Source: Staphylococcus phage Twort
Length of the DNA stretch: 64,000 bases
Reading direction: 5' to 3' (one strand)
Sequence record: NC_007021.1
Below the pieces are notes generated by a model. It had not been told where the DNA came from. It made no database searches and saw only the letters and a list, made by a program, of their open reading frames with translations. This document shows, one piece after another, positions 1 to 64,000 of this stretch. Each line of letters opens with the position of its first letter. The stretch's first letter is position 1. The translations under genes were made by a program, and so were the position numbers.

Positions 1-317
1 GTATAAGCAATATAAAACAGCAATTACAAACAAGGTTACTCACACCACAAGGTAGTTTACTTATGCACCCAGACTATGGTTCTAATATTCATAACTTATT
101 TACATACAATACAGTAGAAACAGCTACACTAATAGAAATGGAAGTCACAAGAACTTTAAAAGTAGATACTAGAGTCGAAAATGTAAATCTTATAGATTGG
201 ACGATTAAAGGTAATGAATATAAAGGTGAATTTGAAGTAACTATACGTTCAGTAGAAAACTCTATTAGGTTTGTTTTAGACATGGATGATTCTGGTATTG
301 TAGCATTATTTGAATAG
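1..317 (+). CDS. baseplate wedge protein, GPW/gp25-like, 5'-truncated by window edge
   Basis: Reading frame is open to nt 3 upstream of the listed ATG. Translation ...IKQQLQTRLLTPQGSLLMHPDYGSNIHNLF matches the gp25/GPW signature (R..L.T..GE...P.FG..L..L.F). It precedes a baseplate J-like gene. Confidence 0.6.
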   Translation, partial: ISNIKQQLQTRLLTPQGSLLMHPDYGSNIHNLFTYNTVETATLIEMEVTRTLKVDTRVENVNLIDWTIKGNEYKGEFEVTIRSVENSIRFVLDMDDSGIVALFE

Positions 318-1377
318 AAAGGAAAATTATATGGAAACAAGGAAGTTTACAAACATATTATCTAAGCTTATAGACAAAACAATGATTGCTACACATAAGA
401 TTACTGACTTTACTCCAGGGTCTGCTGTTCGTTCTTTGTATGAGGCTATAGCACTAGAAATAGAACAATTTTATATTTTAACAAAAGAGAATATTTACTG
501 GGGCATTCAAGAAGGTGTTATTGAGTCTTTTGATTTTAAACGTAGACAAGCTAGAAAAGCACATGGAAACGTAACACTTAGATTTTATAATCCAATTGAA
601 GACGATTATATTATTCCTAGAGGTACAACTTTTACTTCTACCAATCAAGAATATCCTTATCAATTTGAGACATTAGTGGAATATAGAATCCCTAAAGATT
701 CTACTGAAGCTATACTAGAAGTATTCTCTAAACAAACAGGAGCATCAAGTAATATACCTGAGAATACATTAAATGTTATGACAAGTGCACCTCCTAGTTT
801 ACGTTCAATAAATAATGATTCCTCTTTTAATACAGGTACTGATTTAGAGTCATTAGAAGACTTTAAAAAACGATTTCAGGACTTTGTAGAAACACGAGGA
901 CGTGCTACAAATAAATCAGTTAGGTATGGTGCTATGCAGGTTCCTGATGTTGAAGGTGTTTATGTATATGAACAAGTAGGTTTAGTTACAGCTTTTGTTC
1001 ATGATAGAAATGGGAATTTACCAGATACTGTTAAAAAGAATGTGGAGCAAGAACTAGAAGACTATAGACCTAGTGGGATTATGTTAAAAGTAGAACCTGT
1101 AATCAAAACTTTAACAGATATAAGTGTACGTGTTACTTTATCTAATAAAGACAGAATTTCAGATACCTTACAGCACCACATTGAACAAGTTATTAGAACA
1201 TATTTAAATAATTTTAAAGTTTCAGATGACTTAATTTTGAATGATTTAATTCAAGTTATTATGAATATAGATGATAGACTTATTTATGATGTAGAATTTT
1301 CTACTATTCATGGGAATACAATAACTAAACCTGAGGAAATTATTCGAGCAGGTAAAATAGATGTGACTTTAATATAG
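310..1377 (+). CDS. baseplate J-like protein (gp6/gpJ family)
   Basis: 355-aa ORF directly after the gpW-like gene, with overlapping start, as in the conserved gpW-gpJ order of myovirus baseplate modules. Size is typical. Confidence 0.5.
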   Translation: MNRKENYMETRKFTNILSKLIDKTMIATHKITDFTPGSAVRSLYEAIALEIEQFYILTKENIYWGIQEGVIESFDFKRRQARKAHGNVTLRFYNPIEDDYIIPRGTTFTSTNQEYPYQFETLVEYRIPKDSTEAILEVFSKQTGASSNIPENTLNVMTSAPPSLRSINNDSSFNTGTDLESLEDFKKRFQDFVETRGRATNKSVRYGAMQVPDVEGVYVYEQVGLVTAFVHDRNGNLPDTVKKNVEQELEDYRPSGIMLKVEPVIKTLTDISVRVTLSNKDRISDTLQHHIEQVIRTYLNNFKVSDDLILNDLIQVIMNIDDRLIYDVEFSTIHGNTITKPEEIIRAGKIDVTLI

Positions 1378-1387
1378 GAGGGGTCTT

Positions 1388-4300
1388 GTGAGTACATTTT
1401 TAAAAAATCTACACCCATTGTTAAAACGACAAAAAGATAAACGTGATAACCAAGACCCTAACTATGCTTTGATTAAAGTTCTTAATGAGGAAATGAACCA
1501 AATAGAACAAGATGCTATTAAAAGTAAATTACAATCGTCATTGAAAACAGCTACTGGGGCATACCTTAATAAGTTTGGTGATTGGTTTGGTGTATATAGA
1601 AAATCTAATGAATCTGATGATATATATCGTGACAGAATTATAGAGTATGTTCTACTAAAACGAGGAACGAATAATTCTATTGTAAAAGCTATTAAAGATT
1701 ACTTAGAAAAAGAAGATGCTTATGTATCCGTGTATGAACCGTATAAAAATATTTTTTATACTAATAAATCTCATTTAAATGGGGATGACCATTTAATGGG
1801 ATATTACTATAGGTTTGCTGTTATTAATATTAAGATAGGTAGTTATTTCCCTACAGAAATCTTAGACATAGTAAACAAGTTTAAACCCGCAGGGGTTAAA
1901 GTATATCTAACGTATGAAGGTTGGTACACTAACACAGGTGGGTATGTAACTAAAATGTTAGAAGGACTACCTAAGATAACTAACTATACACTGTTAGATA
2001 GACTAAGTGGTTTTGGTGATACTTTTTATGGTCACTTAAACTTATCTGAGAGAAAAGAGTCTTTTGATAATTCTACATCTTTATTTAACGTAAATAGAAG
2101 TAAGACTAATAGTAAAGATGTTTTGTCTGGCTCAAGTTCTTCAGGACGTACATTTTATAATTATGCCTATTATTCTACCCATGAGTATACTTTAGAAGAC
2201 AATAGTTCTGTAACTTCTAGGGATATGTATAGTGCTAAAGAGATGCCTTTAGAGTATTATGCATATTCTAAAGAACTCGATAACTACATTGTTAGCTACA
2301 CTTTACCTAAGACACAAAGTGTTAAGTTTATACACAATAACTTTAACTTAGAAGAATACTTCTTAAAGTATAACCCTGAAATAGTAACTGGAGATAAAAA
2401 GAAAAACTTTGTTGATTTTATAGGAGAAGCAAGGTATGATTATTACATAAGTGCCTTAGTACCTCCAGAAGAGAATATTATAGTAGACCTTCAAATTTTT
2501 GACTTTGTAACAAAAACATGGAACACTATAAAAACTACCAAAGTAGGTAGTAAAGAAGTTAATGTTGGAGGTTCTATTGGATATTTAACTGATTATATCA
2601 ACAGTAGAATGGTTATTTTTACAAGACTACGTATCAGAGAGTATAAAGAAGTGGATATAAAGGTTAACTATATAGATATATCTTTCAGCAACACACAAAA
2701 AGATAAATACACGAACAATAGATTTTTACCTAATATTTATAGAGTACTGTCCTCTTCATCTAGTTATGATTATGTAGACTTAACAAAAATATCATTGCCT
2801 ACTAATGGTGACATAATTAGTAAACGTGCATATTATCCTTCTCAATTTATTAGAATAGGTGATGAATACAGTAATTCTATTAATAGAAATTTACTCAATA
2901 ATACTATTATACCTAAAGGGACATATACTAGTGAGTCTAGCTCTATTATTACTAAGCAAGATAATGAGTTAAAGATAGAGACTGGTGAAAATCAAACAAA
3001 AACTGATGTAAAATTAAGTAGTAACTTCGTGCTAACATCAGGAAGTACATATACTTTATCTTTTATGTATAAGTCAGATGATAATACTAAACCTTTAGAT
3101 TACTCATTTTTACAAGATACTTCAGGTAAAAAAGTTCCTGTAGTATTTGACAGTATTAACCAGACATCATCGTATACAAAAGTCATAAAAACTTTTACTC
3201 TTGATGGCTCTTCTGATAACTATAGTCTTATTATAGGTAAAAACAGTACCGATACTTTTTATATAAAAGAGTTTAAACTAGAGAGAGGAAGTAACGCAAC
3301 ACCATTTCAACCTAACCCATCTGATTTATATAGTGTAGACCCTAATAATTCTGTTACTATAGATTTATTTAAGGAAGATAATACACCAATAGAAAGTGTA
3401 GTACATAGGGAAAAATCCAAAAACTTACTCCAAAGTTATAAAGGGTCAATAGATATACATAGTAGTATTACTAACACAGAAATGTTCACAACCTCAGGTT
3501 TTGCTCACACATTATATTCCGCAAAATATTTATCTAGTATTTTAGAAGAAGGAAAAAAATATACTATCCACTTTGAACTTGAAATTATAGATACTGTAGA
3601 TAGTTCTTTTAAAACTTTTTCCGATTCTCACGGTATATGGTTATATAGTGCAACTACCCCTAAGGATAATATTAATATGCAAGAGAATATAATTCGAACT
3701 TCACCTAGAAAATTAGTGAAAACTGTTACTTTTACCGCACCTAAGATTACAGACCATAGGCTGTTAGTTTATTCAGGAAGATACACTACTGATGGTACCG
3801 CATACACACAACCAGTTAAACACAATACTATAAAGATTACAAATTTTATTTTACAAGAAGAGAAAACGTATAGTGGATACTCTAAGTCTAGTTATGACGA
3901 GATAACTTTCCTAGATAAGACAGTTAAAGTTAATGGTGCTAGAACGGACATAGGAAAAATCAATGTCAATTCAATAGATAATTTACCTAAAGCACGCTTA
4001 TTATATAGTACATATGGTAGTAGTTATGATGTAATTAAGAATATTAGTTTAACCCAAGGAACTAATACTATACTTAATAAATACATTGACCTTTACGGAT
4101 TAAATACTATAGACTACTCTGATATAAATCCTATGTCCGATATTGTATTACAGTCTATATGGGACATACCTATAAATAAGATTACTTCTAAAACAGGTAA
4201 ATTAGACGGATTGTACAAAGGATTCTTTAATGCAGGTTGGCAACACCTTGTAAATAATAATGAAGAAGTATATACTTTTGATACACTAACGGTTCTTAAA

Positions 4301-4519
4301 GACACTGAAGGTGGAGTATTTGATAACTCTACAGGTGATATTGTTAAAATGACCACAACGCCTGTTACTAGATTAACATCTATAAGTACATACTCTTACA
4401 GTAATTATACTTACCAGGAGCCATTATTACTAGATTCTAGTATACCACTTTCTGATAGTACAAGAACTCTAAATACCGAATCATATGAAAAAGATGTATC
4501 ATTCCTAAAAATACTGTAA
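1388..4519 (+). CDS. large baseplate/tail-fibre structural protein (1043 aa)
   Basis: GTG start after a GGAGGGG RBS. S/T/N/Y-rich beta-type composition. Position after gpJ matches the gpI/tail-fibre slot. Confidence 0.45.
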   Translation: MSTFLKNLHPLLKRQKDKRDNQDPNYALIKVLNEEMNQIEQDAIKSKLQSSLKTATGAYLNKFGDWFGVYRKSNESDDIYRDRIIEYVLLKRGTNNSIVKAIKDYLEKEDAYVSVYEPYKNIFYTNKSHLNGDDHLMGYYYRFAVINIKIGSYFPTEILDIVNKFKPAGVKVYLTYEGWYTNTGGYVTKMLEGLPKITNYTLLDRLSGFGDTFYGHLNLSERKESFDNSTSLFNVNRSKTNSKDVLSGSSSSGRTFYNYAYYSTHEYTLEDNSSVTSRDMYSAKEMPLEYYAYSKELDNYIVSYTLPKTQSVKFIHNNFNLEEYFLKYNPEIVTGDKKKNFVDFIGEARYDYYISALVPPEENIIVDLQIFDFVTKTWNTIKTTKVGSKEVNVGGSIGYLTDYINSRMVIFTRLRIREYKEVDIKVNYIDISFSNTQKDKYTNNRFLPNIYRVLSSSSSYDYVDLTKISLPTNGDIISKRAYYPSQFIRIGDEYSNSINRNLLNNTIIPKGTYTSESSSIITKQDNELKIETGENQTKTDVKLSSNFVLTSGSTYTLSFMYKSDDNTKPLDYSFLQDTSGKKVPVVFDSINQTSSYTKVIKTFTLDGSSDNYSLIIGKNSTDTFYIKEFKLERGSNATPFQPNPSDLYSVDPNNSVTIDLFKEDNTPIESVVHREKSKNLLQSYKGSIDIHSSITNTEMFTTSGFAHTLYSAKYLSSILEEGKKYTIHFELEIIDTVDSSFKTFSDSHGIWLYSATTPKDNINMQENIIRTSPRKLVKTVTFTAPKITDHRLLVYSGRYTTDGTAYTQPVKHNTIKITNFILQEEKTYSGYSKSSYDEITFLDKTVKVNGARTDIGKINVNSIDNLPKARLLYSTYGSSYDVIKNISLTQGTNTILNKYIDLYGLNTIDYSDINPMSDIVLQSIWDIPINKITSKTGKLDGLYKGFFNAGWQHLVNNNEEVYTFDTLTVLKDTEGGVFDNSTGDIVKMTTTPVTRLTSISTYSYSNYTYQEPLLLDSSIPLSDSTRTLNTESYEKDVSFLKIL

Positions 4520-4526
4520 CATAGTA

Positions 4527-4555
4527 TTGACACGGTTCTTGTTATATGATATAAT
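4527..4555 (+). promoter_or_regulatory. sigma-A-type promoter TTGACA-17-TATAAT; spacer and -10 lie inside a hairpin (4531-4540 / 4556-4565)
   Basis: TTGACA at 4527-4532 and TATAAT at 4550-4555. CACGGTTCTT pairs with AGGAACCGTG. Confidence 0.5.
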
Positions 4556-4603
4556 AGGAACCGTGATATATTAATAAATGAAATCATTAAAGGAGACTCA
4601 TAA

Positions 4604-5113
4604 ATGGCTATTGCGACAATAAATTCACATGTAGAACTAGCTAAATTTTATGCTAGTAAAGACTTTCACTTAGTATTAGGTAAAACATCACCGTGGTCTA
4701 ACGAACAGAGCCCACCACAACCTAAAGATACTACAACAACATTAGATGAGGTTATTGGTTATAAGAAAGCTAAAAAAGTAGCTTTAGTTAGACCCGCACA
4801 ACCAACTACAGATGACAGTAAAACTAAAATTCAGTATGGTAATAGAGAATGGGTAGAAGTATCCCCAGAAAATGCTATTAAAGAAGGAGCTAAATATGTT
4901 TACCTTCAAGCAGAGGTAGTTGGAGAGGAATTACCATTAGGAACATACAGACAAGTAGGATTTACTATGGGATTAAAATCTTCTACTGATAAACTAAACT
5001 TACTACCAAGTGAAGTACAAGATGCAGGAACATTAATTTTTTATGATAATAAACAATTCCAGAACCGAGTAGCTCAAACAACAGTTACTGAGTCATTTAT
5101 TATGGAATTATAA
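4604..5113 (+). CDS. hypothetical structural protein
   Basis: 169-aa ORF with AAAGGAG RBS, within the tail module. Confidence 0.4.
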
Positions 5114-5129
5114 GAAAGGTGATAAGTAG

Positions 5130-8100
5130 ATGGCTTTAAATTTTAGTGGTTCACCCTATTTAGATAGATTCGACCCTACTAAGAATAGAACTAGAGTATT
5201 GTTTAATCCAGATAGGCCTTTACAACAATCGGAATTAAATGAATTACAATCTATCCAAACTTACTATTTAAAGAACTTTGGGGATGCTGTTTTTAAAGAT
5301 GGAGATAAGGTATCTGGTATGGGATTTACTTTAGATACTGGGAATATACTAAAAGTGAATCCAGGTTACGTGTATTTAAATGGTAAAGTACGTTACTACG
5401 AAAGTAATAGTTCAGTTAAACTTACAAAAGTAGGTAGAGAAGAAGTAGGTATTAAGCTAACAGAACGTATTGTTACAGCAGATGAAGATAATAACTTACT
5501 AGACCAAACAAGTGGTGTACCTAGTTATTTTTCTAAGGGTGCTGACCGTGTTCAAGAAGATATGGTTCTTACTGTTAACGACCCTTCTAGTGCTACTATT
5601 TATGTATTTCAAGATGGTGAGTTATACATACAAGCTAGTAATCCAGAGTATGATAGAATTAATAAGGTACTAGCGGAACGTACGTATGAAGAATCTGGTT
5701 CATATAAAGTAGAAGGTTTTGAGATTTTTAGTGATGCTGAAGGTAAAGGCGGAGATACTGTACCTGTTACTGTAGATTCAGGTATTGCTTATGTTTTAGG
5801 TTATCGTGTCAATAAACCAGTATCTACACGTCTTAATTTACAAAAGTCTTATGACTTAGGAACAGCAGAAAATGAATCTACTATATACAACAATTCTAGT
5901 AAAATTATTACACTAGCAAATAAACCTGTTAAACAAGTTAACCGTGTAACAGGACAAGTATTAGTAGAGAAAGAATCCGTATCACGAGATAGTGTAGGAG
6001 ATACTGTAGACTATTTAGCAAATAATACAGCTTTTGAAATCGTAAAAGTATGGACTGAAACAAGCCCAGGAGTTACAACTAAAGAGTATAAACAAGGTGT
6101 AGACTATAGGCTAACAAACGGGCAGTCAGTAGACTGGTCGCTAGGAGGGGAAGAGCCTAAAGGTGGTACTACTTACTATGTTTCGTATAAATATAATAGA
6201 CGTATGGAATCAGGAAAGGACTATGCTTTAAAAACATCAGGTGAGGGTGCAAATAAATACTGGTACTTAGATTTTAATACATCAGGAACTAAACCTATTG
6301 ACCAATCAGTTGTATTAGTAGATTATAATTACTATTTAGCAAGACAAGATTTAATTGTCCTAGATAAAGATGGTAATATTAAGGCATTAAAAGGTGAACC
6401 TAATATTTTAAGAAATGTAACACCACCTTTACAACATGACCCATTTACCTTACAATTAGGGTATGTGACAGTGTTTCCTGATTCAGATGCTACCGAATGT
6501 TATACACAATCTATTGAACGATTATCAATGGAATCTTTACAAAAAATGAAGACACGTATTGATAACTTAGAATACAACCAAGCACTTAATGCATTAGATG
6601 ATGGTGCCATGGAAGGACAAAACCCACTCACATTGCGTTCAGTGTTTAGTGAAGGTTTCGTAAGTTTAGAGAAGGCAGATGTAACTCACCCAGAGTATGG
6701 TGTTGCTATGAGCTTTGAAGATTCCGAGGCTACATTGCAATATACTACTAGTGTGAATGACCCTAACTTACTAACTGATTCTAGTAATATCCATAACTGG
6801 GGTAGAATTGTTTCAGCACCATTTACGGAAGAGCGTACAATATATCAACCATTAGCAAGTGAAACACTTAACGTCAACCCTTATAATATACCTAATAAAC
6901 AAGGTAAGCTAAAACTAACACCTAGTGAAGATAACTGGATTGATGAGGAAAATGTAACTATTAATCAGTTTGGAAAATCAAAAGTAGTTAATACACGTCG
7001 TTGGTGGGTTCACCCAGAGGCATCAGCTAAGCGTAATGCAAAAGCAAGAGCAGAGCAAGCAAAAATAGAATTAGATAATGGTTTAGAGTTTGGTAGTTCG
7101 TTTGAAAAATGGCGTGCCTCAGCTACTGGGACAATGACTGAAGTAGGGCATAAAACATTAGAAGAAATGATTGAGTTCATTAGACAACGTGATGTTAAAT
7201 TTGAGGTCACTGGATTACACCCTAATGACAATAACTTAGTATTATACTTTGACGGTGTTAGAGCCCCTATTACACCAGACGCAGGATACAGAAAAGGAAC
7301 TGAAGAAGGTTCTATTATTGCTAACGCCAAAGGTACAGCAAAGGGTAAATTTACTATCCCTGCAGGTATTCGATGCGGTAACCGTGAAGTATCATTAAAG
7401 AATGAGAACTCAGTTAGTTCAACTACATACTTAGCACATGGAAGAAAGAAAATTAACCAAGAAATTATCCTACGTACACGTGTTACAGTAAATTTAATTG
7501 ACCCTCTAGCTCAATCATTCCAATATGATGAGAACCGTATTATTAGTTCTGTAGGGCTATATTTTGCTTCTAAGGGAGACGCAAACTCCAATGTAACTAT
7601 CCAAGTACGTGAAGTAGGTAACCAAGGTTTCCCTACAAAAACTATCTATGGTGAGCAAGTAGTTAACTCAAGTGATATTAAAGTTTCTAATAACGCAAGT
7701 GCCGAAACACGGGTACACTTTGATGACCCTATTATGGTAGAGGCAGGAAAAGAATACGCATTAGTTATTCTTACAGAAAATGATGAATACACAATGTGGG
7801 TAGGAACTAGAACCAAACCACGTATCGATAAACCATCGGAAACAATTTCTGGTAACCCGTATGCTCGTGGAGTATTATATAGTTCTTCAAACGCTAGTGC
7901 TTGGACTATTCACCAAAATAGTGACTTAAAATTTGGTATTTACACAGCTAAGTTTAATGATACAGCACAAATTGAGTTTGAGGAAATGACTGATGTTAAA
8001 GGTGATAGACTTGTATTAATGTCTACGTACTTAACACCAGAAAATACAGGTTGTACATGGGAAATGAAAGTAATAACTGACGCAATGAATGATGGTACAA

Positions 8101-8585
8101 CGTTTGATTCACTTAAATGGGAGCCTGTAGGTAACTACCAAGATATTGAAATTGATTCAGTTATTAAGAAAGTTAAGTTACGTGCAACATTTAATTCTAA
8201 TAGATATATTTCACCATTATTAAGCGTATCTGACTTAACATTTACAACATTCTTAACTAACCTTAAAGGTAGTTATATTGCACGTGGGGTAGATATGAGT
8301 GAAGCACCGTTTAATACTATTAGACTTAGTTATGAAGCTTTCTTACCTCAAGGAGCAACGGTAACACCTAGATATTCAGTAGATGGTGGATTAACATGGA
8401 AAGAATTTAGTAAACCTGCTACAAAGACTAAAGCTAACAATGAATTTACTAGACACGTGATTGATGAAAAAACAAACTCATTGTCTAAAGATAAAAAACT
8501 TAAAGTTAGATTAGACCTTGCAACTAAGAACAGTTTCTTACGACCACGAGTACGACGACTAATGGTTACAACTAGAGATGAGTAA
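5130..8585 (+). CDS. adsorption-associated tail protein / large tail fibre (1151 aa)
   Basis: Size and position match the ~1150-aa adsorption-associated tail protein of SPO1-/Twort-like phages. AAGGTG RBS. Confidence 0.5.
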   Translation: MALNFSGSPYLDRFDPTKNRTRVLFNPDRPLQQSELNELQSIQTYYLKNFGDAVFKDGDKVSGMGFTLDTGNILKVNPGYVYLNGKVRYYESNSSVKLTKVGREEVGIKLTERIVTADEDNNLLDQTSGVPSYFSKGADRVQEDMVLTVNDPSSATIYVFQDGELYIQASNPEYDRINKVLAERTYEESGSYKVEGFEIFSDAEGKGGDTVPVTVDSGIAYVLGYRVNKPVSTRLNLQKSYDLGTAENESTIYNNSSKIITLANKPVKQVNRVTGQVLVEKESVSRDSVGDTVDYLANNTAFEIVKVWTETSPGVTTKEYKQGVDYRLTNGQSVDWSLGGEEPKGGTTYYVSYKYNRRMESGKDYALKTSGEGANKYWYLDFNTSGTKPIDQSVVLVDYNYYLARQDLIVLDKDGNIKALKGEPNILRNVTPPLQHDPFTLQLGYVTVFPDSDATECYTQSIERLSMESLQKMKTRIDNLEYNQALNALDDGAMEGQNPLTLRSVFSEGFVSLEKADVTHPEYGVAMSFEDSEATLQYTTSVNDPNLLTDSSNIHNWGRIVSAPFTEERTIYQPLASETLNVNPYNIPNKQGKLKLTPSEDNWIDEENVTINQFGKSKVVNTRRWWVHPEASAKRNAKARAEQAKIELDNGLEFGSSFEKWRASATGTMTEVGHKTLEEMIEFIRQRDVKFEVTGLHPNDNNLVLYFDGVRAPITPDAGYRKGTEEGSIIANAKGTAKGKFTIPAGIRCGNREVSLKNENSVSSTTYLAHGRKKINQEIILRTRVTVNLIDPLAQSFQYDENRIISSVGLYFASKGDANSNVTIQVREVGNQGFPTKTIYGEQVVNSSDIKVSNNASAETRVHFDDPIMVEAGKEYALVILTENDEYTMWVGTRTKPRIDKPSETISGNPYARGVLYSSSNASAWTIHQNSDLKFGIYTAKFNDTAQIEFEEMTDVKGDRLVLMSTYLTPENTGCTWEMKVITDAMNDGTTFDSLKWEPVGNYQDIEIDSVIKKVKLRATFNSNRYISPLLSVSDLTFTTFLTNLKGSYIARGVDMSEAPFNTIRLSYEAFLPQGATVTPRYSVDGGLTWKEFSKPATKTKANNEFTRHVIDEKTNSLSKDKKLKVRLDLATKNSFLRPRVRRLMVTTRDE

Positions 8586-8589
8586 TTTT

Positions 8590-8618
8590 AAGGGAAGAAT
8601 TACTCTTCCCTTTTTTTA
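8590..8618 (+). terminator. rho-independent terminator
   Basis: AAGGGAAGA-attac-TCTTCCCTT followed by TTTTTTT. Confidence 0.7.
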
Positions 8619-8635
8619 TAAAGGAATGATTAATT

Positions 8636-8803
8636 ATGCCTAATGAATATAGAGACCCTTATTCACAAACAAAAATATTTATCCCAACGCCCCAAGAAAA
8701 AAGTGTTTTGGAAATGCATGATAGGTTAAATAAAAAAGAAAAATTATTAGATGAGAAGTTAAAACAAATAGATGAATTAATTAGTAGAGGTGGACTAAAA
8801 TAA
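8636..8803 (+). CDS. small hypothetical protein (55 aa), not in ORF track
   Basis: ATG after an AAAGGAATGATTAATT RBS context. Stop overlaps the next start (TAATG). Coiled-coil-like composition. Confidence 0.35.
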   Translation: MPNEYRDPYSQTKIFIPTPQEKSVLEMHDRLNKKEKLLDEKLKQIDELISRGGLK

Positions 8804-9852
8804 TGGCTTTCACTTTTAAACAGCTAAAGGGTACAGATTATTTAAGAGATGCTTACCCTAAAATAAATGAATTAGGTATTAATAGTGCTTCTCTTTCCCA
8901 AGAAGTAGACAAAATTAAGGAAATGTTTTCTGACATACAATCCTTTAATATCACAGATAATACAGGAAAAACACCAGAGGGCTCTCAAATAAATCAGGAT
9001 TATCTTAATAATTACATTGATGTGTATGGCTCCTTAACTTACCCACCAAGCAATACAGCTAGCAATGGTTGGGTTAATGCAAGAATAACTAATTCTGGAG
9101 AGGGAATACTTATTTTCTTACCCGATAATTCAGAAAAGATATTTAAGAAAACTAAACATAGCGGTCAATGGTCTGATTGGACTAGTTTTAGTTCTGATGC
9201 GGAACTTAACAAATTTATTCCAGGAGACATAAATAATAACGGGGATTTTGACTATAAATGGGATTCAGGTTCTGGAACACTAGAGGAAGAAATATCTAAA
9301 GTAGCACCAGGACTATCCTTATTTTATGCAAACCAACATATGAGCAACTCTAAATTTACAGAGCCAGTTAGAGGTACCATTCAAAAAGACCTAGTAAGCA
9401 ATGGATATGTAGCAATTGTTAAAGCAATTGGATATTCTGGAAAAGAATATGTAATACCTGTTATTAATGGTACAGCTAAACCATTACAGCAAACAATAAT
9501 GACGACGGACTTATGGAAGGGTAGTCAAGACCTTGCTACTAAAAGTACATTACGATTAAATGATGCAGTAAGTAATTATGACTATTTAGAATTTTACGTA
9601 GAGTTTTACGTAGGTGGGGTTAATACATTTAAAGCACCTTCAAGACTAACTACAGTATATTTCAGGGACTTTAACCTAACAAATAATGATACCAACTCAG
9701 GTTTCGATTTATTTGAAGGAGCGGTGTCTATTGATAGTTCAGGCTTAACTTTTACACCGTACTTAAGTAAAAAGGTAACAGGTAGTAGTATATGGTTTAA
9801 TCAAACAGGTTATATTACAATAAAATCTATAACGGGAATTAAGCATGTATAG
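8803..9852 (+). CDS. putative tail fibre/structural protein
   Basis: 349-aa ORF in the tail-fibre cluster, N/S/T/G-rich. Confidence 0.35.
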   Translation: MAFTFKQLKGTDYLRDAYPKINELGINSASLSQEVDKIKEMFSDIQSFNITDNTGKTPEGSQINQDYLNNYIDVYGSLTYPPSNTASNGWVNARITNSGEGILIFLPDNSEKIFKKTKHSGQWSDWTSFSSDAELNKFIPGDINNNGDFDYKWDSGSGTLEEEISKVAPGLSLFYANQHMSNSKFTEPVRGTIQKDLVSNGYVAIVKAIGYSGKEYVIPVINGTAKPLQQTIMTTDLWKGSQDLATKSTLRLNDAVSNYDYLEFYVEFYVGGVNTFKAPSRLTTVYFRDFNLTNNDTNSGFDLFEGAVSIDSSGLTFTPYLSKKVTGSSIWFNQTGYITIKSITGIKHV

Positions 9853-9867
9853 AAAGGAAGATAAATA

Positions 9868-10233
9868 ATGGGAAGACAAATTAATTTTGCAGTAGATGGT
9901 TATGTGTTACTTTTACTAGATAAAAATCTTATTACAGGATACGTAACTTATGGGCAAGCTGAACCAGGTATGCCACAAGTTATTGTGCATGAAGATTTAC
10001 TACCTAAAGACTTCTTTAAAGAATTTAAAGTAAATAAATACAAATATTACAGTTCACCTGAAGAAATTATTATTAATCCAGACTATAAAGACCCACAACA
10101 AGAAGAGCTCGAACAGGAAGAGAAACCCCAACAATCTACAACAGGTTCTAAATCAGTTGAGCAGTTAATGGATGAACTACAGAGTATTAAGGATATGCAA
10201 AACAAGATTTTAGAGTTACTTATGAGAAAGTAG
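9868..10233 (+). CDS. hypothetical protein (possible fibre assembly factor), acidic/Q-rich C-terminal half
   Basis: 121-aa ORF between two fibre-like genes. Confidence 0.3.
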   Translation: MGRQINFAVDGYVLLLLDKNLITGYVTYGQAEPGMPQVIVHEDLLPKDFFKEFKVNKYKYYSSPEEIIINPDYKDPQQEELEQEEKPQQSTTGSKSVEQLMDELQSIKDMQNKILELLMRK

Positions 10234-10241
10234 GGCAATAC

Positions 10242-11570
10242 ATGGCATTAATAAATTTTAAAGAAATAACAGAATCTGACACACTCAAAGCACTAACGGA
10301 GGCTGTTAATAACATAGGTACAGAGTTATCTGAGGACGGTAATATTTTTGCTAAGGTTGAAAAGTTAGAAACACAATCTGCAAGTACCCCTAAGTATTAC
10401 CTAGTTCAAGATAGTGGTAAAGCTAAACAAGTATCAAGTAGAAGCTCATTAAGTAGTATTACACAAACAGGATTCTATTATGTATCATCTAACGTATCTT
10501 TCTATATATCAGAATTACCACAAGAGCTTAGAACAGATTTACTGTTAAGTGTATATCAAACAGAAGTAGGGGTAGTTCAGTTTATTAACACTATATCAAC
10601 TGTCGAGTCGAAAAAATACTTTGCCTACCGTGTGAATTATAATGGTATGGCTGGCTCTTGGAGATTTATAGACTCAAGAATTAATAATAGAAGTACACTG
10701 GTTGTTGGTGGTTCCTATAAAGATATTATTACACCAGGTAATTACATTGTAAATAGTTTAAAAGATTTACCAGATAGTAATTCCGACGGGTATTTATCTG
10801 TAATAACGAATCAATCTGATGAACGTTCTTATATTTACATTAGTCCAGATAATAAAATGTATCATTCAGTATCTAATCAATCTAAAGACTATGAGTGGGT
10901 TAAAGAGTTTGAGACAAAAGATATTGAAAAATATTTACTTACTAATTTAGATGGTTCTTTTAATTTACTTATTTATAGTAACGAGGGTAAATCTTTTGAA
11001 ACTAAAGTATTAGAATACTTAAACTCATTAGATAAACCACGAACTTTTACATTTTATATACAAGGTGGGGTTTCTGGAAACCCATCATCTGGTAGTTGTA
11101 GAGGTCTTTTTGTAATAGATTCTATAAACTATGGTAACTACTATATGATTGATAACTATGGTAATTTATTTACAGGTTCCTTAAACAACGGAGCGTTACT
11201 TAAAGCAAAACCTTCTACGTCCTCTGATGTATTATGGACAGGTGCAAAAAACTTCACTGATAAAGGCACTGTTGAGACTCTTAAGTTCCCTATTGCTGAT
11301 TATGAATATGTAAAAATATTTGTTACAGTACCATCACAAGGACCAAATACAAGTGACATTACAAACGATTTACAAAACGGCGCTCACGAGTTTTACATTA
11401 AAGGACAATCACGAGCATCAGTGTCAGGTCTAGTTGTATCTTCAGATACTAAATTTGATTTATATCGTGTAGGTATTGCCTTTGGACAAAAGTCATGGCG
11501 TATTACAGATATGGCAAAAACAAATACTAAGAATGCTTATATTACACGTATTGTAGGTATAAACTATTAA
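10242..11570 (+). CDS. putative receptor-binding/tail-fibre protein
   Basis: 442-aa S/T/N/G-rich ORF. Last gene of the structural operon, followed by a terminator. Confidence 0.35.
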   Translation: MALINFKEITESDTLKALTEAVNNIGTELSEDGNIFAKVEKLETQSASTPKYYLVQDSGKAKQVSSRSSLSSITQTGFYYVSSNVSFYISELPQELRTDLLLSVYQTEVGVVQFINTISTVESKKYFAYRVNYNGMAGSWRFIDSRINNRSTLVVGGSYKDIITPGNYIVNSLKDLPDSNSDGYLSVITNQSDERSYIYISPDNKMYHSVSNQSKDYEWVKEFETKDIEKYLLTNLDGSFNLLIYSNEGKSFETKVLEYLNSLDKPRTFTFYIQGGVSGNPSSGSCRGLFVIDSINYGNYYMIDNYGNLFTGSLNNGALLKAKPSTSSDVLWTGAKNFTDKGTVETLKFPIADYEYVKIFVTVPSQGPNTSDITNDLQNGAHEFYIKGQSRASVSGLVVSSDTKFDLYRVGIAFGQKSWRITDMAKTNTKNAYITRIVGINY

Positions 11571-11598
11571 AACTAGGATTAATTTCCTAGTTTTTTTA
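11571..11598 (+). terminator. rho-independent terminator
   Basis: AACTAGGA-ttaatt-TCCTAGTT followed by TTTTTTT. Confidence 0.7.
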
Positions 11599-11627
11599 TT
11601 GACTTAATACTAAAAGTATGATAAAAT
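11599..11627 (+). promoter_or_regulatory. promoter TTGACT-17-TAAAAT with TGn extended -10
   Basis: TTGACT at 11599-11604, TGaTAAAAT ending at 11627. Lies directly upstream of the helicase gene. Confidence 0.5.
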
Positions 11628-11658
11628 AACCCTTGTGTATAGGGGGAAGGGAGCTTTT

Positions 11659-14600
11659 ATGAAGTTACGTATAAAAAACCTTTTCACTTATGTTGAATTT
11701 GAGGAGGATGATAAGTATTTAAAGGACATATTTTTAAAACGTGTACATAAAACAATTGGCGCAAGACAACAAGGATTTCAGTTTAGTCCTGCATATAAGA
11801 GAGGTAGTTGGGATGGATACATTGATTTCTATGTTTACGAGGAGGATAAATTCCCCACAGGGCTCCTACATAGAGTAGAGTTATTACTAGGAGAATTACA
11901 ATCAAGATATAACTTCCAATATTCTAAGATTGATGAACGTTCTGAAAGTTTCTTAGCTCCTGAAGATATTGACAAAGAAATTAAATTACTTGATAATAAG
12001 ATAGGTCAGATTACTTTAAGAGAATATCAATATCAAGCTGTGTACGAAAGTTTGGTTAATTTTAATGGCGTATTAAAGATTGCGACTAATGGTGGTAAAT
12101 GTATTTCTATGGATTCTATGATTTTAACTACAGAAGGGTACAAGTCTCTTCAAGAGATTTTTGAAACTCAAGGAGTTAAAGTAGATAATAAAGAAAAAGT
12201 CATAGAATTAAAATATCCATTAATAAATCGTTATGGTGACGTTGAGTACACTAGTCACTTTACTAAGAATGGAGAAAAGCCTACAAAGAGAATAAAAACT
12301 AATAAAGGTATTGAGTTAGTTAATACTTATAATCACCCATTATTAGTTAGAGAAGGTTTTAATCTTATATGGAAAAAAAGTGAAGATATTGAAGTAGGAG
12401 ATATTTTAGTATCTAGAGTAGGAGACCATCAATTTGGTAACAACAATACTGTAGAAAATGAAGAGGAAGCCTATGCATTAGGTTGTATGGTAGCTGACAG
12501 TTATTTAGGTTCTTACAGTCGTTTATCGTTTTCTAACGATAAAAAAGAGATACTAGATAAAGTTTCTAAATTTTGGAATACTTTCAGTAATAAAGAAGTT
12601 TATTATGATACGTATAAAGAATCTAAAGGTATAACTATACACTTACATGACACAAATAAAACTAAAGAATTTCATGATAAATATAAAATTGAATACGGAG
12701 TAGCAAAAGATAAGAAAATACCTAAGTGTATTATGGAATCTCCTGAAAATATTCAATTAGCATTTGTAAGTGGTTACTTAGAATGTGAGTCTAGTATATC
12801 AGAAAAGAACTTAGAAGTTACGAGTGCTTCTAAAGATTTACTAAAAGACTTACAACTTATTCTTTCTAATATAGGGATTGTATCAACTAATAAAGAAAAA
12901 GTAGTTAAAAAATACAAACACAATAAGTATTATAGACTTATAGTTAATAGAAAAGAATTGATTAAATTATTACCTTTATTAAGATTTGAAACACAACAAA
13001 GAAAAAATCAAAAAGAGAACTTCTTATCTAATAATACAAAAATTAAAAGTTCTTATGGAAACACTATAGAAGGGTCACGTTATTTATTAAAAAAATATAG
13101 AGATTCTTTAAATATAGACAAAAAAGAATTTAGTAAGTATCTTTCAAGAGATACTATTACTATTGATAGACTTAGAGAAGTAATTTCCTTATACCCTGAC
13201 GGGGATAAGGAAATTAGAGAACTTTTTGAAAATGTAGTAAATAATAATATTTACTACCAGAAAGTAGAACAAGTATTAGAAGGGGAGATTATACCTACAT
13301 TTGATGTATGTATGCCAAAAACACATAGTTTTATTGCCAACACTATTGTTAATCATAATACAGAATGTGCCAGTGGAATTATAGACCAATTACTACCACA
13401 ACTTGAAAAAGGGGAAACAATAGCTTTTTTCACAGGTTCTACAGAAATCTTTCATCAATCAGCAGATAGATTAAAAGAACGCTTAAATATTCCTATTGGT
13501 AAAATAGGTGCAGGTAAGTTTGATGTTAAACAGGTAAACGTTGTAATGATACCTACATTGAACTCAAATATGAAAGACCCTACAGAAGGATTAAAAGTTA
13601 CACCTAAGCAAAATATTAGTAAAAAGATAGCTAAGGAAGTATTGCCTAAATTTGAAGGTGGCAAGAATCAAAAAAGGTTTATGGGTATGTACTTAAAACA
13701 GTTTGAACCTAAAACTAAAGTAGACCAAAAGGTTAAAGATGAGTTAATTAATATTTACAATACTTCTAAGTCAGACCAAGAGTTACTACTTAACCTTAGA
13801 AAACATAATGTTATCTTCCAAAATATTGCGAAGAGTAAGAATGAAAAGAAATATAATAAGTATCACCAAATGCGTGAATTCTTAGACTCAGTTGCTGTAA
13901 TGATAGTAGATGAGGCGCACCATAGTAAATCTGATTCATGGTATAATAACCTAATGACTTGTGATAATGCACTGTACAGAATAGCTTTGACAGGTTCTAT
14001 TGATACACAAGATGATTTATTGAATATGAGATTAGAAGCATTATTCGGTGAAGTTATTTCTAGAGTATCAAATGAGTTTTTAATAAGTGAAGGGCACTCT
14101 GCTAAGCCTACTATTAATACAATACCTATAATGACACCTAAAGATATAGAAAACCAAAAAGAATATAGGGACGTTTATGATGAAGGGATAACAAATAATG
14201 AATTTAGAAATAAACTTATTGCAAAACTAACAGAAAAGTGGTATAATAAGGACAAAGGTGTTTTAATCATTGTTAACTTTATTACCCATGGGGAAAATAT
14301 ATCTAAATTACTAGAAGAGTTAGGCATAGAACATTTCTTCTTACACGGTGAAGTAGATTCAGAACTACGACAACAAAAATTAAATGATATGAGAAGTGGA
14401 AAGTTAAAAGTTATGATTGCTACAAGTCTCATTGATGAGGGAGTAGACATTAGTGGTATTCATGCACTTATCTTAGGTGCAGGAGGTAAGTCACTAAGAC
14501 AAGTTCTACAGCGTATTGGTAGAGCTTTACGTAAGAAGAAGGATGATAATACAACACAGATATTTGATTTTGAGGATAGAACACATAAATTTTTATATGA

Positions 14601-14673
14601 GCATTTTAAGCAAAGATTATCTATTTATGAAGAAGAAAAGTTTGAAGTAAAAGATGTTACAAGAAAGGGATAG
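11659..14673 (+). CDS. SF2 DEAH-box DNA helicase, intein-containing precursor
   Basis: Motif II MIVDEAHHS, motif III LTGS, motif VI QRIGRALR. The P-loop ATNGGK|...|TE is interrupted by an intein. The likely start is the ATG at 11659 after a GGGGGAAGGGAG RBS; the track ATG at 11635 lies inside the RBS. Confidence 0.8.
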   Translation: MKLRIKNLFTYVEFEEDDKYLKDIFLKRVHKTIGARQQGFQFSPAYKRGSWDGYIDFYVYEEDKFPTGLLHRVELLLGELQSRYNFQYSKIDERSESFLAPEDIDKEIKLLDNKIGQITLREYQYQAVYESLVNFNGVLKIATNGGKCISMDSMILTTEGYKSLQEIFETQGVKVDNKEKVIELKYPLINRYGDVEYTSHFTKNGEKPTKRIKTNKGIELVNTYNHPLLVREGFNLIWKKSEDIEVGDILVSRVGDHQFGNNNTVENEEEAYALGCMVADSYLGSYSRLSFSNDKKEILDKVSKFWNTFSNKEVYYDTYKESKGITIHLHDTNKTKEFHDKYKIEYGVAKDKKIPKCIMESPENIQLAFVSGYLECESSISEKNLEVTSASKDLLKDLQLILSNIGIVSTNKEKVVKKYKHNKYYRLIVNRKELIKLLPLLRFETQQRKNQKENFLSNNTKIKSSYGNTIEGSRYLLKKYRDSLNIDKKEFSKYLSRDTITIDRLREVISLYPDGDKEIRELFENVVNNNIYYQKVEQVLEGEIIPTFDVCMPKTHSFIANTIVNHNTECASGIIDQLLPQLEKGETIAFFTGSTEIFHQSADRLKERLNIPIGKIGAGKFDVKQVNVVMIPTLNSNMKDPTEGLKVTPKQNISKKIAKEVLPKFEGGKNQKRFMGMYLKQFEPKTKVDQKVKDELINIYNTSKSDQELLLNLRKHNVIFQNIAKSKNEKKYNKYHQMREFLDSVAVMIVDEAHHSKSDSWYNNLMTCDNALYRIALTGSIDTQDDLLNMRLEALFGEVISRVSNEFLISEGHSAKPTINTIPIMTPKDIENQKEYRDVYDEGITNNEFRNKLIAKLTEKWYNKDKGVLIIVNFITHGENISKLLEELGIEHFFLHGEVDSELRQQKLNDMRSGKLKVMIATSLIDEGVDISGIHALILGAGGKSLRQVLQRIGRALRKKKDDNTTQIFDFEDRTHKFLYEHFKQRLSIYEEEKFEVKDVTRKG
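12100..13359 (+). mobile_element. intein (420 aa) with LAGLIDADG homing endonuclease domain
   Basis: Begins with Cys (TGT at 12100) directly after GGK of Walker A. Ends IVNHN (AAT CAT AAT at 13351-13359) and is followed by Thr. Intein blocks F/G are TFDVCMPKTHSFIANTIVNHN. Two LAGLIDADG-like motifs, YALGCMVADSYLGS and LAFVSGYLECESS. Confidence 0.75.
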
Positions 14674-14678
14674 ATTAG

Positions 14679-16166
14679 ATGAGTAAGATAAAGAGAAGAT
14701 TATATAGTTATTTAGAACAGTATTCATTAAAGCATGAATACATAGCAACAACAAAAAAAGAATTAGCTGAAAAACTTAATATCTCTTTGTCTGCTCTTAC
14801 ATCTAACCTTAAGACCTTAGAAAATGAAGGTAAGATTGTTACTTCTACTAAACGTGGAAACAATGGTGGGTTTATTGTTACCCTTAATTTACCTAATACT
14901 GTTAATGAGGTAGAAGGTAATATAATAGAGTCTAGTAAAGACTACGCTAACTATTTAAAAGAAAAAGTATTTCCTACTTACCAATACAACTATAAAGGTA
15001 AACGTAGAACTAAAGTTGAAATGGTAAAATATAATGCTATTAAGGATAAGCAAAGAAAAGTTATATATGATATGAACTACTACTTAGATGGATTGCTATA
15101 TCCTGATAAAGAATTATTTAACTTATCTTATGACCCAGAAGGTTTTTATAAGGCATTTATTTTATATAAGCTCTATAATCAATACTCAGCTATGTTTTGT
15201 AAGCATAAGTTTGAAGAAACTAAAAAGGATTTTTATACTGCTAAAATGCAGTATTATATGAATTATCCTACACCTAAAAACTTCTTTAGTACAAAAGAGT
15301 TTACTATATTCTATAAATTACAAAAGTTAACTAAAGAATATGATATTAATGTATTTAAGTACATTCAAAATGTATTTAAGAACGTAGATTATGAATATAG
15401 GAATGGATACAAGAAAACATATTTACCACAACCTAACTACCTTATAAGTGAGAAGTATATAGATAGGTATTTAAAATATGTAAAAGGAGTAACTAAGAAT
15501 GTAAATACTACACAAAGACATGTAGGGGATTTAGAACTACTTGTAGATAGTTCTATATTTACAGAAGATTTAGTTGTTCAACAGTTACACCAACTATATA
15601 TAGAAGGTATTAATATTAGTAAGGTAGATATTAACTCTATATTTAATAGTGCTTTAGATGTAGAAGATGTAATGCTAGGACTATCTAGTAATGAAAAACA
15701 ACTAGTACTATTAAACTTTAATTATGAAGTAGAACAAAAAGTTAGTCATCTACCTGATAAAAATAAATTACTAATTACGAATTATGTAAAGCAGTTAATT
15801 ATTAATGAATATGATAGCTCTATAATCTCTAATAAGGCTTTACTTTCTATGTTTACGTTAGAACGGGAGTATTTTGTTGGTAGTAAAGTATTTAATACAC
15901 AAGAATCTTTATTTAAGTATAAGGATTTTGTAGGTACTTTAAATAACCAAGGTAATACTTTAGTAGGGTATACGTATTTAGTTTATAGAAACTTTAATAA
16001 CCTTATGTATACTATTAGAATGTATGGTGACTTGAAAGGGTATCAAACAAATTTAAAAGATTTACATAATGTGTTAGAAAAAAATAATCTAAAAGGGTTG
16101 ATTCCTTTTACTAAGTATGGTACACTTGATTATGACAAATTGAAAGGAAGATATGATAATGAGTAA
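14679..16166 (+). CDS. hypothetical replication-associated protein with N-terminal winged-helix-like region
   Basis: 495 aa. N-terminal ELAEKLNISLSALTSNLKTLENEGKIV is HTH-like. Located between two helicases. Confidence 0.4.
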   Translation: MSKIKRRLYSYLEQYSLKHEYIATTKKELAEKLNISLSALTSNLKTLENEGKIVTSTKRGNNGGFIVTLNLPNTVNEVEGNIIESSKDYANYLKEKVFPTYQYNYKGKRRTKVEMVKYNAIKDKQRKVIYDMNYYLDGLLYPDKELFNLSYDPEGFYKAFILYKLYNQYSAMFCKHKFEETKKDFYTAKMQYYMNYPTPKNFFSTKEFTIFYKLQKLTKEYDINVFKYIQNVFKNVDYEYRNGYKKTYLPQPNYLISEKYIDRYLKYVKGVTKNVNTTQRHVGDLELLVDSSIFTEDLVVQQLHQLYIEGINISKVDINSIFNSALDVEDVMLGLSSNEKQLVLLNFNYEVEQKVSHLPDKNKLLITNYVKQLIINEYDSSIISNKALLSMFTLEREYFVGSKVFNTQESLFKYKDFVGTLNNQGNTLVGYTYLVYRNFNNLMYTIRMYGDLKGYQTNLKDLHNVLEKNNLKGLIPFTKYGTLDYDKLKGRYDNE

Positions 16167-17595
16167 AAAGATTAAGGAGATTATTTTACATAATTCATTA
16201 AAAGACCCTAATTTTGCTAGAGATATTCTAACACAACTACCTAAGCATTTGTTTAGTTCCGAATCCGAAAAGATGGGGTATATTTATACCGCAATTAAAA
16301 GACTCACATACACCGTTGATAATTACTCAACAGATACGGTTGCTATTAAAGTAGAGGGCTTGATGAATACAAACCAAGAGTCAGAAGAAGATGTTACGAA
16401 TGCTCTAAAATATTTAGATACTTTATACACTGTTAAAGTAGACAACAAAGACGAGTCATTGAAAACAGAAATTAATAAATACATTAAGAAAGAGTTATCT
16501 AAAGAAGCATTGGTAAAGTTCATTTCAGAAAATAAACAAGAAGATTCTGATAACTTCACGGAACTTATAGAGCAACTTAAACAAATAGAAGTTAATAACC
16601 TCGGTGATGGTGATGGTGAGTTTTTAGACTTCTTTAATGATGTAGAGAAGAAAAAAGAATTACTATCTAAACTATCTGTAAATAAATATTCTACAGGGTA
16701 TACTTCATTAGATGCACAAATTGAGGGTGGTATTGCTCGTGGAGAAGTAGGTTTAGTTATTGCACCTTCTGGTAGGGGTAAATCTTTAATGGCATCAAAC
16801 TTAGCTAGAAATTATGTTGTTAATGGTTTAAACGTATTATATATCGGTTTAGAGGAAAAGTTAGACCGTATGGTACTCAGAACTGAACAACAAATTTTAG
16901 GTGTGGATAAATCAGCATTATTAAAAGATAAATTACAACTAAATGAGCAAGTATTTGATGCTATCCAATCAAAATATAAAGAGTACCCTACACTAGGTAA
17001 CTTATATATGTCTAAGCATATGCCTGGTGAAGTGAGTCCTACTAAGTTAGAGCAAATTATTATAAACACAATGATTCGTAAAGATATTCAAATTGATGTA
17101 GTAATTATTGACTACCCTAAGTTAATGCGTAACCCTTATGAGAAGTACGCATCTGAGAGTGAATCAGGTGGAAGACTATTTGAGGATATACGTAGACTAT
17201 CACAACAATATAATTTTGTATGTTGGACTTTAGCACAAACAAACAGAAACGCTTATGGTAGTGATGTAATCACAAGTGAACACGTAGAGGGAAGTCGTAA
17301 GATTATTAATGCTGTAGAAGTAGCATTAGTATTAAATCAAAAAGATATTGAGTTTAAAAACGGATTTTTGCGTTTATATTTAGATAAAGTACGGAATAGC
17401 TCTAATACAGGGGAAAGATTTGTACATATGAAAGTAAACCCTATGAAGATGAGAATTAAAGATGAAACAGAGGAAGAGTATAAAGAACACTTAGCTTTAT
17501 TATCAGATGATGGTAGAGAAGATACAAGTAAGTTCCAAAAGAAAGAAAATAAAGTAGACCAACTAAATAATTCTTTTGGTGGGTTAGAAATTTAA
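16153..17595 (+). CDS. DnaB-like replicative helicase
   Basis: RecA-fold C-terminal domain with Walker A GLVIAPSGRGKSLMASNLA and Walker B VVIIDYPKLM. Confidence 0.7.
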   Translation: MIMSKKIKEIILHNSLKDPNFARDILTQLPKHLFSSESEKMGYIYTAIKRLTYTVDNYSTDTVAIKVEGLMNTNQESEEDVTNALKYLDTLYTVKVDNKDESLKTEINKYIKKELSKEALVKFISENKQEDSDNFTELIEQLKQIEVNNLGDGDGEFLDFFNDVEKKKELLSKLSVNKYSTGYTSLDAQIEGGIARGEVGLVIAPSGRGKSLMASNLARNYVVNGLNVLYIGLEEKLDRMVLRTEQQILGVDKSALLKDKLQLNEQVFDAIQSKYKEYPTLGNLYMSKHMPGEVSPTKLEQIIINTMIRKDIQIDVVIIDYPKLMRNPYEKYASESESGGRLFEDIRRLSQQYNFVCWTLAQTNRNAYGSDVITSEHVEGSRKIINAVEVALVLNQKDIEFKNGFLRLYLDKVRNSSNTGERFVHMKVNPMKMRIKDETEEEYKEHLALLSDDGREDTSKFQKKENKVDQLNNSFGGLEI

Positions 17596-17598
17596 TTA

Positions 17599-17633
17599 AA
17601 AGCCTTGACAAACTAAATGTCAGGGCTTATAAT
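17599..17633 (+). promoter_or_regulatory. hairpin AAGCCTTGACA/TGTCAGGGCTT overlapping promoter TTGACA(17605)-17-TATAAT(17628)
   Basis: Read directly from sequence. RBS AAAGGAGGG follows. Confidence 0.5.
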
Positions 17634-17655
17634 TTTAGTATAAAGGAGGGTATTT

Positions 17656-18675
17656 ATGAAATTTATATTTTTTACAGATAGTCATTTTCATTTATTTACA
17701 AATTACGCAAAACCCGATGAAGAGTACGTAAATGACAGATTTAAGGAACAGATAGAGGCATTACAAGAAGTATTTAATATTGCTAGGAAAAATAAAGCAA
17801 AGGTCATCTTCGGGGGTGACCTCTTCCACAAAAGAAATGCTGTAGATACACGTGTATACAATAGAGTATTTGAAACCTTTGCTAGTAATCAAGATATACA
17901 AGTGTACATGGTTCGAGGGAATCACGATGCAGTTTCTAACTCTTTATACACAAATTCAAGTATAGATATATTTGAAACACTACCTAACGTAGGGGTAACT
18001 AAATCCTTACGTAGTGAGTCCTTATCTAGTAAAGTACAACTTACTATGTGTGCTTACGGAGATGAAACACAGGAAATTAAAGATTATATTAAAAGTAGTT
18101 ATCAAGATGGTAAGGTAAATATTTTAGTAGGTCATTTAGGTGTAGAAGGTTCTTTGACAGGTAACGGTAGCCATAGGTTAGAAGGTGCTTTCGGTTACAA
18201 GGACTTATTACCAGAGCAGTACGATTTTATTCTATTAGGGCATTACCATCGTAGACAATACTTAAATAATAACCATAATCACATGTATGGTGGTTCCCTT
18301 ATGCAACAATCATTTTCAGATGAACAAGAGTCAAATGGTGTTCATTTAATAGATACAGATAAACTAACAACAGAATTTATTCCTATTAACACAAGAAGAT
18401 TTATTACTTTAAATGAGGATTCCGAGAATATAGAAGAACAACTAAATTCTAACAACTTTATTCGTTGGGTGGGAACACCTGAGCAAGCTAAAGCTTTAGA
18501 ATTAGATGATGGATTAGAAAATGTACAGTTCCAAATTAAAAAACAATACACAATGGAAAAACGAGTAGACTCTGAAGTAACAGATTCACCATTACAAATC
18601 ACAGAAAAGTATGCTAAAGAGTATTACCCAGACTCTATTATTGAAATTAAAGAATGTTTAAAAGAAGTATTATAG
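17656..18675 (+). CDS. sbcD: SbcD/Mre11-family nuclease
   Basis: Metallophosphoesterase motifs FFTDSHFH, GGDLFH, GNHD, GHYH. Confidence 0.8.
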   Translation: MKFIFFTDSHFHLFTNYAKPDEEYVNDRFKEQIEALQEVFNIARKNKAKVIFGGDLFHKRNAVDTRVYNRVFETFASNQDIQVYMVRGNHDAVSNSLYTNSSIDIFETLPNVGVTKSLRSESLSSKVQLTMCAYGDETQEIKDYIKSSYQDGKVNILVGHLGVEGSLTGNGSHRLEGAFGYKDLLPEQYDFILLGHYHRRQYLNNNHNHMYGGSLMQQSFSDEQESNGVHLIDTDKLTTEFIPINTRRFITLNEDSENIEEQLNSNNFIRWVGTPEQAKALELDDGLENVQFQIKKQYTMEKRVDSEVTDSPLQITEKYAKEYYPDSIIEIKECLKEVL

Positions 18676-18684
18676 GCTATTGAC

Positions 18685-18712
18685 AAAGCATACCTAAAAT
18701 GGTATGCTTTTA
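18685..18712 (+). terminator. hairpin terminator AAAGCATACC-taaaat-GGTATGCTTT with a short T-run, preceded by TTGACA
   Basis: Sequence inspection. Confidence 0.45.
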
Positions 18713-18731
18713 GTATAGGAGGAAGATAGTA

Positions 18732-19094
18732 ATGGTATCGTATAATAACGAAGATTTTAATACTGTAGAGCTTACAGACATTCTTGATAAAGACCAACTA
18801 ATAGAGTTTTTAGTAAAAAATCAGAAAGTTAATAATTTAGATATTAGTAAAGTAAAACAAGATAAATTCGATATGAATATGGCGGTATTGCAATTTCAAG
18901 ATGATGAGAATAATTTAACAAATATTTGTAATGTAGAAAATTTAGATGAAGGTTTAGATAAAATACGTCAAATATTTAAAGATTCCGAATTAGAACATAG
19001 ACTACATTACTTTAGAGTTGTTGAGCATGAAGATTATTATTGGATTGATTACGGTTCACATCACACATTCTTTAGAGTAACAAAGAGGGGGTAG
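18732..19094 (+). CDS. hypothetical protein
   Basis: 120-aa ORF with GGAGG RBS. Confidence 0.4.
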   Translation: MVSYNNEDFNTVELTDILDKDQLIEFLVKNQKVNNLDISKVKQDKFDMNMAVLQFQDDENNLTNICNVENLDEGLDKIRQIFKDSELEHRLHYFRVVEHEDYYWIDYGSHHTFFRVTKRG

Positions 19095-19097
19095 GTT

Positions 19098-21008
19098 ATG
19101 GTTAAATTTAAAAAAGTAGAGATTAAAAACTTTATGTCTATAAAAGATGCAACACTAGAGTTAGACAACCAAGGGCTTATACTTATAGAAGGTATAAATA
19201 AGACAAACGATTCTTTTGAAGCCAATGGCGTAGGGAAATCGACACTAGTATCGGCTATCACATATTCCCTATATGGAAAAACGGAAAAAGGTCTAAAAGC
19301 CGATGATGTCATCAATAAAAAAGAAAAGAAAAACACATCTGTTAAACTTTACTTTGATATAGGTGAAGATAATTATATTATTGAGCGTTATAGAAAAGAC
19401 GAAGAAAACAAAAATAAAGTAAAACTATTCTGTAATGGTAAAGAAATTACAGGCTCTACGAATGATGTTACAGATAAACAAATACTAGATTTATTCGGTA
19501 TAGACTTTAACACATACCTCAACGCTATTGTATATGGTCAAGGTGATATGCCTATGTTCAGCCAAGCAACTGACAAAGGTAAAAAAGAAATTTTAGAGTC
19601 TATTACTAAGGTAGAAGTATACAAAAAAGCACAAGAAGTAGCTAAAGAAAAAGTAAAAGAAGTAGAAGATAAGCAAAATAAATTACAAAATAGTATTCAA
19701 CAACTAGAATATCAAATAGATTCTGTTCAATATAAAATTGAGTATGAACAAAATAATTATAAAGAGCAACTACAACGACTAGAAGCTATTAAAGAAGAGA
19801 ATACTAAAAAAGAACAACAAAAAGTAGAAGAAGAAAAGAAATTAAAAGAACAACTATATAATTTACCAGACTACAGACAAGTTCAAGACACTTTTCAATA
19901 TTCGGAACAATATAATAAAATACAACTTGCTTTACAAAAACTAGAAGAAAAGAAAAAAGAACTTTTAGATAGTTACAATAATACAAAAGTAGAATTATCT
20001 GTAGAAACTACAAAACTTAATACAGAACAAAACAAGCTAAATAGTCTAGATACTTCTGATAAATGCCCCGTATGCGGTTCGCAAATTGATAATAATCATA
20101 AATTAAAAGAACAAGAGAACATTAAGAATACAATATTATCTATTAATGAAAGAACAGACTACTTAAAAACACAAGAAGATTTATATAAACAGGCTATTCA
20201 ACAATTAGATGCTAAAGCTACTCAATTACTAGAAGTAGCAAAAAGGGAAGAAGAGCAAGAAAAGCAACACGATAAGTTAGTATATTCAACTAAAGAGTAT
20301 AATAATAGTATTGATTATAACAAAAAGTCCTTAGAACAACAATTAAGTAATTTAGATTCTAAATACCAACAGCAAGACTTATCAAAGCTAACGCCTACAG
20401 AACCAAACATAAAACAATACGAAGATGAATTAAAAGAAGTAAATATTACTATTGACAAAACAAAGGATAGTATAATACAATTAGAGAATAAGAAACAACG
20501 TTATAAAGATGCTGTAGAAGCTTTTTCTAACAAAGGTTTACGTTCTGTAGTATTAGATTTTATCACACCTTTCTTAAATGAAAAAGCAAATGAATATTTG
20601 CAGATTCTTTCTGGTTCGGATATTGAAATAGAATTTCAAACACAGGTTAAAAACAACAAAGGTGAATTAAAAGATAAGTTTGATGTTGTTGTAAACAATA
20701 AAAGTGGTGGTTCTACTTATAAATCTAATTCCGCAGGAGAACAAAAGCGCATAGACCTAGCTATTAGTTTTGCTATTCAAGACCTTGTAATGAGCCAGAA
20801 TGACTTACAGACTAACATTGCACTTTACGATGAATGTTTCGATGGGTTAGACACAATTGGTTGTGAGAACGTAGTAAGATTACTTAAAGATAGATTAAAA
20901 ACAGTATCTACTATTTTTGTAATTACACATAACCAATCACTTAAACCACTATTTGAAAAAACGATTACTATGATTAAAGAAAATGGAGAGGCAAGAATGG
21001 AGATATAG
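19098..21008 (+). CDS. sbcC: SbcC/Rad50-family ATPase
   Basis: Walker A NGVGKST, long coiled-coil, zinc hook CPVCG, ABC signature NSAGEQKR, D-loop YDECFDGLD. Confidence 0.8.
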   Translation: MVKFKKVEIKNFMSIKDATLELDNQGLILIEGINKTNDSFEANGVGKSTLVSAITYSLYGKTEKGLKADDVINKKEKKNTSVKLYFDIGEDNYIIERYRKDEENKNKVKLFCNGKEITGSTNDVTDKQILDLFGIDFNTYLNAIVYGQGDMPMFSQATDKGKKEILESITKVEVYKKAQEVAKEKVKEVEDKQNKLQNSIQQLEYQIDSVQYKIEYEQNNYKEQLQRLEAIKEENTKKEQQKVEEEKKLKEQLYNLPDYRQVQDTFQYSEQYNKIQLALQKLEEKKKELLDSYNNTKVELSVETTKLNTEQNKLNSLDTSDKCPVCGSQIDNNHKLKEQENIKNTILSINERTDYLKTQEDLYKQAIQQLDAKATQLLEVAKREEEQEKQHDKLVYSTKEYNNSIDYNKKSLEQQLSNLDSKYQQQDLSKLTPTEPNIKQYEDELKEVNITIDKTKDSIIQLENKKQRYKDAVEAFSNKGLRSVVLDFITPFLNEKANEYLQILSGSDIEIEFQTQVKNNKGELKDKFDVVVNNKSGGSTYKSNSAGEQKRIDLAISFAIQDLVMSQNDLQTNIALYDECFDGLDTIGCENVVRLLKDRLKTVSTIFVITHNQSLKPLFEKTITMIKENGEARMEI

Positions 21009-21010
21009 TT

Positions 21011-21598
21011 ATGAAGTTAAAAATTAAAAATAAATTTATGGGAGTGTTAGAGGTTACTAATTCTATGGGTGTAACTAAGTTAGACGTACCCTTAAGTAAC
21101 ATACATGAATGGTATCCTTTTTCTAACGCTTATTCTTACAAGTATAATGTAAAAACAAAAGATTTAGTATTAAAACGACTACGTTCATCACTACCAGTAT
21201 CTTATGGGATTGAACGAGCGTCTAAAGAGTATGACAAAGATAAAGTATGTAACACAGTAACATGGATAAACCATTCAGTAAAAGACAGTAATTTACACAT
21301 TATTAATAAAGCTAAATCATATGGGTTACCTGTTATTACAGAAAAGTATACATATGAAGATGTGGATTATGGGTTTGCACAGTTAAATGTTATCTTTTCT
21401 GAATTAAAATCTTTGATTATTAATCGTTATTTAGAGGATAAAGATGGTAGTTTTATTGTTAAGTTTAAAAGACACAACCCAGAAACCCAATATCATTTAG
21501 CGGTACAAGATGCTGATGAGGTTATTAATAATACCTATGATGAGCTAGGTCAAATGTATAAAATGTTATTACTAATGAAGAAATTAAGTAAGTATTAA
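21011..21598 (+). CDS. hypothetical protein
   Basis: 195-aa ORF tightly packed after sbcC. Confidence 0.4.
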   Translation: MKLKIKNKFMGVLEVTNSMGVTKLDVPLSNIHEWYPFSNAYSYKYNVKTKDLVLKRLRSSLPVSYGIERASKEYDKDKVCNTVTWINHSVKDSNLHIINKAKSYGLPVITEKYTYEDVDYGFAQLNVIFSELKSLIINRYLEDKDGSFIVKFKRHNPETQYHLAVQDADEVINNTYDELGQMYKMLLLMKKLSKY

Positions 21599-21610
21599 AG
21601 GATTGATTCT

Positions 21611-22672
21611 ATGAGATTCCAAGACTTTTTAACGCAAGAACTAGGAACACCTAAAATAAATAATGGGGAGTATCAGTACTGCTGTCCTTTCTGTGGTGAA
21701 CAAAAGTATAAGTTCTATGTAAAAGACTCTTTACAATCCGATAACGGATTGTATCACTGTAAGAAGTGTGATGCTACAGGAAACCCGATTACATTTATGA
21801 AAGGCTATTATTCTGTATCTGCAAAACAAGCTATAGACTTATTAGAAACTAAAAATATAACTTTTGAGATAAGCCCATTAGATAACTACAGTAATGAACT
21901 TTCAGAATCAGATAAACTTATACTACACCTAAGAAAAAAGAATCATAAACAGGAAACAAGACCAACAAAACCCCCTAGATTACCTATAGGATTTAAATAC
22001 TTAAAGGATAACTTACAAAATAAGGAATCATATCCATTCCTATACTACTTAAAAAACAGGGGAATTACACTTGACCAAATTATAGAACATAACATAGCTT
22101 ATGTAACAGATGGTTACTTTTATAAAACAAATGGGGAAAAAGCATCGTTAAGAAATAGTGTTATCTTTTTCACGTATGATAATAATGGTAAATATAAGTA
22201 TTGGAATACTCGTAGTATAGAACCTAATCCTTACTTAAAATCTATTAATGCACCTTCTAAAGAACAAGAATATGCAAGGAAAAATTGTATCTTTAATTTT
22301 AATGTTGCTAGAAATGAAAGGGTAATGATTATAACTGAAGGTGTTTTCGATGCTCTTACGTTTGGTAAATCAGGTGTTGCTACTTTTGGTAAACAAGTAA
22401 CACAATCACAATTAGACCAAATTATACAACATACAAATAAAGATACTATTATATATATTATGTTAGATAGTGATGCATTAACTAACAATATTAAGTTAGC
22501 TAGAAGATTACATGAGCATTTTACTACGTTTGTTGTTCCACATGGTGTAGAAGATGCAAATGATATGGGTAAAGAAAAAGCTGTTAAAGTACTTAAAGAA
22601 AATAGAATTTTAGCAACACCAGAAAACTTACAAAATTACTTATTACAACAAAAATTAACATTTAATGCTTGA
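21611..22672 (+). CDS. DnaG-like DNA primase
   Basis: Zinc-binding CCPFCG...HCKKC. TOPRIM motifs ITEGVFDALT and LDSDALTNN. Confidence 0.75.
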   Translation: MRFQDFLTQELGTPKINNGEYQYCCPFCGEQKYKFYVKDSLQSDNGLYHCKKCDATGNPITFMKGYYSVSAKQAIDLLETKNITFEISPLDNYSNELSESDKLILHLRKKNHKQETRPTKPPRLPIGFKYLKDNLQNKESYPFLYYLKNRGITLDQIIEHNIAYVTDGYFYKTNGEKASLRNSVIFFTYDNNGKYKYWNTRSIEPNPYLKSINAPSKEQEYARKNCIFNFNVARNERVMIITEGVFDALTFGKSGVATFGKQVTQSQLDQIIQHTNKDTIIYIMLDSDALTNNIKLARRLHEHFTTFVVPHGVEDANDMGKEKAVKVLKENRILATPENLQNYLLQQKLTFNA

Positions 22673-22726
22673 TTTAACATAAAATTTATGGTACAATAAT
22701 GAAAGACAAGTGAAGGAGGTCTATCT

Positions 22727-23035
22727 TTGGAAAAGAAAAGTATTTATACATTTGTAGATGAATACTTAATTTTAGAATCTACAAAAAATAAAGAAAAGCT
22801 AGAACAGTTAGAAGAAGAAGGTAACAGATTAACTGCTACATACACAGATGTAGCAAAGGCAATTACTAACTTAACTTACGGTATTAATGAGCAATTAACT
22901 GATGTACATAGTATGGTAGCATCCTTATTATCCATTTTAGTAGAGGCTATGTACGAGGAAAAGGTTATTGACCAAAAAGTATTAGACAAAATTGAAGAAT
23001 ATCAAAATAAATTATATGAAAAGGAAGATGAATAA
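22727..23035 (+). CDS. hypothetical protein
   Basis: 102-aa ORF with GAAGGAGG RBS. Confidence 0.4.
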   Translation: MEKKSIYTFVDEYLILESTKNKEKLEQLEEEGNRLTATYTDVAKAITNLTYGINEQLTDVHSMVASLLSILVEAMYEEKVIDQKVLDKIEEYQNKLYEKEDE

Positions 23036-23466
23036 TGGAAAAAACTGTATCAACTCATGCTAAGGATATTTCGACTAATGATTTAAATAAATGGTTAGAG
23101 GCTGTTACTACTAACCGTCTTAATGGTAAAGAGATTGGAGAAAAAGAAACTAAAGAGTTACAACGTTTAGGTAATCGTGCTGTATCTTTAGAAGTAGCTA
23201 CACGTATTGCTATGTCTTTAGCAGAACACGAAGTACAAAATGTAGCATCACGTTTATTACAATCCGTAGACCTTATTCAACAAATTATGGAAGATGAATT
23301 AGGTATTGATGAAGAAAAACTTAATAAAGCGGTAGCTAAATTAAATGATAAGTATGAGGCTTACATTAAAGAGCAACAAGAAAAAATTAAAGAAGCACAA
23401 AAAAAGGAAGTAGAAACAGACAGTAATGAGAAAGTCGTTTCTATGAAACCTAAAAATGAGCAGTAA
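23035..23466 (+). CDS. hypothetical protein
   Basis: 143-aa ORF with start/stop overlap. Confidence 0.4.
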   Translation: MEKTVSTHAKDISTNDLNKWLEAVTTNRLNGKEIGEKETKELQRLGNRAVSLEVATRIAMSLAEHEVQNVASRLLQSVDLIQQIMEDELGIDEEKLNKAVAKLNDKYEAYIKEQQEKIKEAQKKEVETDSNEKVVSMKPKNEQ

Positions 23467-24055
23467 AAGTAAAGGTGATACATTCGAAAGAAAAATAGCT
23501 AAAGCACTAGGTGAGTGGTGGGGTTATAAATTTAACCGTACACCACAATCTGGTGGAGCTAGTTGGGGAGCTCAAAATAATGCAGTAGGGGATATTGTAA
23601 CACCTCCTGACGCTGAGTTTCCTTTAGTTATAGAATGTAAGCATAGAGAAAATTGGAACATGGATAATGTATTACTTAATAACAAAGAGCCTCACACATG
23701 GTGGCAACAAGTTATTAGAGATTCAGAGCATGTAGGTAAAGTGCCCTGTCTTATTTTTACTAGAAATAGAGCAAGGGATTATGTTGCATTACCTTATATA
23801 GAATCTGTATATAATGACCTTAGAGATAAAGATTATCCCGTTATGAGAACAAGTTTTATTACTACTAATCTTAAAGAAGAAAAGTTTTATTATGATGTCG
23901 TTATAACTACTATTGAAGGGTTGACCCATTTCAAACCTTGCTATATTAAATCTTGCTACAACGAATTTAAGGTAGAACCTTACAAAACAACGTCTAAAAA
24001 AACTATAACTAAAGATGAAAACAGTTTAATAGATGATATTTTAGATAATATATAA
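23456..24055 (+). CDS. putative Holliday-junction resolvase (archaeal Hjc-like PD-(D/E)xK nuclease)
   Basis: KGDTFERKIAKAL...QSGGA...GDIV...LVIECKHRE matches the Hjc pattern KGxxFERxL...SG...D(I/V)...(I/V)E(V/C)K. Confidence 0.45.
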   Translation: MSSKSKGDTFERKIAKALGEWWGYKFNRTPQSGGASWGAQNNAVGDIVTPPDAEFPLVIECKHRENWNMDNVLLNNKEPHTWWQQVIRDSEHVGKVPCLIFTRNRARDYVALPYIESVYNDLRDKDYPVMRTSFITTNLKEEKFYYDVVITTIEGLTHFKPCYIKSCYNEFKVEPYKTTSKKTITKDENSLIDDILDNI

Positions 24056-24070
24056 CAAGGACTGATATGA

Positions 24071-24463
24071 ATGACAAAAGAGGAAAGACCCATAATTGTA
24101 TACTACAGTGGTACAGGACAAACTAAAAGATTAGTAGATAAAATTAATAATGATTCATTTGAGGTAATGAGAATGAAAACAGGCAATGAGATAGTAGAGC
24201 AACCTTACATTCTTATTACCCCTACTTATATGAAAGGTGAAATTCCTAAACAAGTACAAAAATTTATTAGTAATAATCATGCACCTAAAGAAGTTATTGG
24301 CACAGGAAATAAACAGTGGGGAGAACACTTTTGCGGTGCAAGTAAAAAAATAGCTGAAATGTTTAGTATACCTCTTGTTGCTAAGATTGAACAAGCAGGT
24401 CATTTTAATGAAGTAAATACTATTAAAGAGTATTTTACAACAGAATACAAAGTTAGTTATTAG
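24071..24463 (+). CDS. nrdI: NrdI flavodoxin-like protein
   Basis: IVYYSGTGQTKRL FMN-binding motif. 130 aa, directly upstream of nrdE. Confidence 0.7.
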   Translation: MTKEERPIIVYYSGTGQTKRLVDKINNDSFEVMRMKTGNEIVEQPYILITPTYMKGEIPKQVQKFISNNHAPKEVIGTGNKQWGEHFCGASKKIAEMFSIPLVAKIEQAGHFNEVNTIKEYFTTEYKVSY

Positions 24464-24473
24464 AGGTGAAAAG

Positions 24474-25193
24474 ATGGCAACTTATGGTAAGTGGATTGAC
24501 CTTAATAATGAGGTCACTCAACTAGACGAAAATGGAAAAAATAAACTCTATAAGGACAAAGAAGCCTTAGAAGAGTACTCAAAATATATTGAAAAGAATA
24601 CACGTAATTTTGATAATGAAGTAGAGCGTGTACGTACCTTAACTAAAGAGGGTACTTATGATAAGGTGTTTGATAGTATTCCTGATACTATTATTGAAGA
24701 AATGACAAAGTTAGCTTATAGTTTTAACTTTCAATTTCAGAGCTTTATGGCATGTCAAAAGTTCTATGAATCATATGCTGTGACACAGTATGATAAAGAT
24801 GATAATCCTATTTTTGTAGAAGATTATGAACAACATAATGTACGTGTTGCGCTTTATTTATTTCAAGACGATTATGTTAAAGCTAGAGAAATGTTAATTC
24901 AATTAATGGAACAGACATTACAGCCCGCTACACCAGTATATCTTAACTCAGGGTTAGGTAAACGTGGTGAATTGTCATCTTGTTATTTATTTATTGTAGA
25001 TGATACTATCGAATCTATTAACTTTATTACAGACTCCGTACGACAAGCATCTAAAAATGCAGGAGGTTGTGCAGTAGACTTAACAAGATTACGCCCTAGA
25101 GGAACAGAGGTTAATGGTGTTCCTAATGCTAGTAAGGGTGTAATACCATTTGCAAAAAATATCGAGCAGAGCGTATCATATTTCAACCAGGGT
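24474..25193 (+). CDS. nrdE: ribonucleotide reductase class Ib alpha subunit NrdE, exon 1
   Basis: N-terminal NrdE sequence up to ...SYFNQG. The ORF then runs into an intron; the last codon GGT ends with U (G.U splice site). Confidence 0.75.
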
Positions 25194-25622
25194 AAACAAT
25201 TCTGCCCCCTATATTAGTAATAGTGTAGGTTAAAAAACTTCCTTAATTCATGGGAAATCTCCTTGACTTTTATTATAAATTTTGGTATAGTAAAATGAGA
25301 AGGAGATAATCATGAGCAAGATAACCAATAGCAAAGAAACCCAAAAAAGTACCTAACGCTACTAAAAGTATTTACCACCATATAAAAAGTAAAAGAAGAT
25401 GGAAGTCATTAAATCACTTAATGAATTGGTAATTATCTTGTGCAACGACTAGAGAAAAGATAGTTTATTGTTACAGGCAGTAAATGAAGACTGAGTATCG
25501 TACACTCAAGTGAGTGGAAACAGGAAGTATCCTAGAGTAACGACTAGGATAATGATATAGTCTGAACATTGTAGGTGACTACAAGAAGGTAAGGAGTAAC
25601 GAACCTTATCGTAACATAATTG
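25194..25622 (+). mobile_element. group I intron 1 in nrdE (no ORF)
   Basis: Interrupts the conserved NQxGxRxGA motif. 3' core AAGGTAAGGAGTAACGAACCTTATCGTAACATAATYG is shared with intron 2. Ends with G. Boundaries are +/-3 nt. Confidence 0.65.
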
Positions 25623-26648
25623 GGAAAACGTGAAGGCTCTGCAGTATGTTATTTAAATATATTCCACCCAGATATTCATGAATTTTTAAGTTCTAAAAAA
25701 ATTAATGCTAGTGATAAAGTAAGATTAGACACATTATCTATTGGTGTAACAATACCAAATAAGTTTATGGAATTACTTAAAGAAGATAAATACTACTATA
25801 CATTTAATGTATATGATGTTAAACAAAAATATGGGTTTACATTAAATGAAATAAACATGTCCGAGTATTATGATATATTTGTGAATGATGATGATATTAG
25901 AAAAGAAAAATATTATACAAGAGATATAATGACTGACATTGCAAGAACACAACTAGAGTCAGGATACCCTTATGTTTTCTACATTGATAACGCAAATGAC
26001 AATCACCCTTTGAAGAAACTAGGTAAAGTTCAAATGTCTAATTTATGCTGTGAGGTGACACAGCTACAAGAAGTATCCGACATATTCCCATATTTACAAT
26101 CACATAATGATACTATTGGGAATGATGTTGTGTGTACGTTAGGTTCATTAAATTTAGTGAATGTTGTAGAAAAAGGATTGCTTAAAGAATCCGTAGATAG
26201 TGGTATTCGTTCGTTATCTAAAGTAACGGATTTAATGAACGTTCCATTTTTACCAAGTGTTCAGAAGGCAAACGATGAGCTACGAGCTATAGGTCTTGGA
26301 GCAATGAACTGGCATGGACTTCTAGCAAAGAATATGCTTAGTTATGGTTCTAGGGAATCTCTAGACATTGCTAATAGTTTATTTAGTGCTATTAGATACT
26401 ACTCTATTAAGTCTAGTATGGAACTAGCTAAAGAAACTGGTAAAGTTTTTAAAGGTTTTAAAGAATCAGAATACTATACTGGAGAAGTGTTTAGTTCATA
26501 TATTCAAAAGTCACATGAACCTAGAACTAAAAAAGCTAAAAAAGTACTAGAAAAGGTATATATCCCTACGGAAGAAGACTGGAACTCTTTAAGCAAAGAT
26601 GTAAAAGAGTATGGTATGTACAACGGATACTTAAATAATCTTGCACCT
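25623..26648 (+). CDS. nrdE: NrdE exon 2
   Basis: GKREGSAVCYLNIFHPDIHEFL and NLCCEV active-site region. Ends ...NLAP (cct, U) before intron 2. Confidence 0.75.
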
Positions 26649-27735
26649 TATATATTAGGGCGTGTATAAGAATACATGATAACTCTTTCGAATTGCTGGA
26701 ACACCCTTAGAGCCTAATAAACTACAACGTAACTAGAAATGGTAAGCGTGAATGTTTAAAAATTATTGGGATTGGGCAATCAGCATCTAAGATTCTAAAT
26801 AATTATAATTAAAATAAAGTGTAACAAAGGAAGATATATTATAGAGGAGTTATGGAAAGAAATACCTGGGTTTAATTCATACATGATTAGTAATAAAGGT
26901 CAGGTTTACTCAAGAAAAAGAAATAAGATACTAGCTTTACGAACAGATAAAAATGGGTATAAAAGAATATCTATTTTTAACAATGAAGGTAAAAGAATTC
27001 TATTAGGAGTTCATAAGTTAGTTCTCTTAGGTTTTAAAGGTATTAATACTGAAAAGCCTATACCTCACCATAAGAATAATATTAAAGATGATAACAGATT
27101 AGAAAATTTGGAATGGGTTACAGTTAGTGAAAATACCAAGCATGCATATGATATAGGGGCTTTAAAATCACCTAGGAGAGTTACATGTACTCTTTATTAT
27201 AAAGGAGAACCTTTATCATGCTATGACTCGTTGTTTGACTTAGCTAAGGCTTTAAAAGTAAGTAGAAGTGTAATAGAGAGTCCTAGAAATGGTTTGGTGT
27301 TATCTACTTTTGAAGTAAAAAGAGAACCTACAATACAAGGACTACCTTTAAATAAAGAGATATTTGAGCATAGTTTAATTAAGGGCTTGGGTAATCCTCC
27401 TTTAAAAGTGTATAATGAAGATGAAACCTACTACTTTTTAACTTTAATGGACATAAGTAAGTACTTTAATGAATCATACTCTAAAGTACAACGAGGATAT
27501 TATAAAGGTAAGTGGAAAAGTTATATTATAGAACATATTGATTTTTATGAGTATTACAAACAAACACATTAATTATAATTACAAGAATAAAGTTCAACGA
27601 CTATCCCGTTGCTGGGAGTACACTCAAGTGAGTGGAAGTGGAAGAGGTCTTACTTAAGTAAGATGTGATATAGTCTGGACGTATATGGAAACATATAGAA
27701 GGTAAGGAGTAACGAACCTTATCGTAACATAATCG
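26649..27735 (+). mobile_element. group I intron 2 in nrdE carrying an HNH homing endonuclease ORF
   Basis: Splits the conserved APTxSIS motif (exon 2 ...NLAP | TQSISYV exon 3). The conserved intron 3' core is repeated at 25575-25622 and 27690-27735. Confidence 0.7.
26883..27572 (+). CDS. intron-encoded HNH homing endonuclease
   Basis: HNH motif HHKNNIKDDNRLENLEWVTVSENTKHA. Resembles the I-HmuI/I-BasI class of Bacillus phage intron endonucleases (established knowledge). Confidence 0.75.
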   Translation: MISNKGQVYSRKRNKILALRTDKNGYKRISIFNNEGKRILLGVHKLVLLGFKGINTEKPIPHHKNNIKDDNRLENLEWVTVSENTKHAYDIGALKSPRRVTCTLYYKGEPLSCYDSLFDLAKALKVSRSVIESPRNGLVLSTFEVKREPTIQGLPLNKEIFEHSLIKGLGNPPLKVYNEDETYYFLTLMDISKYFNESYSKVQRGYYKGKWKSYIIEHIDFYEYYKQTH

Positions 27736-28104
27736 ACACAATCCATTTCGTATGTACAAAATGCAACTTCTAGTATTATGCCAGTACCTTCACCTATTGA
27801 AAATAGACGCTATGGTAACATGGACACATACTATCCTATGCCGTTTATGTCACCAATTACACAATTTTTCTACGAGAGTGAAACAGCATATAAATTAGAT
27901 AATAAACGTATTATTAATACAAGTGCGGTGATTCAAAAACACGTAGACCAAGCTATTTCTACTATTCTTTACGTAGAGTCTGAAATACCAACTAATAAAT
28001 TAGTAAGTTTATATTATTATGCTTGGGAAAAAGGTTTAAAATCTTTATACTATACCCGTTCACAAACATTAAAAGTTATTGAGTGTGAATCTTGTAGTGT
28101 ATAA
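27736..28104 (+). CDS. nrdE: NrdE exon 3 (C-terminal, YY tail)
   Basis: In-frame TQSISYVQNATSSIMPVPSPI... ending ...LYYTRS, with the conserved C-terminal tyrosines. Confidence 0.75.
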   Translation, partial: TQSISYVQNATSSIMPVPSPIENRRYGNMDTYYPMPFMSPITQFFYESETAYKLDNKRIINTSAVIQKHVDQAISTILYVESEIPTNKLVSLYYYAWEKGLKSLYYTRSQTLKVIECESCSV

Positions 28105-28119
28105 GAAAGGAAATCAGTA

Positions 28120-29169
28120 ATGGAACTTAAGAGACAAGTAGATAAATACTATAAAGATAAAATTAAAAACTTAGAAGCTGTTAACTGGAACGAGGAAGAT
28201 GAAATGGCTAATAACTTTTGGGAGTTAGCCACAACTTCCTTCTGGTTACCAGAAGACTTTGATATTTCACGAGATGTAAGCTCATGGAATAAATTAACAG
28301 ATATTGAAAAAGATACTTATAAAAAAGTTTTAGCAGGTTTAACAGGGTTAGATACTAAGCAAAGTGTTGAAGGAATGTCATTAATTGCACATCATGAACC
28401 TAGAACAAGATTTGCTCAAGTATACACAGCCTTTGATTTTTATGAATCAATCCATGCTAAGTCCTATAGTCATATTTTTACTACTTTATTATTAAATAAA
28501 GAAACAAATTACTTATTAAATGAGTGGGTAGAACAAGAACCACACCTAAAGAAAAAAGCACAGTATATTGGATATTTTTATGAAAAATTAGAACAGCCTA
28601 ATCCTAGTACATTTGATAGATATATGGCTAAAGTAGCCAGTGCTTTTTTAGAAAGCGCATTATTCTATTCAGGGTTCTATTATCCTCTACTACTATCAGG
28701 TCAAGGGGTTATGGTTCAATCAGGAACTACTATCTACAAGATTACACAAGATGAGGCATATCATGGTGTAGGAGTAGGTTATACCGCACAGTTAGATTAC
28801 CAAGAACTTACAGAAGAAGAGCAGTCTAAAGCTGATGCTCTTATGTACGAATTATTAGAAGTACTATATGAAAATGAAGTATCTTACTCACATATGTTAT
28901 ATGATAAGTTAGGATTAACGGAAGATGTTATTAGATATGTTCAATATAACTTCAATAGAGCTTTAGCTAACTTAGGGTTTGATGATTACTTTAATCCAGA
29001 ACCTTTTAATCCTATTGTAAATAACCAAACTAATGTAGATAAACTTAGTAATGCAGATTTCTTTAGTACAAAAAATGATTATAAACGCTCTATGAATACT
29101 AAAGACCTTAAAGATGAAGATTTTAAGTTTGATGATAAAGAATCTACTTTAGTAGATGAATTTTTATAA
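28120..29169 (+). CDS. nrdF: ribonucleotide reductase class Ib beta subunit NrdF
   Basis: Di-iron ligand motifs FYESIHAKSYSHIF and QDEAYHGV. Confidence 0.8.
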   Translation: MELKRQVDKYYKDKIKNLEAVNWNEEDEMANNFWELATTSFWLPEDFDISRDVSSWNKLTDIEKDTYKKVLAGLTGLDTKQSVEGMSLIAHHEPRTRFAQVYTAFDFYESIHAKSYSHIFTTLLLNKETNYLLNEWVEQEPHLKKKAQYIGYFYEKLEQPNPSTFDRYMAKVASAFLESALFYSGFYYPLLLSGQGVMVQSGTTIYKITQDEAYHGVGVGYTAQLDYQELTEEEQSKADALMYELLEVLYENEVSYSHMLYDKLGLTEDVIRYVQYNFNRALANLGFDDYFNPEPFNPIVNNQTNVDKLSNADFFSTKNDYKRSMNTKDLKDEDFKFDDKESTLVDEFL

Positions 29170-29181
29170 AGGAATGATGTT

Positions 29182-29451
29182 ATGGAAAGATTAGATAGAG
29201 ATAAAGCATTAGAGATTCTTAACAAAACAAGCATTGTTTTACAAAATCAAGAAGACTTTAATGTTTCCGAAGTACGAGATGTTTATGGTGCTAAATGTGT
29301 AACTATTGGTTATGATACAGAAGATTATTTTCTTATTTATGATAACAATAAGTTAACCTTAAATTCAAAGCCTAATGATTCAGGGTTTGACAATACAGTA
29401 ACTGTAAATTCATTTGAAGATATTTTAAATACGATTGGGGAAGAAGATTAA
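29182..29451 (+). CDS. hypothetical protein
   Basis: 89-aa ORF inside the nrd operon. Confidence 0.4.
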   Translation: MERLDRDKALEILNKTSIVLQNQEDFNVSEVRDVYGAKCVTIGYDTEDYFLIYDNNKLTLNSKPNDSGFDNTVTVNSFEDILNTIGEED

Positions 29452-29761
29452 TATGGAAGAAGTAAAAAGTTTATTAGACTTAAATGTACAAGTAAGACAA
29501 AAGAAAGATGCTATTGCGTTATTGACACAAAATAATTGTGGTAAATGTGAAATCTTAAAACAGGTCATTCCACATTTAAACTTAGCTAAACCGTTATTTG
29601 TTTTAAACTTAGATGGTAAGGATGCTGACCGTGAACAAATTATTAACCACTTTGACCTTATGTCTACGCCAGTACTTGTAGGATATAAAGATGGGGAACT
29701 AGTTAAGAAGTTTGAAGATGATGTTACACCACAACAATTACAAGAACTAGAAGATTTATAA
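29435..29761 (+). CDS. thioredoxin/NrdH-like redoxin
   Basis: CGKC redox motif within a ~100-aa thioredoxin-fold-sized protein, adjacent to nrdF. Confidence 0.55.
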   Translation: MGKKINMEEVKSLLDLNVQVRQKKDAIALLTQNNCGKCEILKQVIPHLNLAKPLFVLNLDGKDADREQIINHFDLMSTPVLVGYKDGELVKKFEDDVTPQQLQELEDL

Positions 29762-29771
29762 TTTTGGGTTA

Positions 29772-29809
29772 CCGCTACTTTATGTTATACTAAGGTAGCG
29801 GGTTTGTTT
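29772..29809 (+). terminator. possible weak terminator (7-bp stem CCGCTAC/GTAGCGG, 16-nt loop, U-rich tail)
   Basis: Sequence inspection. Weak. Confidence 0.3.
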
Positions 29810-29840
29810 AGGGGTCTACTAAACAAAGGAATGATTAATT

Positions 29841-30563
29841 TTGGCAAAGAATAAGACTTTAACTATTTATAATAGTGATAGGTACTTTAATATACATACT
29901 AAAAAGAAGTCAGAATTAGATGCTATTAAAGTACTTTCTTACAATGAAAAATCTTTAGAAAATATTATGGACGATTTAGAATCAAAATCCTCTAGATATG
30001 TTATGAGAGATGACAGACACTACTTATTATTTAATGAAAAATATAATAATGATAAGTTAATAGAAAAAATCATTAAACATGGTGGTAAAGTAACGTATTA
30101 CACAGATACTGTTGTACCTTACTATGTATTTAAAGATTTAGCTAAACACCAAGATTCTACAGTAGTATATCGTATGCGTAAAGATTTTACTGATAAAGAA
30201 ATAGATAATATAGCTTTATCTTTTATGGGTACTAAAGTTGTTGTAGATATTTCTGTTGTACTCCCTAATGTAAACCCCTATGAAATTATTAGACAGCTAC
30301 ATAGTGTTAAAACCAATGTTGATGAAGTACATTTAAGTTTCCCTAGACTTAAAGATGTATCAGATAAACAGAAAAAGTTTTATGACTTTGATGGTGAGGC
30401 ATATACTATGAAACCAGAATATAAAGTAGATTTTGCTGATAGATTACGAGTATCTTTATCAGTATGGAAGATGTACATTTATATATTAACAGATGCTAGA
30501 GACCATAAAGGCGTACAGAAGGTTATAGATAAGATAAAGAAACATAGGAAAGTTAAGATATAA
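29841..30563 (+). CDS. hypothetical protein (TTG start)
   Basis: 240-aa ORF preceded by the AAAGGAATGATTAATT RBS context also seen at 8619. Confidence 0.4.
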   Translation: MAKNKTLTIYNSDRYFNIHTKKKSELDAIKVLSYNEKSLENIMDDLESKSSRYVMRDDRHYLLFNEKYNNDKLIEKIIKHGGKVTYYTDTVVPYYVFKDLAKHQDSTVVYRMRKDFTDKEIDNIALSFMGTKVVVDISVVLPNVNPYEIIRQLHSVKTNVDEVHLSFPRLKDVSDKQKKFYDFDGEAYTMKPEYKVDFADRLRVSLSVWKMYIYILTDARDHKGVQKVIDKIKKHRKVKI

Positions 30564-30859
30564 TGGCAAATAGAAAAGACATTGTAAGAAGAATATCAGA
30601 TAAAACTGGTTATTATATGCAAGATATTGAAGAAATACTTAATGCTGAAGCAGAGTCTATATATGAACTTCTAAAAGAAGGTAATGATAAAATAAAATAC
30701 CATAAGTTTTATCAGATAGAAGTAGAAACTAGGGAACCTAAAGAAGCATGGGATGGACTAAATAAAAGGTATTTTCAAATACCAGAAAAAAAATATATTA
30801 AGTTTAGGCCTATGTCGGAACTAGAGAAGGTAATAAAAGAAATTAACGAGGAAGAGTAA
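30563..30859 (+). CDS. HU/IHF-type DNA-binding protein (TF1-like)
   Basis: 98 aa. The pattern RKDIVRRISDKTG...KIKYHKFYQIEVETRE...FQIPEKKYIKFRP aligns with the HU fold, including the beta-arm region. Confidence 0.5.
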   Translation: MANRKDIVRRISDKTGYYMQDIEEILNAEAESIYELLKEGNDKIKYHKFYQIEVETREPKEAWDGLNKRYFQIPEKKYIKFRPMSELEKVIKEINEEE

Positions 30860-30876
30860 ATTCTTCCTCTTTTTTA
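30848..30876 (+). terminator. rho-independent terminator
   Basis: GAGGAAGA-gtaaat-TCTTCCTC followed by TTTTTT. Confidence 0.7.
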
Positions 30877-30905
30877 TTGACATTCTTTTATTTATGATAT
30901 ATACT
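30877..30905 (+). promoter_or_regulatory. promoter TTGACATTC-17-TATACT
   Basis: TTGACA at 30877-30882, TATACT at 30900-30905. Confidence 0.55.
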
Positions 30906-30938
30906 AAGTATGTACTAATAAGGAGGAGGAGGTATAAT

Positions 30939-31250
30939 ATGGAAGATTTAATTAGTTACTTTTACTCTATGGAAAGTAAGATGTTAAATGGGTGTGAGTT
31001 AAAAACCACTATGATAGAAGACAATAAGGATATTACATTATATTTTAAGGTAAATAAAAATGTAGAGATTATTTATGTAAATCAATACACAGATTCTACT
31101 TTACTAGTACTTGATGTAGAGGCAGGAGCTGAATACGTTACAACTAAAGAAGGACTAGGGGTTTGGTTACATGAGATTACTAGAAACATGTATAATAGAA
31201 ACTACCTTAAAGTCATTGATAAATTATATAGATTAGATTGGAGAGGGTAA
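30939..31250 (+). CDS. hypothetical protein
   Basis: Likely start is ATGGAAGAT after the AGGAGGAGGAGG RBS. The track start at 30894 overlaps the promoter. Confidence 0.4.
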   Translation: MEDLISYFYSMESKMLNGCELKTTMIEDNKDITLYFKVNKNVEIIYVNQYTDSTLLVLDVEAGAEYVTTKEGLGVWLHEITRNMYNRNYLKVIDKLYRLDWRG

Positions 31251-31252
31251 GT

Positions 31253-34200
31253 ATGAAAGCATTAATATTATTCGACCATATTAGGGAAGAACATTACTCA
31301 GTGGTTAACGGTAAACCACAATTTAAGTTACTACAAACACCTAATGGTAAAATATTAAAAAGTATCTTAAGCAAATTTGCAGGTTTAGAACGAACAAAAG
31401 AAGTTAAGAATTATGATATTAATTTCCTTTATAATGCTATCCCACAGCCTATCTATAATGACTATGGTAAAATTATTAAATACAATGATGTAAAACAAAG
31501 TGAAGTTAAACCATACTATGAAAGAATGAATAATATTATTACAGAAAATAAATATGATATTATCATTCCATTAGGTAAACTAGGTGTTAAGTATCTTCTT
31601 AATGTAAGCTCTATTGGTAAAGTAAGAGGTGTACCTACTAAGGTAGATATTGGTACCCATCAAACTTGGGTACTGCCTACGTATAGTATAGAATATACTA
31701 ATGTAAACAAAAATGCGGAGAGACATGTGGTTGCTGATTTAGAACTAGTAGGTAAGTTTGTTAAAAACGGGGAAGATGCGTTTACACCTAAAGAAGTAGA
31801 TTATGAATTAGTAACTAATATTGAACGAGTAAGGGAAATATTTAATAAAGAAGTAAAAAATGACAATAATGATGGTGTAGATATTACCGCATGGGACTTA
31901 GAAACCAACTCATTATCACCAGAGAAAAAGGGAAGTAAACCTTTAGTGTTATCAATGAGTTGGAAGAATGGACAAGGTGTTACAATACCTTTGTATAAAT
32001 CTGATTTTACATGGGAAAATGGACAACAAGATATTGATGAGATACTTGCTATGTTAAAAGAATGGGTAGCTAGTAAAGAAGATATTAAAGTAGCACACAA
32101 TGGGCAGTATGATATTAACTTTTTAATGTCCTCACAAAATTTCACAGAGTTTAATGAACATCAAGATACTAAAGTAGGTTGGTATTTAGCTGTTACACAA
32201 GAAGAGGCGGAATCTTTAAAACTATCTGATATTTCTTATGAAGTTACTGATATGGGTGGGTATGACAAGCCTTTAGAAAATTTTAAAAAATGGTTTATCC
32301 AAGATTTACTTAAGTATTTATCCGATGCTTTAAATGAAAGAAAGAAAGAGAATAAGAAACCTGTTAAAAAAGAGTATGATATAAAGGCTCCTGATTATGA
32401 CTCATGGATTAAGGGTAAATTACAAGAACCTGTAGACTTAGATAATCATGATATAAAGCTAAAGGTGTCTGAAGAAGAAAAAGTATATACTGAGTTAGGA
32501 TTAGTACCAGAAATTCTTAATAAAAATATATTCTTTGAAGACACATTTAAAGAGTTAGTATCTAAATATGATGTTTATATGAATTTATCTTCAGCGTCAA
32601 AAGAATACGTGTTAGATACTGCTATTAATCTTATTAATAAATACAAGAACGTAAAAGATGTAATTAATGATGTAGATGGTAATAGCTTTAACTATGATTG
32701 GATTCCATTAGAACTTATGCATCCCTATGCTAGTGGAGATACTGATGCTTGTAGACGTATATATTGTGATGTTATTAATAAATTAAAAGAGCAGAATAGA
32801 CCTAAGGCTTTAGAATTATTAACTAAGAGTTACCCAAGACTAACAAGAACTCTAGCTAGAATACAATCTAATGGTATGTATACTGATACTGAATATTTAT
32901 ATATGATAGATGATAAATATAGTAATGAATTAGATAAAATAGAACAAAAATTAAGAAGTCATTGGGTTATTAAGGAATTTGAAGATACAAGATATGATTT
33001 ATATATGGCAGGTGTAGAAGAATTTGAAAGTAATCCACCTAAAGAACGTAATAAATCTATAACTCAATATAGAGATAAATTTAAGAATGGTGGTTGGAAA
33101 TTTAAACCAAGTTCAGGGGCACATAAAGGAGAAGTATTATTTTCTATCTTAGGAATATCATTACCTTATGAAAAAGAATTTGTTAAGGATAAACCTTTTA
33201 CCAAAGGAGTAAAAGAGGATAAATTAACTTGGGAAGATTATAAAACAAATAAAAGCACTATTGACTATATTATTGATAATATAGAACTTAAAAAAGATTG
33301 TATAGATGTGGTTGTTCTTATGAAGAAGTATGCTGAATTACAAACAAAAAGAAACTCCTTCACTAAGAAACTTCCTAACCTGGTTAATAAAGAGACTAGT
33401 ACTTTACATGGCAATTTTAATAGTACTGGTACAGCATCGGCTAGGCTAAGTAGTAGTGCTCCTAATTTACAACAATTACCTTCTCACACATCAGATGTTA
33501 ATAAATTTGACTACCATTATCCTGTTAAACGTGCTTTTAAATCTAGATATAAGAATGGTATTATGACAGAGTTAGACTTTAGTGCTATTGAGATGAAAAT
33601 AATAGGACTATATACTAAAGACCCTGAAATGTTAGAATCATTTTTAAAAGGAGAAGATATTCATAAATCAACAGCAAGTATTGTTTATAACAAACCTGTA
33701 GAAGATATAACTGCTGAAGAAAGACAGAACACTAAGAAAGTAAACTTCGGCATCGCATATGGGGAAAGTCCGTTCTCTTTTTCTGGCAAAAATAATATGA
33801 CTGTAGAAGAGGCAGAAGAGATATTTAATAAATATTTTAATACTAAACCTTCCGTAAAAAATTCAATTGATGCTACGCATGATTTTGTACAGAAACATGG
33901 TTATGTAGAGGCTATGCAAGGACACCAACGTTTTATTAGAGATGCTCAAAGCAGTGATAAGAAAAAACGTAATCAAGCCCTTAGACAGTCATTCAATACA
34001 ATAATACAAAGTACAGCTGGGTACCTTACTAATATGGCTTTAACATTTATAGATGATTTTATACAACAAAACAATATAAAATCAAAAATAGTAGCAACAG
34101 TACACGATAGTATTTTAATTGATACCCACCCTGATGATATTTTTATTATTGGTAAAGTATCTAAGCATATTATGGAAAACTTACCATATGATTTTCTATT

Positions 34201-34456
34201 CATGAATCATAATGGAAGTAGCATAAGATACCCTATAGAGGCTGACTTTGAAATAGGTCTTGCGTATAATGATATGGTAGAGTATGATGAGGAAGATATG
34301 AAGACATTTAATAAAGTAGAAAACTACATTAAATATAAAATGTCCCTAAAAACTATTAAGGAATATTTCGAGTCAGGTAAACTTACTGAAGAGCAATACA
34401 AACAAAAAGTAAGTATTGTAGAATCAGAGAAATATAAATACCAACAAATGTCTTGA
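31253..34456 (+). CDS. family A DNA polymerase with 3'-5' exonuclease domain
   Basis: Exo I AWDLETNS, Exo II HNGQYD, Exo III YASGDTD. Pol motif A LDFSAIEMKI, motif B KKVNFGIAYGES, motif C VHDSIL. RBS GGAGAGGG before the ATG at 31253. Confidence 0.85.
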   Translation: MKALILFDHIREEHYSVVNGKPQFKLLQTPNGKILKSILSKFAGLERTKEVKNYDINFLYNAIPQPIYNDYGKIIKYNDVKQSEVKPYYERMNNIITENKYDIIIPLGKLGVKYLLNVSSIGKVRGVPTKVDIGTHQTWVLPTYSIEYTNVNKNAERHVVADLELVGKFVKNGEDAFTPKEVDYELVTNIERVREIFNKEVKNDNNDGVDITAWDLETNSLSPEKKGSKPLVLSMSWKNGQGVTIPLYKSDFTWENGQQDIDEILAMLKEWVASKEDIKVAHNGQYDINFLMSSQNFTEFNEHQDTKVGWYLAVTQEEAESLKLSDISYEVTDMGGYDKPLENFKKWFIQDLLKYLSDALNERKKENKKPVKKEYDIKAPDYDSWIKGKLQEPVDLDNHDIKLKVSEEEKVYTELGLVPEILNKNIFFEDTFKELVSKYDVYMNLSSASKEYVLDTAINLINKYKNVKDVINDVDGNSFNYDWIPLELMHPYASGDTDACRRIYCDVINKLKEQNRPKALELLTKSYPRLTRTLARIQSNGMYTDTEYLYMIDDKYSNELDKIEQKLRSHWVIKEFEDTRYDLYMAGVEEFESNPPKERNKSITQYRDKFKNGGWKFKPSSGAHKGEVLFSILGISLPYEKEFVKDKPFTKGVKEDKLTWEDYKTNKSTIDYIIDNIELKKDCIDVVVLMKKYAELQTKRNSFTKKLPNLVNKETSTLHGNFNSTGTASARLSSSAPNLQQLPSHTSDVNKFDYHYPVKRAFKSRYKNGIMTELDFSAIEMKIIGLYTKDPEMLESFLKGEDIHKSTASIVYNKPVEDITAEERQNTKKVNFGIAYGESPFSFSGKNNMTVEEAEEIFNKYFNTKPSVKNSIDATHDFVQKHGYVEAMQGHQRFIRDAQSSDKKKRNQALRQSFNTIIQSTAGYLTNMALTFIDDFIQQNNIKSKIVATVHDSILIDTHPDDIFIIGKVSKHIMENLPYDFLFMNHNGSSIRYPIEADFEIGLAYNDMVEYDEEDMKTFNKVENYIKYKMSLKTIKEYFESGKLTEEQYKQKVSIVESEKYKYQQMS

Positions 34457-34499
34457 CAATACAGATAATCTATGTTAGACTATATGAAGTAAAGGAGGT

Positions 34500-34709
34500 A
34501 TGTATATGAGGTTTAAGAAATATAGGAAGAAAGATGCTATTGAACTCATTAAAAGCGGTAAAGTACATATTATGTATAACTACCATACGAAAGAACCTAT
34601 TACATTATTTGAATGCGTATTTAGACCTACCTTTCTAAAAGATAAATCTTTATGGGTAGTAAAAAAGGAAAATACGAAATGGGGTAGAAAGAAATGGAAA
34701 TTCAAGTAG
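34500..34709 (+). CDS. hypothetical protein
   Basis: 69-aa ORF with AAGGAGG RBS. Confidence 0.35.
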   Translation: MYMRFKKYRKKDAIELIKSGKVHIMYNYHTKEPITLFECVFRPTFLKDKSLWVVKKENTKWGRKKWKFK

Positions 34710-35176
34710 ATAGTTTAGATTTTGACACGATTAAAATTAAAGACAAGAATAATAATGAAACAATTCTTTCTATCCGAGAGGAACTTAAAATAGATGAGGT
34801 TAATTTAAATGAGTCTTTTATGACTCAATCTAGTAAGTTTGCTTATTGGGCCAACTTACTAGAAATTGTTCGTAGGTATAGTGAGGCTGAAGAACGGAAG
34901 CTAGAGACAATCGGAGCACAACTTAATCTATCTATTCGTGAATGGTATAAACAAAATAAAGAAAAGCCTACTAAAGATATGATTGAAGCTAGAATTATGA
35001 TAGACAAGAACTACCAAGAACAGTTAAAAGTAGTAGAAGAATGGAATTACAAAACAAAACAGTTACAATACGTAGTAAAAGCTTTTGAGCAACGTGTAAA
35101 CGCACTAACACATTTAGGTGCTGAACAAAGACTAACAAACAAGAATAAGGTTATTACAAACCCATATTCTCACTAA
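34694..35176 (+). CDS. hypothetical protein
   Basis: 160-aa ORF. Confidence 0.4.
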   Translation: MEIQVDSLDFDTIKIKDKNNNETILSIREELKIDEVNLNESFMTQSSKFAYWANLLEIVRRYSEAEERKLETIGAQLNLSIREWYKQNKEKPTKDMIEARIMIDKNYQEQLKVVEEWNYKTKQLQYVVKAFEQRVNALTHLGAEQRLTNKNKVITNPYSH

Positions 35177-35184
35177 AAAAAGTA

Positions 35185-35213
35185 TTGACAAAGTATATAA
35201 ATTATGTTACAAT
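35185..35213 (+). promoter_or_regulatory. promoter TTGACA-17-TGnTACAAT
   Basis: TTGACA at 35185-35190, TACAAT at 35208-35213. Confidence 0.55.
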
Positions 35214-35247
35214 ATAAAAGAATTTAAATTTAAGGAGAGATATTTTT

Positions 35248-36342
35248 ATGTCATTTGCAGATTTTTTAAGTCAAGAACAAAAGAAACAAGAAGGTTTTAA
35301 TAACGATAATGTAGAACGTTACACACCTAAACAACCAGTATTACGTTTAGGTAAGCAAAAAGATGGTTCACAGAAAGAACAAGTATTAGTACGTATCTTA
35401 CCTGCAACAGATGGTGGGTTTGCTTTTGCTAAAGCATTTCGTACTACTTTCATTAACTATACTAAAAAGAACGGGGAGCAAACAGGTTCTGGATTAACAC
35501 TACCTGCTGATAATGGTTCATCAGTGTTAGACCCATTCATTACGGATTGGATTTCTAAAAAAGTACAATTTAGCCGTTTCCCTAATAAACCCTCATTACG
35601 TTACTTTATTCATGTTATTGAGTACGTAAATAATGGCGGTCAATTACAACCAATGAAGGATGACCAAGGTAATTTAAAAGTTCAACCTATGGAAATTTCA
35701 GGTACAGCCTATACAAATATTATTAATGCTTTAGGTGACCCTATGTTAGCACCTAAGACAGAGACAGATTTACGATTCATTGCACCTGATAATGCATTTA
35801 TTGTAAATATTCGTAAAGCTAAAAAAGGTGAGATGCAATGGGGTGTTACGGTATATCCTACAGTAGAATTAGGAGCTTTACCTAATAACTGGAAAGAATT
35901 AACAAGTGATTTAGATAAACTAGCTACACCTACAGAAGAACAAAACCCTAAATTTGTTAACTTCTTAATTAATAATGTAAACAATACTGAATTATCTACA
36001 GATAATTTCAAGTTTAATCGTGAAACAAATACTTTAGGTGAAGAACCTACACCTAAGCAAGAATCACCTTCAGAACAAGATATTTCTAATATGATGCCAG
36101 ACAATTTAACACAGCAACAGCCTACACAGAACAATCAACCGTACCAACCAACAGATAATCCTTTTGATGTAGGTGATTTATCAGAACCTGAACCATATGA
36201 AATGCCACAACAACCAACACAACAGAAACAAGAGCAAACTAAACAACAAGAACAACCAAAACAAGCACCTACTCAACAAAATAACCAAAGTATGCCACAA
36301 GATATTAATTCTATTTTAGGTGACTTAGATATTGACATTTAA
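35248..36342 (+). CDS. putative gp32-like ssDNA-binding protein
   Basis: N-terminal ...LRLGKQKDGSQKEQVLVRILPA resembles T4 gp32 ...LKLDNAGNGQAVIRFLP. A Q/P-rich linker and acidic C-terminus DLDIDI are typical of SSB tails. Confidence 0.45.
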   Translation: MSFADFLSQEQKKQEGFNNDNVERYTPKQPVLRLGKQKDGSQKEQVLVRILPATDGGFAFAKAFRTTFINYTKKNGEQTGSGLTLPADNGSSVLDPFITDWISKKVQFSRFPNKPSLRYFIHVIEYVNNGGQLQPMKDDQGNLKVQPMEISGTAYTNIINALGDPMLAPKTETDLRFIAPDNAFIVNIRKAKKGEMQWGVTVYPTVELGALPNNWKELTSDLDKLATPTEEQNPKFVNFLINNVNNTELSTDNFKFNRETNTLGEEPTPKQESPSEQDISNMMPDNLTQQQPTQNNQPYQPTDNPFDVGDLSEPEPYEMPQQPTQQKQEQTKQQEQPKQAPTQQNNQSMPQDINSILGDLDIDI

Positions 36343-36345
36343 TTA

Positions 36346-36367
36346 AAAGGGCTTTAAAGCCCTTTTA
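36346..36367 (+). terminator. rho-independent terminator
   Basis: AAAGGGCTTTAAAGCCCTTTTATT palindrome followed by a T-run. Confidence 0.65.
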
Positions 36368-36484
36368 TTATACATATATGAGGGGAGTACTTATATTAAT
36401 TTTGACCAACTGAACCCGTACTTTCAAAATAGACTACATCAAAAGTTAATCTTACCAAATGATAAAGAGGTACTATTAAGTCAT

Positions 36485-36730
36485 GTGTTAACACATAGAA
36501 ACTCTGTGAGTCTTTGGTTTACTTACAAGTTAAATAAAGTGAATATTGAGATTGACTATTCACTTCGTAGCGATGCTATATTACACGTACCTGAAATATG
36601 TCTAGGTAATCGAATACTGACTAAGCATATGAAATTCAACAAAATTAGTAGTTTACTACATCATATAGAGTACTCATTAGAGAATTGGGTTGAAGATATA
36701 GACTCTAATGATGTTTTAGAATGGATATAA
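36485..36730 (+). CDS. hypothetical protein
   Basis: 81-aa ORF. Weak. Confidence 0.3.
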   Translation: MLTHRNSVSLWFTYKLNKVNIEIDYSLRSDAILHVPEICLGNRILTKHMKFNKISSLLHHIEYSLENWVEDIDSNDVLEWI

Positions 36731-37968
36731 AAGGAGAGATTTTCTTGGCTAGAGCTAAAAAAGGACAGGAAGTAGATTTATCACAATTAAATACAATTGA
36801 TTTAGGGAAAGAAATGGGATTAACATTACTTTCTGATACGAATAAAGCTGATATTAAAAACATTTTACCTACTATGGTTCCACAGTATGATAGAATCTTA
36901 GGAGGAGGTATTCCACTAGGACGACTTACCGAGGTTTACGGTTTAAATGCGAGCGGTAAATCGACATTTGCTGTTCATTTATCACGTATCACCACTCAGC
37001 TAGGTGTCATTACAGTATGGATTGATATTGAAGGTACTGCTGACAATAGACGAATGGAGCAGTTAGGTGTAGATGTATCTAAATTATTCTCTATTCAAGC
37101 AGGTGAAGGCAGACTTAAAAATACGGTAGAATTATCTATTGAAACTGTAGGTAAGGAGTTAGAATACTGGATTGATACTTTTAATGAGAAATTACCAGGT
37201 GTACCTATTCTATTTATTTGGGATTCTTTAGGAGGTACACGTACCGATGAAGAAATTAAAGGTGGTATTGATACTAAGAAACTAGGTATTAGAGCTTCTA
37301 GCGCACAAAAAGTTATTAACGCTATTACTCCTAAGTTAAATGAAACAAATACAGGTGTGTTAATTATTAACCAAGCACGAGATAACTTAAATATGAGTAA
37401 CCCTTACGATGACCCTATTAAGTCTACAGGTGGTAGGGCGTTTGAACATGCGGCTAGTTTACGTATTAAGGTAAATAAAGGGGCGCAAATCAAACAAGCA
37501 AAAGCCAGTGGTAAAGATGAATACTCAGGTCATATTATGCGTATTGAAACTAAAAAATCTAAACTATCAAGACCAAACCAAAAGGCTGAAGCTCACCTGC
37601 TATCCGAGTGGGAGTTATCTGACGGTACATTACTGAATGGATTAGACCTACATAATGTTGTGTATCAAGAGGCTGTAGAAAAAGGTTTAATCACTAAAGG
37701 CGCTTGGAGAAATTATATTACTTTAAATGGTGAAGAGATTAAGTTACGAGATGCTGAATGGGTACCTAGATTAAAAGAAGATTATGAGCTTTATTTAGAA
37801 CTATTTAAACGTACTTATGTGGAGAACTTCCCTAATGGATACTCCCCGCTAGAAAATAAGACGGTAGATGTTACACAATTAGATGAATACCAAGCATTAG
37901 AGGATTACTACACAGCATTAAAGGAATCTGATAATGAGCAAGCAGTAGAGGAAGATGATAATGAATAA
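36721..37968 (+). CDS. RecA/UvsX-family recombinase
   Basis: Walker A GLNASGKST, Walker B ILFIWDSLGG, RecA-like L1/L2 region. Confidence 0.75.
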   Translation: MDIKGEIFLARAKKGQEVDLSQLNTIDLGKEMGLTLLSDTNKADIKNILPTMVPQYDRILGGGIPLGRLTEVYGLNASGKSTFAVHLSRITTQLGVITVWIDIEGTADNRRMEQLGVDVSKLFSIQAGEGRLKNTVELSIETVGKELEYWIDTFNEKLPGVPILFIWDSLGGTRTDEEIKGGIDTKKLGIRASSAQKVINAITPKLNETNTGVLIINQARDNLNMSNPYDDPIKSTGGRAFEHAASLRIKVNKGAQIKQAKASGKDEYSGHIMRIETKKSKLSRPNQKAEAHLLSEWELSDGTLLNGLDLHNVVYQEAVEKGLITKGAWRNYITLNGEEIKLRDAEWVPRLKEDYELYLELFKRTYVENFPNGYSPLENKTVDVTQLDEYQALEDYYTALKESDNEQAVEEDDNE

Positions 37969-38308
37969 CTTAATTGATGACAATATTAAAAAGGTTAAAA
38001 GGGCGTTAGTTGATACTAACTCCCTTGATATTGTACCTGAACCTTATCTTGCTATTGCTAGTAAGTTTAAGAAAGTAAGAGAAAAAGGTGAATCCGTTAT
38101 TCTTGAAGAAGCAGGATTTCCTCATACTAATTCTACTATTATGTATATTGATTATGTTTCTGACAGATGGGTTTTAGGTTACTCATATACAAAATCTGAA
38201 AGAGAAACTGTAAAAATACCTAGAACTATTCATTATTCTGACATTTATGTAACAGACAAATCACATAAAGTAAATGTAATTTTTGAAGGGGAGAATCCTT
38301 ATGAATAG
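37955..38308 (+). CDS. hypothetical protein
   Basis: 117-aa ORF. Confidence 0.4.
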   Translation: MIMNNLIDDNIKKVKRALVDTNSLDIVPEPYLAIASKFKKVREKGESVILEEAGFPHTNSTIMYIDYVSDRWVLGYSYTKSERETVKIPRTIHYSDIYVTDKSHKVNVIFEGENPYE

Positions 38309-38936
38309 ATACGTAGTAGACCCTTCAATGAACGATTTAGAAAGGGATGTAGATACCTTACTTTATAAGTATAAAAACTTAAGGTGGTCACTCTACCATA
38401 GATATGCAGGTGTATTATCTAATGAATCAGAACGCCAAGAGTTACAAGAGTATATAGATGAGCAATTTATTAAACTTGTTAAAGAGTATAATATTAGAAG
38501 TGGTGTAGATTTTCCTGGCTATATTAAATCAAAACTTACATTAAGAGTTAGAAACAGTTATGTAAAGAAGAATAAGAAATATAAAAAAACAGAACTTCTA
38601 GGTAATAAAGATAATACTGTTGAAATGTTATCAGAACAGTTAGTTAGTGGTGTTAATGAGTCTGATGTAATTAGTTATGTGTTTGAAGGTGTAGAATTTA
38701 ACGACATTCAAAAACTATTACTCTATTACTTATTAGATGATGGGTATCATGAAGACTCTGCTATTATTAGACTTGTATCGGAGGAACTAGCAGTACAACG
38801 AAAAGAGGTATCTAAAGAGCTAGAAGAACTTAGAACTTATATTAAGTTTAAAATTGATGCTTATCATGAGAACTTTACTAAAAATTTAATGGAGCATGGC
38901 AAGGTAAATACAGAAAATACAACATGGGAGCTGTAA
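38283..38936 (+). CDS. phage RNA polymerase sigma factor (sigma-70 region 2-like)
   Basis: YIDEQFIKLVKEYNIRSGVDFPGYIKSKLTLRVRNSY matches the sigma region 2.1-2.3 pattern. Analogous to SPO1 gp28/gp34-type sigma factors. Confidence 0.5.
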   Translation: MKGRILMNRYVVDPSMNDLERDVDTLLYKYKNLRWSLYHRYAGVLSNESERQELQEYIDEQFIKLVKEYNIRSGVDFPGYIKSKLTLRVRNSYVKKNKKYKKTELLGNKDNTVEMLSEQLVSGVNESDVISYVFEGVEFNDIQKLLLYYLLDDGYHEDSAIIRLVSEELAVQRKEVSKELEELRTYIKFKIDAYHENFTKNLMEHGKVNTENTTWEL

Positions 38937-38962
38937 AAGGGTACTTTAAGTACCCTTTTTGT
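38937..38962 (+). terminator. rho-independent terminator
   Basis: AAGGGTACT-tta-AGTACCCTT followed by TTTTT. Confidence 0.7.
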
Positions 38963-39006
38963 TATATTAAAATTGAATTTATAAAGAAGAAAAAGGAGCT
39001 TAAATT

Positions 39007-39645
39007 ATGGCTAAAAAGAATGTAAACGAGCTACTTAAGCAAGAAAAAGTAGAAGTAGCAAATAAATATTTACAAGTAGTAACACATAGAGATGGCTACA
39101 CACGCACACATGAAGGTCAATACTCATACAAAGTAGTTGACAAGTCTGGGGAACTATTTATTTTTCCTGTACAAACAGATGGGTATGGTAAATTACAAGT
39201 GATGGTAGATTCTCCTATCGCATACACGAACGGGAATAACATTCACTTTGTAGTAAATACATTAACAGACCCATATACGCAAGCGTTTATTCGTACAGAA
39301 GAAATCAAAGGTTTAGATAAAGGTAAACAACTTATTCAAGCCTTCTTAGCTTTCATTGAAGACCGTTTCCGTTTTGGTGTTTATAATGTATTTGTTGTTG
39401 GTAAGGAGGATGCTAAAACTGTAGCTGATGTTGCAGGTACAGATGCAGTTAAAGTAGAGGAAGTTAAAGGTCGTGCTTTTGAAGACCTAGTAGTTAACTA
39501 CCCAACAGGCAATGCTCGTGAAGATGTACGTCATGCAGACCAAAGTGAAGGTATGGGTGATACATCAGAGCCTTCAGCACCTGAAAGTCCTACTAATGTA
39601 CAGGTATCACCTGGTGAAACTTCAGCAGATATTTCAGCACAATAA
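39007..39645 (+). CDS. hypothetical virion-associated protein ending with the start of an FN3-like domain
   Basis: 212 aa. C-terminus PTNVQVSPGETSADIS is encoded by a ~50-nt sequence repeated at 40133-40185. Confidence 0.45.
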   Translation: MAKKNVNELLKQEKVEVANKYLQVVTHRDGYTRTHEGQYSYKVVDKSGELFIFPVQTDGYGKLQVMVDSPIAYTNGNNIHFVVNTLTDPYTQAFIRTEEIKGLDKGKQLIQAFLAFIEDRFRFGVYNVFVVGKEDAKTVADVAGTDAVKVEEVKGRAFEDLVVNYPTGNAREDVRHADQSEGMGDTSEPSAPESPTNVQVSPGETSADISAQ

Positions 39646-39668
39646 AATAATATAAAGGAGTAATACAA

Positions 39669-40187
39669 TTGGCAACTAAATTTAATCTTTACAAAGATGA
39701 GAAACTTGTTAAAAGTGTAGACAAAGAAGAAATTGGTACAACAGCTATTACAATTGACTCTTTAGAGGCTGACACGGATTACCCTGAAGGTACTTACACT
39801 GTATCTTTCTCTAATGAGTCTGGGGAATCTCAAAAAGTTAATGTTCCTCAATTTAAAACTAAAGCTATTGGACTTATATCTATTACATTAGATGTAGATA
39901 CTTTAGACTTAACAGTTAAAGAAACACATCAATTAAATGTTACTTTTGAACCTAGCACAGCGTCTAATCAGAATGTAAAATATGAATCAGATAGTGAACA
40001 TGCAACAGTTACACCAGAAGGGTTAGTAGAAGCAGTATCCGTTGGTTCTGCAAACATCACTGTAACTTCTGAGGATGGCTCACATACAGATGTAGTAGCT
40101 GTAACAGTAAAAGAACCAATTCCTTCAGAACCTACTAATGTACAGGTATCACCTGGTGAAACTTCAGCAGATATTTCAGTAGAATAG
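39669..40187 (+). CDS. Ig-like (Big_2) / FN3-like domain protein
   Basis: TTG start after AAAGGAG. Big_2-like segment ITLDVDTLDLTVKETHQLNVTFEPS...ANITVTSEDGSHTDVVAVTV. Ends with the same PTNVQVSPGETSADIS peptide. Confidence 0.5.
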   Translation: MATKFNLYKDEKLVKSVDKEEIGTTAITIDSLEADTDYPEGTYTVSFSNESGESQKVNVPQFKTKAIGLISITLDVDTLDLTVKETHQLNVTFEPSTASNQNVKYESDSEHATVTPEGLVEAVSVGSANITVTSEDGSHTDVVAVTVKEPIPSEPTNVQVSPGETSADISVE

Positions 40188-40198
40188 GAGAGTAAATA

Positions 40199-40414
40199 AT
40201 GTCTAAAACGTTAAAAGTATATAAAAAAGAAACTGGTGAGGTAGTAGGACAAAAAGAAGTAACTACAAGTACTACTAAAATCACAATTACAGGTCTTGAG
40301 AAAGGTACTACATATAATACAGGAACTTTCCAAGTTTCTTACACAAATGAGTCTGGAGAATCTCAAAAAGTAGATGTTCCAGAATTTACTACAATCAATT
40401 CAGATATTGTATAA
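40199..40414 (+). CDS. FN3-like domain protein, paralog of the N-terminus of the 39669 gene
   Basis: Shares NESGESQKV(N/D)VP(Q/E)F and ~85% nt identity with 39822-39865. Confidence 0.45.
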   Translation: MSKTLKVYKKETGEVVGQKEVTTSTTKITITGLEKGTTYNTGTFQVSYTNESGESQKVDVPEFTTINSDIV

Positions 40415-40421
40415 GATATTT

Positions 40422-40454
40422 AGACTAGGATTAAATTCCTAGTCTTTTTTTTTA
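40422..40454 (+). terminator. rho-independent terminator
   Basis: AGACTAGGA-ttaaa-TTCCTAGTCT followed by T9. Related to the terminator at 11571. Confidence 0.75.
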
Positions 40455-40483
40455 TTGACATTATTTTAACTATATGTTATGAT
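40455..40483 (+). promoter_or_regulatory. promoter TTGACATT-17-TGnTATGAT
   Basis: TTGACA at 40455-40460, TATGAT at 40478-40483. Confidence 0.5.
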
Positions 40484-40757
40484 TACTAATGAAATTAAGA
40501 AAGGAGAGGTTTTTGTGGAACCTATTTTATTAAGAAGTGCGTATGATTACTTAAAAGTTAAGTACGCAATGGAAAATAAAGAAAAGTATGTTGCAGTAGC
40601 GTTCGATGATATTTCTGTAGAGTCGTTAAATGTTATGAGTATGATGAATGTTATTCAAGACTACTTACACATTTACGGTTATAAGGTATCGGAGTATGGT
40701 AAAATGAATGCGGATGAGGATGTTAAAGGTTACTTATACGAAAGGATTGAAGATTAA
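40479..40757 (+). CDS. hypothetical protein
   Basis: 92-aa ORF. Confidence 0.35.
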   Translation: MITNEIKKGEVFVEPILLRSAYDYLKVKYAMENKEKYVAVAFDDISVESLNVMSMMNVIQDYLHIYGYKVSEYGKMNADEDVKGYLYERIED

Positions 40758-41491
40758 TGCTTATTATTTACAATAAGAACCATATACAATCAAAAGAAGT
40801 TCACAAGCATTTAGGATATAGTGTAAATGAGAATGTTTGTGCTGTAGTAAATAACCAAGATGCTATTAAAGTAGTTAAAGAGTCACAAGATACTGATATT
40901 ATGTTAGTAGGGTTTATTTACACAAAAGACCTTGAGTGTTTAGTAGAATTAGGTAAAACTATCTATTGGGTATCTAACATAGGTACTATACCTAGCTTAT
41001 TTAAACACGTGGATAATAGTAAAATAAAATCTTTATTAGAGCAAGCAGTAGAACTTCTACCAGAAGAATACGGTGTTTTTGAGTACACTAAAGAATCTAT
41101 GAAGAAAGCTACTGACTACTATAACTTTAAAAACGATGACTACTTAGAAGAAGTAGACATTGACAAAGACCTTATTGACATGTTAGCTAAAAAATGCTAT
41201 ACTAATGGAGACTTACACTTTCTGTATGAATTAGACCCTAAACTTAGATTACCTATTGCATATAGTATTACAAGGGGTAAAGATAAAGCTATTGTAGTTA
41301 TAGGGTCACAAACAGCTAGTGATAATGATATGCTTTCTTTCTATGTAAAAGGATATGATGTAAGTAAACTAGCAAATACATTTAATGCAGAATATGAAGT
41401 TGGTAATAACACCTTTACTACCTTTATTCCTAGTCATATTAATGTAGTAGGTAAAAGTATAAAAAAGTATATGGAGGATTCCGATGTATAA
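40757..41491 (+). CDS. hypothetical protein
   Basis: 244-aa ORF. Confidence 0.4.
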   Translation: MLIIYNKNHIQSKEVHKHLGYSVNENVCAVVNNQDAIKVVKESQDTDIMLVGFIYTKDLECLVELGKTIYWVSNIGTIPSLFKHVDNSKIKSLLEQAVELLPEEYGVFEYTKESMKKATDYYNFKNDDYLEEVDIDKDLIDMLAKKCYTNGDLHFLYELDPKLRLPIAYSITRGKDKAIVVIGSQTASDNDMLSFYVKGYDVSKLANTFNAEYEVGNNTFTTFIPSHINVVGKSIKKYMEDSDV

Positions 41492-42719
41492 GTCAGTAGA
41501 AGAAGTTTATGCAATTGTCTTTGGTGTTTTAGCTAAAGACGAAGGTAAAATTGTAAGTAGCAAGTTTAATAAAATTTTAAATGAAATTGGTATTGATAGA
41601 GTTTCAGTTAATGACTTAAAAGATATTTCTGAAATGATTCATGAAGATGATTATTTAAATGGGTTGAAAAATGACGCTATTTTAGGTAAAGTATCCTTAA
41701 AAGACCTAGAAAGCGTAGAAGGTAAAAAAGTATTCAAAGATAATAACTATCTAGATACAGTTTCTACTTATGTAGTAGAGAACGAGAAAAGATTATCTAA
41801 CTTACGTGAATTACGTAAGCACCAAAAAAATGGTGCTTATATGGAAATGCTTATGGAAGGTCTTAAAAAAGATTTAGTTAAGGAACTTAAAAACCCTATT
41901 ATTGAAGACCGAGATATTTTACTAGGACATACTGATAAAGAGCTAGTCTTATTATTATCGGATTTTCATGTAGGATTTACTTCTAGGGATTTAGATAATA
42001 AGTATAACTTTGAGGTTTTAACTAACCGACTAACGAAGTATTTAGATGAAGTTCAGACTATGGTATTAGAGCATGATATTGATGATGTTAGTATTTTCTT
42101 TGTAGGGGACTTAGTAGAGCATATTAATATGCGTGATGTTAACCAAGCATTTGATACAGAATTTACTATGAGTGAACAGATTTCTAAAGGTACTAGATTA
42201 CTAATAGACATTATTAAAAACGTATCTGAAATGGTAGATGGTAAAGTTACTTTTGGTATTGTTGCAGGTAACCATGACAGATTACAAGGTAACAAGAATC
42301 ACAAAATTTATAATGATAGTGTAGCTTATATTGTTCTTGATACTCTTTTATGTATGCAAGAAAATGGTGTTATTAATGATATTGATATTATTGATAATAG
42401 AGAAGATATTTATAAATTCTATCATAAAGTTAATAATACTAATATCTGTGTGACACATGGAGATTCTTTAAAAGGTAAAGGCAAGAATATTAGTAAAGTA
42501 GAAGTTAAGGAAAATATAGATGTATTAGTTACAGGTCATGTACATCACTTTAGTGCAACCCAAGAAGATTTTCATAAAACACATGTAGTAGCTAGCAGTC
42601 CTATTGGATTTAATAATTATTCTAAAGAATTGAATTTATCTAGGACTTCACCTAGTCAGCAAATGCTTCTAGTAGATAGTAGTAAGAACTTAACAATCAA
42701 AACAGTATTCTTAGACTAG
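41484..42719 (+). CDS. calcineurin-like metallophosphoesterase
   Basis: Motifs LLLSDFHVG, FFVGDLVEH, VAGNHD, VTGHVHH. Confidence 0.55.
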   Translation: MYKSVEEVYAIVFGVLAKDEGKIVSSKFNKILNEIGIDRVSVNDLKDISEMIHEDDYLNGLKNDAILGKVSLKDLESVEGKKVFKDNNYLDTVSTYVVENEKRLSNLRELRKHQKNGAYMEMLMEGLKKDLVKELKNPIIEDRDILLGHTDKELVLLLSDFHVGFTSRDLDNKYNFEVLTNRLTKYLDEVQTMVLEHDIDDVSIFFVGDLVEHINMRDVNQAFDTEFTMSEQISKGTRLLIDIIKNVSEMVDGKVTFGIVAGNHDRLQGNKNHKIYNDSVAYIVLDTLLCMQENGVINDIDIIDNREDIYKFYHKVNNTNICVTHGDSLKGKGKNISKVEVKENIDVLVTGHVHHFSATQEDFHKTHVVASSPIGFNNYSKELNLSRTSPSQQMLLVDSSKNLTIKTVFLD

Positions 42720-42728
42720 GAGGATTTT

Positions 42729-43094
42729 ATGAGTAATTTATTAATTATTTGTATCGTATACGCAGTAATTGTGACTATTAATGTAGTTACTAAGGTTTTA
42801 GAAATTTGGAGTTTTGAGAAGCGTAGTGTTGCTATGGGTAAAAGCCCATTTAGTAACTTTATTTACTACTACGAAATCATTCCTTATACAGTAGGATTAA
42901 TTACCCTTGTAGTAATTTCCTATTTTAGCTACATGTTACCTAACCCAAATACAGTAGGTCACATTATTGTATTTACAGGATTAGTTGCTTTCTTTTACTT
43001 CTTATCAGGAATTATTACTGTATTTATTATATCAGTAGTAGAGGCAAATATTGTACGTAAAAGAACTAAGGAAAACGAGAGTCAAGACGAATAG
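42729..43094 (+). CDS. small integral membrane protein (3-4 TM)
   Basis: Hydrophobic segments throughout 121 aa. Confidence 0.45.
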   Translation: MSNLLIICIVYAVIVTINVVTKVLEIWSFEKRSVAMGKSPFSNFIYYYEIIPYTVGLITLVVISYFSYMLPNPNTVGHIIVFTGLVAFFYFLSGIITVFIISVVEANIVRKRTKENESQDE

Positions 43095-43110
43095 GTCTTG
43101 ACTTTTTTTA
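43082..43110 (+). terminator. rho-independent terminator
   Basis: TCAAGAC-gaatag-GTCTTGA followed by CTTTTTTT. Confidence 0.6.
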
Positions 43111-43146
43111 TTATGTATGATAAATTAATAAAGAGGTGGTAAAAAA

Positions 43147-43683
43147 ATGGACTTTTCATTTACAAGTTTTGAAGATGAACGAATTGCAATGCGTATATCT
43201 GAAGGTATTTATTATTTTAAGGAAGAGCCTATCTATTGGATAGAGCATATTGAAGAAAATTCAGATGAGTATGTTTTTGTATACGCTATACAAGATAAAA
43301 AAGAAGAAAAGCCACAAAAGGCTTATAAGGTAGAGGAAGTAACTAAGACATTAAAAGGTGGGACATACCTTAGTAATAGGATTAAAAGCCTTATACCTGT
43401 TAAAAAGCAATATAAAAAAGTATACAAAGAGCCTTTGTTTGTTGCTAACATTATTCCTAGTGGTATTGGTATAGATACTATTACTGGAAGAAGTGGTAAA
43501 GGATTCTTTGAAAGACAACGTGAAGAACGTATCACTACATCTAAAGGTGTTACTGTAAAAGGTGGAGATTATACAGGGGTGTTTATTACATTAGAAAATA
43601 TTAAATGGAATCGGTCTTACACACCCTTAGAAAGTGTTGTAGAATATTATAAACAAACTAAAGAAGGTAGAATTAATGTCTGA
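43147..43683 (+). CDS. hypothetical protein
   Basis: 178-aa ORF with AGAGGTGG RBS. Confidence 0.4.
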   Translation: MDFSFTSFEDERIAMRISEGIYYFKEEPIYWIEHIEENSDEYVFVYAIQDKKEEKPQKAYKVEEVTKTLKGGTYLSNRIKSLIPVKKQYKKVYKEPLFVANIIPSGIGIDTITGRSGKGFFERQREERITTSKGVTVKGGDYTGVFITLENIKWNRSYTPLESVVEYYKQTKEGRINV

Positions 43684-44422
43684 AATGTTTTATGAGCAAG
43701 ATATTAAAGATTTAATTAGGACTAAAAAACATTTATTTCATAAGGATGAGATAACAAGTAATATAGATGATATTAAAATATTTAATGAAAAGGTAATTTG
43801 TCAAGGAAAGTGTAGAACCGATTGTTTAGTACTAGACCGTAACGGTACTGTTATGGGAATAGAAATAAAAACTGAGAGGGATTCTACACAAAGATTAAAT
43901 AAACAGCTTTACTATTATAGCTTAGTATGTAAATATGTTTATGTATTTTGTCATGATAAACATGTCCCTAAGGTAGAAAAAATACTAAAAGAACATAAAC
44001 ATGACCACGTAGGTATTATAAGTTACATTAATTTCAGAGGTAAACCTACAGTAGGTAAATATAAACAAGCAACACCCTCACCTTTCAGAAGTCCTTACCA
44101 TACTTTAAATATTCTATGGAAGTACTCTTTACTAACTATGCTAAGAATCATACGAGACTATACAAAGTACTACAACAAGAAAGTTACATTCAATAAGAAT
44201 GGTCACCAAAATGAATTAGCAACAAAAAGCACACAATCTTATAGAATGAAAAAACCTGCTATTATAAACCAAATTATTGGTTTTATAGGGGTAGAAAAAA
44301 CTTACCAGTTATTCTGTAGAGTTGTTATTTATGGTTATTCAGATAGATGGAAATTGATAGATGAGACATTTTTTGATGTAGTTAAGAATGGGGTGATTGG
44401 TATTTATGAAGAAGAAAGATAA
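43676..44422 (+). CDS. hypothetical protein, possible PD-(D/E)xK nuclease fold
   Basis: DCLVLD...MGIEIKTERD fits a D...(D/E)xK arrangement. Weak. Confidence 0.3.
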   Translation: MSEMFYEQDIKDLIRTKKHLFHKDEITSNIDDIKIFNEKVICQGKCRTDCLVLDRNGTVMGIEIKTERDSTQRLNKQLYYYSLVCKYVYVFCHDKHVPKVEKILKEHKHDHVGIISYINFRGKPTVGKYKQATPSPFRSPYHTLNILWKYSLLTMLRIIRDYTKYYNKKVTFNKNGHQNELATKSTQSYRMKKPAIINQIIGFIGVEKTYQLFCRVVIYGYSDRWKLIDETFFDVVKNGVIGIYEEER

Positions 44423-44825
44423 ACCAAAAAGAATATGGCACCAACCAGTAAACTTTGCGCCTACAAATAACTTAGCGGGTGCAAACCCTACATTTTTCCC
44501 TAAAAAAGGGCAACAACCTAAGGAATCTAAGGGATATGAGTATCGTATACAATTTATAAAGAGGTTTGACAATGTAACGAATACTGATGTTAGTATGCAA
44601 AAGAAGTATATGTTAAATCTTATTAGTAGGGACTTGAATTTACCTGAAAAATATATTACACTAACACAAAAAGGTAAGAAAAAAGAAGATATTTTACATA
44701 CAAATAGAATATATTACGTTTATAGGTCTAAAAAACTTATAGGTAAGTGTGCTATACAAGAACAAAGAACGTTTACAACGACAAACTTATTGTTTATTTT
44801 TAAATTAAGGAAAAGGAAGAGGTAA
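44406..44825 (+). CDS. hypothetical basic protein
   Basis: 139 aa from the ATG at 44406. Lys-rich. Confidence 0.35.
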   Translation: MKKKDKPKRIWHQPVNFAPTNNLAGANPTFFPKKGQQPKESKGYEYRIQFIKRFDNVTNTDVSMQKKYMLNLISRDLNLPEKYITLTQKGKKKEDILHTNRIYYVYRSKKLIGKCAIQEQRTFTTTNLLFIFKLRKRKR

Positions 44826-44826
44826 T

Positions 44827-45633
44827 ATGGAGATTATTAATAAAGAAACAACTATTAGTGTAAAAACATTATTAAAGAAATTAAAGAAAGAACCTACTAT
44901 TGTAGGGGTAGGTTATGGTTCTGAGTTATTTCCCTACCAACTATTAACGGAGCCTTATGTAGAGATAGAGGAATCGGAAGATGGTTTTCTTAAGATTTAT
45001 AATAAAGTATTTGTTCCTCATTTTAGAGTAACAGACTTTAATAATTTTAGTATTGTCCTAGAAAGTGCTATGCTAGGTTACACTACTAAGTTACAAGAAC
45101 CTAGTAAGAATACTTTTGATATTATGACTACGTATAAGGAAGATAAGACTGTACAAGAGTATGCTGTTTCTAGCGTATTTGAAGAACCCACTATCACTAA
45201 ATCTTCTTTTACTATTAATAAAAAAAGATTTACTATATATAAGATTACAGAAACACAAATTACGTCTTTAGACTTTAAAGATTTTACACATACAATGTAC
45301 TTAGTAACTACCGAAGAACAGAATTTTGAGGTGTCTAAGTTACTTAAAGGTAGGTTAAGTAAAACAGAAACACATCATTTACTAAACTTATTCTCAGGTA
45401 CTAAGGTATTACCTGAAACAGTTATTGCTGTATCTTCTTCAAGAAGTAATGTAAGTTTTGATATGTACGAACCTAATGGGTTTATTCTTATTTTCAAAGC
45501 TAACATTTATGAATTAGGTTCTAAAAACCATAATATTTCCTTCCATAAAGACCTTATTAAAGGTAGTACTTTAGAAGATAATAGTCTTACATTACACATT
45601 AAAAATAAACATGATTTACAATTATTTTGGTAA
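44827..45633 (+). CDS. hypothetical protein
   Basis: 268-aa ORF with AAGGAAGAGG RBS. Confidence 0.4.
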   Translation: MEIINKETTISVKTLLKKLKKEPTIVGVGYGSELFPYQLLTEPYVEIEESEDGFLKIYNKVFVPHFRVTDFNNFSIVLESAMLGYTTKLQEPSKNTFDIMTTYKEDKTVQEYAVSSVFEEPTITKSSFTINKKRFTIYKITETQITSLDFKDFTHTMYLVTTEEQNFEVSKLLKGRLSKTETHHLLNLFSGTKVLPETVIAVSSSRSNVSFDMYEPNGFILIFKANIYELGSKNHNISFHKDLIKGSTLEDNSLTLHIKNKHDLQLFW

Positions 45634-45778
45634 TAATTAATAATATTAGTGTTATTCTATAATTTTTACTTACAACAAAGTAGTTACTAAAATTAAAGGT
45701 GAGTCAAAGATTATAAAAATGCAAGAATAAAATAATGAAAAATATTTTCGAAATCCTACTTTATTTTGAAAATAATTA

Positions 45779-45828
45779 CCATAGAAATTTACTACTAGAT
45801 AGTTACAAGTTTATTTCTATGGTTTTTT
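45779..45828 (+). promoter_or_regulatory. 10-bp perfect inverted repeat CCATAGAAAT...ATTTCTATGG plus TTTTTT in a 340-nt AT-rich non-coding region
   Basis: Sequence inspection. Could be a terminator or a protein-binding site. Confidence 0.4.
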
Positions 45829-45971
45829 AAAAATAAAATTTTGGGAAAATAGTGATATATTAAGTATGAAATACCTCTTAAAACCTTATTCTAAAAGGGT
45901 TATAGTAGTTTACTATAAAGTGTTTCATCATTAGTTTAATTTATTATATTAATAAAGGAAGATACATAAAT

Positions 45972-46700
45972 ATGGCTAGAAAAAAGATGAGAAATAAAAA
46001 TGATAAGAATCTTAAAGTTGTACCAGAGAAAAAGAGTATATTAGTAGAACTTTACGAAAATAAGTTATTACGTACTAAGGTAGATAATGCAATTGATGAA
46101 GACTTAGGTTATGATTATATTATAGAACTATGTAAAGAATATGGATTAGAATTATCTAAATCTGCTATTAGTCGTTATAAAACAAAACGTAGAGAAGCTA
46201 TACAAAATGGTTGGGATTTAGGAGAATATATTGATGGTAGAAAGAAAAATAATGTTTCTTCCATTGAAGACAAAGAAGTAGATGTAGCTAGTAAAGTAGA
46301 CCCAACACATCCTTTCGAAGTAGCTAAGAAAAAAACGCAAGACATTTATGATGACATTGAAGTACTTGATAGCATTATTCAAGCAGGTGCTTTAGGATTA
46401 CAATATGTAGACACCGTAGACCCTGCACTTGCATTAAAAGCAATGGAAACTAAGCATAAGATTACAGGTGGACAACTACAAGGAATGAGTTTAGTTGGTA
46501 TGCGTGAGTTGCTAGTTAAACAAAATGCTAGGGATACAGCAATTACACAAGTAATCTTAGAATATATTCCAGAAGAAAAACATGAAGAAGTCATGGAACG
46601 TTTAGAAGAAACTGAAAAAGAGTTCTATGAAAACTTAGACCTGGATGAAGAAGATATGAGATTAAAACAAGCGTTAGATAGAGTAGGTTACTCTATTTAG
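45972..46700 (+). CDS. hypothetical DNA-binding protein (possible terminase small subunit-like)
   Basis: 242 aa. Basic N-terminus and HTH-like ELCKEYGLELSKSAISRYK. Function uncertain. Confidence 0.3.
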   Translation: MARKKMRNKNDKNLKVVPEKKSILVELYENKLLRTKVDNAIDEDLGYDYIIELCKEYGLELSKSAISRYKTKRREAIQNGWDLGEYIDGRKKNNVSSIEDKEVDVASKVDPTHPFEVAKKKTQDIYDDIEVLDSIIQAGALGLQYVDTVDPALALKAMETKHKITGGQLQGMSLVGMRELLVKQNARDTAITQVILEYIPEEKHEEVMERLEETEKEFYENLDLDEEDMRLKQALDRVGYSI

Positions 46701-46715
46701 AATAGGAGAAGTTAT

Positions 46716-47180
46716 ATGGTAGAAGAAATCGTATTTAAACAGTTAGAAGAGGCAAAGCCTATTAAAGACCTTGGGACAATTATCAGGTACTTAGAAGAAG
46801 GTAAAGTACTACTTGTTAGACAAGAAAATCAAGGTGACATTATTGTAAAGTTAACGGACAATAGTACAAATGGTCATAAGATGACTTATATTAGTAGAGA
46901 CATTAAAGAAGAATCTAGTTATTATAAAAGACATTGGGCTCCATTCGACATTAGTATTAATGCATTCCTTGCTTTTGATGTTTACTTAGCTGAGGATGTG
47001 AATAAGTATAATTATAATAATAAATTTAATATTAAGGATATTGTTGAGTTTGTAGCAGGAGACAATAATGACATTGCTTATATACATGATGTGTATACTG
47101 ATGGTACTAAGTTTATGTACAGTTTAACTGGAGAAGAAAGATTATTTGAAGAGTCAGAATTACGTAAAATTAATCGTTGA
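46716..47180 (+). CDS. hypothetical protein
   Basis: 154-aa ORF. Confidence 0.4.
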   Translation: MVEEIVFKQLEEAKPIKDLGTIIRYLEEGKVLLVRQENQGDIIVKLTDNSTNGHKMTYISRDIKEESSYYKRHWAPFDISINAFLAFDVYLAEDVNKYNYNNKFNIKDIVEFVAGDNNDIAYIHDVYTDGTKFMYSLTGEERLFEESELRKINR

Positions 47181-47237
47181 CATAAGTAAAAAGTTATGAT
47201 AAAGTATATGTATACTTATTAAAGGAGAGATAGTATT

Positions 47238-47669
47238 ATGATTATTTACTTAAACAATGAGGAAAAGAATTTAGTAAAGGAAAATAAATATACACCATTA
47301 GAAAGTAAGTTTAAAACGAAAAAAGAAAAAGACATTGTAGAAATGTATCGTAAAGGTCATCCAGTTAATGACATTTGTAATGTACATAACATTAGTATGG
47401 GTATGTTATATACTGTTGTTAATAACCATAAACTAGGTAAACGTAATGTTACTAAAGGATTATTAAGTAAAATTAAACATATACTGAATAATAAAAATAA
47501 ACTAGAGAACTTGATTAATGATTATGGTAAATTAACGAATAAGGAAATCTATAGTAAGTATCAAATTCATAAGAATGGTTTGTATTATATCTTAGACTTG
47601 TATAACATTGAAAGAAAACAAGACACTAAAGATGAGGTATTATCAGATAACATTGTAATTGAAGAATAG
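47238..47669 (+). CDS. hypothetical HTH-containing protein
   Basis: DIVEMYRKGHPVNDICNVHNISMGMLYTVV is a sigma-r4/resolvase-like HTH. Confidence 0.35.
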   Translation: MIIYLNNEEKNLVKENKYTPLESKFKTKKEKDIVEMYRKGHPVNDICNVHNISMGMLYTVVNNHKLGKRNVTKGLLSKIKHILNNKNKLENLINDYGKLTNKEIYSKYQIHKNGLYYILDLYNIERKQDTKDEVLSDNIVIEE

Positions 47670-47678
47670 GGTGATAAT

Positions 47679-48353
47679 ATGAGTTACCAAGAAAGATTAA
47701 AAGAGATTAGGAAACAAAGTGATACACATAAAGAAATTAATAATAGTAAGAAGAAATATACAATGGATGAGTTAGAGCTATCTTTATTTGATAGGGATAG
47801 TGATGTTATTAAACCATTTACAAGTATTAGTAAAGATGATGAGATTAGCAGTAATGACTTATTTATTGCAACCCTACCTAATAATATTGTCCTTGCTGAT
47901 GGAACTACTTTAGAAAAAGGTCAGTATATTGGTAATAGTATGGGTAAATTATCAGACCTTGAAGATATGGAAGATTCGGGTATATCTTCTAAAACCCTCT
48001 ATGAAAATGGCCATAGAATTAACTTACTTGCTGTTGTTAATAATCCTAAGGCAGTATACACTCAAAAAGATTTAGTTGTGGATATTAAAGATGGCGTAGA
48101 AGTTAGAGACGTAACAACTAAAAGCTCTTCTGTAATTTCTAAACAAAAAATAGATTATATATCTCTTGTAGATGAATCTTACTTCGATAACCTTATAGAT
48201 GATGTTCTTAAAGATTACAATAACTTATCTAATCCTAATACCTTGCTTAAAAGATATATTAAAAACAAAGAAATGTTAGGTGAAGGTAAAAAAATGATTT
48301 ATTGTTCATTGCTAGATAAAGAAGTATTGGTTGTAGGTGGGAAAGATGAGTAG
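47679..48353 (+). CDS. hypothetical protein
   Basis: 224-aa ORF. Confidence 0.4.
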   Translation: MSYQERLKEIRKQSDTHKEINNSKKKYTMDELELSLFDRDSDVIKPFTSISKDDEISSNDLFIATLPNNIVLADGTTLEKGQYIGNSMGKLSDLEDMEDSGISSKTLYENGHRINLLAVVNNPKAVYTQKDLVVDIKDGVEVRDVTTKSSSVISKQKIDYISLVDESYFDNLIDDVLKDYNNLSNPNTLLKRYIKNKEMLGEGKKMIYCSLLDKEVLVVGGKDE

Positions 48354-48741
48354 TAAGAAATGGCTATTTTATGTATTACTTTTTGCTGTTCTATTAAGCG
48401 CTGTATTTGCATATTCTTGGACTTCTATTTACTATGAGAAAAATGCGTATGATTCAGGTGTAGTCCAAGACAGTGAAAGTAATAATACTAAAAATAATGG
48501 AGATATAGAATATGTTACAACAGTAACATTAAAAAAGGATACAGATAAGAAAGCTACATTTATGGATGAGTTACCAAACTTTTTACCTGGAAGAACGGAT
48601 GGTAAAACTATAGATAAAAGTTTTTACAAATCTAGTGACTTTCGTGAAGGTGAGAGATTTAAATTATATAGAATTTACACAAGAGATAATAATGGTGAGG
48701 TAACACATAAGTATCGTTTTGAAAAGGAAGTAGATAATTAG
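48337..48741 (+). CDS. membrane-anchored hypothetical protein (N-terminal TM)
   Basis: Single hydrophobic helix near the N-terminus. Confidence 0.4.
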   Translation: MGKMSSKKWLFYVLLFAVLLSAVFAYSWTSIYYEKNAYDSGVVQDSESNNTKNNGDIEYVTTVTLKKDTDKKATFMDELPNFLPGRTDGKTIDKSFYKSSDFREGERFKLYRIYTRDNNGEVTHKYRFEKEVDN

Positions 48742-48828
48742 TGGCTCCTTTAACTATATCAATTATTATAGGTATTTGTATTATATATTATTTATTTGAG
48801 AAAGATTAGGTTAAGTGGAAGTTTTCCC

Positions 48829-48856
48829 TTGACCTTTTTTTATTTATCTGTATAAT
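48829..48856 (+). promoter_or_regulatory. promoter TTGACC-16-TGTATAAT
   Basis: TTGACC at 48829-48834, TATAAT at 48851-48856. Confidence 0.5.
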
Positions 48857-48873
48857 ATTAATTAGGAGGGATT

Positions 48874-49116
48874 TTGATGATGAATTTAAAAATATTTTAT
48901 GAAGAGGTTAAACAATTAGAAAATAGAAAGATTGCCAAGGAGCAGGTATTACTAGAATCAATGAAAACATTTAGTAAGTTAAGAGGAACTTTAACAAATA
49001 GTCAATTAAGTCTTGACATTCTTTTAAATTATGGTATAGTTGAATATATCAAATATAAAAGGTATTTAGGAAGATTACAAAATTGTGTAGTAAAAGCATA
49101 TAAGGAGGAGTATTAA
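48874..49116 (+). CDS. hypothetical protein
   Basis: 80-aa ORF with AGGAGGGA RBS. Confidence 0.4.
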   Translation: MMMNLKIFYEEVKQLENRKIAKEQVLLESMKTFSKLRGTLTNSQLSLDILLNYGIVEYIKYKRYLGRLQNCVVKAYKEEY

Positions 49117-49340
49117 TGTTATTTTTTAAAGAAAAGTTTTATAATGAATTAAGTTATTATAGAGGTGGACACAAGGATTTAGAAAGTATGTTTGAGTTAG
49201 CGTTAGAGTATATTGAGAAATTAGAAGAAGAAGATGAACAGCAGGTAACTGATTATGAGAACGCTATGGAAGAAGAATTAAGGGATGCTGTTGATGTAAT
49301 TGAGAGTCAGTTAGAAATTATTAAGGATATAGTTCGATGA
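49116..49340 (+). CDS. hypothetical acidic protein
   Basis: 74-aa ORF. Confidence 0.4.
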   Translation: MLFFKEKFYNELSYYRGGHKDLESMFELALEYIEKLEEEDEQQVTDYENAMEEELRDAVDVIESQLEIIKDIVR

Positions 49341-49497
49341 GTGGGTTTAATGATTTTCTTAAACAAGAATCTAAAAGGGTTAATAAACCACTCAAGAAAC
49401 AGAGAAAGAAGAAAGAAACACCTATAGAAGAAGTGCAAGAAAAGTTAGCTAAAATAAGAAGTAAATCAAAGTATATGGATTTAGGTAGGAGATATAA

Positions 49498-49704
49498 ATG
49501 AAAACCTATACATGCAATAGGGTATCGGCTAGTGTTGAAGAACTTAAACAGTACAAAGATTTCAGGTTATTATTCGGGTTTGATGATGTTGTATTATATT
49601 TACTTAGTGAGCAAGATGAAGCAAAAACATTTAAAATGGAAAAGAAAGAATTAGAAAAAATAGAAAAGAAATATAGTAATGAACCTTTCTTTTCTTACTT
49701 ATAG
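49498..49704 (+). CDS. hypothetical protein
   Basis: 68-aa ORF. Confidence 0.35.
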   Translation: MKTYTCNRVSASVEELKQYKDFRLLFGFDDVVLYLLSEQDEAKTFKMEKKELEKIEKKYSNEPFFSYL

Positions 49705-49800
49705 GAGGGTATTGTAACAGGTAGTAATAATTTATAAAAACTTATAAATTTATTTGCATTTTTGGATAAAGTATGCTATGTTATATTTAGAGGTGATAAT

Positions 49801-49881
49801 ATGGCATATATGTCTATAGGAAAATTTAGTAAAGAGATAGGTGTTACACTCAAACATTACGTAATTGGCAGGGTGAATTAA
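49801..49881 (+). pseudogene. truncated IS607-type tnpA remnant (MerR-like HTH only)
   Basis: MAYMSIGKFSKEIGVTLKHY... resembles the N-terminal HTH of IS607-family serine-recombinase TnpA (SIxExAKxxGVxxxTLRRW). A second frame continues TLRNWQGEL, then stops. No catalytic domain. Confidence 0.4.
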
Positions 49882-49884
49882 CTA

Positions 49885-50994
49885 ATGATAACGAAAAAAG
49901 TTAGACTTAAACCTACTAAACAACAGGAGTTAAAATTACGTAAATCAGCAGATATAGCACGATTTATATATAATTGGACTTTAGCAAAACAACAAGAAAA
50001 TTATAAACAAGGCAATAAATTTATACAAGATTCTGTGTTAAGAAAAGAAATAACACAATTAAAGAAAACTGAAGAGTTTAGATGGTTAAATGAAGTAAGT
50101 AATAATATTCCTAAGCAAGCAGTTAAAGATGCTTGTAATGCTTACAAAAGATTTTTTAAAAAACAATCTGGTTTTCCTAAATTTAAATCTAAAAAGAAAA
50201 CAAGACCTAGTTTCTATAATGATACACAAAAACTAAAAGTAAAAGAAAAATCAGTATTATTAGAAAAAGTGGGTTGGGTTAGAACATCTGAACAATTACC
50301 TGTAGGTACTAAGTACTACAATCCTAGAATCACTTTTGATGGTAAATATTGGTATATAAGTGTTTCTATTGAAGAAGAAAATAAATATGAAGAACTAACA
50401 AACGAATCTTTAGGTATTGATTTAGGAATAAAAGAATTAGCCGTATGCTCTGATGGAAGTATTTATGAAAATATTAACAAAACAATAAGAGTTAAAAAAC
50501 TAGAAAAACGATTACGTAGATTGCAACGTAAGGTATCTCGTAAATACCAAAATAATAAAGAAGGGAGTACCTTTGTCAAAACTTGCAATATTATAAAACT
50601 TGAAAAACAAATTAAACTCTTACAACGAAGATTGTCTAACATTCGTAAAAACTATTTACATCAAACAACAACTTCTATAGTGAAAACCAAACCTAGAAGA
50701 ATTGTTATAGAAGATTTGAATGTAAGTGGTATGATGAAGAATAGACACTTAGCTAAAGCAATACAAAAACAAGGATTCTATGAGTTCCGTAAACAACTAG
50801 AATATAAGTGTGGAAGAAAAGGTATAGAACTTGTTATTGCAGATAGATTCTTTCCTTCTAGTAAAACATGCTCTAATTGTGGTAACATCCACAAAAACTT
50901 AAAACTATCAGATAGAATATTTAAGTGTGACTGTGGTTTTAGTATTGATAGAGACCTTAATGCTAGTATTAATTTAGCTAATTATAATATTTAG
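49885..50994 (+). CDS. tnpB: TnpB (IS200/IS605-IS607 family OrfB, RuvC-like with C-terminal zinc finger)
   Basis: C-terminal SKTCSNCGNIHKNLKLSDRIFKCDCGFSIDRDLNASINL, typical TnpB CxxC...CxxC plus the RuvC-III motif DxNA(A/S)xNI. The N-terminus MITKKVRLKPTKQQ is typical. Confidence 0.8.
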   Translation: MITKKVRLKPTKQQELKLRKSADIARFIYNWTLAKQQENYKQGNKFIQDSVLRKEITQLKKTEEFRWLNEVSNNIPKQAVKDACNAYKRFFKKQSGFPKFKSKKKTRPSFYNDTQKLKVKEKSVLLEKVGWVRTSEQLPVGTKYYNPRITFDGKYWYISVSIEEENKYEELTNESLGIDLGIKELAVCSDGSIYENINKTIRVKKLEKRLRRLQRKVSRKYQNNKEGSTFVKTCNIIKLEKQIKLLQRRLSNIRKNYLHQTTTSIVKTKPRRIVIEDLNVSGMMKNRHLAKAIQKQGFYEFRKQLEYKCGRKGIELVIADRFFPSSKTCSNCGNIHKNLKLSDRIFKCDCGFSIDRDLNASINLANYNI

Positions 50995-51171
50995 ATTATC
51001 ACTAATAAGATACTAAATATATGTACCATTCGTTGTATGGGAATTTAAGCCTTTGGAGTATCATACAAACTTGAGTAGAGTAAATGAATATAGTAATTTA
51101 CTCAAAAGGGGATACGTTGAAAAAGGAATATAATTTATAAAGTTTTATAAATTTTTGACAACGGGAATCAT

Positions 51172-51372
51172 ATGTTAACTATTCTAGTACTCATTTGGGT
51201 ATTACTATTTTTAACTGTTTTATTTAATATTAAAGTAGGGAATATTTTTATTCTAGGTGATTATGTAGAATTTAAAGACAAATTTGTGGCAGTATCGTTC
51301 TTATTATTTTTATTGCTGTCTATGTTAATTGGTTTAATAATTATTCTTAAAGGAGTGTATGGACAATGGTAA
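51172..51372 (+). CDS. small membrane protein (2 TM)
   Basis: 66 aa, two hydrophobic helices. Confidence 0.4.
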   Translation: MLTILVLIWVLLFLTVLFNIKVGNIFILGDYVEFKDKFVAVSFLLFLLLSMLIGLIIILKGVYGQW

Positions 51373-51644
51373 AAGGAAACATTAAAGAACTTTTAAATTG
51401 TATTTGTGGTTGTGTAGATTCATTTATGGATGAAGGTAAAAGTTATGTAGTGTATTCAGACAAAAAAGTATTTGTTAAGTATAAAGGTGTTGTTATTGCA
51501 AGTATTGAAGATGATGTTGTTCATAGTAATGTATACCAACTTAAGACTGGTACTATAGAAAAACAAACCTTATATACTTTAGTTAAAGCACTTCAGTATT
51601 TAGTTAGTCTGGAGTATAGAGAACGAGAAGATATAAATATTTAA
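51366..51644 (+). CDS. hypothetical protein
   Basis: 92-aa ORF. Confidence 0.4.
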   Translation: MVKGNIKELLNCICGCVDSFMDEGKSYVVYSDKKVFVKYKGVVIASIEDDVVHSNVYQLKTGTIEKQTLYTLVKALQYLVSLEYREREDINI

Positions 51645-51653
51645 AAAAGTTTA

Positions 51654-51684
51654 GGGAATCTGTTGACATTCAGATTCCCTTTTG
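51654..51684 (+). terminator. terminator hairpin GGGAATCTG-ttgacatt-CAGATTCCC followed by TTTT, with a promoter -35 in the loop
   Basis: Sequence inspection. Confidence 0.6.
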
Positions 51685-51691
51685 TTATACT
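51663..51691 (+). promoter_or_regulatory. promoter TTGACATTC-17-TGnTATACT embedded in a terminator hairpin
   Basis: TTGACA at 51663-51668, TATACT at 51686-51691. Confidence 0.55.
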
Positions 51692-51722
51692 CTAATTAAG
51701 ATAAGAAAAGGAGATGTTTCAT

Positions 51723-52286
51723 ATGAAAAAATTATTTATGGTAGGAAGTTTAGGTCTGATGTTATTCGTAGGAGGTTGTGGTACTACAGAGCATAAAGAA
51801 GGTTCTCTGGAATCTAACACTAATGAAGTTGTAACAACAGAACAAAGTACAACACAAGAGTATAATGGAAGTAGTGAAGGTGGAAACGGAAACCCTAATG
51901 CAAATGTAACAACTGACCCAAGTGAAAAATATTTATCTGACTTTTTTGAGTCTAGGGCACAAGGAACAATATTAGATAGATTAGACCGCTATGCAGAATT
52001 AGTAGGTAAAATTAATAACCCAGAGGAAAACGTAGAAGCAGAAACATTACAATATGCTATTAAGAATATGGACACTTATGTAGAAGAGTTACCTGTTGAA
52101 ACAGAAGACGATGCTAAGGCACAAGAACAACTAAGACAAATGGTTCAATACTATAAGCAAGCAAATGAAAACTTTAAAGAATACCAAGATACTGGTGATA
52201 TAAATAAACTAAATAAAGGTAACGAAATGTATAATGAAGGATATACTTTAGAAGTAGAAGTAAAAAGAGGGACTAACTTAATTTAG
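51723..52286 (+). CDS. lipoprotein
   Basis: MKKLFMVGSLGLMLFVGGCG is a signal peptide plus lipobox (VGGC). RBS AAGGAG lies 10 nt upstream of the ATG at 51723. Confidence 0.6.
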   Translation: MKKLFMVGSLGLMLFVGGCGTTEHKEGSLESNTNEVVTTEQSTTQEYNGSSEGGNGNPNANVTTDPSEKYLSDFFESRAQGTILDRLDRYAELVGKINNPEENVEAETLQYAIKNMDTYVEELPVETEDDAKAQEQLRQMVQYYKQANENFKEYQDTGDINKLNKGNEMYNEGYTLEVEVKRGTNLI

Positions 52287-52302
52287 GAGGAGGAGATAAA
52301 TA

Positions 52303-52659
52303 ATGGAAAGAGTTACATGGGAAGATATTAAAAGATTAATAATACGCAATGGAACACTAGTACCACCGAATCTGCATGTTTATACAATAGGCAACTATCA
52401 AATTAATTATCATATACTAGAAGATAAAATATGTTTATGCAAGGATAATGTAGAAGTAGCAGTCATAAAAGGACATATGCCTTGTCATATCACAGAGTTA
52501 GAGGAGGTTACTAATAAAGCACTAAGGTTAAATAAGGGTATTACAAGTGTAATTGATTACTATAAGAAACAATACTTGTATTATAATAAATTAGAAAATG
52601 AAAGAAAAGAGCAGGAAGAAGAGAAACTAGAAAAGTTACAATCTTTTATGAATAAATAA
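52303..52659 (+). CDS. hypothetical protein
   Basis: 118-aa ORF with GGAGGAGGAG RBS. Confidence 0.4.
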   Translation: MERVTWEDIKRLIIRNGTLVPPNLHVYTIGNYQINYHILEDKICLCKDNVEVAVIKGHMPCHITELEEVTNKALRLNKGITSVIDYYKKQYLYYNKLENERKEQEEEKLEKLQSFMNK

Positions 52660-52672
52660 GGAGGAATAGCTA

Positions 52673-52873
52673 ATGCGCCATGTAGAAATTAGGGAAAAAA
52701 TAAACGGGAAACAGGTTATTGTATTCTTTAAAAACCATTTCTTTAATAGAACTGTTGTGGTACTTGATTTAGATACAGGAGAACTTATCAATTTACCTAA
52801 AAAATCTATAGAGGAAGTGTATCCTATTTTAGTAGGGAACTTAGATACAAAAGAATTAAAAAAATATATTTAA
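52673..52873 (+). CDS. hypothetical protein
   Basis: 66-aa ORF with AAGGAGGAA RBS. Confidence 0.35.
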   Translation: MRHVEIREKINGKQVIVFFKNHFFNRTVVVLDLDTGELINLPKKSIEEVYPILVGNLDTKELKKYI

Positions 52874-52886
52874 AGGAGAATTTATT

Positions 52887-53339
52887 ATGAGTAAATTAGA
52901 TTTATTAAAAGATATTGATATTGTTGAGTATTTAGAGGAACGAGATGTAGTAGAAGGTGTCGTAGGTAAACATAATGTTACTGTTAGGAAGGTACTAGAT
53001 AGTGAGTATGTTATAACTGTAGAGGGTGTAAAATATGAAAAAGTAGAGGGGTTCGACCTTCTAGTAGAACTATATCAAATTAAGTACTTTACTAAAGAAG
53101 ATATGAATAAAAAGTTAGAAAAAATATCTTCAGATATTCAAAAAGTAAAATTAGAAAAAGAATTAAGAGAAGAATTAAATAGCTTACTAAAGGGTATTGA
53201 AGAGAATTTAGTACATATTAAAGCCTTATTATTAACTAGTGAAGAACAAGGGTATACCCAAAACCTATTTAAACTTAATACTGGATACGAATCCATTAAA
53301 ATTATGAATGATATTATTAAATTTATTAAACATAAATAA
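52887..53339 (+). CDS. hypothetical protein
   Basis: 150-aa ORF with AAAGGAGAA RBS. Confidence 0.4.
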   Translation: MSKLDLLKDIDIVEYLEERDVVEGVVGKHNVTVRKVLDSEYVITVEGVKYEKVEGFDLLVELYQIKYFTKEDMNKKLEKISSDIQKVKLEKELREELNSLLKGIEENLVHIKALLLTSEEQGYTQNLFKLNTGYESIKIMNDIIKFIKHK

Positions 53340-53348
53340 AAAAACTTA

Positions 53349-53381
53349 GACTTAGGTGTTGACATTCACCTAAGTCTTTTG
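53349..53381 (+). terminator. terminator hairpin GACTTAGGTG-ttgacatt-CACCTAAGTC followed by TTTT, with a promoter -35 in the loop
   Basis: Same architecture as 51654. Confidence 0.6.
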
Positions 53382-53387
53382 TATACT
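53359..53387 (+). promoter_or_regulatory. promoter TTGACATTC-17-TATACT embedded in a terminator hairpin
   Basis: TTGACA at 53359-53364, TATACT at 53382-53387. Confidence 0.55.
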
Positions 53388-53419
53388 TAAGGTACAAAGA
53401 ATTTAGGAGGAGATTAATT

Positions 53420-53794
53420 ATGAAAAACACATATGAAAAAGTAATTGAATTTATTGAAGAAGAGTTTAAAGGAGATTATACACATGTTGTAGAAGGAAAG
53501 AGATATATTATCAATATGCTAGAGGAAGAAGAGCGTATTAATAGGAATAAATATATTGGTAAACAGAGTAAATTAGATATTATTTCAATTCTTGATTCCT
53601 TTAAATTTATTTTAAGAGTATTAAACAATAAAGAAACTAAACCTAATTTAGACCAAGCAACAGAAAAATACGTAGTTAAGACTGTAAATACAATGATGCA
53701 AGCAGTAAATGAAAGCAAGAAATATGGGAATGACAGTTATGAAAGTGATTATAAATTAAGGAGTGAAGATAAATTATGGAATATGAAAAGGTAG
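53420..53794 (+). CDS. hypothetical protein
   Basis: 124-aa ORF with AGGAGGAG RBS. Confidence 0.4.
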   Translation: MKNTYEKVIEFIEEEFKGDYTHVVEGKRYIINMLEEEERINRNKYIGKQSKLDIISILDSFKFILRVLNNKETKPNLDQATEKYVVKTVNTMMQAVNESKKYGNDSYESDYKLRSEDKLWNMKR

Positions 53795-54069
53795 TACAAT
53801 ACGTTAAGGACTATGGGATTTACTTCAAGACCTCTAACACATGGAAACTAAATTTAAATAGTGGGTATTACATTAAGTATCAGACTCTTGAAAATGAAGA
53901 AATGTTGTTTATTAGTAATGGACTTATTAAAGGGGTACTAATAGATATTTACTTACAAAGTTTTAAACTAGACCTTTTAAAATATACTAATATTTATGAT
54001 GTTATTGATTATCATCTAGGAATAAAACCAGATAATTCTAATATTGAAAAATTTATGTGGGGAAGATAA
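53776..54069 (+). CDS. hypothetical protein (paralog of the 54087-54425 frame)
   Basis: 97 aa. VVQYVKDYGIYFKTSNTWKLNLNSGYYIKY parallels VINYIKENGKHYSLENLSDKWDLELENGYHIRY. Confidence 0.4.
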   Translation: MEYEKVVQYVKDYGIYFKTSNTWKLNLNSGYYIKYQTLENEEMLFISNGLIKGVLIDIYLQSFKLDLLKYTNIYDVIDYHLGIKPDNSNIEKFMWGR

Positions 54070-54086
54070 TTTATAACTAGGATTAG

Positions 54087-54425
54087 AAATTTTGTGAAAT
54101 ATGGGGGATTAAAATAGATACAATAGATGTAATAAATTATATTAAAGAGAATGGAAAACATTATAGTTTAGAAAATTTAAGTGATAAGTGGGACTTAGAG
54201 TTAGAGAACGGATACCATATTCGGTATACTATACTCAATCTATTATTTAAGATTCATGAGTTAACAATTATTAAAGGTACACGTAATAGAACATTTAGAC
54301 AAAATGAAATTATACAATTTGATGAATCACTAAAAGGAAAAGAAAATATTTACCAAGTTATAGATTGTTGGTTACCTACAGAACCTGCTAACAAAGATAT
54401 TGACAAATTTTTTAAATACAAATAA
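54087..54425 (+). pseudogene. start-less or frameshifted paralog of the 53776 gene
   Basis: A 112-codon open frame with no in-frame ATG/GTG/TTG. An ATG at 54101 is +1 out of frame, next to a GGGGG run. Confidence 0.35.
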
Positions 54426-54437
54426 GGAGAGTTAATT

Positions 54438-54893
54438 ATGGATAAAAAACAATTAGAAGATTTACGTAATAAATGGTTTGGATTGTTAGTTGATAATATT
54501 ATGGATTATGATGATACAATTCATATTCAAGATATTTATAAATTAGTAGAAAAGACGGAAAGTATTAATATCTTAGATTCCTTTTATAGAACTAGAAATA
54601 GTGTTAACATGTTTAAAGATTGGATAGAAGATAATAGTGAAAGTTCTATTGAAAAGATATTAGAAAAGAGAAATATAGGGTATGAAAAGAAAGAAGTAGG
54701 AAATGAAACTCACTACATATTCTTCTTGGATGATAATACTAATTTTTATACAATTGAGAAAACCCCTCATTCAATTTTCTTAAATATATTTGATATTAAT
54801 ACCTCTGAATTTGAGACTTATATAGACATAAATGATTACAAAGAACTATCCATGCATATAGATAAACTTATGAGGTATGAAGATGAAAATTAA
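54438..54893 (+). CDS. hypothetical protein
   Basis: 151-aa ORF with AAGGAGAG RBS. Confidence 0.4.
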   Translation: MDKKQLEDLRNKWFGLLVDNIMDYDDTIHIQDIYKLVEKTESINILDSFYRTRNSVNMFKDWIEDNSESSIEKILEKRNIGYEKKEVGNETHYIFFLDDNTNFYTIEKTPHSIFLNIFDINTSEFETYIDINDYKELSMHIDKLMRYEDEN

Positions 54894-55095
54894 AGTAGAT
54901 GATGAACAGTGGATATATGAAAGAGATAAATACCCTATGATTAAAACAAGAAATTGTGGTATTGGAGAGAGCTCACTTGGTTATTACTTTACTTACAAAC
55001 CCGTTGTAGAAATAGAGGGTAAGGATGTTCCTATAGAGGATGGGGATATTTTAATTGTAGAGAATGATAAAGTGACACAAATATATAAAAATTAG
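54877..55095 (+). CDS. hypothetical protein
   Basis: 72-aa ORF. Confidence 0.35.
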   Translation: MKMKIKVDDEQWIYERDKYPMIKTRNCGIGESSLGYYFTYKPVVEIEGKDVPIEDGDILIVENDKVTQIYKN

Positions 55096-55157
55096 CACCT
55101 ATAAAGATGTTTGTAATACTATTTAACTAAACTAAACATTAGAAAGGATAGATTTAA

Positions 55158-55490
55158 ATGGCAAGAGTAAAAATTTATAACGTAATTGAGAAAATGTGTA
55201 TAGAAAAACTAAAGGAAGAGGTGTATGATGAAAATATTGATGCTTTTTCTAACTTGAATAGACATAAGTTTCAGTTAACTTTACACTACTGGAAAAATAC
55301 AAATGACCCACATTATAATAACTTACCTGATAAACTCGTATTTAAAGGTACTTATAAAGAGTTATATGAAAAGGCGTATGGTAGTGGGTTAATTGAATCT
55401 GAATATGCTTTTGCAAGTTCACTTAAAAAAGAAGAAAAGTATGACTCACTAATTCAAATAGAAATAAAAGAAGTAGAAATATTAGAATAA
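55158..55490 (+). CDS. hypothetical protein
   Basis: 110-aa ORF with AAAGGATAG RBS. Confidence 0.4.
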   Translation: MARVKIYNVIEKMCIEKLKEEVYDENIDAFSNLNRHKFQLTLHYWKNTNDPHYNNLPDKLVFKGTYKELYEKAYGSGLIESEYAFASSLKKEEKYDSLIQIEIKEVEILE

Positions 55491-56463
55491 AGAATATTGA
55501 GTTAGCTTAATAAAAAGAATAAAGTCTTAAAAATCCACTATATATAAAGTATATAGTGGTTTTGTTGTAATATAAGAATAAATAAACTAAATATATATAA
55601 AAAAATAGTAAAAAGATATAAAGATATAAAGATAGGAATAGGTATATAGTAGATAAAAGGAAAGACTGAAATACACTAACCTAGTATATTATACATAGTA
55701 AATATATATATGTATATATAACTTAAAGTATAATAATAATTATATACACTGATACGTATAGTAATAAATACCTATAATTAAAAATAAAATTAAATAAGTA
55801 AAGATAACTAAATTAAAACCAATTAAAAGAAAACGAACCCCAGAACTTTTTCTTATATATAAGAATATGTAGTAGAAAAAGAAAAAGAAGAAAGAAAGAT
55901 AGCTAGAAGAATAGAGTTATTGTAAAGAAAGTAATTAGAAATAAATAAGTGAATAAATAAAGGTATAAGAGGGAGTAGTGTAAAAGAATAAATAATAGAA
56001 GAAGTAAATATAGATACCCTATAAGCATAATAAGCAATGTAAATAAGAAACAATGTAAGTAACTATACAATAAGTAATAGGTAATAGGTAATACAATAAA
56101 CAATAAAAACTAATAGTAAATAACAATACAATAGCAATAACAATACAATAGACAAAGAAACAGATAATACAAACCCCAGAACTTTTTCGACCCTCCGTCC
56201 CGTCCTACTTAATGTAGTATACGGTTATATTATGTTTGAAATATAGATATTTATTATACTTTACTTACTTTAATTACTGTATAATGCTTAATATTCTACA
56301 CTTAATCTATAGTAATATACTAGTTATCTACCTTAATGTATTAGTTATTTATACTAATCTGGTACTATCAATGCTTTATTCTACCTTTATATACTATTAC
56401 TTATATATACTCTTATATGGTTTCCGCTTCTACACTTTTTTTGTATACATGTATATATATGTA

Positions 56464-56492
56464 TTGACATTCTATATAGTATTTGGTATACT
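56464..56492 (+). promoter_or_regulatory. promoter TTGACATTCTATATAG-...-TGgTATACT
   Basis: TTGACA at 56464-56469, TATACT at 56487-56492. Same -35 context as 57308. Confidence 0.55.
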
Positions 56493-56522
56493 TAATATAT
56501 ACTTATAAGGAGGGAAGTTATT

Positions 56523-57269
56523 ATGTTTAATGAAGAAACTACAAATAGAACTAGATTAAGTAAGGAAGATATAGATAATAGGATAAAAGAGCGTAAGTTG
56601 TGGATGAGAACTAAATGTAAGGAAGGTAAACACACAACATTCAGCAATTGTATTATCGAGAATATAGACTTAAGTGGTTATTACTTACGTGGATTAGATT
56701 TCCATGGGTCTAGGTTAGAAAATGTTAATTTAAGTAACGTAGACTTGTCAGTTGCAGACCTATCAGGTACTGAGATTATTAATTGTAATTTACATGGTAC
56801 TAACTTCAAGGAATCTAATATAAATAATAGTGAGATATTTGCATGTAGAATTGAAGATGTAGATATGAGTTATACTGACCTTCGTAATTCTACTATAATT
56901 ACTGAAATATATAATACTAATTTTAATTATACTAATATGAATCATAGTCATTTAAAGTGTGCAACATTAGTAGGATGTACGTTTAAAGATACTAGTTTAC
57001 GGCATGCAGTATTAGATTATGTTAGGGTAGCAGATACTGAGTTATCTAAAGCAAGTTTAAATAGTGCTGTTATCTTAGATATTGAGGGTCTAAATGTTTA
57101 CTCTGTTGGTAATAATGGTAATCCTATTATTTATATTCCTAAATATGATAAAGTATTTGCGGAGCACTGGACTTCTACACTAGATGGATTTCTAAAGCAA
57201 GGACTTGAAATGGAAGAAGAAAAAGGTAAGATTGAGAAAATTTATGAATTCTTTAAGGTATGTAGGTAG
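56523..57269 (+). CDS. pentapeptide-repeat protein (Qnr/MfpA-like right-handed beta-helix)
   Basis: Tandem A(D/N)LSx-type pentapeptides, e.g. NIDLSGYYLRGLDFHGSRLENVNLSNVDLSVADLSGTEIINCNLHGTNFKESNINNSEIF... Confidence 0.7.
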   Translation: MFNEETTNRTRLSKEDIDNRIKERKLWMRTKCKEGKHTTFSNCIIENIDLSGYYLRGLDFHGSRLENVNLSNVDLSVADLSGTEIINCNLHGTNFKESNINNSEIFACRIEDVDMSYTDLRNSTIITEIYNTNFNYTNMNHSHLKCATLVGCTFKDTSLRHAVLDYVRVADTELSKASLNSAVILDIEGLNVYSVGNNGNPIIYIPKYDKVFAEHWTSTLDGFLKQGLEMEEEKGKIEKIYEFFKVCR

Positions 57270-57297
57270 AAGCGGTAAACTATTCCGCTTCTTTTTT
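57269..57297 (+). terminator. rho-independent terminator GAAGCGG-taaactatt-CCGCTTC followed by TTTTTT
   Basis: Sequence inspection. Confidence 0.7.
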
Positions 57298-57307
57298 ATA
57301 TTTATTG

Positions 57308-57336
57308 TTGACATTCTATATAGCAAGTAGTATAAT
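57308..57336 (+). promoter_or_regulatory. promoter TTGACATTCTATATAG-17-TATAAT
   Basis: TTGACA at 57308-57313, TATAAT at 57331-57336. Confidence 0.6.
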
Positions 57337-57366
57337 AGGCTTATAAACAAGTAGGAGGAGATTATA

Positions 57367-57774
57367 ATGAAAATTAAAAAGCAAGTAACATTTAAAGAAC
57401 TAATGGGGTTATACTATAAAGGAGAATTAGAACAGGGAGATTATGAAGCCGAACAAGGCAATACTATTGTAAAGGTATCTTGTGGTATCATAGGAATATC
57501 TTTCTCACAATTCTATAAAAATAAAGATATGTTTGATTCATTTCCATATATAAAGAATGATACACTGTTTACTATAGAACAAGAAATAGGTTTAAATACT
57601 AAGTTAGATAAAGTGGTTGTAGTTTATGAAGATACGGCTGATATAGAATATGATATAAGTGTTAACAATATTTTAAGACGCTATGATTTTGATGCGGAAG
57701 ACTATATTGTATCTATCAACGTAGAAGTAAATAATGAATTACAGACAGTATGGAAAGATGGGAAGTTACTATGA
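57367..57774 (+). CDS. hypothetical protein
   Basis: 135-aa ORF with AGGAGGAG RBS. Confidence 0.4.
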   Translation: MKIKKQVTFKELMGLYYKGELEQGDYEAEQGNTIVKVSCGIIGISFSQFYKNKDMFDSFPYIKNDTLFTIEQEIGLNTKLDKVVVVYEDTADIEYDISVNNILRRYDFDAEDYIVSINVEVNNELQTVWKDGKLL

Positions 57775-57959
57775 TTAGTAGTATATTAATGGTTATTATA
57801 ATTAGTATTATTGTATTAAGTACAGCGTGTTACTTATTTTATTTGATGGTAGAAGCGGTTAAGTATGAAGATGTATTTCTGTTTATAGCTACGCTTGTAC
57901 TTAATATAGTGTACTGGTTAACGATTATCTTTCTTATTCTTAAATACTTTGGGTTGTAA
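57750..57959 (+). CDS. small 2-TM membrane protein, YFGL family member 1
   Basis: MISSIL...NIVYWLTIIFLILKYFGL. Paralog of the genes at 59929 and 60579. Confidence 0.5.
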   Translation: MERWEVTMISSILMVIIISIIVLSTACYLFYLMVEAVKYEDVFLFIATLVLNIVYWLTIIFLILKYFGL

Positions 57960-58004
57960 AATAAACTATACGAATATTGTTAAGTAATAATAAGGAGTGG
58001 TATA

Positions 58005-58502
58005 ATGGTAAATAAAAATTTGTCAGAATCAATTACTAAAGAAGTTAAAGATAAGTTACATGAATTGGTAGATAATTTAGATATTGAGGTAGAATATAAA
58101 TTTAATCATGCAGGCAGTGTAGAAGTAGATGTTAAGTTTGATATTAAAGAAAAACCTTTTACATTAGATAGAGATATTCCTGTAATAAACACGGCTTATA
58201 GTAAACTAATTGGTACGCTAGAAGAAGATAATAAGAAATTAATGGGAAATATTATCGAGGAGAATAAAAAGAAATATCCTAAGGAATTAGATAAGTATGA
58301 TTTAAGTAAGTATAATTTTGAGTTTAATGATATAGATAAGGATACTAGGGAAGATACTAGAACTGTATATATTAGATTTAACGATGGTAGGGTACTCCCT
58401 ATATTCTTAGAAGACCTTATATTCTACTTATCTATTAGTAAAGAAGGAGACACGTTATCTTTTAATTATGAAGATGTAGATATAGTTGAATTAATGGGTT
58501 GA
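58005..58502 (+). CDS. hypothetical protein
   Basis: 165-aa ORF with AAGGAGTGG RBS. Confidence 0.4.
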   Translation: MVNKNLSESITKEVKDKLHELVDNLDIEVEYKFNHAGSVEVDVKFDIKEKPFTLDRDIPVINTAYSKLIGTLEEDNKKLMGNIIEENKKKYPKELDKYDLSKYNFEFNDIDKDTREDTRTVYIRFNDGRVLPIFLEDLIFYLSISKEGDTLSFNYEDVDIVELMG

Positions 58503-58559
58503 CAAAGTGTTAAGTACATGGTATAGTAAGTACATAAGAATAGTAGGAGGAATTTAATT

Positions 58560-58793
58560 ATGGACTTAATTAGTTATTTAGAGAATGAAGGATTTGAAGT
58601 AAGTAAAGAACATGGGTATGAAGGAGATTGTTATTTAGTAAAAAGTATTGAAGGTAATGAAGTACCTATTGAAATTATCAGTGACACTGTTATTATTACT
58701 GATGATAATGGGACAGATATTCATGTTGATGCTAATAAACCTAAAGCTATTGTAGATGTACTTTTAGATTTAACAAGCACTGATTATGAGTAA
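58560..58793 (+). CDS. hypothetical acidic protein
   Basis: 77-aa ORF with AGGAGGAA RBS. Confidence 0.4.
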   Translation: MDLISYLENEGFEVSKEHGYEGDCYLVKSIEGNEVPIEIISDTVIITDDNGTDIHVDANKPKAIVDVLLDLTSTDYE

Positions 58794-58816
58794 TTGTATA
58801 TTAGGAGGAATTAATT

Positions 58817-59119
58817 ATGTTTAAAAAGTCAAAAGAAAAGAATAAAGTAGAATATGGTAGAAACGAAGGTAGCCATGTACCACAAAATAAGGCATTAGTT
58901 CAGTTAGTTAGAGATATTACTGGTGGTTTTGTTTTACCTCTTACAGATGGTCATGAGTATGTAGTAGTAATTCGTGGTACTAAGACGCTAGTATTTAATG
59001 TTGTAGGTGAAAGAATTTACTTAAGTGGTTCATTATTAGGTAAAGATTTTTCTTGTGCTGACAACAAAAATAATCCTGTTTCTATTGAAGTAGTTAAATT
59101 AATTTCTAAATTAGTATAA
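58817..59119 (+). CDS. hypothetical protein
   Basis: 100-aa ORF with AGGAGGAA RBS. Confidence 0.4.
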   Translation: MFKKSKEKNKVEYGRNEGSHVPQNKALVQLVRDITGGFVLPLTDGHEYVVVIRGTKTLVFNVVGERIYLSGSLLGKDFSCADNKNNPVSIEVVKLISKLV

Positions 59120-59127
59120 AGTATATT

Positions 59128-59155
59128 ACCGCTTCTATTATTGAAGCGGTTTTTA
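59128..59155 (+). terminator. rho-independent terminator ACCGCTTC-tattatt-GAAGCGGT followed by TTTTT
   Basis: Sequence inspection. Same GAAGCGG stem family, in opposite arm order. Confidence 0.7.
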
Positions 59156-59324
59156 TTATACCTTACTATGCTCTAATTCTTTCATATTTAACGTATATAG
59201 GGTTTTATATGTATTTAGGTATATTTATATTAAAAAGCACTATCGTTTGTTATACGTTGTCTATAGAGCATATAGAGGGTATTAAAAGAATACAAAATTT
59301 ATAGTAAATAATTGAAATTAATGT

Positions 59325-59353
59325 TTGACATTCTATGAGTTATAGCTTATAGT
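59325..59353 (+). promoter_or_regulatory. promoter TTGACATTCTATGAG-17-TATAGT
   Basis: TTGACA at 59325-59330, TATAGT at 59348-59353. Confidence 0.5.
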
Positions 59354-59386
59354 AAGTATATAGAAGAAATTAGGAGGAGATTAATT

Positions 59387-59731
59387 ATGGAAGTTTTTGA
59401 TTTAAAAAAGTTTGTTGTTGATAACGGCTTACATATACAAGAAGGTTCTATGTCATATTATGAGTATAAGGTAGATTCTAGCTATTCTATTAGGGTTGTT
59501 AGTAGATTGGCATATTGTGATGTTATTGTGTTTGTGTATAAGAGTAAATACATCCATAGTATTAATACTACCTATGAGGAAGATAAGGTAGAAGAATTAG
59601 AAAAGCTATTAGAAGAAAGTAAGAATATTTCAGTAGTTATGGACTATTACTTAATTAAACGTATGGAAAGGAAACGTATTGAAGCGGAAGAACAAAGAAA
59701 ATTAGATAAATTTATGTTAAAAGGAGAATAG
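59387..59731 (+). CDS. hypothetical protein
   Basis: 114-aa ORF with AGGAGGAG RBS. Confidence 0.4.
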   Translation: MEVFDLKKFVVDNGLHIQEGSMSYYEYKVDSSYSIRVVSRLAYCDVIVFVYKSKYIHSINTTYEEDKVEELEKLLEESKNISVVMDYYLIKRMERKRIEAEEQRKLDKFMLKGE

Positions 59732-59767
59732 TGTTTGATATATAATAAGTATTAGGAGGTGTAACTT

Positions 59768-59941
59768 ATGATTTTAATTTTAGTATTACTTACAATTAAT
59801 CTTATATGTTTAATTATTATTGGTAATAGTATCTTAGAATTAGAGGGGAAGCGGGCTTTAGTTAACTGTATCTTATTCTCAGTACCAGTGATTGCTATTG
59901 TTGTATGTATATATAGTTTAGTATTGGAGTGTTGGTTATGA
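59768..59941 (+). CDS. small membrane protein (57 aa), not in ORF track
   Basis: ATG after a TAGGAGGTG RBS. MILILVLLTINLICLIIIGNSILELEGKRALVNCILFSVPVIAIVVCIYSLVLECWL. Stop overlaps the next start (ATGA). Confidence 0.4.
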   Translation: MILILVLLTINLICLIIIGNSILELEGKRALVNCILFSVPVIAIVVCIYSLVLECWL

Positions 59942-60126
59942 TTAGTAGTATTATAGAGTTCATTGTAATAAGTATAATTAGTGTAGTTTCAGTAGGTGTG
60001 TTTGGGTTTATGTGGTATGCAGTATTTTATACTAAGGATAAAGTATTACTTTCAGTTGCTATACTACTAACAGTTATTCTTGGATTATCTGGGCTTGGTG
60101 CTACATTAGATTACTTTGGATTGTAG
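59929..60126 (+). CDS. small 2-TM membrane protein, YFGL family member 2
   Basis: Ends ...LGATLDYFGL. MISSII motif near the N-terminus. Confidence 0.45.
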   Translation: MLVMISSIIEFIVISIISVVSVGVFGFMWYAVFYTKDKVLLSVAILLTVILGLSGLGATLDYFGL

Positions 60127-60352
60127 GAGTGGGATTATGATTGATGTTATTATGTTAATTCTAGCTATTATCAGTATACCTTTGTATATATGGTTAGGTA
60201 ATGAGTATTATAATTGGGTGCTTAATAACTATAATAAGAGTAGTGATATAGTACAAGCATGTATATTTGGTGGTTTATTTATGGCTATTGTTATAAGTTT
60301 ACTTGCTATATGTGGAAGTATTAGTAATATAATAGGAGGGTTTATAATATGA
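60116..60352 (+). CDS. small membrane protein (2 TM)
   Basis: 78 aa, hydrophobic. Confidence 0.4.
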   Translation: MDCRSGIMIDVIMLILAIISIPLYIWLGNEYYNWVLNNYNKSSDIVQACIFGGLFMAIVISLLAICGSISNIIGGFII

Positions 60353-60567
60353 GTAGTTATGTACATCATGTACCAGTCGTTACACCTCATAATGATGGTG
60401 GTGCTTCTACTGTAGATAGTAGTAATGGTAATCATACTGTAGACCATAAAGAACAATGGGAACCTGGTATGAGTGAGCAGGAGGCTATGTATACTGTATT
60501 TGGTATTGCATTATTTATTATGATAGTTGTTCTTGTTTTTATTATCGTGGTTAAACTTAAAAGATAG
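60349..60567 (+). CDS. small C-terminally TM-anchored protein
   Basis: 72 aa with a C-terminal hydrophobic helix. Confidence 0.4.
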   Translation: MSSYVHHVPVVTPHNDGGASTVDSSNGNHTVDHKEQWEPGMSEQEAMYTVFGIALFIMIVVLVFIIVVKLKR

Positions 60568-60578
60568 GAGTTGAGATT

Positions 60579-60767
60579 ATGATTAGTAGTATTTTAGTTA
60601 TAGTAGTAGGAGTTATCTTGTTTTTAGGAATGAGCTTTAACCTTATTTGGTTATTAGGGAATGCACTTAAAGAAAAGGATAAATATTTAATTACTTTAAG
60701 TGTTGTATGTAATGTAGTGTTTTGGTTATCTATAATTGTTATAGCTTTGAAGTATTTTGGATTATAA
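60579..60767 (+). CDS. small 2-TM membrane protein, YFGL family member 3
   Basis: MISSILVIV...NVVFWLSIIVIALKYFGL. Confidence 0.5.
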   Translation: MISSILVIVVGVILFLGMSFNLIWLLGNALKEKDKYLITLSVVCNVVFWLSIIVIALKYFGL

Positions 60768-60874
60768 TGTTTCCTAGAATCAAAATTTAGCCGTTTTTCG
60801 TAAAGGCTACGTGCAATCTACAGACGGGAATTATTTTTAGGTAGTATTTATCCTAGAAAATAGAATGAGTGTCA

Positions 60875-60906
60875 GAAGCGGTTTTCTATTCCGCTTCTTT
60901 TTTTTA
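60875..60906 (+). terminator. rho-independent terminator GAAGCGG-ttttctatt-CCGCTTC followed by T8
   Basis: Sequence inspection. Confidence 0.7.
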
Positions 60907-60914
60907 TATTATTG

Positions 60915-60943
60915 TTGACAGTGGTTAGGGTAAGTAGTATAAT
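60915..60943 (+). promoter_or_regulatory. promoter TTGACA-17-TATAAT
   Basis: TTGACA at 60915-60920, TATAAT at 60938-60943. Confidence 0.6.
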
Positions 60944-60963
60944 TGTAGTAGAGGTGATAAGGT

Positions 60964-61914
60964 ATGGATAAACATTTTAAAGGTAGAGAAGTTAATGTTG
61001 AAACTGGGGAAACTAGATATATGAACCCTATTTGGAGGCCTTTATTTGACCCTTCTGAGTACATATCTAAAGATATTATTAGTGGTAAACTAGAACGTAA
61101 AGAATTTGAAGAAAAGTTTTTTAATTTTATTACAGAGTTTCAAAGTAACCTAAGAAATAAGTATAATGCTAGTTTTGATGAAATAGGTAGATTACTAGTT
61201 CTAATGACTTATACAAATTATAGGGATATAGAGACGGGTCATCATTATCTGCTAACGGATAATAATAAAGACATGTCAATTAAAAATCTAAGTAAAATAT
61301 GGAAATTAGAGTTACAACAAACAAGGAATGTTAAAAGTATAATGAAGAAGAAAGGTATTATAGGAGAAGATGATGAAGGTTTATATATACCAGACGACAT
61401 TCTTATTAGAGGTAAAATATACCCTAAGGAGAAAAAAGAGTTAAATTACTATATAATATATGACAAACCTATAAGGGATTTGTATAATGGTTTAACAGAA
61501 AGTAATAAAAGAGACAGTGCCAAAGTAGTAGGATTATTTTTGTCTTTAGTACCATTCATTAAAGTATCATCAAGAAAAAAGAAAAATAATGAAAAAGGCT
61601 CTAATAATACTTTAGTTATGTCTGAGTGGGATAACGAAAATAAGCAATATAAACCTATAAGCAAAGTAAAATTATCCGAAGAACTGGGTATAAGTAGAAC
61701 TACAATGGATAGATATTTAGGTATACTCAACGCTAAGTCTAAAGAGGTCACTGGTAGATATTTACTGTATGACATTAAACCAACAGGATTAAACGAATTA
61801 GACAAATCTATTATGGTTATTAACCCTTATTATACTTATACACAAGGAACAGGAAGTAATTCTTTTAATATACTTGAGGAATGGATTAATGAAGCGGAAG
61901 AAAATAGTAAGTGA
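60964..61914 (+). CDS. hypothetical protein with C-terminal HTH (possible initiator/regulator)
   Basis: 316 aa. LSEELGISRTTMDRYLGILN is HTH-like. Lies directly upstream of a 3x 24-bp direct-repeat array. Confidence 0.35.
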   Translation: MDKHFKGREVNVETGETRYMNPIWRPLFDPSEYISKDIISGKLERKEFEEKFFNFITEFQSNLRNKYNASFDEIGRLLVLMTYTNYRDIETGHHYLLTDNNKDMSIKNLSKIWKLELQQTRNVKSIMKKKGIIGEDDEGLYIPDDILIRGKIYPKEKKELNYYIIYDKPIRDLYNGLTESNKRDSAKVVGLFLSLVPFIKVSSRKKKNNEKGSNNTLVMSEWDNENKQYKPISKVKLSEELGISRTTMDRYLGILNAKSKEVTGRYLLYDIKPTGLNELDKSIMVINPYYTYTQGTGSNSFNILEEWINEAEENSK

Positions 61915-61976
61915 TAGTATTTTAAATAGATACTTTATACTATGCGAGTGGTAGTTAGTATATTGTATACATATTT

Positions 61977-62087
61977 GAAAAATTGTCCATTCTGTATTAT
62001 AAGATACACAAGATTAATATAGCTCTGTATATGAAAATTGTCCATTCTGTATTATATTTTGGGAAAAATTGTCCATTCTGTATTATA
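61977..62087 (+). repeat. three direct repeats of GAAAA(A)TTGTCCATTCTGTATTATA (iteron-like)
   Basis: Copies at 61977-62001, 62033-62056 and 62063-62087. Confidence 0.8.
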
Positions 62088-62513
62088 CACATAAATCGTG
62101 AAACCCTTTGAGGGAGTAAGATGAAAGCATAATTTTCATAAGTTTTGCATCTACTTTTGTTAGTGGGATAATACATCTTGAACAGTACCTAACAAAAGAA
62201 TTAAAACCCTATGACTTATCTGAACTATTTCATAGTTCATCTAAGCCACTTACTTTCCAAACCTGCAAAGTAAGCAAAGAGGTGGAGGAATAAAACACCT
62301 TAAAACCGAGGTGTTTTACACCTCCTATTTTATTTATTTAGTAAACACAATAATTAATATTATATATAGTAATAAGTATAGTAAGTGTAATAGTAAAAAG
62401 GTTTTATAGTAAGTATAGATTACTCAAGATTAGTATTAGCATAGCGTAGTGGATTTTTATAATATACTTCTATGTCACGAAAAAACGATTTTCAATTAAT
62501 TACTCTTTATCTA

Positions 62514-62542
62514 TTGACACTCATTCCCTTATACCTTATAAT
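62514..62542 (+). promoter_or_regulatory. promoter TTGACA-17-TATAAT
   Basis: TTGACA at 62514-62519, TATAAT at 62537-62542. RBS AGGGAGG follows. Confidence 0.6.
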
Positions 62543-62574
62543 TAAACTATATTCAAATAAAGGGAGGAATAATA

Positions 62575-62847
62575 ATGAAAATTGTAGATAAAGGTTATTC
62601 AAGAGAAGAAATGGAAACAACTTGTAATTATGATTATATTAATGGGGAATGGGATATTTACACTACTGTACCAAAACATATTACAAAACTACTTAAACAA
62701 TATGGAGATAAGGTAGAAGTATTAGAAAAGATTGATGGAGGAAGAGAAGTAGCAGTCAGGGTTACTATTCAAGAAGATATTATTACATTTAGAAAAGTCC
62801 TTACTCAAGAAGAGAAGGATAAAAAGGCAAAAGGATTAAAGAAATAA
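62575..62847 (+). CDS. hypothetical protein
   Basis: 90-aa ORF. Confidence 0.4.
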   Translation: MKIVDKGYSREEMETTCNYDYINGEWDIYTTVPKHITKLLKQYGDKVEVLEKIDGGREVAVRVTIQEDIITFRKVLTQEEKDKKAKGLKK

Positions 62848-63033
62848 CGTATTTACTGTTTAAACGACCACTGTAGGTTAAATAAAAAACAAGAATATTT
62901 TTCTAAGGGGTTTTATCCTAGAATACGTTAAGTTAAATAATTACTAAGTAGACAAGTATAAATTTGAGATAAGAAGCGGAATATATTTAGGATAAAACTA
63001 TAAGTTCCGCTTCTACTATTAAAAGGAGATGTT

Positions 63034-63234
63034 ATGATGAATATTCAAGAGGCAAAGGATAAGTTGTTTGAATTATTTTTATCAGATTTAAAGAATTATG
63101 ATAATGATGTAATTGATAGTGATTTATGTAAGTTGATTGATGATATGGATGAGTTGTTTGATACACAAAACCTTAGATATACGGATAGTCAAGGAATCGT
63201 TTTATTTATTGAAGATTGGTTAGAGGGTAGATAA
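63034..63234 (+). CDS. hypothetical acidic protein (paralog of the 63378 N-terminus)
   Basis: IQEAKDKLFELFL vs EEQAKDKIYYELL. Confidence 0.4.
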   Translation: MMNIQEAKDKLFELFLSDLKNYDNDVIDSDLCKLIDDMDELFDTQNLRYTDSQGIVLFIEDWLEGR

Positions 63235-63377
63235 CCATAGGATAAATCATTTAAGATAAGTTACCTTGAGATAGTCTTATGATAAAACCCGTAAGATACA
63301 ATAGGATGCAATAGCTTATAGGATGTTAAGATACCTAAGTATAAATTTAAGATTATTATTGAAAAGGAGATTTTTAT

Positions 63378-63794
63378 ATGAATGAAGAACAAGCAAAGGA
63401 TAAGATATATTATGAGTTACTTTACACAGTACGTGAGTATGGAGGTACAGAAGCGGATTTATTAAAGCTTATTGATAGTTTTAGTTATTTAGATGGTAAA
63501 GCTCCCATGTTTATGAATCCAGAAATGGAAAGCTACTCAATTGAACAATTTCTTAATGAACAAAAGAGTAACTTAGAAAAGTATTTAGAAGCTCTAGATA
63601 TAAAATATAATAAAGTAATTGATATTACAGGAGCAGAGTATAAAATATTCGGTGGTAAGTTAGTAATACAAGAAGGAGATAATTATTATACTTTGTCTAT
63701 CAATGTAGATAATAGTCATGATATTACCTTATATAAGTTACCTTTTTACTCTATGTTAAGTATTATCATTGACAATAAATACAAATTTCAGTAA
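63378..63794 (+). CDS. hypothetical protein
   Basis: 138-aa ORF with AAAGGAGA RBS. Confidence 0.4.
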   Translation: MNEEQAKDKIYYELLYTVREYGGTEADLLKLIDSFSYLDGKAPMFMNPEMESYSIEQFLNEQKSNLEKYLEALDIKYNKVIDITGAEYKIFGGKLVIQEGDNYYTLSINVDNSHDITLYKLPFYSMLSIIIDNKYKFQ

Positions 63795-63805
63795 GTATAA
63801 ACTAA

Positions 63806-63842
63806 AGTCCTAGGGTGAAATAAGACACCTAGGACTATTTTC
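63806..63842 (+). terminator. rho-independent terminator AGTCCTAGGGTG...CACCTAGGACT followed by ATTTT
   Basis: Sequence inspection. Confidence 0.6.
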
Positions 63843-64000
63843 TATAAGAATCGGTTTTGACTAAGTATAAATTATCTTTCAGAAGTGAATAAGTAGCAAA
63901 AATCACTAAGTAGCAAAAAACCTTTCTACCCGAAAAATATATAGGGTAGTAGATTTCTAAATATTCTGACAATTTAGACAAAAGGGAGAGCGGTCATTGT

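Follow-up and report, generated by a model that had tools for sequence, protein, structure and literature searches.

The window analysed here is a 64,000-nucleotide stretch of DNA from Staphylococcus phage Twort (NC_007021.1). It encodes a predicted UvsW-like SF2 DEAH helicase whose gene, which is of the Staphylococcus Twortvirinae phage type by megablast, carries an insert of exactly 420 codons (1260 bases) in frame (Table 1). The insert splits the Walker A motif as ATNGGK|TE. Its first residue is Cys1 (codon TGT, 12100-12102), its last residues are IVNHN, ending at 13359, and the residue that follows is Thr. An earlier note on this DNA had described a 420-aa intein at 12100-13359 that cuts the Walker A motif directly after GGK, starts with Cys, ends with IVNHN, and is followed by Thr. 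Those coordinates are exact to the base, and each of these residues is seen in the translation.

Table 1. Features of the interrupted helicase gene, with positions in the window.
Feature	Position	Strand	Description
ORF frame	11635..14673	+	Unbroken reading frame through the insert (ORF list)
Helicase precursor gene (UvsW-like SF2 DEAH helicase plus intein)	11659..14673, stop included	+	1004 aa
N-extein	11659..12099	+	147 aa; C-terminal end is the start of Walker A (ATNGGK)
Presumed homing site, left half	12070..12099		30/30 bases as in the DH2 empty site; presumed role as recognition site
Intein	12100..13359	+	420 aa; Hint HMMs, invariant residues, PDB profile matches, clean 1260-bp insertion relative to DH2
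Hint splicing domain			Blocks A and B, about residues 1-115 of the intein; blocks F and G, about residues 386-420
Nested LAGLIDADG endonuclease			About residues 116-300 of the intein
Helical accessory region			About residues 301-385 of the intein
LAGLIDADG motif 1 (ALGCMVADS)	12478..12504	+	Intein residues 127-135; putative catalytic Asp133
LAGLIDADG motif 2 (VSGYLECES)	12766..12792	+	Intein residues 223-231; putative catalytic Glu230
C-extein	13360..14673	+	437 aa plus stop; first residue Thr+1, completing Walker A (GK|T)
Presumed homing site, right half	13360..13389		29/30 bases as in the DH2 empty site; presumed role as recognition site

The interrupted helicase gene

Translation of the helicase likely starts at ATG 11659 rather than at GTG 11635, because a Shine-Dalgarno-like run (GGGGGAAGGGAG), a promoter-like site (TTGACT-17-TAAAAT), and the terminator of a tail-fibre-like gene all lie upstream of the ATG, and because this start agrees with the one annotated for the helicase of phage Quidividi. 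The masses computed from ATG 11659 are 116.5 kDa for the precursor (1004 aa), 67.6 kDa for the joined exteins (584 aa), and 48.9 kDa for the intein. These values fit earlier estimates of a spliced helicase of about 590 aa and 68 kDa and a free intein of 48 kDa. An exact match to the precursor is absent from the assembly index. A large protein search returned just six matches, all of them metagenome fragments; intein-bearing helicase fragments thus exist elsewhere.

The helicase motifs occur in sequence. Motif I (ATNGGK|T) is followed, after Thr+1 in the C-extein, by the DEAH motif II (VDEAHH), motif III (LTGS), motif V, and motif VI (QRIGRALR), which bears out the earlier view that removal of the insert would give a DEAH helicase with its motifs in order. 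The Walker A motif is essential for ATPase activity. When the insert was removed in silico, the HMM score of ResIII rose from 27.8 to 53.1 bits and that of the DEAD family from 11.7 to 25.4 bits, the latter still just below its 26-bit cut-off. The start of the DEAD match then lies before the rejoined Walker A, at residue 122, and Helicase_C scores 62.9 bits. The families above their cut-offs in the helicase are Helicase_C, ResIII, and SWI2_SNF2. UvsW_N (PF21241) is just under (23.9 bits, cut-off 25.3), and depositors label related genes uvsW. The host protein without the intein thus has motifs I, II (DExH), and VI and the two RecA-like domains of an SF2 helicase.

Splicing and endonuclease domains of the insert

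The insert was compared with curated HMMs for both of its predicted activities. Pfam Intein_splicing (PF14890) scores 58.3 bits (cut-off 35.8) and covers residues 8-420. The two terminal models are also recovered, TIGR01445 (intein_Nterm) with 30.9 bits (cut-off 24.5) and TIGR01443 (intein_Cterm) with 18.0 bits (cut-off 15.6). LAGLIDADG_3 (PF14528) scores 67.4 bits (cut-off 22.5) over residues 219-291, a single stretch confined to the second half-domain. The search for Hint and LAGLIDADG domains that the earlier note had called for thus gives four models above their curated cut-offs. The best long matches in NCBIfam are models of intein-containing GyrA, RFC, and DnaB proteins, and they lie within the intein portions of these models only.

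We aligned seven phage helicase inteins (38-94% identical) as a family. Cys1, Thr76, His79, Asp402, His409, His419, and Asn420 are invariant among the seven. The block B TxxH is present as T76-Y-N-H79 within NTYNHPLL. The C-terminal end reads PTFDVCMPKTHSFIANTIVNHN|T, with D402 and H409 in block F, His419-Asn420 in block G, and Thr at +1. The insert therefore contains the N-terminal nucleophile, the block B TxxH, and blocks F and G with His-Asn and Thr+1, together with matches to curated HMMs, as in class 1 inteins. Also present, and conserved in relatives, are the C-terminal blocks pointed out previously (TFDVCMPKTHSFIANTIVNHN) and both LAGLIDADG-like motifs, ALGCMVADS and VSGYLECES. Class 3 chemistry, which depends on a WCT triplet, was considered and rejected: Cys1 is present, and block B is without Trp.

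Searched alone against the PDB, the intein sequence matches solved VMA inteins and the Mxe GyrA intein. The profile of the seven inteins matches 16 PDB sequences, and the named ones are all inteins. The E-values are 4.8e-15 for the Mxe GyrA mini-intein (1am2), about 1e-14 for the VMA inteins (7qsu and 7qss), and 2e-12 for PI-PfuI (1dq3); further matches are PI-PkoII and the DnaB and RadA inteins. The homology to the Mxe GyrA intein is distant and lies in the Hint halves, and that intein is found in another host protein and organism. It likewise has Thr at +1, and we take the inteins of 1am2, 7qss/7qsu, and 1dq3 to be class 1. An AlphaFold model of the intein was poor (pLDDT 46, pTM 0.28, from an alignment of 7 rows, mostly fragments) and does not confirm the fold.

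The region between the two parts of the Hint domain can be aligned with the endonuclease domain of PI-PfuI and with those of the VMA inteins, and motif 1 aligns with the first LAGLIDADG helix of 7qss and 7qsu. This is distant homology in the LAGLIDADG domain to inteins of other hosts (for the archaeal VMA inteins, PMC8966425, Beyer and Iwai 2022). Among the seven phage inteins, G128 and A132 are invariant in motif 1, with Asp at position 133 in all but BSP10, which has Glu. The invariant residues of motif 2 are G225, Y226, E228, and E230, and all seven inteins share Lys203 and Lys205. Motif 1 has ADS where the canonical motif has DG. The domain has two LAGLIDADG helices, each closing with an acidic residue that is putatively catalytic, as in double-motif endonucleases.

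We are highly confident that the insert is a class 1 intein in which a LAGLIDADG homing endonuclease is nested, and that it separates Lys from Thr in the Walker A motif (AxxGxGK|T) of a UvsW-like SF2 DEAH helicase, in phage Twort or a near-identical Twortvirus.

Empty site, relatives, and divergence

The nearest record, phage vB_SpsM-DH2 (OM373548), encodes a 584-aa helicase with an unbroken KIATNGGKTECASG and is without the insert. The joined exteins align to the DH2 helicase contiguously and free of gaps, with 97.4% amino acid identity, so the extein halves do rejoin into a natural intein-free protein, as the intein proposal had implied. At the nucleotide level, identity to DH2 is 91.8% for the N-extein and 89.6% for the C-extein. 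The BLAST alignment of the window to DH2 breaks at 12099/13356 (DH2 91400/91397), which is a clean 1260-bp insertion with a 4-base ambiguity. The DH2 empty site reads GTATTAAAGATTGCGACTAATGGTGGTAAAACAGAATGCGCCAGTGGAATTATAGACCAA, and 59 of the 60 bases that flank the junction are identical to it. In the intein-free allele, the sequence of 12070-12099 directly adjoins that of 13360-13389. Precise in-frame removal of the insert thus gives a host protein that matches a natural uninterrupted relative.

The insert is not a chance reading frame, given this break in the genome alignment, HMM E-values of 1e-15 to 1e-18, and odds of about 1e-16 (rough arithmetic) for a 420-codon stop-free frame in DNA of 27% G+C.

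The helicase inteins of Quidividi and phiIPLA-C1C (Sepunavirus) have the same host gene, the same insertion point (GGK|C...HN|TE), and the same length of 420 aa. The Quidividi intein is 93.8% identical to the Twort copy in amino acids and 94.6% in nucleotides, and both open with CISMD. GenBank MH321490 (Quidividi) annotates an 'intein-containing DNA helicase precursor' with a mat_peptide 'intein' that runs from CISMD to just before TEIAS, the same boundaries as those proposed for the Twort copy. The 26 amino acid differences between the two inteins are clustered in accessory region 301-385. In contrast, the host exteins of Quidividi have 74% amino acid identity to those of Twort (73.5% nucleotide identity in the N-extein); different phage genera therefore bear nearly the same intein.

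Other Herelleviridae carry related helicase inteins of 418-432 aa, with 38-64% identity to the Twort copy. Those of Kayvirus S25-3 and S25-4, Enterococcus phage 156, Listeria phage LMTA-148, and Bacillus phages BSP10 and phiAGATE share the Walker A site, the residues of blocks A, B, F, and G, and the LAGLIDADG motifs. The insertion point GGK|C...HN|TE is identical across the aligned relatives. BSP10 has an additional second intein in motif II (DE|C...HN|CHH). The V1SC04 intein is 45% identical and lies three residues upstream (ATN|C...QHN|SGKTE). In Golestan-100 and Fi4S2 the intein is 267 aa long; its endonuclease is degenerate, and motif 1 and the accessory region are missing.

By megablast, which reaches the Staphylococcus-type gene, at least 80% of the intein-containing gene is covered in only 10 of the 284 phage records that match the helicase. 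A tblastn search with the intein found 124 records. Of these, 86 are full length, nearly all of the 86 beneath features annotated as helicase, in Herelleviridae of Staphylococcus, Mammaliicoccus, Enterococcus, Listeria, and Bacillus. Several of these records carry the annotation 'intein-containing DNA helicase'. The intein is annotated at the same site in Quidividi, S25-3, and BSP10, and it is present in the Enterococcus and Listeria phages too. Some related records name the helicase gene 'gyrA'.

Nei-Gojobori estimates were used for dS and omega. Between Twort and Quidividi, dS is 0.18 for the intein and 1.88 for the N-extein. The extein dS to the closest intein-free relative, DH2, is 0.53-0.62, which is above the intein dS to Quidividi. 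The common ancestor of the two intein copies is therefore far younger than that of the host genes. This contrast is the signature expected of recent horizontal homing between co-infecting phages. Sporadic occurrence, together with an intein that is more alike across lineages than its host gene, also fits a mobile element. The extein flanks follow DH2, and a search of them for co-conversion from a Quidividi-like donor found no such tract.

For the intein compared with Quidividi, omega is 0.09 in Hint-N, 0.11 in the endonuclease domain, 0.35 in accessory region 301-385, and 0.11 in Hint-C. The value for the endonuclease domain indicates purifying selection on the endonuclease since the Twort and Quidividi copies split. 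The extein omega relative to DH2 is 0.016-0.04 despite the split P-loop; the helicase is thus probably functional, and hence spliced. Purifying selection on the exteins argues for working splicing.

Predicted splicing and homing

We infer splicing and DNA cleavage by the Twort intein by analogy. If the intein follows the class 1 mechanism, a 116.5-kDa precursor would be translated with a broken P-loop. An N-S acyl shift would occur at intein Cys1 (Cys148 of the precursor), and the hydroxyl of Thr+1 (Thr568) would attack the thioester in a trans-esterification that gives a branched intermediate. Cyclisation of Asn420 (Asn567 of the precursor) would then free the 48.9-kDa intein. An O-N shift would rejoin Lys and Thr (GK-T), restoring ATP binding and giving an active 67.6-kDa helicase. 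In a mixed infection, the freed intein may cut an intein-less helicase allele near ...AATGGTGGTAAA|ACAGAATGCGCC..., and recombinational repair off the intein-bearing genome would copy the intein into the cut allele (homing).

The insert could instead be a group I or group II intron with an in-frame endonuclease ORF, removed from the RNA. Twort is rich in group I introns, and nrdE in the same window has two. However, the reading frame runs unbroken from the host gene through all 420 codons and back into it, the insert ends exactly at Cys and at His-Asn before Thr, Hint HMMs match at both ends, and the boundaries are codon-exact relative to the empty site. Intein blocks A, B, F, and G would be absent from a LAGLIDADG ORF housed in an intron. 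Neither the whole window nor the insert gave an intron match in Rfam; this carries little weight, as the published nrdE group I introns of Twort escape Rfam too. RNA splicing is therefore rejected on the protein evidence, not on the Rfam results, and we regard an intron as extremely unlikely. The continuous frame, the exact Cys1 and HN|T boundaries, and the Hint blocks at both ends point to protein splicing, as the earlier note had argued. Just as improbable is a non-splicing Hint-like insertion or fusion (of the BIL or pretoxin-HINT type), or an assembly chimera, with the long protein as the end product. PT-HINT matches weakly, with 17.5 bits against a cut-off of 27.7 bits. Both the terminal Asn and a nucleophile at +1 are in place, as in true inteins, and the insert would break the Walker A motif of a gene whose exteins evolve at the low omega given above. 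An assembly chimera is ruled out because more than 80 phage genomes, each sequenced independently, show the same architecture.

A version that retains splicing deserves more weight, although we consider it unlikely: the endonuclease may be dead, and the intein a fixed, vertically inherited, immobile passenger late in the homing cycle. It would account for ADS instead of DG in motif 1 and for the lack of a visible co-conversion tract in the flanks, and decay is known in the family (the 267-aa inteins of Golestan-100 and Fi4S2). The Twort copy, on the other hand, is full length and retains Asp133, Glu230, and Lys203/Lys205, and the omega of its endonuclease domain is low. An intein dS about ten-fold below that of the host gene, between a Twortvirus and a Sepunavirus, also requires recent lateral movement. 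A dead endonuclease is thus disfavoured by the selection and transfer estimates, and an intein that both splices and homes is the preferred reading.

The intein may have a further role as a post-translational switch, in which the rate of splicing would gate activation of the UvsW-like helicase, for example by redox state or temperature through Cys1 and the block F residue Cys404. Splicing rate would gate helicase activity because the intein splits the P-loop. P-loops are recurrent intein insertion points (PMC4760082), and for other inteins in P-loops a switch role has been put forward (PMC4760082, PMC6195587). In Twort, the insertion site is the sole pointer to such a role, and Cys404 is not conserved in the family. 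We consider a switch improbable.

The intein is already known, being reported for Twort and annotated in relatives. A passage of PMC5526547 (citing Kwan et al. 2005) reports a Hint domain in the Twort helicase gene, a passage of PMC5618024 notes intein domains in Twort, and a helicase intein is described in Quidividi, Terranova, and Twillingate (PMC6597688). Over its full 3826 bp, the Twort nrdE/I-TwoI record AF485080 is 99.6% identical to window positions 24340-28162, so the element described here is most probably the one already reported. The discovery value is therefore small, as helicase P-loop inteins of Herelleviridae, that of Twort included, are already in GenBank and in several papers. 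Annotators should enter the gene as a single helicase precursor that contains an intein and yields two mature products, and should avoid the label 'gyrA'. What is added is modest: an intein that is 94.6% identical in helicases that are about 74% identical, from different genera of Staphylococcus phages, and an intact empty site in the closest relative. Together, these alleles form a clean natural trio of donor, recipient, and empty site for testing intein homing among staphylococcal phages.

Inteins in orthologous helicases

The helicase of phage vB_ScaM-V1SC04 (OP297178, stretch L007 of this record, 1769-4783) contains a 422 amino acid intein in its P-loop, 45% identical to that of Twort; its junction is ATN|C...QHN|SGKTE, with Ser at +1. 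This lies three residues upstream of the GGK|C...HN|TE junction used in Twort, so the helicase P-loop has a second insertion point, occupied by a related intein. Bacillus phage BSP10 (MF422185, stretch L006, 1760-5696) encodes two helicase inteins, one in the P-loop and one in motif II (junctions MIADE|CLVEG...ALTHN|CHHSK). Phage PSU6 has an intein copy that has diverged to a similar degree as that of V1SC04.

At the GGK|C...HN|TE site itself, Golestan-100 (LC647030, stretch L008, 2060-4618) and Fi4S2 (PV037056, stretch L009, 2060-4624) each have an intein of 267 amino acids. Both retain Cys1, the block B motif TYNHP and INHN|TE but have lost the accessory region and LAGLIDADG motif 1, and seem to represent stages of the homing cycle in which the endonuclease has degenerated.

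The helicase-intein match in vB_SepM_BE07, BE08 and BE09 (MT596504-MT596506) falls under a feature annotated as "gyrA: DNA gyrase subunit A", a label that is probably wrong and that would stem from the intein's resemblance to the intein-containing GyrA model.

Introns in nrdE

The two introns that interrupt nrdE most likely correspond to the group I introns already published for Twort, since the region is nearly identical to AF485080, the record of Twort nrdE that includes I-TwoI (see table). An Rfam scan of the nrdE region matched no intron family, even at E <= 1; this miss is a sensitivity gap that is worth knowing about.

A putative TnpB-like element and reciprocal insertions

Features of the window and its differences from DH2 (vB_SpsM-DH2, OM373548), the nearest relative
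Feature	Window position	Strand	Remarks
nrdE region	24340-28162		99.6% identity to GenBank AF485080
nrdE exons (approximate)	24474-25168, 25635-26629, 27745 onward
HNH ORF (HNH_3/NUMOD4)	26883..27572		Inside second nrdE intron
TnpB-like ORF, 369 aa	49885..50994	+	HTH_OrfB_IS605, OrfB_IS605 and Cas12f1-like TNB domains
RAGATH-18 RNA	51050-51128	+	Rfam match, 67.6 bits
Block with TnpB-like ORF and RAGATH-18 RNA, 1.48 kb	49703-51185		Missing from DH2
Junctions with extra DNA in DH2	17594/17657, 19087/19098, 26014/26061, 28400/28472, 33419/33464, 41887/42099
DH2 insertion, 1.16 kb	Within 31238..34456		In DNA polymerase gene
DNA missing from DH2	25168-25635, 26629-27745, 36374-36724, 49703-51185

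The block that carries the TnpB-like ORF looks like a mobile element of the TnpB and guide-RNA type in a lytic phage. The RAGATH-18 RNA, directly 3′ of the ORF, is a possible omega-RNA-like partner for it. The block recurs at 80-90% identity in about 60 records of Staphylococcus myophages, labeled there as "transposase".

Alignment of the window with DH2 also identified insertions of 0.4-1.3 kb in DH2 that are missing from the window. Judged from this alignment, the reciprocal insertions form a mobile-insertion patchwork typical of Twort-like phages.

Follow-up and report, generated by a model that had tools for sequence, protein, structure and literature searches.

The stretch of Staphylococcus phage Twort DNA analyzed here (the window, 64,000 nucleotides in all) contains at 49709-51164 what is, by its sequence, a non-autonomous IS607-family element that has kept its TnpB nuclease and its RAGATH-18 guide-RNA scaffold. 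The element is probably selfish and maintained by TnpB-driven homing, and it would need TnpA in trans for insertion at new loci. The initial annotation had drawn the region at 49801-51110; the mobile unit is larger and comprises the following features, together with the adjoining sites.

49703-49709, + strand: AGGAGGG, a TAM-like G-rich motif at the left end that is also the Shine-Dalgarno of the interrupted gene further downstream (from sequence).
49709-51164, + strand: the whole IS607-family element, 1,456 bp, delimited by the start and stop of homology among copies at different loci.
49729-49750, + strand: left-end palindrome AATTTATAAAAACTTATAAATT, of which the right end has a direct repeat.
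49754-49782, + strand: promoter-like site with -35 TTGCAT, a 17-nt spacer and an extended -10 TGcTATGTT (from sequence).
49801-49881, + strand: tnpA remnant ORF of 26 aa, the N-terminal half of a MerR-like HTH by comparison with VL10 TnpA.
49885-50994, + strand: tnpB, encoding a predicted RNA-guided endonuclease of 369 aa (GenBank YP_238637.1; Pfam and alignment to 8iaz).
50989-51164, + strand: predicted reRNA (omega-RNA) scaffold of about 176 nt, from the consensus fold of homologous regions.
51050-51128, + strand: RAGATH-18 RNA motif (Rfam RF03064), 67.6 bits at a gathering score of 44.9, E = 1e-12.
51078-51103, + strand: hairpin GAGTAAAT-N10-ATTTACTC, the apical stem-loop of RAGATH-18, with arms at 51078-51085 and 51096-51103.
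51132-51153, + strand: right-end palindrome AATTTATAAAGTTTTATAAATT, as RNA the last stem-loop of the scaffold (sequence and copy alignment).
51160-51164, + strand: terminal AACGG, in which GG is the IS607 crossover dinucleotide; invariant in 20 of 20 phage and bacterial relatives.
51165-51184, + strand: predicted guide segment GAAUCAUAUGUUAACUAUUC, flanking DNA that would form the 3' end of the reRNA (homology ends at 51164).
51172-51372, + strand: ORF of 66 aa with a hydrophobic sequence, cut off from its own Shine-Dalgarno by the insertion (sequence and comparison with DH2).

The ends of the element follow from the comparison of its copies. Homology is lost after ...TTTTTGACAACGG in at least six copies that lie in different contexts, and the left boundary carries an uncertainty of about 2 nt, stemming from a shared G run. 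In DH2, the closest sequenced relative, both flanks are collinear with those of Twort and the segment 49709-51164 is absent, leaving an empty site. The search of related phages for an insertion-free locus, as the initial annotation had proposed, was thus successful. Its description of the TnpB as fixed in the phage did not hold, given this empty site and the copies at about ten other loci. The insertion point in Twort falls within the gap of a few bases that separated the stop codon of ORF 49498-49704 from the start codon of ORF 51172-51372. Here, AGGAGGG abuts the left end and contains AGGAG as well as GAGGG. The empty site of DH2 shows AAGAGG at this place, and the left flanks of other copies carry an RRRGG motif (AAAGG, AGAGG, GGAGG, GGGGG). 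Precise removal of the element would restore in Twort the junction of ...TTATAGGAGG with GAATCATATG....

IS607 elements end in GG and insert after GG (PMC13565253). The same can be observed in Twort, where the left flank reads ...GGAGG(G) and the right end ...ACAACGG. The repeat common to both ends is direct, not inverted, and the palindromes that form it are probably the sites bound by the MerR-like HTH of TnpA. Autonomous IS607 elements are also expected to leave no target-site duplication. When the 13 nt that follow GG at the left flank and at the right end were compared by hand, only 7 positions matched, and no such duplication was seen in Twort. VL10, phage 110 and phiSA012, however, have a duplication of the 9-11 nt that follow the GG. 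At these three loci the duplications rebuild the last codons of the upstream gene; if the lineage spreads by homing without TnpA (see below), they would be either repair scars or selected variants of such events. The outer 12 nt of the Twort left end were also considered as a decayed target-site duplication. This was rejected, as they resemble the left ends of other copies, bacterial ones included, and show no resemblance to the Twort right flank.

The promoter-like site near the left end is conserved in other copies (TGtTATAAT in phage 110). It is a candidate only, since its score stays under the threshold of the consensus scan. That scan, for consensus promoters and terminators, returned no enrichment and no terminator. 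Intron_gpI gave no match at E <= 1 in 49000-52000 and none at the gathering score in the 64-kb window, by which an IStron was ruled out for Twort. Only a decayed second copy in VL10, located inside the portal gene, has a weak intron match and looks IStron-like.

The loss of autonomous mobility can be traced to tnpA. The product of ORF 49801-49881 (MAYMSIGKFSKEIGVT...) shares its first 16 residues with the intact, 204-aa TnpA of VL10, which contains both the MerR HTH and the Resolvase domain. Relative to VL10, Twort has lost 505 bp (L001 3162-3666), corresponding to the entire catalytic domain of TnpA, and one further nucleotide. The 1-nt deletion shifts the frame, so that the remaining HTH (TLRNWQGELTNDNEK) is found in another frame. 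Together with the last ~10 tnpA codons, this out-of-frame part runs to about 49900. Even when corrected for the frame, the remnant scores 19.3 bits versus the MerR cut-off of 28.2, as half a domain would be expected to do. The decayed IS607 tnpA (an HTH without catalytic domain, in a lytic phage) that had been read from the Twort DNA was therefore borne out by the comparison with VL10. Autonomous IS607 elements require an intact serine recombinase TnpA, of which Twort holds 26 in-frame codons; with the catalytic domain deleted, the element would be unable to move by itself. The identical deletion junction is present in L050, a second locus of the Twort-type deleted element. An intact tnpA was found in VL10 only, in an element ~90% identical to that of Twort. 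The initial annotation had named the same TnpB in an IS with complete tnpA as a sign of a trivial insertion, and VL10 provides this in part. The Twort copy therefore derives from a mobile IS by deletion and is not a unique domesticated gene.

The TnpB of the window is identical in sequence to YP_238637.1 of phage Twort, which has been carried as a 'transposase' in the annotation since 2005. Three Pfam domains exceed their cut-offs: HTH_OrfB_IS605 (N-terminal HTH; PF12323, 59 bits), OrfB_IS605 (RuvC; PF01385, 72 bits) and Cas12f1-like_TNB (C-terminal zinc ribbon; PF07282, 82 bits). The protein aligns end to end with the IS607 TnpB of ISFba1 (PDB 8iaz, E = 8e-88). The RuvC triad D179/E276/D357 is intact and aligns with D194/E290/D371 of ISFba1; in the 8iaz chain the third of these residues is Ala, as would fit a D371A construct. 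The protein also has the zinc-finger cysteines (C329/C332/C348/C350), in agreement with the full-length TnpB, RuvC and zinc finger included, that had been recognized earlier. Three 349-aa ORFs in the window were considered as possible paralogues and discarded, as they are unrelated. TnpB is under purifying selection (dN/dS 0.08-0.14), also between copies with one shared tnpA deletion. Compared to all other copies, the Twort TnpB shows a dN/dS of 0.08-0.22, and TnpB values of 0.11-0.15 were obtained where dS = 0.3-0.8. Some copies have decayed, as can be seen in EW15, where TnpB is truncated at 156 aa.

A guide RNA had been suspected in the 3' flank of tnpB, and the covariance search confirmed it as RAGATH-18, at the score given above. 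The match spans the full model (1-71), lies on the same strand as tnpB, 55 nt past its stop codon, and is the sole Rfam match in the 64-kb window. In every TnpB relative examined, RAGATH-18 is found just 3' of tnpB. The predicted scaffold can be subdivided into a stem that overlaps the tnpB stop codon (50989-50994/51013-51018), a hairpin (51026-51029/51037-51040), RAGATH-18 and a 36-nt 3' flank. When 20 homologous regions were folded to a consensus, compensatory changes were seen in 22 of its 24 pairs. The hairpin previously noted at 51074-51104 is real, with its coordinates slightly off; it is the apical stem of RAGATH-18, and its length differs from copy to copy. A single-sequence fold of 50988-51184 was no better than shuffled sequences (z = -1.07), which is uninformative in an AT-rich RNA. 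By analogy with ISFba1, 51165-51184 would act as the guide. It occurs nowhere else in the window, and its predicted target would be GGAGG or GAGGG followed by GAATCATATGTTAACTATTC.

Related copies, 84-93% identical, occur at about ten loci in Twort-like phages. Distinct flanks were found in Twort, VL10 (two sites), the Romulus group, the phage 110 group, RSM-J51Sa/L008, phiSA012/HN01, PG-2021_10, L007/L051 and L050. Wherever tnpB is full-length, the start codon of the next gene is within ~15 nt of the right end; the one site outside this rule is the VL10 portal gene, whose insert is a remnant that lacks tnpB. An insertion at the same locus as in Twort was considered for the Baoshanvirus RSM-J51Sa, based on ~30 nt of left-flank similarity. 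The flanking genes are unlike by tblastx, however, and the two insertions are treated as lying at different loci. Across the copies, tnpA has been lost by deletion on at least five independent occasions. Among bacteria (GTDB, one genome per species), the best hit belongs to the Bacillaceae, at 66% identity, and none of the hits is from Staphylococcus. Matches of at least 80% identity in a set of 5.8 billion proteins are on contigs of at most 145 kb, and the named ones are Staphylococcus phages. Both searches rely on shared exact words and representatives. The lineage is thus likely absent from Staphylococcus chromosomes and appears confined to virulent Staphylococcus myoviruses.

The low dN/dS of TnpB after the loss of tnpA and the covariation of the guide RNA show, at the level of sequence comparison, that the nuclease module is still maintained. 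Homing had been raised before as one use of a domesticated nuclease. It fits these two observations as a selfish function. The element inserted at the GG of the Shine-Dalgarno AGGAGGG, and an internal 505-bp deletion took away the catalytic domain of its TnpA. The following course of events is what we infer. Transcription through tnpB and beyond the right end would yield an RNA that is bound and processed by TnpB to the reRNA, the final 16-20 nt of which (GAAUCAUAUGUUAACUAUUC) would be a copy of the flank. The TnpB-reRNA complex would then recognize and cut an element-free genome, in which GGAGG or GAGGG (the exact TAM being predicted) directly adjoins the 20-nt sequence. Subsequently, repair of the break from an element-bearing genome would copy the element in. 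Twort would be immune to its own TnpB because the element sits between motif and target. In a lytic phage, the substrates would be co-infecting or recombining element-free relatives, or deletion revertants. Overall, the element would behave as a free-standing homing endonuclease gene that is guided by RNA. New loci could be reached with TnpA supplied in trans from an intact copy, such as that of VL10. The presence of the Twort-type deleted element at L050 as well is a point in favor of this mobilization.

Possible targets were sought among sequenced phages. The guide of phiSA012, together with AGAGG, exactly matches the empty allele of one sequenced Kayvirus, and 228 Kayvirus records contain the reconstructed insertion-free site as one contiguous sequence. 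For Twort, no sequenced phage was found with an exact target: the 20-nt site of DH2 is different, and IMG/VR yielded no exact empty site.

A stronger form of this homing can be put forward tentatively, and may well not hold: this IS607 lineage could be a phage-borne RNA-guided homing gene drive that, when Twort-like phages infect together, cuts the element-free allele of a competitor and is copied in without any TnpA. Homing without TnpA would explain the repeated loss of tnpA while TnpB and its RNA stay under selection.

Purifying selection would look the same if TnpB served the phage instead of the element. In that case, TnpB and reRNA would be a domesticated tool that might cut or exclude competitors at the homologous site without the element being copied, or that might bind DNA to regulate neighboring genes. 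The repeated, independent loss of tnpA with retention of tnpB is in line with such a role, as is the confinement of the lineage of at least 80% identity to phage-sized contigs. In L008 the left-end palindrome has been replaced by a consensus TTGACA-17-TATACT promoter, which would immobilize the copy and drive tnpB. The Kayvirus copies encode, instead of TnpA, a conserved HTH-only ORF of 85-86 aa (dN/dS ~0.12-0.14, from few sites). Nonetheless, domestication is considered unlikely. The copies are patchy and scattered over many loci, with no fixed, conserved position, and the guide, like that of every selfish copy, is nothing but the sequence beside the element. Unlike the nuclease-dead TldR regulators, the Twort TnpB has a complete RuvC triad. 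The killing of competitors is itself compatible with homing, and from sequence the two cannot be told apart.

The element could also be an inert relic, a dead IS on its way to decay in which TnpB and RNA are intact from youth alone and idle in Twort. The destroyed tnpA (deletion and frameshift), the absence from DH2, the broken TnpB of EW15 and the VL10 portal insert, a fragment, would all suit this explanation, as would the Twort guide, for which DH2 and IMG/VR hold no exact match. Against it stands the divergence that followed the deletion of tnpA. Twort and L050 share their deletion junction and have nevertheless diverged in tnpB to a dS of 0.37 with a dN/dS of only 0.12; their reRNA regions are identical at 159 of 170 positions (93.5%), more conserved than synonymous sites. 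The same pattern is displayed by L002 and L008, which share an identical junction of their own (dS 0.25, omega 0.13). Moreover, every catalytic and zinc-binding residue of the Twort TnpB is intact and the scaffold RNA covaries. An idle relic is accordingly quite improbable. An addiction module, in which TnpB-reRNA is toxic to genomes that lose the element and is restrained by a DNA-binding partner, has been raised for some OMEGA systems (review PMC13565253) and could draw on the HTH-only ORFs beside the Kayvirus copies, but it is very improbable here, as an intact HTH partner is missing from Twort, whose frameshifted remnant measures 26 aa, and the cutting of empty alleles is already accounted for by homing.

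With TnpB-driven homing as the preferred explanation, the sole unusual feature of the system is that its lineage circulates among lytic Twort-like phages. These offer a natural test bed, in which one TnpB lineage occupies about ten Shine-Dalgarno sites and selection still acts on its nuclease and its guide RNA. Should spread between co-infecting phages be driven by TnpB alone, the lineage would provide the first natural example in phages of the proposed 'non-restorative' RNA-guided homing. Phage therapy would then be concerned as well, since many of the phages that carry the element (Kayvirus, Silviavirus, Sepunavirus) are candidates for therapeutic use, and their genomes could convert each other in a cocktail.

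The system is not of a new kind. The IS607 TnpB/RAGATH-18 reRNA family was biochemically characterized in 2024: RAGATH-18-derived reRNAs were shown experimentally to guide IS607 TnpBs, with AGGAG or GAGGG as TAM, and pseudogenized tnpA is common in the family, with 30% of TnpAs reported to be pseudogenes (Ren et al. 2024, Cell Research, PMC11061315). As RAGATH-18 is a proven guide scaffold of IS607 TnpB, the kind to which the Twort element belongs was already known. Twort shares with ISFba1 the TnpB architecture, the catalytic triad, the same-strand RAGATH-18 directly downstream with conserved 5' and 3' flanks, and the G-rich AGGAG/GAGGG motif beside the left end. ISFba1, however, resides in the chromosome of a gut Firmicute instead of a virulent Staphylococcus myovirus. 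Its scaffold has a 3' flank of 64 nt (36 nt in Twort) and its TnpB comprises 387 aa (369 aa in Twort). The Twort element additionally has an internally deleted tnpA.

For Clostridium botulinum it was found that the IS607 TnpB promotes element retention and homing and cuts the empty donor joint, by which the element is reinstalled (Zedaveinyte et al., PMC10690162). The GG crossover, the G-rich TAM, the omega-RNA overlapping the right end and the scarless excision are alike, and TnpA-less copies with an intact TnpB occur there as well. In contrast to the C. botulinum IStron, the Twort copy lacks a group I intron and is intergenic instead of intragenic.

Homing between phages by TnpB ('non-restorative homing') has been published as a hypothesis (PMC13565253). 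Virulent phages also have free-standing homing endonuclease genes, such as Seg and Mob in T4 ('intronless homing'), with a comparable layout: a nuclease gene between conserved lytic-phage genes, patchy among close relatives and expected to spread in co-infection through cleavage of alleles without it. In Twort, however, the target would be recognized through a guide RNA that copies the flank and not by the protein, and the element has transposon ends by which it could also reach new loci.

TldRs are nuclease-dead, TnpB-like RNA-guided transcription factors. Like the Twort system, they combine a TnpB-family protein with a downstream guide-RNA gene, have no transposase and occur in phage or prophage contexts. 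The Twort TnpB retains all three RuvC residues, though, and its guide matches its own flank only. A TldR-like dead nuclease was ruled out by the intact triad, and both features set the Twort TnpB apart from the TldRs.

Within Twortvirinae, Twort serves as the type virulent myovirus. The TnpB encoded in the window is identical to YP_238637.1/AAX92317.1 ("mobile element protein/transposase", Staphylococcus phage Twort). The phage collection was searched without Twort itself, the nearest record being the S. pseudintermedius phage vB_SpsM-DH2 (DH2), with ~84% identity to Twort over conserved genes. Judged from its sequence, the Twort element is a deletion derivative of an insertion sequence that has an intact relative in phage VL10 (L001). 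It carries two reading frames:

49801-49881, plus strand: tnpA remnant ORF, starting with MAYMSIGKFSKEIGVT, the same as the start of the intact VL10 TnpA
49885-50994, plus strand: tnpB, 369 aa, with the three Pfam domains of TnpB

The initial annotation had proposed a full-length TnpB preceded by a decayed IS607-type TnpA remnant, and both are confirmed. Twort TnpB aligns over its full length to the TnpB of ISFba1 (Firmicutes bacterium AM43-11BH, IS607, PDB 8iaz; E = 8e-88), whereby D179, E276 and D357 align with the published catalytic D194/E290/D371, and the zinc finger (CxxC...CxC) is kept. The VL10 TnpA is intact (204 aa, MerR HTH and Resolvase domains). Compared with its VL10 relative, the Twort copy is missing 505 bp (L001 3162-3666) and one more base, so that the HTH goes on (TLRNWQGELTNDNEK) in another frame into the start of tnpB. 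Antisense within tnpB, a near-consensus promoter-like site (TTGACA-16-TATTAT, 11/12) is found at 50552-50579 on the minus strand; promoter-like sites overall are not enriched in the surrounding region.

On the right, similarity between copies in different contexts stops right after ...TTTTTGACAACGG (Twort 51164). On the left, it starts just past a G-rich run (Twort ...TATAGGAGGG|TATTGTAACAGGTAGTAATAATTTATAA...), with an uncertainty of ~2 nt within the G run. When the Twort flanks were joined as query, one collinear match was obtained in DH2, where an empty site (...ACTTATAAAGAGG|TGAATTTATGTTAG...) lies at the position of the Twort insertion and the ORFs on both sides are orthologous. The shared boundaries and the empty site thus delimit the element to 49709-51164 (1,456 bp). 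Its neighbours are ORF 49498-49704, with the stop codon TAG at 49702-04, and ORF 51172-51372; the insertion lies between that stop and the ATG of the latter ORF, exactly at the GG in its Shine-Dalgarno sequence. This fits the IS607 rules, by which the element ends in GG and inserts after GG. TnpB-RNA complexes are known to cleave DNA adjoining a 5'-AGGAG or 5'-GAGGG TAM (Ren et al., PMC11061315); AGGAGGG abuts the left end and contains both. The two ends have a direct repeat in common, a palindrome (AATTTATAA-N-TTATAAATT) followed by TTGCAT or TTGACA, which is a putative TnpA binding site. The left-end repeat is at the same time a candidate for an extended -10 promoter, conserved in other copies and below the scan threshold.

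Downstream of tnpB, where an omega-RNA region had been suspected, the Rfam covariance search identified RAGATH-18 (RF03064) with 67.6 bits (gathering score 44.9), the sole Rfam family detected in the entire window. It stands directly 3' of tnpB in 20/20 relatives scanned. The hairpin described earlier is real, if slightly shifted in its coordinates: its arms (51078-51085/51096-51103) form the apical stem of RAGATH-18. The scaffold consists of:

50989-50994/51013-51018, plus strand: 5' stem, overlapping the tnpB stop codon
51026-51029/51037-51040, plus strand: hairpin of the consensus fold
51050-51128, plus strand: RAGATH-18
after RAGATH-18, plus strand: 3' tail of 36 nt, containing the palindrome 51132-51153
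51160-51164, plus strand: terminal AACGG, invariant among aligned homologues

The consensus fold was derived from 20 homologues (six Staphylococcus phage copies, five other viral contigs and nine bacterial genomes) aligned from the stop codon of tnpB up to where the element ends. Compensatory double changes were observed in 22/24 of its pairs. Folded as a single sequence, the Twort scaffold is no better than shuffled sequence (z = -1.07); the structure of this region rests on covariation. RAGATH-18 is no longer an orphan RNA: it is a known, curated family with proven function, and in the RNA bound by TnpB it is set between 5' and 3' flanks, the latter followed by a variable guide (Ren et al., PMC11061315). 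It had already been annotated beside the same "transposase" in the GenBank record of phage 110, and is one of the non-coding RNAs given for the phage genomes of a 2025 Silviavirus paper.

The element had been thought fixed in its phage; instead it is scattered over many loci, besides the empty site of DH2. By megablast, 61 phage records contain it (84-93% identity), every one from Staphylococcus Herelleviridae; by tblastn, TnpB is 80-90% identical in 50 records. The copies lie as follows:

VL10: upstream of the portal gene
phage 110 (L003) and other Sepunavirus: after the RNR genes
Romulus, Remus, KSAP7, EW15: adjoining tRNA-Ser and holin
Kayvirus phiSA012 (L046), HN01: between tail lysin and GpdP
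RSM-J51Sa and the IMG/VR contig L008: another site
PG-2021_10: another site
L007/L051: after a 349-aa ORF, itself 3' of a DUF4815-domain gene
L050, carrying the Twort-type deleted element: between an HU-like gene and DNA polymerase

At every listed site, the start codon of the next gene lies at most ~15 nt from the right end, and an RRRGG motif precedes the left end wherever it is kept (the Romulus group has lost it). The bacterial relatives display the same pattern. This recurrence argues that the subfamily targets Shine-Dalgarno sequences, consistent with the TAM.

When GTDB was sampled at one genome per species, the closest TnpB from bacteria reached 66% identity (Bacillaceae), and no Staphylococcus is present among the relatives. 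In a 5.8-billion-protein set, matches of at least 80% identity are all on contigs of at most 145 kb, the named ones being Staphylococcus phages, and megabase contigs appear only from ~71% identity downward. From contig sizes, names and the absence of Staphylococcus genomes, the lineage appears to circulate in phages themselves, as read from searches that depend on shared words and representatives.

Among 50,697 phage records, the cognate full-length TnpA occurs in VL10 alone; other Staphylococcus phage matches covering TnpA belong to a different lineage (41% identical). Distinct deletion junctions are found in Twort/L050, RSM-J51Sa/L008, L007/L051, phage 110/L009 and Romulus, the last also without the whole left end, which implies at least five independent losses. 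The Kayvirus copies contain an 85-86-aa HTH-only ORF instead of TnpA.

These HTH-only ORFs (L046 and L045, 1252-1512; L048, 1254-1511) encode a MerR-like HTH with a short tail, are intact and overlap the tnpB start. Their dN/dS is ~0.12-0.14 in 2/3 pairs, over few sites, and the L045 locus differs from that of L046 and L048. The ORF may be a retained regulator. In L008, a consensus TTGACA-17-TATACT promoter (~2360-2440) replaces the left-end palindrome and weak promoter, while tnpA stub, tnpB and guide RNA (reRNA) are kept. To judge by this layout, the copy is immobilised and probably better expressed.

Between phage copies, tnpB shows a dN/dS of 0.11-0.15 at dS 0.3-0.8 (Nei-Gojobori). Within groups of identical deletion junction, the values are 0.13 for L002 versus L008 (dS 0.25), 0.12 for Twort versus L050 (dS 0.37) and 0.08-0.13 in the HTH-only group (dS 0.22-0.41). 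The pattern thus also holds after TnpA loss. Not all copies survive: in EW15, TnpB stops short at 156 aa.

The junction ...AATTG(G/T)CAG|GGTGAATTAA... is common to Twort and L050, which differ in locus, left-flank motif and guide. Their reRNA regions (159/170 identical) and their left ends with remnant (160/177) are both more conserved than the synonymous sites of tnpB. The deleted element has moved, the simplest reading being mobilisation by TnpA in trans; possibly, a TnpA-independent route was taken instead. The dead tnpA stub (49801-49884 versus L050 ~2915-3000) is ~93% identical although the adjacent tnpB has dS 0.37, and is an in-frame mini-ORF in L050. It may be under constraint, e.g. 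through translational coupling to tnpB or as its leader.

IS607 is described as inserting without target duplication, whereas at three loci the 9-11 nt past the left-flank GG are repeated past the right-end GG:

VL10, L001 2995-3012 and 4960-4975: GG-ATTGAAGCA
phage 110, L003 ~2890-2905 and 4295-4310: GG-ATGAAAGATAA/ATGAAGAATAA
phiSA012, L046 1151-1166 and 2795-2810: GG-TGTATATTTAA

At all three, the target GG falls within the 3' end of the upstream ORF, whose last codons and stop are rebuilt by the left copy of the repeat. Such a repeat is missing from Twort, where the upstream ORF stops ahead of the GG. The duplication may be a scar left by repair or else a selected variant.

Other modules were also encountered. 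Silviavirus records (KSAP7, SAPYZU_15, HM01 and others) carry a second TnpA lineage, 41% identical, and qdsa001, SA11, BE05 and others encode TnpBs just 34-45% identical to that of Twort. With these further unrelated IS607/IS605-type modules, these Twort-like phages hold several OMEGA-type elements per genome at once. In VL10, the portal ORF is interrupted by a 592-bp insertion (L001 6317-6908), exactly where the ORF of qdsa001 runs through. At its 5' end the insertion has a weak match to group I introns (16.6 bits, E = 0.13); also present are a palindrome resembling the left end, 54 nt of tnpB and a strong RAGATH-18 (63.8 bits). It looks like a decayed IS607-type IStron within an essential gene. 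In Twort, the large-subunit ribonucleotide reductase appears split (24474-27572): ORF 25620-26669 matches positions 74-388 of 523 of the Ribonuc_red_lgC profile, with separate ORFs on either side. Group I introns capable of self-splicing are reported from the large-subunit gene of Twort; Intron_gpI was not found in the window at the Rfam gathering score.

The proposed mechanism is homing. TnpB would bind an RNA whose 3' terminus, 16-20 nt, derives from the right flank (51165-51184), and the complex would cut DNA in which a G-rich motif abuts the guide sequence, i.e. the empty allele. Twort's own copy would be protected, as the element sets the motif apart from the target. This scheme draws on the demonstrated behaviour of ISFba1 and on retention and homing assays of IS607 TnpBs. 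The Twort guide matches nowhere else in the window, and its exact target is absent from the collections searched. The phiSA012 guide (TGTATATTTAATGGTAGTAA) with the preceding AGAGG exactly matches an insertion-free allele in Kayvirus Biyabeda-mokiny_1, and 228 Kayvirus records contain the reconstructed empty site in one uninterrupted piece. "Non-restorative homing" into co-infecting phages has been proposed in the literature, and was shown for plasmids, not phages.

Domestication, as initially suggested, is not supported over selfish maintenance. What deserves experimental work is that, in virulent phages, TnpA was lost repeatedly and TnpB and its RNA were kept. The Twort element is a new, phage-borne member of the already known IS607 TnpB/RAGATH-18 group, in which these TnpBs co-occur with RAGATH-18 RNAs and pseudogenes make up 30% of the associated TnpAs (Ren et al., PMC11061315).

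Follow-up and report, generated by a model that had tools for sequence, protein, structure and literature searches.

At the T7 concatemer junction and at lambda cos, a terminase makes a sequence-specific cut, the sequence that it recognizes lies on the side to be packaged and auxiliary repeats are close by, but these sites have no homology to the boundary described here. Closer systems are found in the kayviruses, in which the left terminus of IME-SA1 and IME-SA2 was mapped by the pile-up of read starts to GGAATTCTTTTACCTCTCTC (PMC3896407). The annotated repeat start of phage K, at which TAAGTACCTG is followed directly by GGAATTCTTTTACCTCTCTC, agrees with this mapped terminus. Upstream of the phage K repeat, which starts GGAATTCTTTT, there are 35-bp tandem units that each contain part of the boundary motif, and the unit genome of kayvirus 812 ends in a 35-bp tandem repeat that is present in 2 to >20 copies and is absent in 812h1 (PMC6445280). 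K-like repeats are separated from unique DNA by 12-bp inverted repeats, TAAGTACCTGGG and CCCAGGTACTTA (PMC6022877), and packaging of kayvirus 812 DNA begins with the left repeat end (position 1), which stays bound around the portal after ejection, while the right end leaves the virion first (PMC12886913).

A related architecture can be read from the genome of Silviavirus SAP6 (OQ025230.1), which has an exact 8,243-bp repeat whose boundary lies within 956 bp of non-coding DNA. The SAP6 repeat starts GGAATTTCTTGGCTTCCC (start motif GGAATTTCTT), and the 521 bp upstream of it are 64% purine and 7.9% C, with dense short tandem repeats that include ~14 copies of (TAAGTAG). Within this spacer the boundary motif recurs as a second, diverged copy that extends across the cut point and has no counterpart of the C-rich part.

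The window analyzed here is a stretch of 64,000 nucleotides (64 kb) with structural, replication and small-gene modules that are all on the + strand. It is from a Staphylococcus myovirus of the Twortvirinae (Herelleviridae), so the guess of an SPO1-like genome in the original prediction was correct. The closest public genome is that of vB_SpsM-DH2 (OM373548.1; hereafter DH2), with ~84% identity over 57% of a 22-kb query, and the kayviruses are next at ~73% identity. The DH2 record is flagged UNVERIFIED and has no annotation, and the literature search found no paper on how its ends had been determined. A further relative, L013 (IMG/VR contig UViG_2840904412_000002), was found by an exact-pattern scan of IMG/VR; a 24-mer of the conserved leader described below, scanned for exact matches against IMG/VR, GTDB genomes and JGI metagenomes, returned L013 alone, and 8 other IMG/VR matches to a 16-mer were chance occurrences in unrelated high-GC contigs. 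No public members of this little-known Twortvirinae lineage were found beyond these three, none of which has a paper.

A long-terminal-repeat junction is an expected feature of Twort-like phages, and comparison with these relatives makes it likely that the region at 55491-56522 is such a junction, where the right end of the unique genome would meet the left boundary and packaging-initiation site of the terminal repeat, with a dispensable spacer upstream. In this phage the junction has a boundary motif of its own, which is duplicated. The proposed order, from left to right, would be the last unique-genome gene and its terminator, a spacer of ~610 bp, the repeat boundary at 56178, a 265-bp leader, and a promoter followed by the first early gene. 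Only one copy of the terminal repeat would be contained in the window, the right boundary lying beyond position 64000.

The genes on either side of this region are both on the + strand. To its left, the putative last unique-genome gene (55158-55490) encodes a 110-aa product that matches phrog_34735 (E = 1.9e-69) and to which no function is assigned. This operon is closed by an intrinsic terminator that a terminator scan placed at 55535-55569 on the + strand (11-bp stem, 3-nt loop and T-run), the hairpin of which is identical in DH2. To its right, the putative first gene of the terminal repeat (56523-57269) encodes a 248-aa pentapeptide-repeat protein (Pfam PF00805, E = 2.8e-19) and is preceded by a ribosome-binding site, GGAGGG, at 56510-56515 (+ strand). 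A host sigma-A-type early promoter at 56464-56492 (+ strand; TTGACA-17-TATACT with an upstream TG, 11/12 consensus positions) is predicted to drive this gene. The pentapeptide-repeat gene has no counterpart in DH2 and L013, whose first repeat gene differs, and these two phages have a different promoter at the equivalent position.

The position of the boundary comes from DH2, whose deposited sequence has an exact direct terminal repeat of 14,855 bp (1-14855 and 138527-153381, 100% identical). Base 1 of DH2 (and therefore base 138527) aligns to window position 56178, between AACCCC and AGAACTTTTTC, so the proposed boundary is homologous to the deposited terminus of a relative. DH2 homology continues from there into the downstream genes of the window, in the same order as in the DH2 repeat. 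Position 56178 falls inside the second of two copies of a 17-mer, AACCCCAGAACTTTTTC, that are found as exact matches on the + strand at 55836-55852 and 56172-56188. The second copy would thus contain the inferred repeat boundary itself, including base 1 of the repeat, and on the evidence of the relatives it is the probable site of terminase cutting and the start of packaging.

The sequences that flank the 17-mer in the three phages suggest how this region came to be organized. L013 and DH2 are about 97% identical on either side of the junction, yet the DNA between a shared gene (gene X) and the 17-mer is unrelated in the two: from the gene X stop to the 17-mer, DH2 has 1037 bp that comprise a small gene, the terminator hairpin and a spacer segment (block A), whereas L013 has 310 bp of a different segment (block B). 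This cassette swap terminates exactly at the 17-mer, and DH2 and L013 each have one 17-mer and one spacer block. The window contains both arrangements in series, namely the terminator, block A (55560-55835), 17-mer copy 1, block B (55853-56171) and 17-mer copy 2. Block A, which is non-coding, very A+T-rich and 64.5% purine, is ~88% identical to DH2 (L003) at 14770-14850 and 14960-15091, with DH2-specific insertions of 168 and 109 bp, and is missing from L013. Block B, which at 72% purine is the most purine-rich stretch of the window and has short slippage-type tandem repeats, is missing from DH2; from 55878 onward it is homologous to L013 1928-2254, the two sequences differing by indels where the tandem repeats lie. 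No similarity was detected between block A and block B (z = 1.0). The spacer evolves through slippage and indels, and for each of its blocks there is a viable close relative that does without it; it is therefore read as dispensable with respect to its sequence.

Conservation rises abruptly at the second 17-mer. The 32 nt immediately 5' of copy 2 are 34% identical to DH2, and identity then steps to 92% and is held for 265 bp, exceeding the gene average; over this island (56172-56436), which is T/C-rich on the + strand, the window is 91.8% identical to DH2 and 90.6% to L013, compared with an average of ~84% for genes. The promoter segment 3' of the conserved island is 60-64% identical. No conserved open reading frame was found in the island, which we call the leader. 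DH2 and L013 are true homologs of the window junction, since they share the 17-mer, the C-rich island that follows it and this 265-bp leader at 91-92% identity.

The original prediction had noted the 17-nt direct repeat, and an exact search confirmed its two copies, 336 bp apart, and no third in the window, where 0.26 matches would be expected by chance even with ≤3 mismatches allowed. The duplication is exactly 17 nt: the flanks of copy 1 are unrelated to those of copy 2, and a search of the flanks for homology extending past the 17 nt found none. The earlier description of the 17-mers as bracketing the skewed block applies to block B, the right half of the purine tract, and does not hold for the tract as a whole. 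Copy 2 is followed by a C-rich run, GACCCTCCGTCCCGTCC, at 56189-56205 (+ strand), which corresponds to repeat positions 12-28 and to the inferred left tip of virion DNA. As had been reported from the sequence, this run is unusual; it is unique in the window, it sits in the sole 20-nt interval with ≥13 G+C between 24,000 and 64,000, and it is conserved in DH2 and L013. Copy 1 corresponds to the 17-mer that closes the DH2-type arrangement after block A, and since it lacks the C-rich element it is probably a non-functional relic or decoy, and probably not cut. An inverted copy of the 17-mer was sought near the right boundary of DH2 and was not found there, and a 14/17 direct match between CCTACTTAATGTAGTAT and CCCACTTAGGGTAGTAT, the latter of which spans that boundary, is at about chance level.

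The content of the DNA to the right of 56178 also resembles that of a terminal repeat. In vB_Sau_CG, classified as a Kayvirus, the homolog of the 55158-55490 gene (vBSauCG_139) is upstream of TreA and other terminal-repeat genes, with an interval to TreA of one gene, a gap of ~530 bp and two short open reading frames. Silviavirus genomes that have both repeats deposited contain homologs of the genes at 58817-59119 and 63378-63794 two times in each record, within the first 3-7 kb. To the right of 56178 the + strand has seven sigma-70-type promoters, three with a perfect TTGACA-17-TATAAT and four that match at 11/12 positions, and six of the seven are directly upstream of an open reading frame; Botka et al. 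describe the same pattern of promoters before open reading frames in kayvirus repeats (PMC6445280). Small early genes, host-type promoters and synteny with the repeats of relatives are thus all present on this side of the boundary.

When the cognate region of related phages was compared, as the original prediction had suggested, a homologous boundary was found in DH2 and the same architecture in two other genera. In the kayviruses (K, 812, IME-SA1 and IME-SA2), the boundary likewise lies between the last small rightward gene in the unit genome and the early genes of the terminal repeat, a variable upstream repeat array carries extra (partial) copies of the boundary motif, the repeat opens with RGAAYT and then a C/T-rich run, and a gene-free leader of several hundred bp is followed by consensus host-type promoters. 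A unique left terminus that is packaged first would be a further likeness, inferred for the window phage. SAP6 shares with the window ~1 kb of non-coding DNA across the boundary, a purine-rich, repeat-filled spacer, a T-rich leader and a terminal repeat that contains homologs of the window repeat genes. The sequence of copy 2 resembles both the mapped Kayvirus terminus GGAATTCTTTT (PMC3896407) and the SAP6 repeat start GGAATTTCTT, although this likeness of the first bases of the repeat is short (RGAAYT plus a pyrimidine-rich run) and statistically not strong. The true boundary copy has a C-rich run after it in each of the three lineages, and the copies upstream do not.

These junctions also differ from one another. 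The window motif is a 17-mer different from the Kayvirus motif, the spacer is ~610 bp and strongly purine-rich compared with ~200 bp and 50% purine in K, and the DH2 repeat is 14.9 kb compared with ~8.5 kb in K. The window has an analog of the variable, motif-bearing 35-bp tandem of the K type (PMC6445280), in that the 17-mer recurs exactly 336 bp to the left of copy 2 and the spacer is hypervariable, but this is not a tandem array and has no homology to the K repeat. The K-type inverted-repeat pair TAAGTACCTGGG and CCCAGGTACTTA has no match within 2 mismatches near the window boundary, so the lineage does not have a K-like boundary type, though it is built alike; the pair is also absent from DH2, and the logic of the cut site may therefore differ. 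SAP6 has no nucleotide homology to the window in spacer or leader, a repeat of 8.2 kb, and a leader with significant iteron-like repeats, which the window leader lacks.

Of the four readings first offered for this region, among which no choice had been made, two, the boundary of a long terminal repeat and a packaging-related site, are therefore supported by the same observations: the homology to DH2, for which both repeats are deposited, the synteny, and the shared architecture in Kayvirus and Silviavirus. If this is so, terminase would recognize the 17-mer together with the C-rich region in replicated concatemers and, by analogy with relatives, would cut at ~56177/56178, so that the left end of the virion DNA would begin AGAACTTTTTCGACCC. 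Packaging would proceed rightwards from this cut, and the conserved leader would enter the capsid first. As the corresponding end of 812 stays on the portal, the leader may therefore be conserved as a cis-acting packaging or end element, which could serve terminase recognition and/or portal anchoring and would end in the early promoter at 56464-56492, beyond which the first early gene may be of the host-takeover type. The spacer would lie outside the packaged left end, have no sequence-specific function, and change via replication slippage, deletion between short direct repeats and cassette exchange.

On this model, the two 17-mers would be a footprint of spacer turnover, with each of the unrelated modules A and B ending in the boundary motif. 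The simplest history may be an ancestral arrangement of A, 17-mer, B and 17-mer; a deletion between the 17-mers would have removed B in DH2, and the genes, block A and copy 1 would have been lost in L013. It is considered equally possible that the window is a recombinant of an A-type and a B-type phage.

The region has no credible genes, as had been proposed. The only open reading frames of ≥30 aa (within 55500-56515) start with TTG and are of low complexity, rich in Y, L and I, and the longest of them (90 aa, + strand, 56236-56508) is shortened to 49 aa in DH2, in keeping with their description as artefacts. Its base composition is extreme on both sides of the boundary. From 55560 to 56171 the + strand is 67.6% purine and 7.0% C, compared with 57.2% and 12.0% for the whole window, so the earlier statement that this strand is purine-rich stands, while 'nearly C-free' overstates what is accurately called C-poor; the longest C-free run in the window (113 nt) is nonetheless found here, at 55904-56016. 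The 300-nt interval with the highest purine content of the 64 kb starts at 55851 (0.713, about +3.7 sd), and the one with the lowest starts at 56201 (0.393, about -4.7 sd), in agreement with the reported turn to pyrimidines after copy 2, so that the most purine-rich and most pyrimidine-rich intervals are neighbors within this region. The skew of 55560-56171 does not reflect a neutral baseline, since purines make up 50% of codon third positions and 51-60% of other intergenic gaps, apart from one gap of 157 nt at 69%. The short tandem repeats that had been noticed were recovered by Tandem Repeats Finder as short, low-copy arrays, namely AAAGATAT ×2.9, AATAGGT ×3.6 and a 17-nt unit ×3.6 at 56090-56151.

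Features of this kind could also suggest a replication origin, placed in A+T-rich non-coding DNA that bears repeats and in which the polarity of strand composition is reversed. The very low G+C content (17-23%), the abrupt change from purine to pyrimidine and the several short tandem repeats are all consistent with an origin, but the change in composition falls to the base on the terminal-repeat boundary, and the low-copy tandem repeats vary by indels between relatives, which points to slippage rather than to conserved iterons. There is no DnaA-box-like site in 55491-56522, and counts of such sites across the whole window are at chance; blocks A and B are each missing from a 97%-related phage, and no origin has been mapped at this junction in the literature found on relatives. 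A large inverted repeat centered on the boundary was also considered, since block A has weak inverted similarity to the leader (z = 3.6-4.0), but the identity is only ~60% and largely compositional, and block B and phage K gave nothing when examined for boundary-centered inverted symmetry. An origin is therefore improbable, and the corresponding option in the original prediction did not hold up. The same is true of a non-coding RNA locus, in which the purine tract or the conserved leader would be transcribed into a functional RNA, and which we judge slightly less probable again. A long gene-free stretch with 265 bp of high conservation would fit such a locus, as would a consensus-like promoter (TTGACA-17-TATACT) that is directed into the spacer of DH2 and an extended -10-like TGTATAAT in the window leader. 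However, an Rfam search with E values of up to 1 gave no match in 55491-56522, folding gave z-scores close to 0 (0.43 and 0.08 for the + and - strands of the leader, and -0.06 for the spacer), and the spacer follows a terminator and in the window has no promoter above 10/12. The lncRNAs and sncRNAs of the phage K transcriptome include none at the left repeat boundary (PMC9241854), and three sequences at 91-97% identity have no power to reveal covariation.

An insertion of a small mobile element, with block B as the element and the 17-mers as its target-site duplication, would explain the 319-bp segment missing from DH2 and the exact 17-bp direct repeats on either side of it. This is very improbable, as block B has no terminal inverted repeats, transposase or coding capacity, and is confined to this locus in two phages, no further copy having turned up elsewhere in the window or in the phage collection, IMG/VR, GTDB genomes and JGI metagenomes. 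In addition, L013 has block B adjoining gene X with a single 17-mer, so there is no discrete element with fixed ends, and deletion between short direct repeats or recombination at the boundary is a simpler account; kayviruses show comparable rearrangement between direct repeats (PMC6445280).

One feature that a passive spacer does not explain is its purine richness, since this is common to unrelated blocks and above baseline: blocks A and B, and the spacer of Silviavirus SAP6, are all 64-72% purine, well in excess of the third-codon and intergenic values, although the phage K spacer is not purine-rich (50%). The turn to pyrimidines, moreover, falls on the boundary base. It is possible, though unlikely, that the purine tract abutting base 1 of the repeat is a selected, composition-dependent element. 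One form that this could take is an R-loop or primer tract, in which a purine-rich transcript hybridized to the pyrimidine template and processed by phage RNase H would prime strand-displacement synthesis across the repeat, so that every concatemer junction would gain a second copy of it. A formal parallel is the polypurine tract of retroviruses, by which the left edge of the 3' LTR is defined. Another form could be a pause signal for genome ejection, because in 812 the right end enters the cell first, so that the tract would lie exactly where the first-entering right repeat ends; the first-step-transfer stop of T5 would be the analog. The purine bias of spacers in two genera thus bears on how terminal repeats are duplicated, for which no established account was found in the literature on Herelleviridae.

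The preferred reading, a terminal-repeat junction with a dispensable spacer, gives the probable physical left end and packaging start of this Twortvirinae lineage, and the position of the boundary matters for genome orientation, annotation and the engineering of candidate therapy phages. It also suggests a testable rule across genera, in which the true boundary is a copy of the motif that is followed by a C-rich run, and copies without this run lie upstream in a fast-changing, dispensable spacer.

Helical phasing (10-11 bp, scored over the first 130 and 260 nt of the repeat by A/T dinucleotides and G/C positions) was examined as a possible link between the leader and the portal-bound anchor DNA of 812, and across five phages it was neither significant nor consistent. 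In an unbiased k-mer test for iteron-like repeats, the leaders of K (TTAATCTAT ×6) and SAP6 were significant, and those of the window and DH2 were not. As a separate observation, CTTAATSTA, a motif picked post hoc, occurs three times in 133 nt.

The first gene within the inferred terminal repeat of phage Twort (window 56523-57269) codes for a pentapeptide-repeat protein of 248 aa (PF00805 in Pfam, E = 2.8e-19), whereas the repeat begins with an unrelated gene in both the closest public relative, vB_SpsM-DH2 (DH2, OM373548.1), and an IMG/VR relative (contig UViG_2840904412_000002). DNA mimicry is an activity of some pentapeptide-repeat proteins, so by analogy the product of this gene could be an early host-takeover or anti-defence factor. 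The repeat also contains three perfect promoters (TTGACA-17-TATAAT) within 6 kb of the + strand (57308-57336, 60915-60943 and 62514-62542), each with an ORF just downstream, plus long gene-free gaps, for example one of 660 nt at window 61915-62574.

Upstream of the repeat boundary, two compact terminator-promoter cassettes (window 51653-51691 and 53348-53387) share the core TGTTGACATTCA, and in each of these a hairpin with a 10-11 bp stem carries TTGACA inside its loop and is followed by a T-run. A TATACT element is located exactly 17 nt past the TTGACA in both cassettes, so the loop of each terminator also holds the -35 box of the promoter that follows it. A near-consensus promoter (TTGACA-17-TATACT, about 14621-14649 of DH2 locus L003), followed by GGAGGTGG, is found in a 168-bp insertion that DH2 contains, and the window lacks, in the purine-rich non-coding block upstream of the boundary (window 55560-55835). 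This promoter faces the repeat boundary and points into the purine-rich spacer.

Analysis of the leaders, the gene-free start of the terminal repeat, revealed direct repeats that are significantly over-represented relative to dinucleotide shuffles in Kayvirus phage K (TTAATCTAT, 6 copies, L004 2948-3060) and in the Silviavirus phage SAP6 (OQ025230.1; ATATATAGT-like, 6-9 copies, L016 1-380), and these elements are candidate protein-binding iterons. Direct-repeat over-representation was below significance by the same comparison in the leaders of the window (56172-56436) and DH2.

At the other end of the repeat, the final 60-100 bp contain several G or C runs within A+T-rich surroundings in all three of DH2 (L002 14755-14855, where they include CGGGGG and CCCCCC), K (L005 8400-8486) and SAP6 (L016 about 8184-8243). 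In DH2, 14 of the 17 nt that straddle the right boundary agree with repeat positions 26-42 in direct orientation, a similarity of about chance level.

A megablast search with window 28000-50000 identified one phage record that is at least 99% identical to some part of the query. This record falls outside the best 25 matches, so the match must be short; an intron common to both phages, a homing-endonuclease gene or a segment of recent exchange could account for it.

Follow-up and report, generated by a model that had tools for sequence, protein, structure and literature searches.

What part do three very small, mutually similar membrane proteins play among the genes that a staphylococcal myophage is expected to express first? 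The question arises at positions 57,367 to 60,767 of the 64,000-nucleotide stretch of Staphylococcus phage Twort DNA (NC_007021.1) that we analysed, referred to below as the window. Phage therapy against S. aureus relies mainly on Twort- and K-like staphylococcal myophages, whose terminal-repeat genes are those first expressed, and scarcely any of these genes has an assigned function. We describe here a previously unannotated Twort gene, evidence that its family has diversified, and a testable link from this family to one in Silviavirus and to kayvirus TreB. Our main reading, to which we assign a probability of about 0.7, is that the three proteins would be early accessory effectors that act inside the membrane and are engaged in an evolutionary arms race. 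If such hairpin proteins control superinfection or the host envelope, they would bear on the compatibility of phages in cocktails and would point to new membrane targets in staphylococci; they are also short enough for direct synthesis and testing.

Three 62-codon genes and their products

The window holds three paralogous genes, here called Y1 (57771..57959), Y2 (59938..60126) and Y3 (60579..60767), all on the + strand and each exactly 62 codons long, whose predicted hairpin membrane proteins begin with MISSI and finish with YFGL. Y1 is absent from public Twort annotations; Y2 corresponds to ORF200 / TwortDSMZ_198 and Y3 to ORF206 / TwortDSMZ_201. Aligned without gaps across 62 residues from the ATG of MISSI, Y1 and Y3 are 44% identical, and Y2 is 31% identical to each of them. 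Under ungapped BLOSUM62 scoring, this similarity stood well above whole-sequence shuffles (z 5.6–10.2) and also above shuffles confined to TM1, loop, TM2 and tail (z 4.2–8.1), and the observed score was equalled by none of 10,000 shuffles. The resemblance goes beyond shared composition, and the three genes are true paralogues, as a first-pass annotation of this DNA had proposed for three small membrane-protein ORFs ending in YFGL. An internal N(I/V)V(Y/F)WL(T/S)II motif, which the same annotation had ascribed to all three proteins, was found in Y1 and Y3 but not in Y2, which has TVILGLSGL there.

That annotation had also begun Y1 at 57750 and Y2 at 59929. We rejected these longer starts and preferred 57771 and 59938, because the latter overlap the upstream stop as ATGA, all orthologues are 62 aa long, and the public annotation of Y2 is the 62-aa form. 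The TGA stop of the gene for a 135-aa soluble protein (57367..57774, + strand; TwortDSMZ_191, phrog_467) falls within the ATGA start of Y1, and that of the gene for a 57-aa two-TM protein (59768..59941, + strand; ORF227 / TwortDSMZ_197) falls within the ATGA start of Y2. By these overlaps, translation of Y1 and of Y2 is coupled to that of the gene before it. A proper ribosome-binding site precedes each of Y2 and Y3, and Y1 is without a strong Shine-Dalgarno sequence. Every family copy that has an upstream partner gene starts with ATGA (Ile2), and the 3 copies without the 57-aa partner start with ATGG (Val2).

A candidate for a fourth paralogue, the 66-aa two-TM ORF at 51172-51372, was suggested by a BLAST E of 1.4e-4 obtained without composition correction. 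It was ruled out, having no HMM match and an hhalign P of 0.043, which lies inside the control range.

Hydropathy of the Y proteins gave two TM segments, with 1–3 lysines in the loop and 0–1 in the tails. AlphaFold returned a helical hairpin (helices 2–32 and 35–60; pLDDT 82.6), and the proteins stop 5 residues past TM2 in a tail, (K/D/N/E)-(Y/H)-F-G-L, that carries 0–1 charged residues. Each Y protein is thus modelled as a 62-residue helical hairpin nearly without a soluble part; the hydropathy and this confident hairpin prediction support the earlier suggestion that the proteins are membrane-directed. The positive-inside rule, our sole guide to topology and ambiguous for Y1, would put the loop with its lysines on the cytoplasmic side and have both conserved termini, M-I-S-S-I and Y-F-G-L, lie side by side on the outer side of the membrane. 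In a fold search against viral models the sole significant match was Twort ORF206 itself; such matching is uninformative for these proteins, since a helical hairpin is too generic.

Terminal-repeat location and early-type promoters

In the 139.7-kb Twort record, proteins from TwortDSMZ_190 (56523) onward have 2 accessions each, and those up to TwortDSMZ_189 (55490) have 1. From this doubling, and from the presence of a Y-family orthologue at both ends of the DH2 record, we place the Y genes in the long terminal repeat. The change from one accession to two across the flanking proteins, together with the sequence, puts its left boundary in the non-coding stretch 55491..56522. Within that stretch a direct repeat, (A)ACCCCAGAACTTTTTC, of 15–17 bp occurs at 55838-55852 and 56174-56188, and the 321 bp between the two copies are 72% purine on the + strand.

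A sigma-A-type promoter that matches TTGACA-17-TATAAT at 12/12 positions (57308..57336, + strand) would drive the 135-aa gene and Y1, and another with an 11/12 match (59325..59353, + strand) stands at the start of the membrane-protein operon. An extended -35 element, TTGACATTCTAT, is common to the promoters at 59325, 56464 and 57308. With at most 1 mismatch, TTGACA-N17-TATAAT occurs 16 times in the window versus 2.2 expected; all are + strand sites, 7 of which fall in 56.4–62.6 kb.

The operon begins with the gene for a 114-aa soluble protein (59387..59731) and continues with the 57-aa gene, Y2, the gene for a 71-aa two-TM protein (60137..60352; ORF179 / TwortDSMZ_199, phrog_6981; 46% identity to Silviavirus KSAP7 orf126), the gene for a 72-aa protein whose N-terminal part is polar and which has 1 C-terminal TM (60349..60567; TwortDSMZ_200, phrog_22787 'membrane protein') and Y3, all on the + strand. 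It is closed by a putative intrinsic terminator (AGAAGCGG, 9-nt loop, CCGCTTCT, T8) at 60874..60905 on the + strand, beyond which the next perfect promoter starts at 60915. Y2 and Y3 accordingly share one promoter-to-terminator operon in which 5 of 6 products are small membrane proteins, their ORFs packed tightly at 59768-60767. The 71- and 72-aa genes overlap by ATGA. For the former, a TTG start at 60116 was rejected in favour of ATG 60137, which has its own AGGAG and yields the 71 aa of the annotated form. The first-pass description of three small hydrophobic ORFs lying between the paralogues therefore holds as to hydrophobicity (two TM segments in the 57- and 71-aa proteins, one in the 72-aa protein), and fails as to the 60116 start and as to the 4 soluble ORFs that also lie between Y1 and Y2 (58005, 58560, 58817, 59387). 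Twort stands out for the number of tiny membrane proteins encoded in its repeat region: they make up 6 of the 16 ORFs there, versus 2 of 21 in that of phage K. BLAST comparison of the Twort repeat genes with the phage K repeat genes revealed no homology.

Transcription of phage K begins with its terminal-repeat units, at 2 min (PMC9241854, PMC11598898), and by analogy with the phage K and SPO1 terminal repeats (PMC9241854, PMC11598898, PMC6873191) the Y genes would be transcribed by host RNA polymerase in the first minutes of infection; we found no Twort transcriptome in the literature. The proposal that these genes belong to an early region is supported by their context, that is, with the terminal-repeat site and the 11/12 and 12/12 sigma-A matches.

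Divergence of the family and its probable distant relatives

A tblastn search with Y1 and Y3 against 50,697 phage records returned nothing, although DH2, which is among those records, has a 74%-identical copy; the blank arises because the low-complexity filter masks the query. Homologues were detected by unmasked local tblastn and by unfiltered HMM search of six-frame ORFs, and further by a DNA pattern that fixed both conserved family ends 165 nt apart. In IMG/VR this pattern yielded 1 true additional contig; its 1 genome and 2 metagenome matches were judged to be chance, as they are not hydrophobic and 2 have in-frame stops. The Y family is limited to Twort-like phages (7 proteins among 5.8 billion), and no homologue was found outside the staphylococcal Twortvirinae in protein, phage, IMG/VR, genome or metagenome searches. 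The first-pass annotation had allowed that homologues might prove to be ordinary virion or holin components, and none of that kind appeared.

The comparison of copy number across related phages that it had proposed gave 1–3 copies per Twort-like phage, with one truncated remnant and one mosaic. A copy of Y2 was found in all Twort-like phages examined; L003 has a Y1 orthologue (P0005) that is 85% identical, the copy in L004 is a Y1/Y3 mosaic, and an intact copy in the Y3 slot was seen only in Twort, the equivalent position in DH2 being occupied by the truncated remnant. Neighbouring genes vary as well, the 57-aa gene being absent from DH2, L005 and L007 and a 77-aa protein standing, in relatives, where Twort has the 71- and 72-aa pair. 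The 62-codon frame is intact in at least 9 distinct sequences of 51–94% nucleotide identity, with conserved termini and synonymous variation at the 3' end. We observed a dN of 0.31 for Y2 versus 0.04–0.06 for the adjacent 57-aa two-TM gene, at similar dS; omega was 0.93–0.97 (about 0.95) for Y2 versus 0.18–0.19 for the 57-aa gene, a marginal difference (Fisher p 0.02–0.05) drawn from 5 or 6 genomes. Other pairwise omega values in the family were 0.09–0.6. The changes in Y2 cluster in TM1 and at the end of TM2, and the termini and loop are conserved. These comparisons provide evidence for fast, recombination-assisted diversification, and the restricted range, variable copy number, remnant, mosaic and Y2 dN excess appear as signs of an arms race; an omega near 1 can also come from relaxed constraint at lipid-facing residues.

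The Y proteins had no match in Pfam, PHROGs, NCBIfam, PADLOC or PDB sequences; in particular, no PHROG reached E ≤ 0.1, and no functional study of Twort ORF200, ORF206, ORF227 or TreB was found in the literature. Profile-profile comparison pointed to phrog_17940 (Silviavirus KSAP7 orf127 / Remus_017 and Remus_200), a 65–66-aa two-helix protein with a hairpin like that of Y, which occurs twice in the Remus gene list and so is terminal-repeat encoded. This protein starts M-(M/I)-S-S-x-L-M, its K-x-K-E-V-F loop resembles that of Y1, and its gene adjoins a phrog_6981 gene, as do Y2 and Y3 in Twort; it differs from Y in a TM1 longer by 4 residues and in a C-terminus that reads HMLGM, not YFGL. By hhalign, the Y family matched phrog_17940 with P 1.8e-4 and a score of 24.1 (z = 7.2), compared with 10.3 ± 1.9 for column shuffles (maximum 16.5; 0 of 200 reached the observed score) and 8.5–13.5 for unrelated hairpins. 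The Y1/Y3 subgroup by itself matched with a probability of 78% (P 1.8e-5) and was 35% identical to phrog_17940 across 54 columns; probability ranged over 48–78% by query, the Y2 subgroup alone gave no signal, and HMMER by itself made no connection between the Y family and phrog_17940.

Kayvirus TreB (terminal repeat encoded protein B; phrog_3204), a 61-aa hairpin whose gene comes second in the terminal repeat of phage K, has an M-I-x-x-x-I-L start, an S-I-R-Y loop entry and a G-I end. Its comparison with phrog_17940 gave an hhalign probability of 67% and P 5e-5, a score reached by 0 of 200 shuffles, and HMMER independently gave E 0.0015. Also, the KSAP7 homologue of TreB sits across the phrog_6981 gene, which is the slot of Y2 in Twort. 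TreB differs from the Y family in being single-copy and well conserved within kayviruses (70–100% identity). When the Y family was compared directly with TreB, the match was not significant (hhalign probability 2–3%, P about 0.02), so that we reject direct homology as unproven and regard the relation as only transitive, through phrog_17940. Taken with the shared gene order, the shuffle-controlled profile-profile comparisons make it probable that the Y family is related to phrog_17940 and thereby to TreB.

Candidate roles and comparison with known systems

Having so little exposed surface, the Y proteins would have to act through helix-helix contacts in the membrane or at its outer surface. Of the roles raised by the first-pass annotation, superinfection exclusion and host takeover are both plausible. 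Our best reading would make the Y proteins immediate-early effectors within the membrane, and gives superinfection exclusion or protection of the envelope a small lead over the inhibition of some host membrane machine. The specific mechanism that we propose, and hold only tentatively, is as follows. Host RNA polymerase would transcribe the Y genes first, and the hairpins would insert in the membrane; there they would occupy or alter a component used in crossing the envelope, and the newly infected cell would thereby be shielded, in the manner of T4 Imm, from a membrane-acting insult or from entry of a second phage's DNA. Divergence among the paralogues would allow more targets to be covered. 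Several points count against exclusion: the conservation of TreB suggests purifying selection for a fixed partner more than it does an arms race; the roughly nine residues outside the membrane would leave very little surface with which to stop an incoming phage; and the Y proteins show no sequence similarity to T4 Imm or to families known for defence or exclusion.

Host takeover, doubtful in our view yet a serious contender, would have the TM helices bind a membrane machine that is essential to the host, be it the divisome, a transporter, a protease or the apparatus for wall or teichoic-acid synthesis, and inhibit or redirect it early, as SPO1 gp56 does for cell division, with paralogues fitted to different targets or to one target across staphylococcal species. 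The genome compartment and regulatory logic of the Y genes match the SPO1 module (terminal redundancy, sigma-A promoters, small operon proteins), the infection of different staphylococcal species by Twort-like phages (DH2 on S. pseudintermedius) could drive divergence, and the conservation of TreB within kayviruses fits a conserved host target; yet the Y proteins have neither sequence nor architectural likeness to gp56, and loss or truncation of copies in close relatives, with an omega near 1, is less expected if the target is essential and conserved. Compatible with both outcomes, and improbable, is a phage-built assembly in which Y oligomerises with itself and with the 57-, 71- and 72-aa proteins as a channel, patch or scaffold. 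The preponderance of small membrane proteins in the operon (5 of 6 genes), its overlapping or close frames, which favour a fixed stoichiometry, and the recurrence in Silviavirus KSAP7 of the order hairpin, phrog_6981 protein, hairpin would suit such an assembly, whereas Y1 lies in a separate operon beside a soluble protein and the putative partners vary among relatives (the 77-aa protein replaces the 71/72 pair, and DH2, L005 and L007 lack the 57-aa gene).

A further scheme, which we consider a long shot, would treat the hairpin gene as a portable, self-coupling, shufflable cassette within a small hypervariable membrane-specificity family, carried in the DNA that staphylococcal myophages express first and serving exclusion or counter-defence, with TreB as its single-copy relative. 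The family's invariant 5' end, ATGATTAGTAGT, carries stops in both other frames (TGA, then TAG TAG); it would end an upstream ORF wherever inserted, with translation by termination-reinitiation, and the conserved 5' and 3' ends would serve as short homology arms through which paralogues and co-infecting phages exchange the variable TM core, the L004 mosaic being cited as an example. To the notion that the Y genes are spurious or decaying ORFs without function we give almost no credence. The genome is AT-rich and these ORFs are very short and hydrophobic, Y1 is unannotated and without a strong Shine-Dalgarno sequence, and one pairwise omega is near 1, but the conservation of 62 codons and of termini in at least 9 sequences, the remaining omega values of 0.09–0.6, the ribosome-binding sites of Y2 and Y3 and the ATGA coupling of Y1 and Y2 all argue otherwise.

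Among known systems, class II holins and pinholins (about 60–90 aa, two transmembrane helices) recall the Y proteins in size and helix number, and a holin, antiholin or other lysis-timing component is a very unlikely identity for them. Holins of this class have a charged, hydrophilic, cytoplasmic C-terminal tail and a lysin neighbour; the Y proteins stop 5 residues beyond TM2 without such a tail, no lysin domain was found in the genes neighbouring Y1–Y3, and no holin family model in Pfam, PHROGs or NCBIfam matched. The Twort holin and endolysin (HolTW/PlyTW) have been described at another place in the genome. These differences, and the terminal-repeat site with its early-type promoters, likewise speak against the earlier idea that the Y proteins regulate holin-like activity. 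T4 Imm (PF14373) is a small, early, membrane-embedded superinfection-immunity protein of a virulent myovirus. It belongs to a Gram-negative host system and shows no relation to the Y proteins, none of which matched a Pfam family (PF14373 included) at E ≤ 0.1; for Y1–Y3, no PADLOC anti-phage defence model was matched at E ≤ 1. The 28-protein SPO1 set showed no similarity to the Y HMM (best E 0.16–0.49), and gp56 (E 0.49) has 1 TM plus soluble tails of 37 and 24 residues. What the SPO1 host-takeover module has in common with the Y genes is its genome compartment, its strong host-type promoters and its small operon proteins, some of them membrane-anchored; host growth is attenuated by several of its members, among them gp37 and gp56, which are small membrane proteins (PMC6873191).

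Three paralogous genes for two-helix proteins

We found that all three small ORFs proposed in the first-pass annotation are present in the window, and that they constitute a genuine gene family, as had been correctly observed there. The starts assigned to two of them, at 57750 and 59929, were replaced by the ATG codons of the MISSI sequences at 57771 and 59938, because these ATGs overlap the upstream stop codon (ATGA), because all orthologues are 62 aa in length and because AGGAG/GGAG sites are located 8 nt upstream of the Y2 and Y3 ATG. Read from their MISSI ATG codons, Y1 (57771-57959), Y2 (59938-60126) and Y3 (60579-60767), all on the + strand, each have exactly 62 codons and can be aligned without gaps, with amino-acid identities of 44% for Y1/Y3 and 31% for both Y1/Y2 and Y2/Y3. 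In 10,000 shuffles made separately within TM1, loop, TM2 and tail, the scores of the real Y pairs were never equalled (z = 4.2-8.1), and the similarity is thus not due to hydrophobic composition. Columns M1, S3, S4, I5, I13, D34, L50, L57, F60, G61 and L62 are invariant in all eight family members. The internal NxVxWLxII motif, previously described as common to the family, was found in Y1 and Y3 only.

Topology prediction, which the first-pass annotation had recommended, gave a two-helix hairpin. AlphaFold2, supplied with the family alignment, placed the helices at residues 2-32 and 35-60 (mean pLDDT 82.6); the GRAVY values of the proteins are 1.3-2.1. Lysines number 1-3 in the loop, none in the N-tail and 0-1 in the C-tail, from which the positive-inside rule predicts a cytoplasmic loop with both ends outside, an assignment that is weak for Y1. 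In such an arrangement both conserved end motifs would be brought together at the outer face. A 66-aa two-TM ORF at 51172-51372 (+), which lies outside the repeat described below and is conserved in the related locus L005, is built along similar lines, with K-D-K in its loop, yet no kinship to the Y proteins could be demonstrated.

Location in the terminal repeat and distribution among relatives

Exact-sequence look-up against the 139,739-bp DSMZ record returned one accession for each protein up to TwortDSMZ_189 (55158-55490) and two for every protein from TwortDSMZ_190 (56523) to TwortDSMZ_205 (63378). This switch places the start of the long terminal repeat within the non-coding stretch at 55.5-56.5 kb, and the Y genes lie ~1.3-5 kb inside the repeat. 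Similarly, the Y2 orthologue of Staphylococcus pseudintermedius phage vB_SpsM-DH2 occurs at each end of the record, the two copies being separated by 138.5 kb. The boundary lies in 1 kb of non-coding DNA (55491-56522). Here the direct repeat (A)ACCCCAGAACTTTTTC occurs at 55838-55852 and again at 56174-56188, and the 321 bp between the two copies have a purine content of 72% on the + strand. Short AT-rich tandem arrays are numerous in this region, which also has a hairpin at 55535-55559 and may act as a signal for the terminus or for packaging. Y1 was absent, in its 62-aa as well as its 69-aa form, from a collection of 15 billion proteins, and the genes flanking it are numbered consecutively (TwortDSMZ_191, 57367-57774, and TwortDSMZ_192, 58005-58502; YP_238650 and YP_238651), which identifies Y1 as a gene missing from the public Twort annotation.

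Several neighboring genes deserve mention. A short way upstream of the repeat, this strictly virulent myophage carries a 369-aa ORF (49885-50994, +) that is clearly an RNA-guided endonuclease TnpB of the IS200/IS605 type (NCBIfam NF040570, 326 bits, E 4e-97). The product of a 190-aa ORF at 51714-52286 (+) carries a signal of the lipoprotein type (MKKLFMVGSLGLMLFVGGC, lipobox LFVGGC), and its N-terminal part weakly matches lipoprotein models; its 190-aa form is absent from the protein collection, so that the start used in the annotation may be another one. Lipoproteins of phages frequently act in exclusion. The gene that comes first in the repeat (56523-57269, +) encodes a pentapeptide-repeat protein of 248 aa (PF00805, E 3e-19), which DH2 and five other Twort-like loci (L003-L007) lack in the corresponding regions. 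Since pentapeptide-repeat proteins can mimic DNA, one may speculate that it is an early anti-nuclease or gyrase-directed factor.

By DNA searches the window belongs to the Twortvirinae; in an annotated phage collection lacking Twort, DH2 came closest (about 84-86% identity over alignable stretches). A profile built from Y1, Y2 and Y3 matched only seven sequences among 5.77 billion proteins, two of them 100% identical (TwortDSMZ_201 and TwortDSMZ_198); exhaustive HMMER searching of 1.84 billion cluster representatives yielded nothing beyond the family's own three clusters, and when viral, genome and metagenome collections were scanned for the family pattern, a single further viral contig emerged, the other matches being due to chance. 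The comparison of copy number across relatives, likewise recommended earlier, showed 1-3 copies per source: three in Twort, two in L003, two in L004 (one of them uncalled), one each in L005, L006, L007 and L012, and one intact copy in DH2. The DH2 locus (L001) also retains, in the slot equivalent to that of Y3 and after a 77-aa membrane gene, a 25-codon remnant (MISSIISILIW...; MISSIISILIWVILLMCAVAMDSIS*, 4226-4303). The uncalled L004 copy (8238-8426), intact and in the Y1 slot, is a Y1/Y3 mosaic, with Y1-like ends (72% and 92% nucleotide identity) and a Y3-like middle (67% vs 40%).

Operon structure and sequence evolution of the Y genes

We scanned the window for TTGACA-N17-TATAAT with at most one mismatch and observed 16 matches, all on the + strand, where 2.2 were expected; seven lie between 56464 and 62542. 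A 12/12 match at 57308 (+) precedes the 135-aa gene and Y1, and an 11/12 match at 59325 (+) precedes the 114-aa, 57-aa, Y2, 71-aa, 72-aa and Y3 genes, five of whose six products are small membrane proteins. A strong intrinsic terminator with a 9-nt loop (60874-60905) is located downstream of Y3, and the next promoter, a perfect one starting at 60915 (+), stands ahead of a 316-aa ORF (TwortDSMZ_202; 60964-61914, +). This ORF, which the other Twort-like loci lack in the corresponding regions, matches phrog_9501 and, weakly, HTH_11 (E 0.0018), and may encode an early regulator; a promoter match within it, at 61460, is possibly non-functional. The promoters at 56464, 57308 and 59325 (+) have in common an extended -35 element, TTGACATTCTAT(ATAG), which suggests a shared regulatory feature beyond the sigma-A hexamers. 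Over the whole repeat, small membrane proteins account for 6 of 16 ORFs in Twort, as against 2 of 21 in phage K.

In Twort, L003 and L004, Y copies that follow a partner gene have the junction ATGA and Ile as residue 2; in DH2, L005 and L007, where the 57-aa partner is missing, all three copies have ATGG and Val2. This split is consistent with translational coupling acting as a genuine constraint. Such coupling would account for the A at position 4 and explains only part of the conservation of the first 14 nt, ATGATTAGTAGTAT, which are identical in Y1, Y2 and Y3 at an overall DNA identity of only 51-57%. Both Ser codons are AGT in all nine family sequences, AGT representing 31% of Ser codons in the long ORFs of the window, and both other frames of ATGATTAGTAGTAT contain stop codons (TGA; TAG TAG). 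Unlike this fixed 5' end, the 3' motif varies synonymously.

The adjacent 57-aa two-TM gene is a fair internal control for the evolutionary rate of Y2. Between Twort and L003 or L004, dS was similar for Y2 (0.32-0.34) and the 57-aa gene (0.23-0.36), while dN differed five- to seven-fold (0.31 vs 0.04-0.06); omega was 0.93-0.97 for Y2 and 0.18-0.19 for the control (Fisher p 0.02-0.05, small samples), a Y2 value near 1 that is also expected under relaxed constraint. The replacements in Y2 cluster in residues 7-32 and 49-57, and the ends and loop are conserved.

Distant relatives and candidate roles

The Y proteins were unmatched in every family library searched, and direct profile comparison with TreB, a 61-aa hairpin from the terminal repeat of phage K (phrog_3204), was not significant. 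A link is suggested by Silviavirus KSAP7, in which orf126, a homologue of the Twort 71-aa gene (46% identical), has a hairpin gene on each side: orf125, a TreB homologue, and orf127, of 66 aa (MMSSTLM..., ...KQKEVF..., ...HMLGM). The orf127 family (phrog_17940) is restricted to Silviavirus and, as it is listed twice (Remus_017 and Remus_200), is likewise encoded in a terminal repeat. In hhalign the Y and orf127 families scored 24.1, against a column-shuffle null of 10.3 +/- 1.9 (maximum 16.5; 0 of 200 reached 24.1) and scores of 8.5-13.5 for six unrelated hairpins; the Y1/Y3 subgroup alone gave a probability of 78% (P 1.8e-5) and the Y2 subgroup alone no signal. The orf127 and TreB families scored 26.6 (null 11.1 +/- 2.3, maximum 19.5; 0 of 200), and orf127 independently matched phrog_3204 in HMMER (E 0.0015). 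Gene order corresponds as well: TreB-like, phrog_6981, orf127 in KSAP7, and Y2, phrog_6981 (the 71-aa gene), 72-aa gene, Y3 in Twort. From these profile scores and the matching synteny, we regard it as probable (roughly 0.6) that the terminal-repeat hairpins form a divergent superfamily within the Twortvirinae. KSAP7 orf124 (L008 3037-3219) is annotated "putative nuclease", and its PHROG, phrog_13453, is labelled nuclease; as the protein is itself a 60-aa two-TM hairpin (GRAVY 1.1), this looks like an annotation artefact.

With essentially no soluble surface, the predicted hairpins must act within the membrane. The holin-like activity entertained in the first-pass annotation is highly improbable, holin or antiholin alike, since the defining tail, the cassette position and a match to holin family models were each looked for and none was found. 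An accessory role driven by conflict is indicated by the narrow distribution of the family, its fluctuating copy number, the presence of a pseudogene, the recombination between paralogues and the high dN. Our tentative first candidate is superinfection exclusion or protection of the envelope, with inhibition of a host membrane machine only marginally less likely; each is less likely than not. Hetero-oligomeric assembly with the co-operonic proteins is possible and would be compatible with either.

In phage K, induction during the first 2 min is strongest for the terminal-repeat units, and its Tre proteins are without assigned roles (PMC9241854, PMC11598898). The terminal redundancy of SPO1 carries a host-takeover module that includes membrane proteins slowing host growth (PMC6873191), of which gp56 is unrelated to the Y proteins in both sequence and architecture. 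By analogy with these systems, the Y family would be a new addition to a known class, the early terminal-repeat genes of the Herelleviridae.
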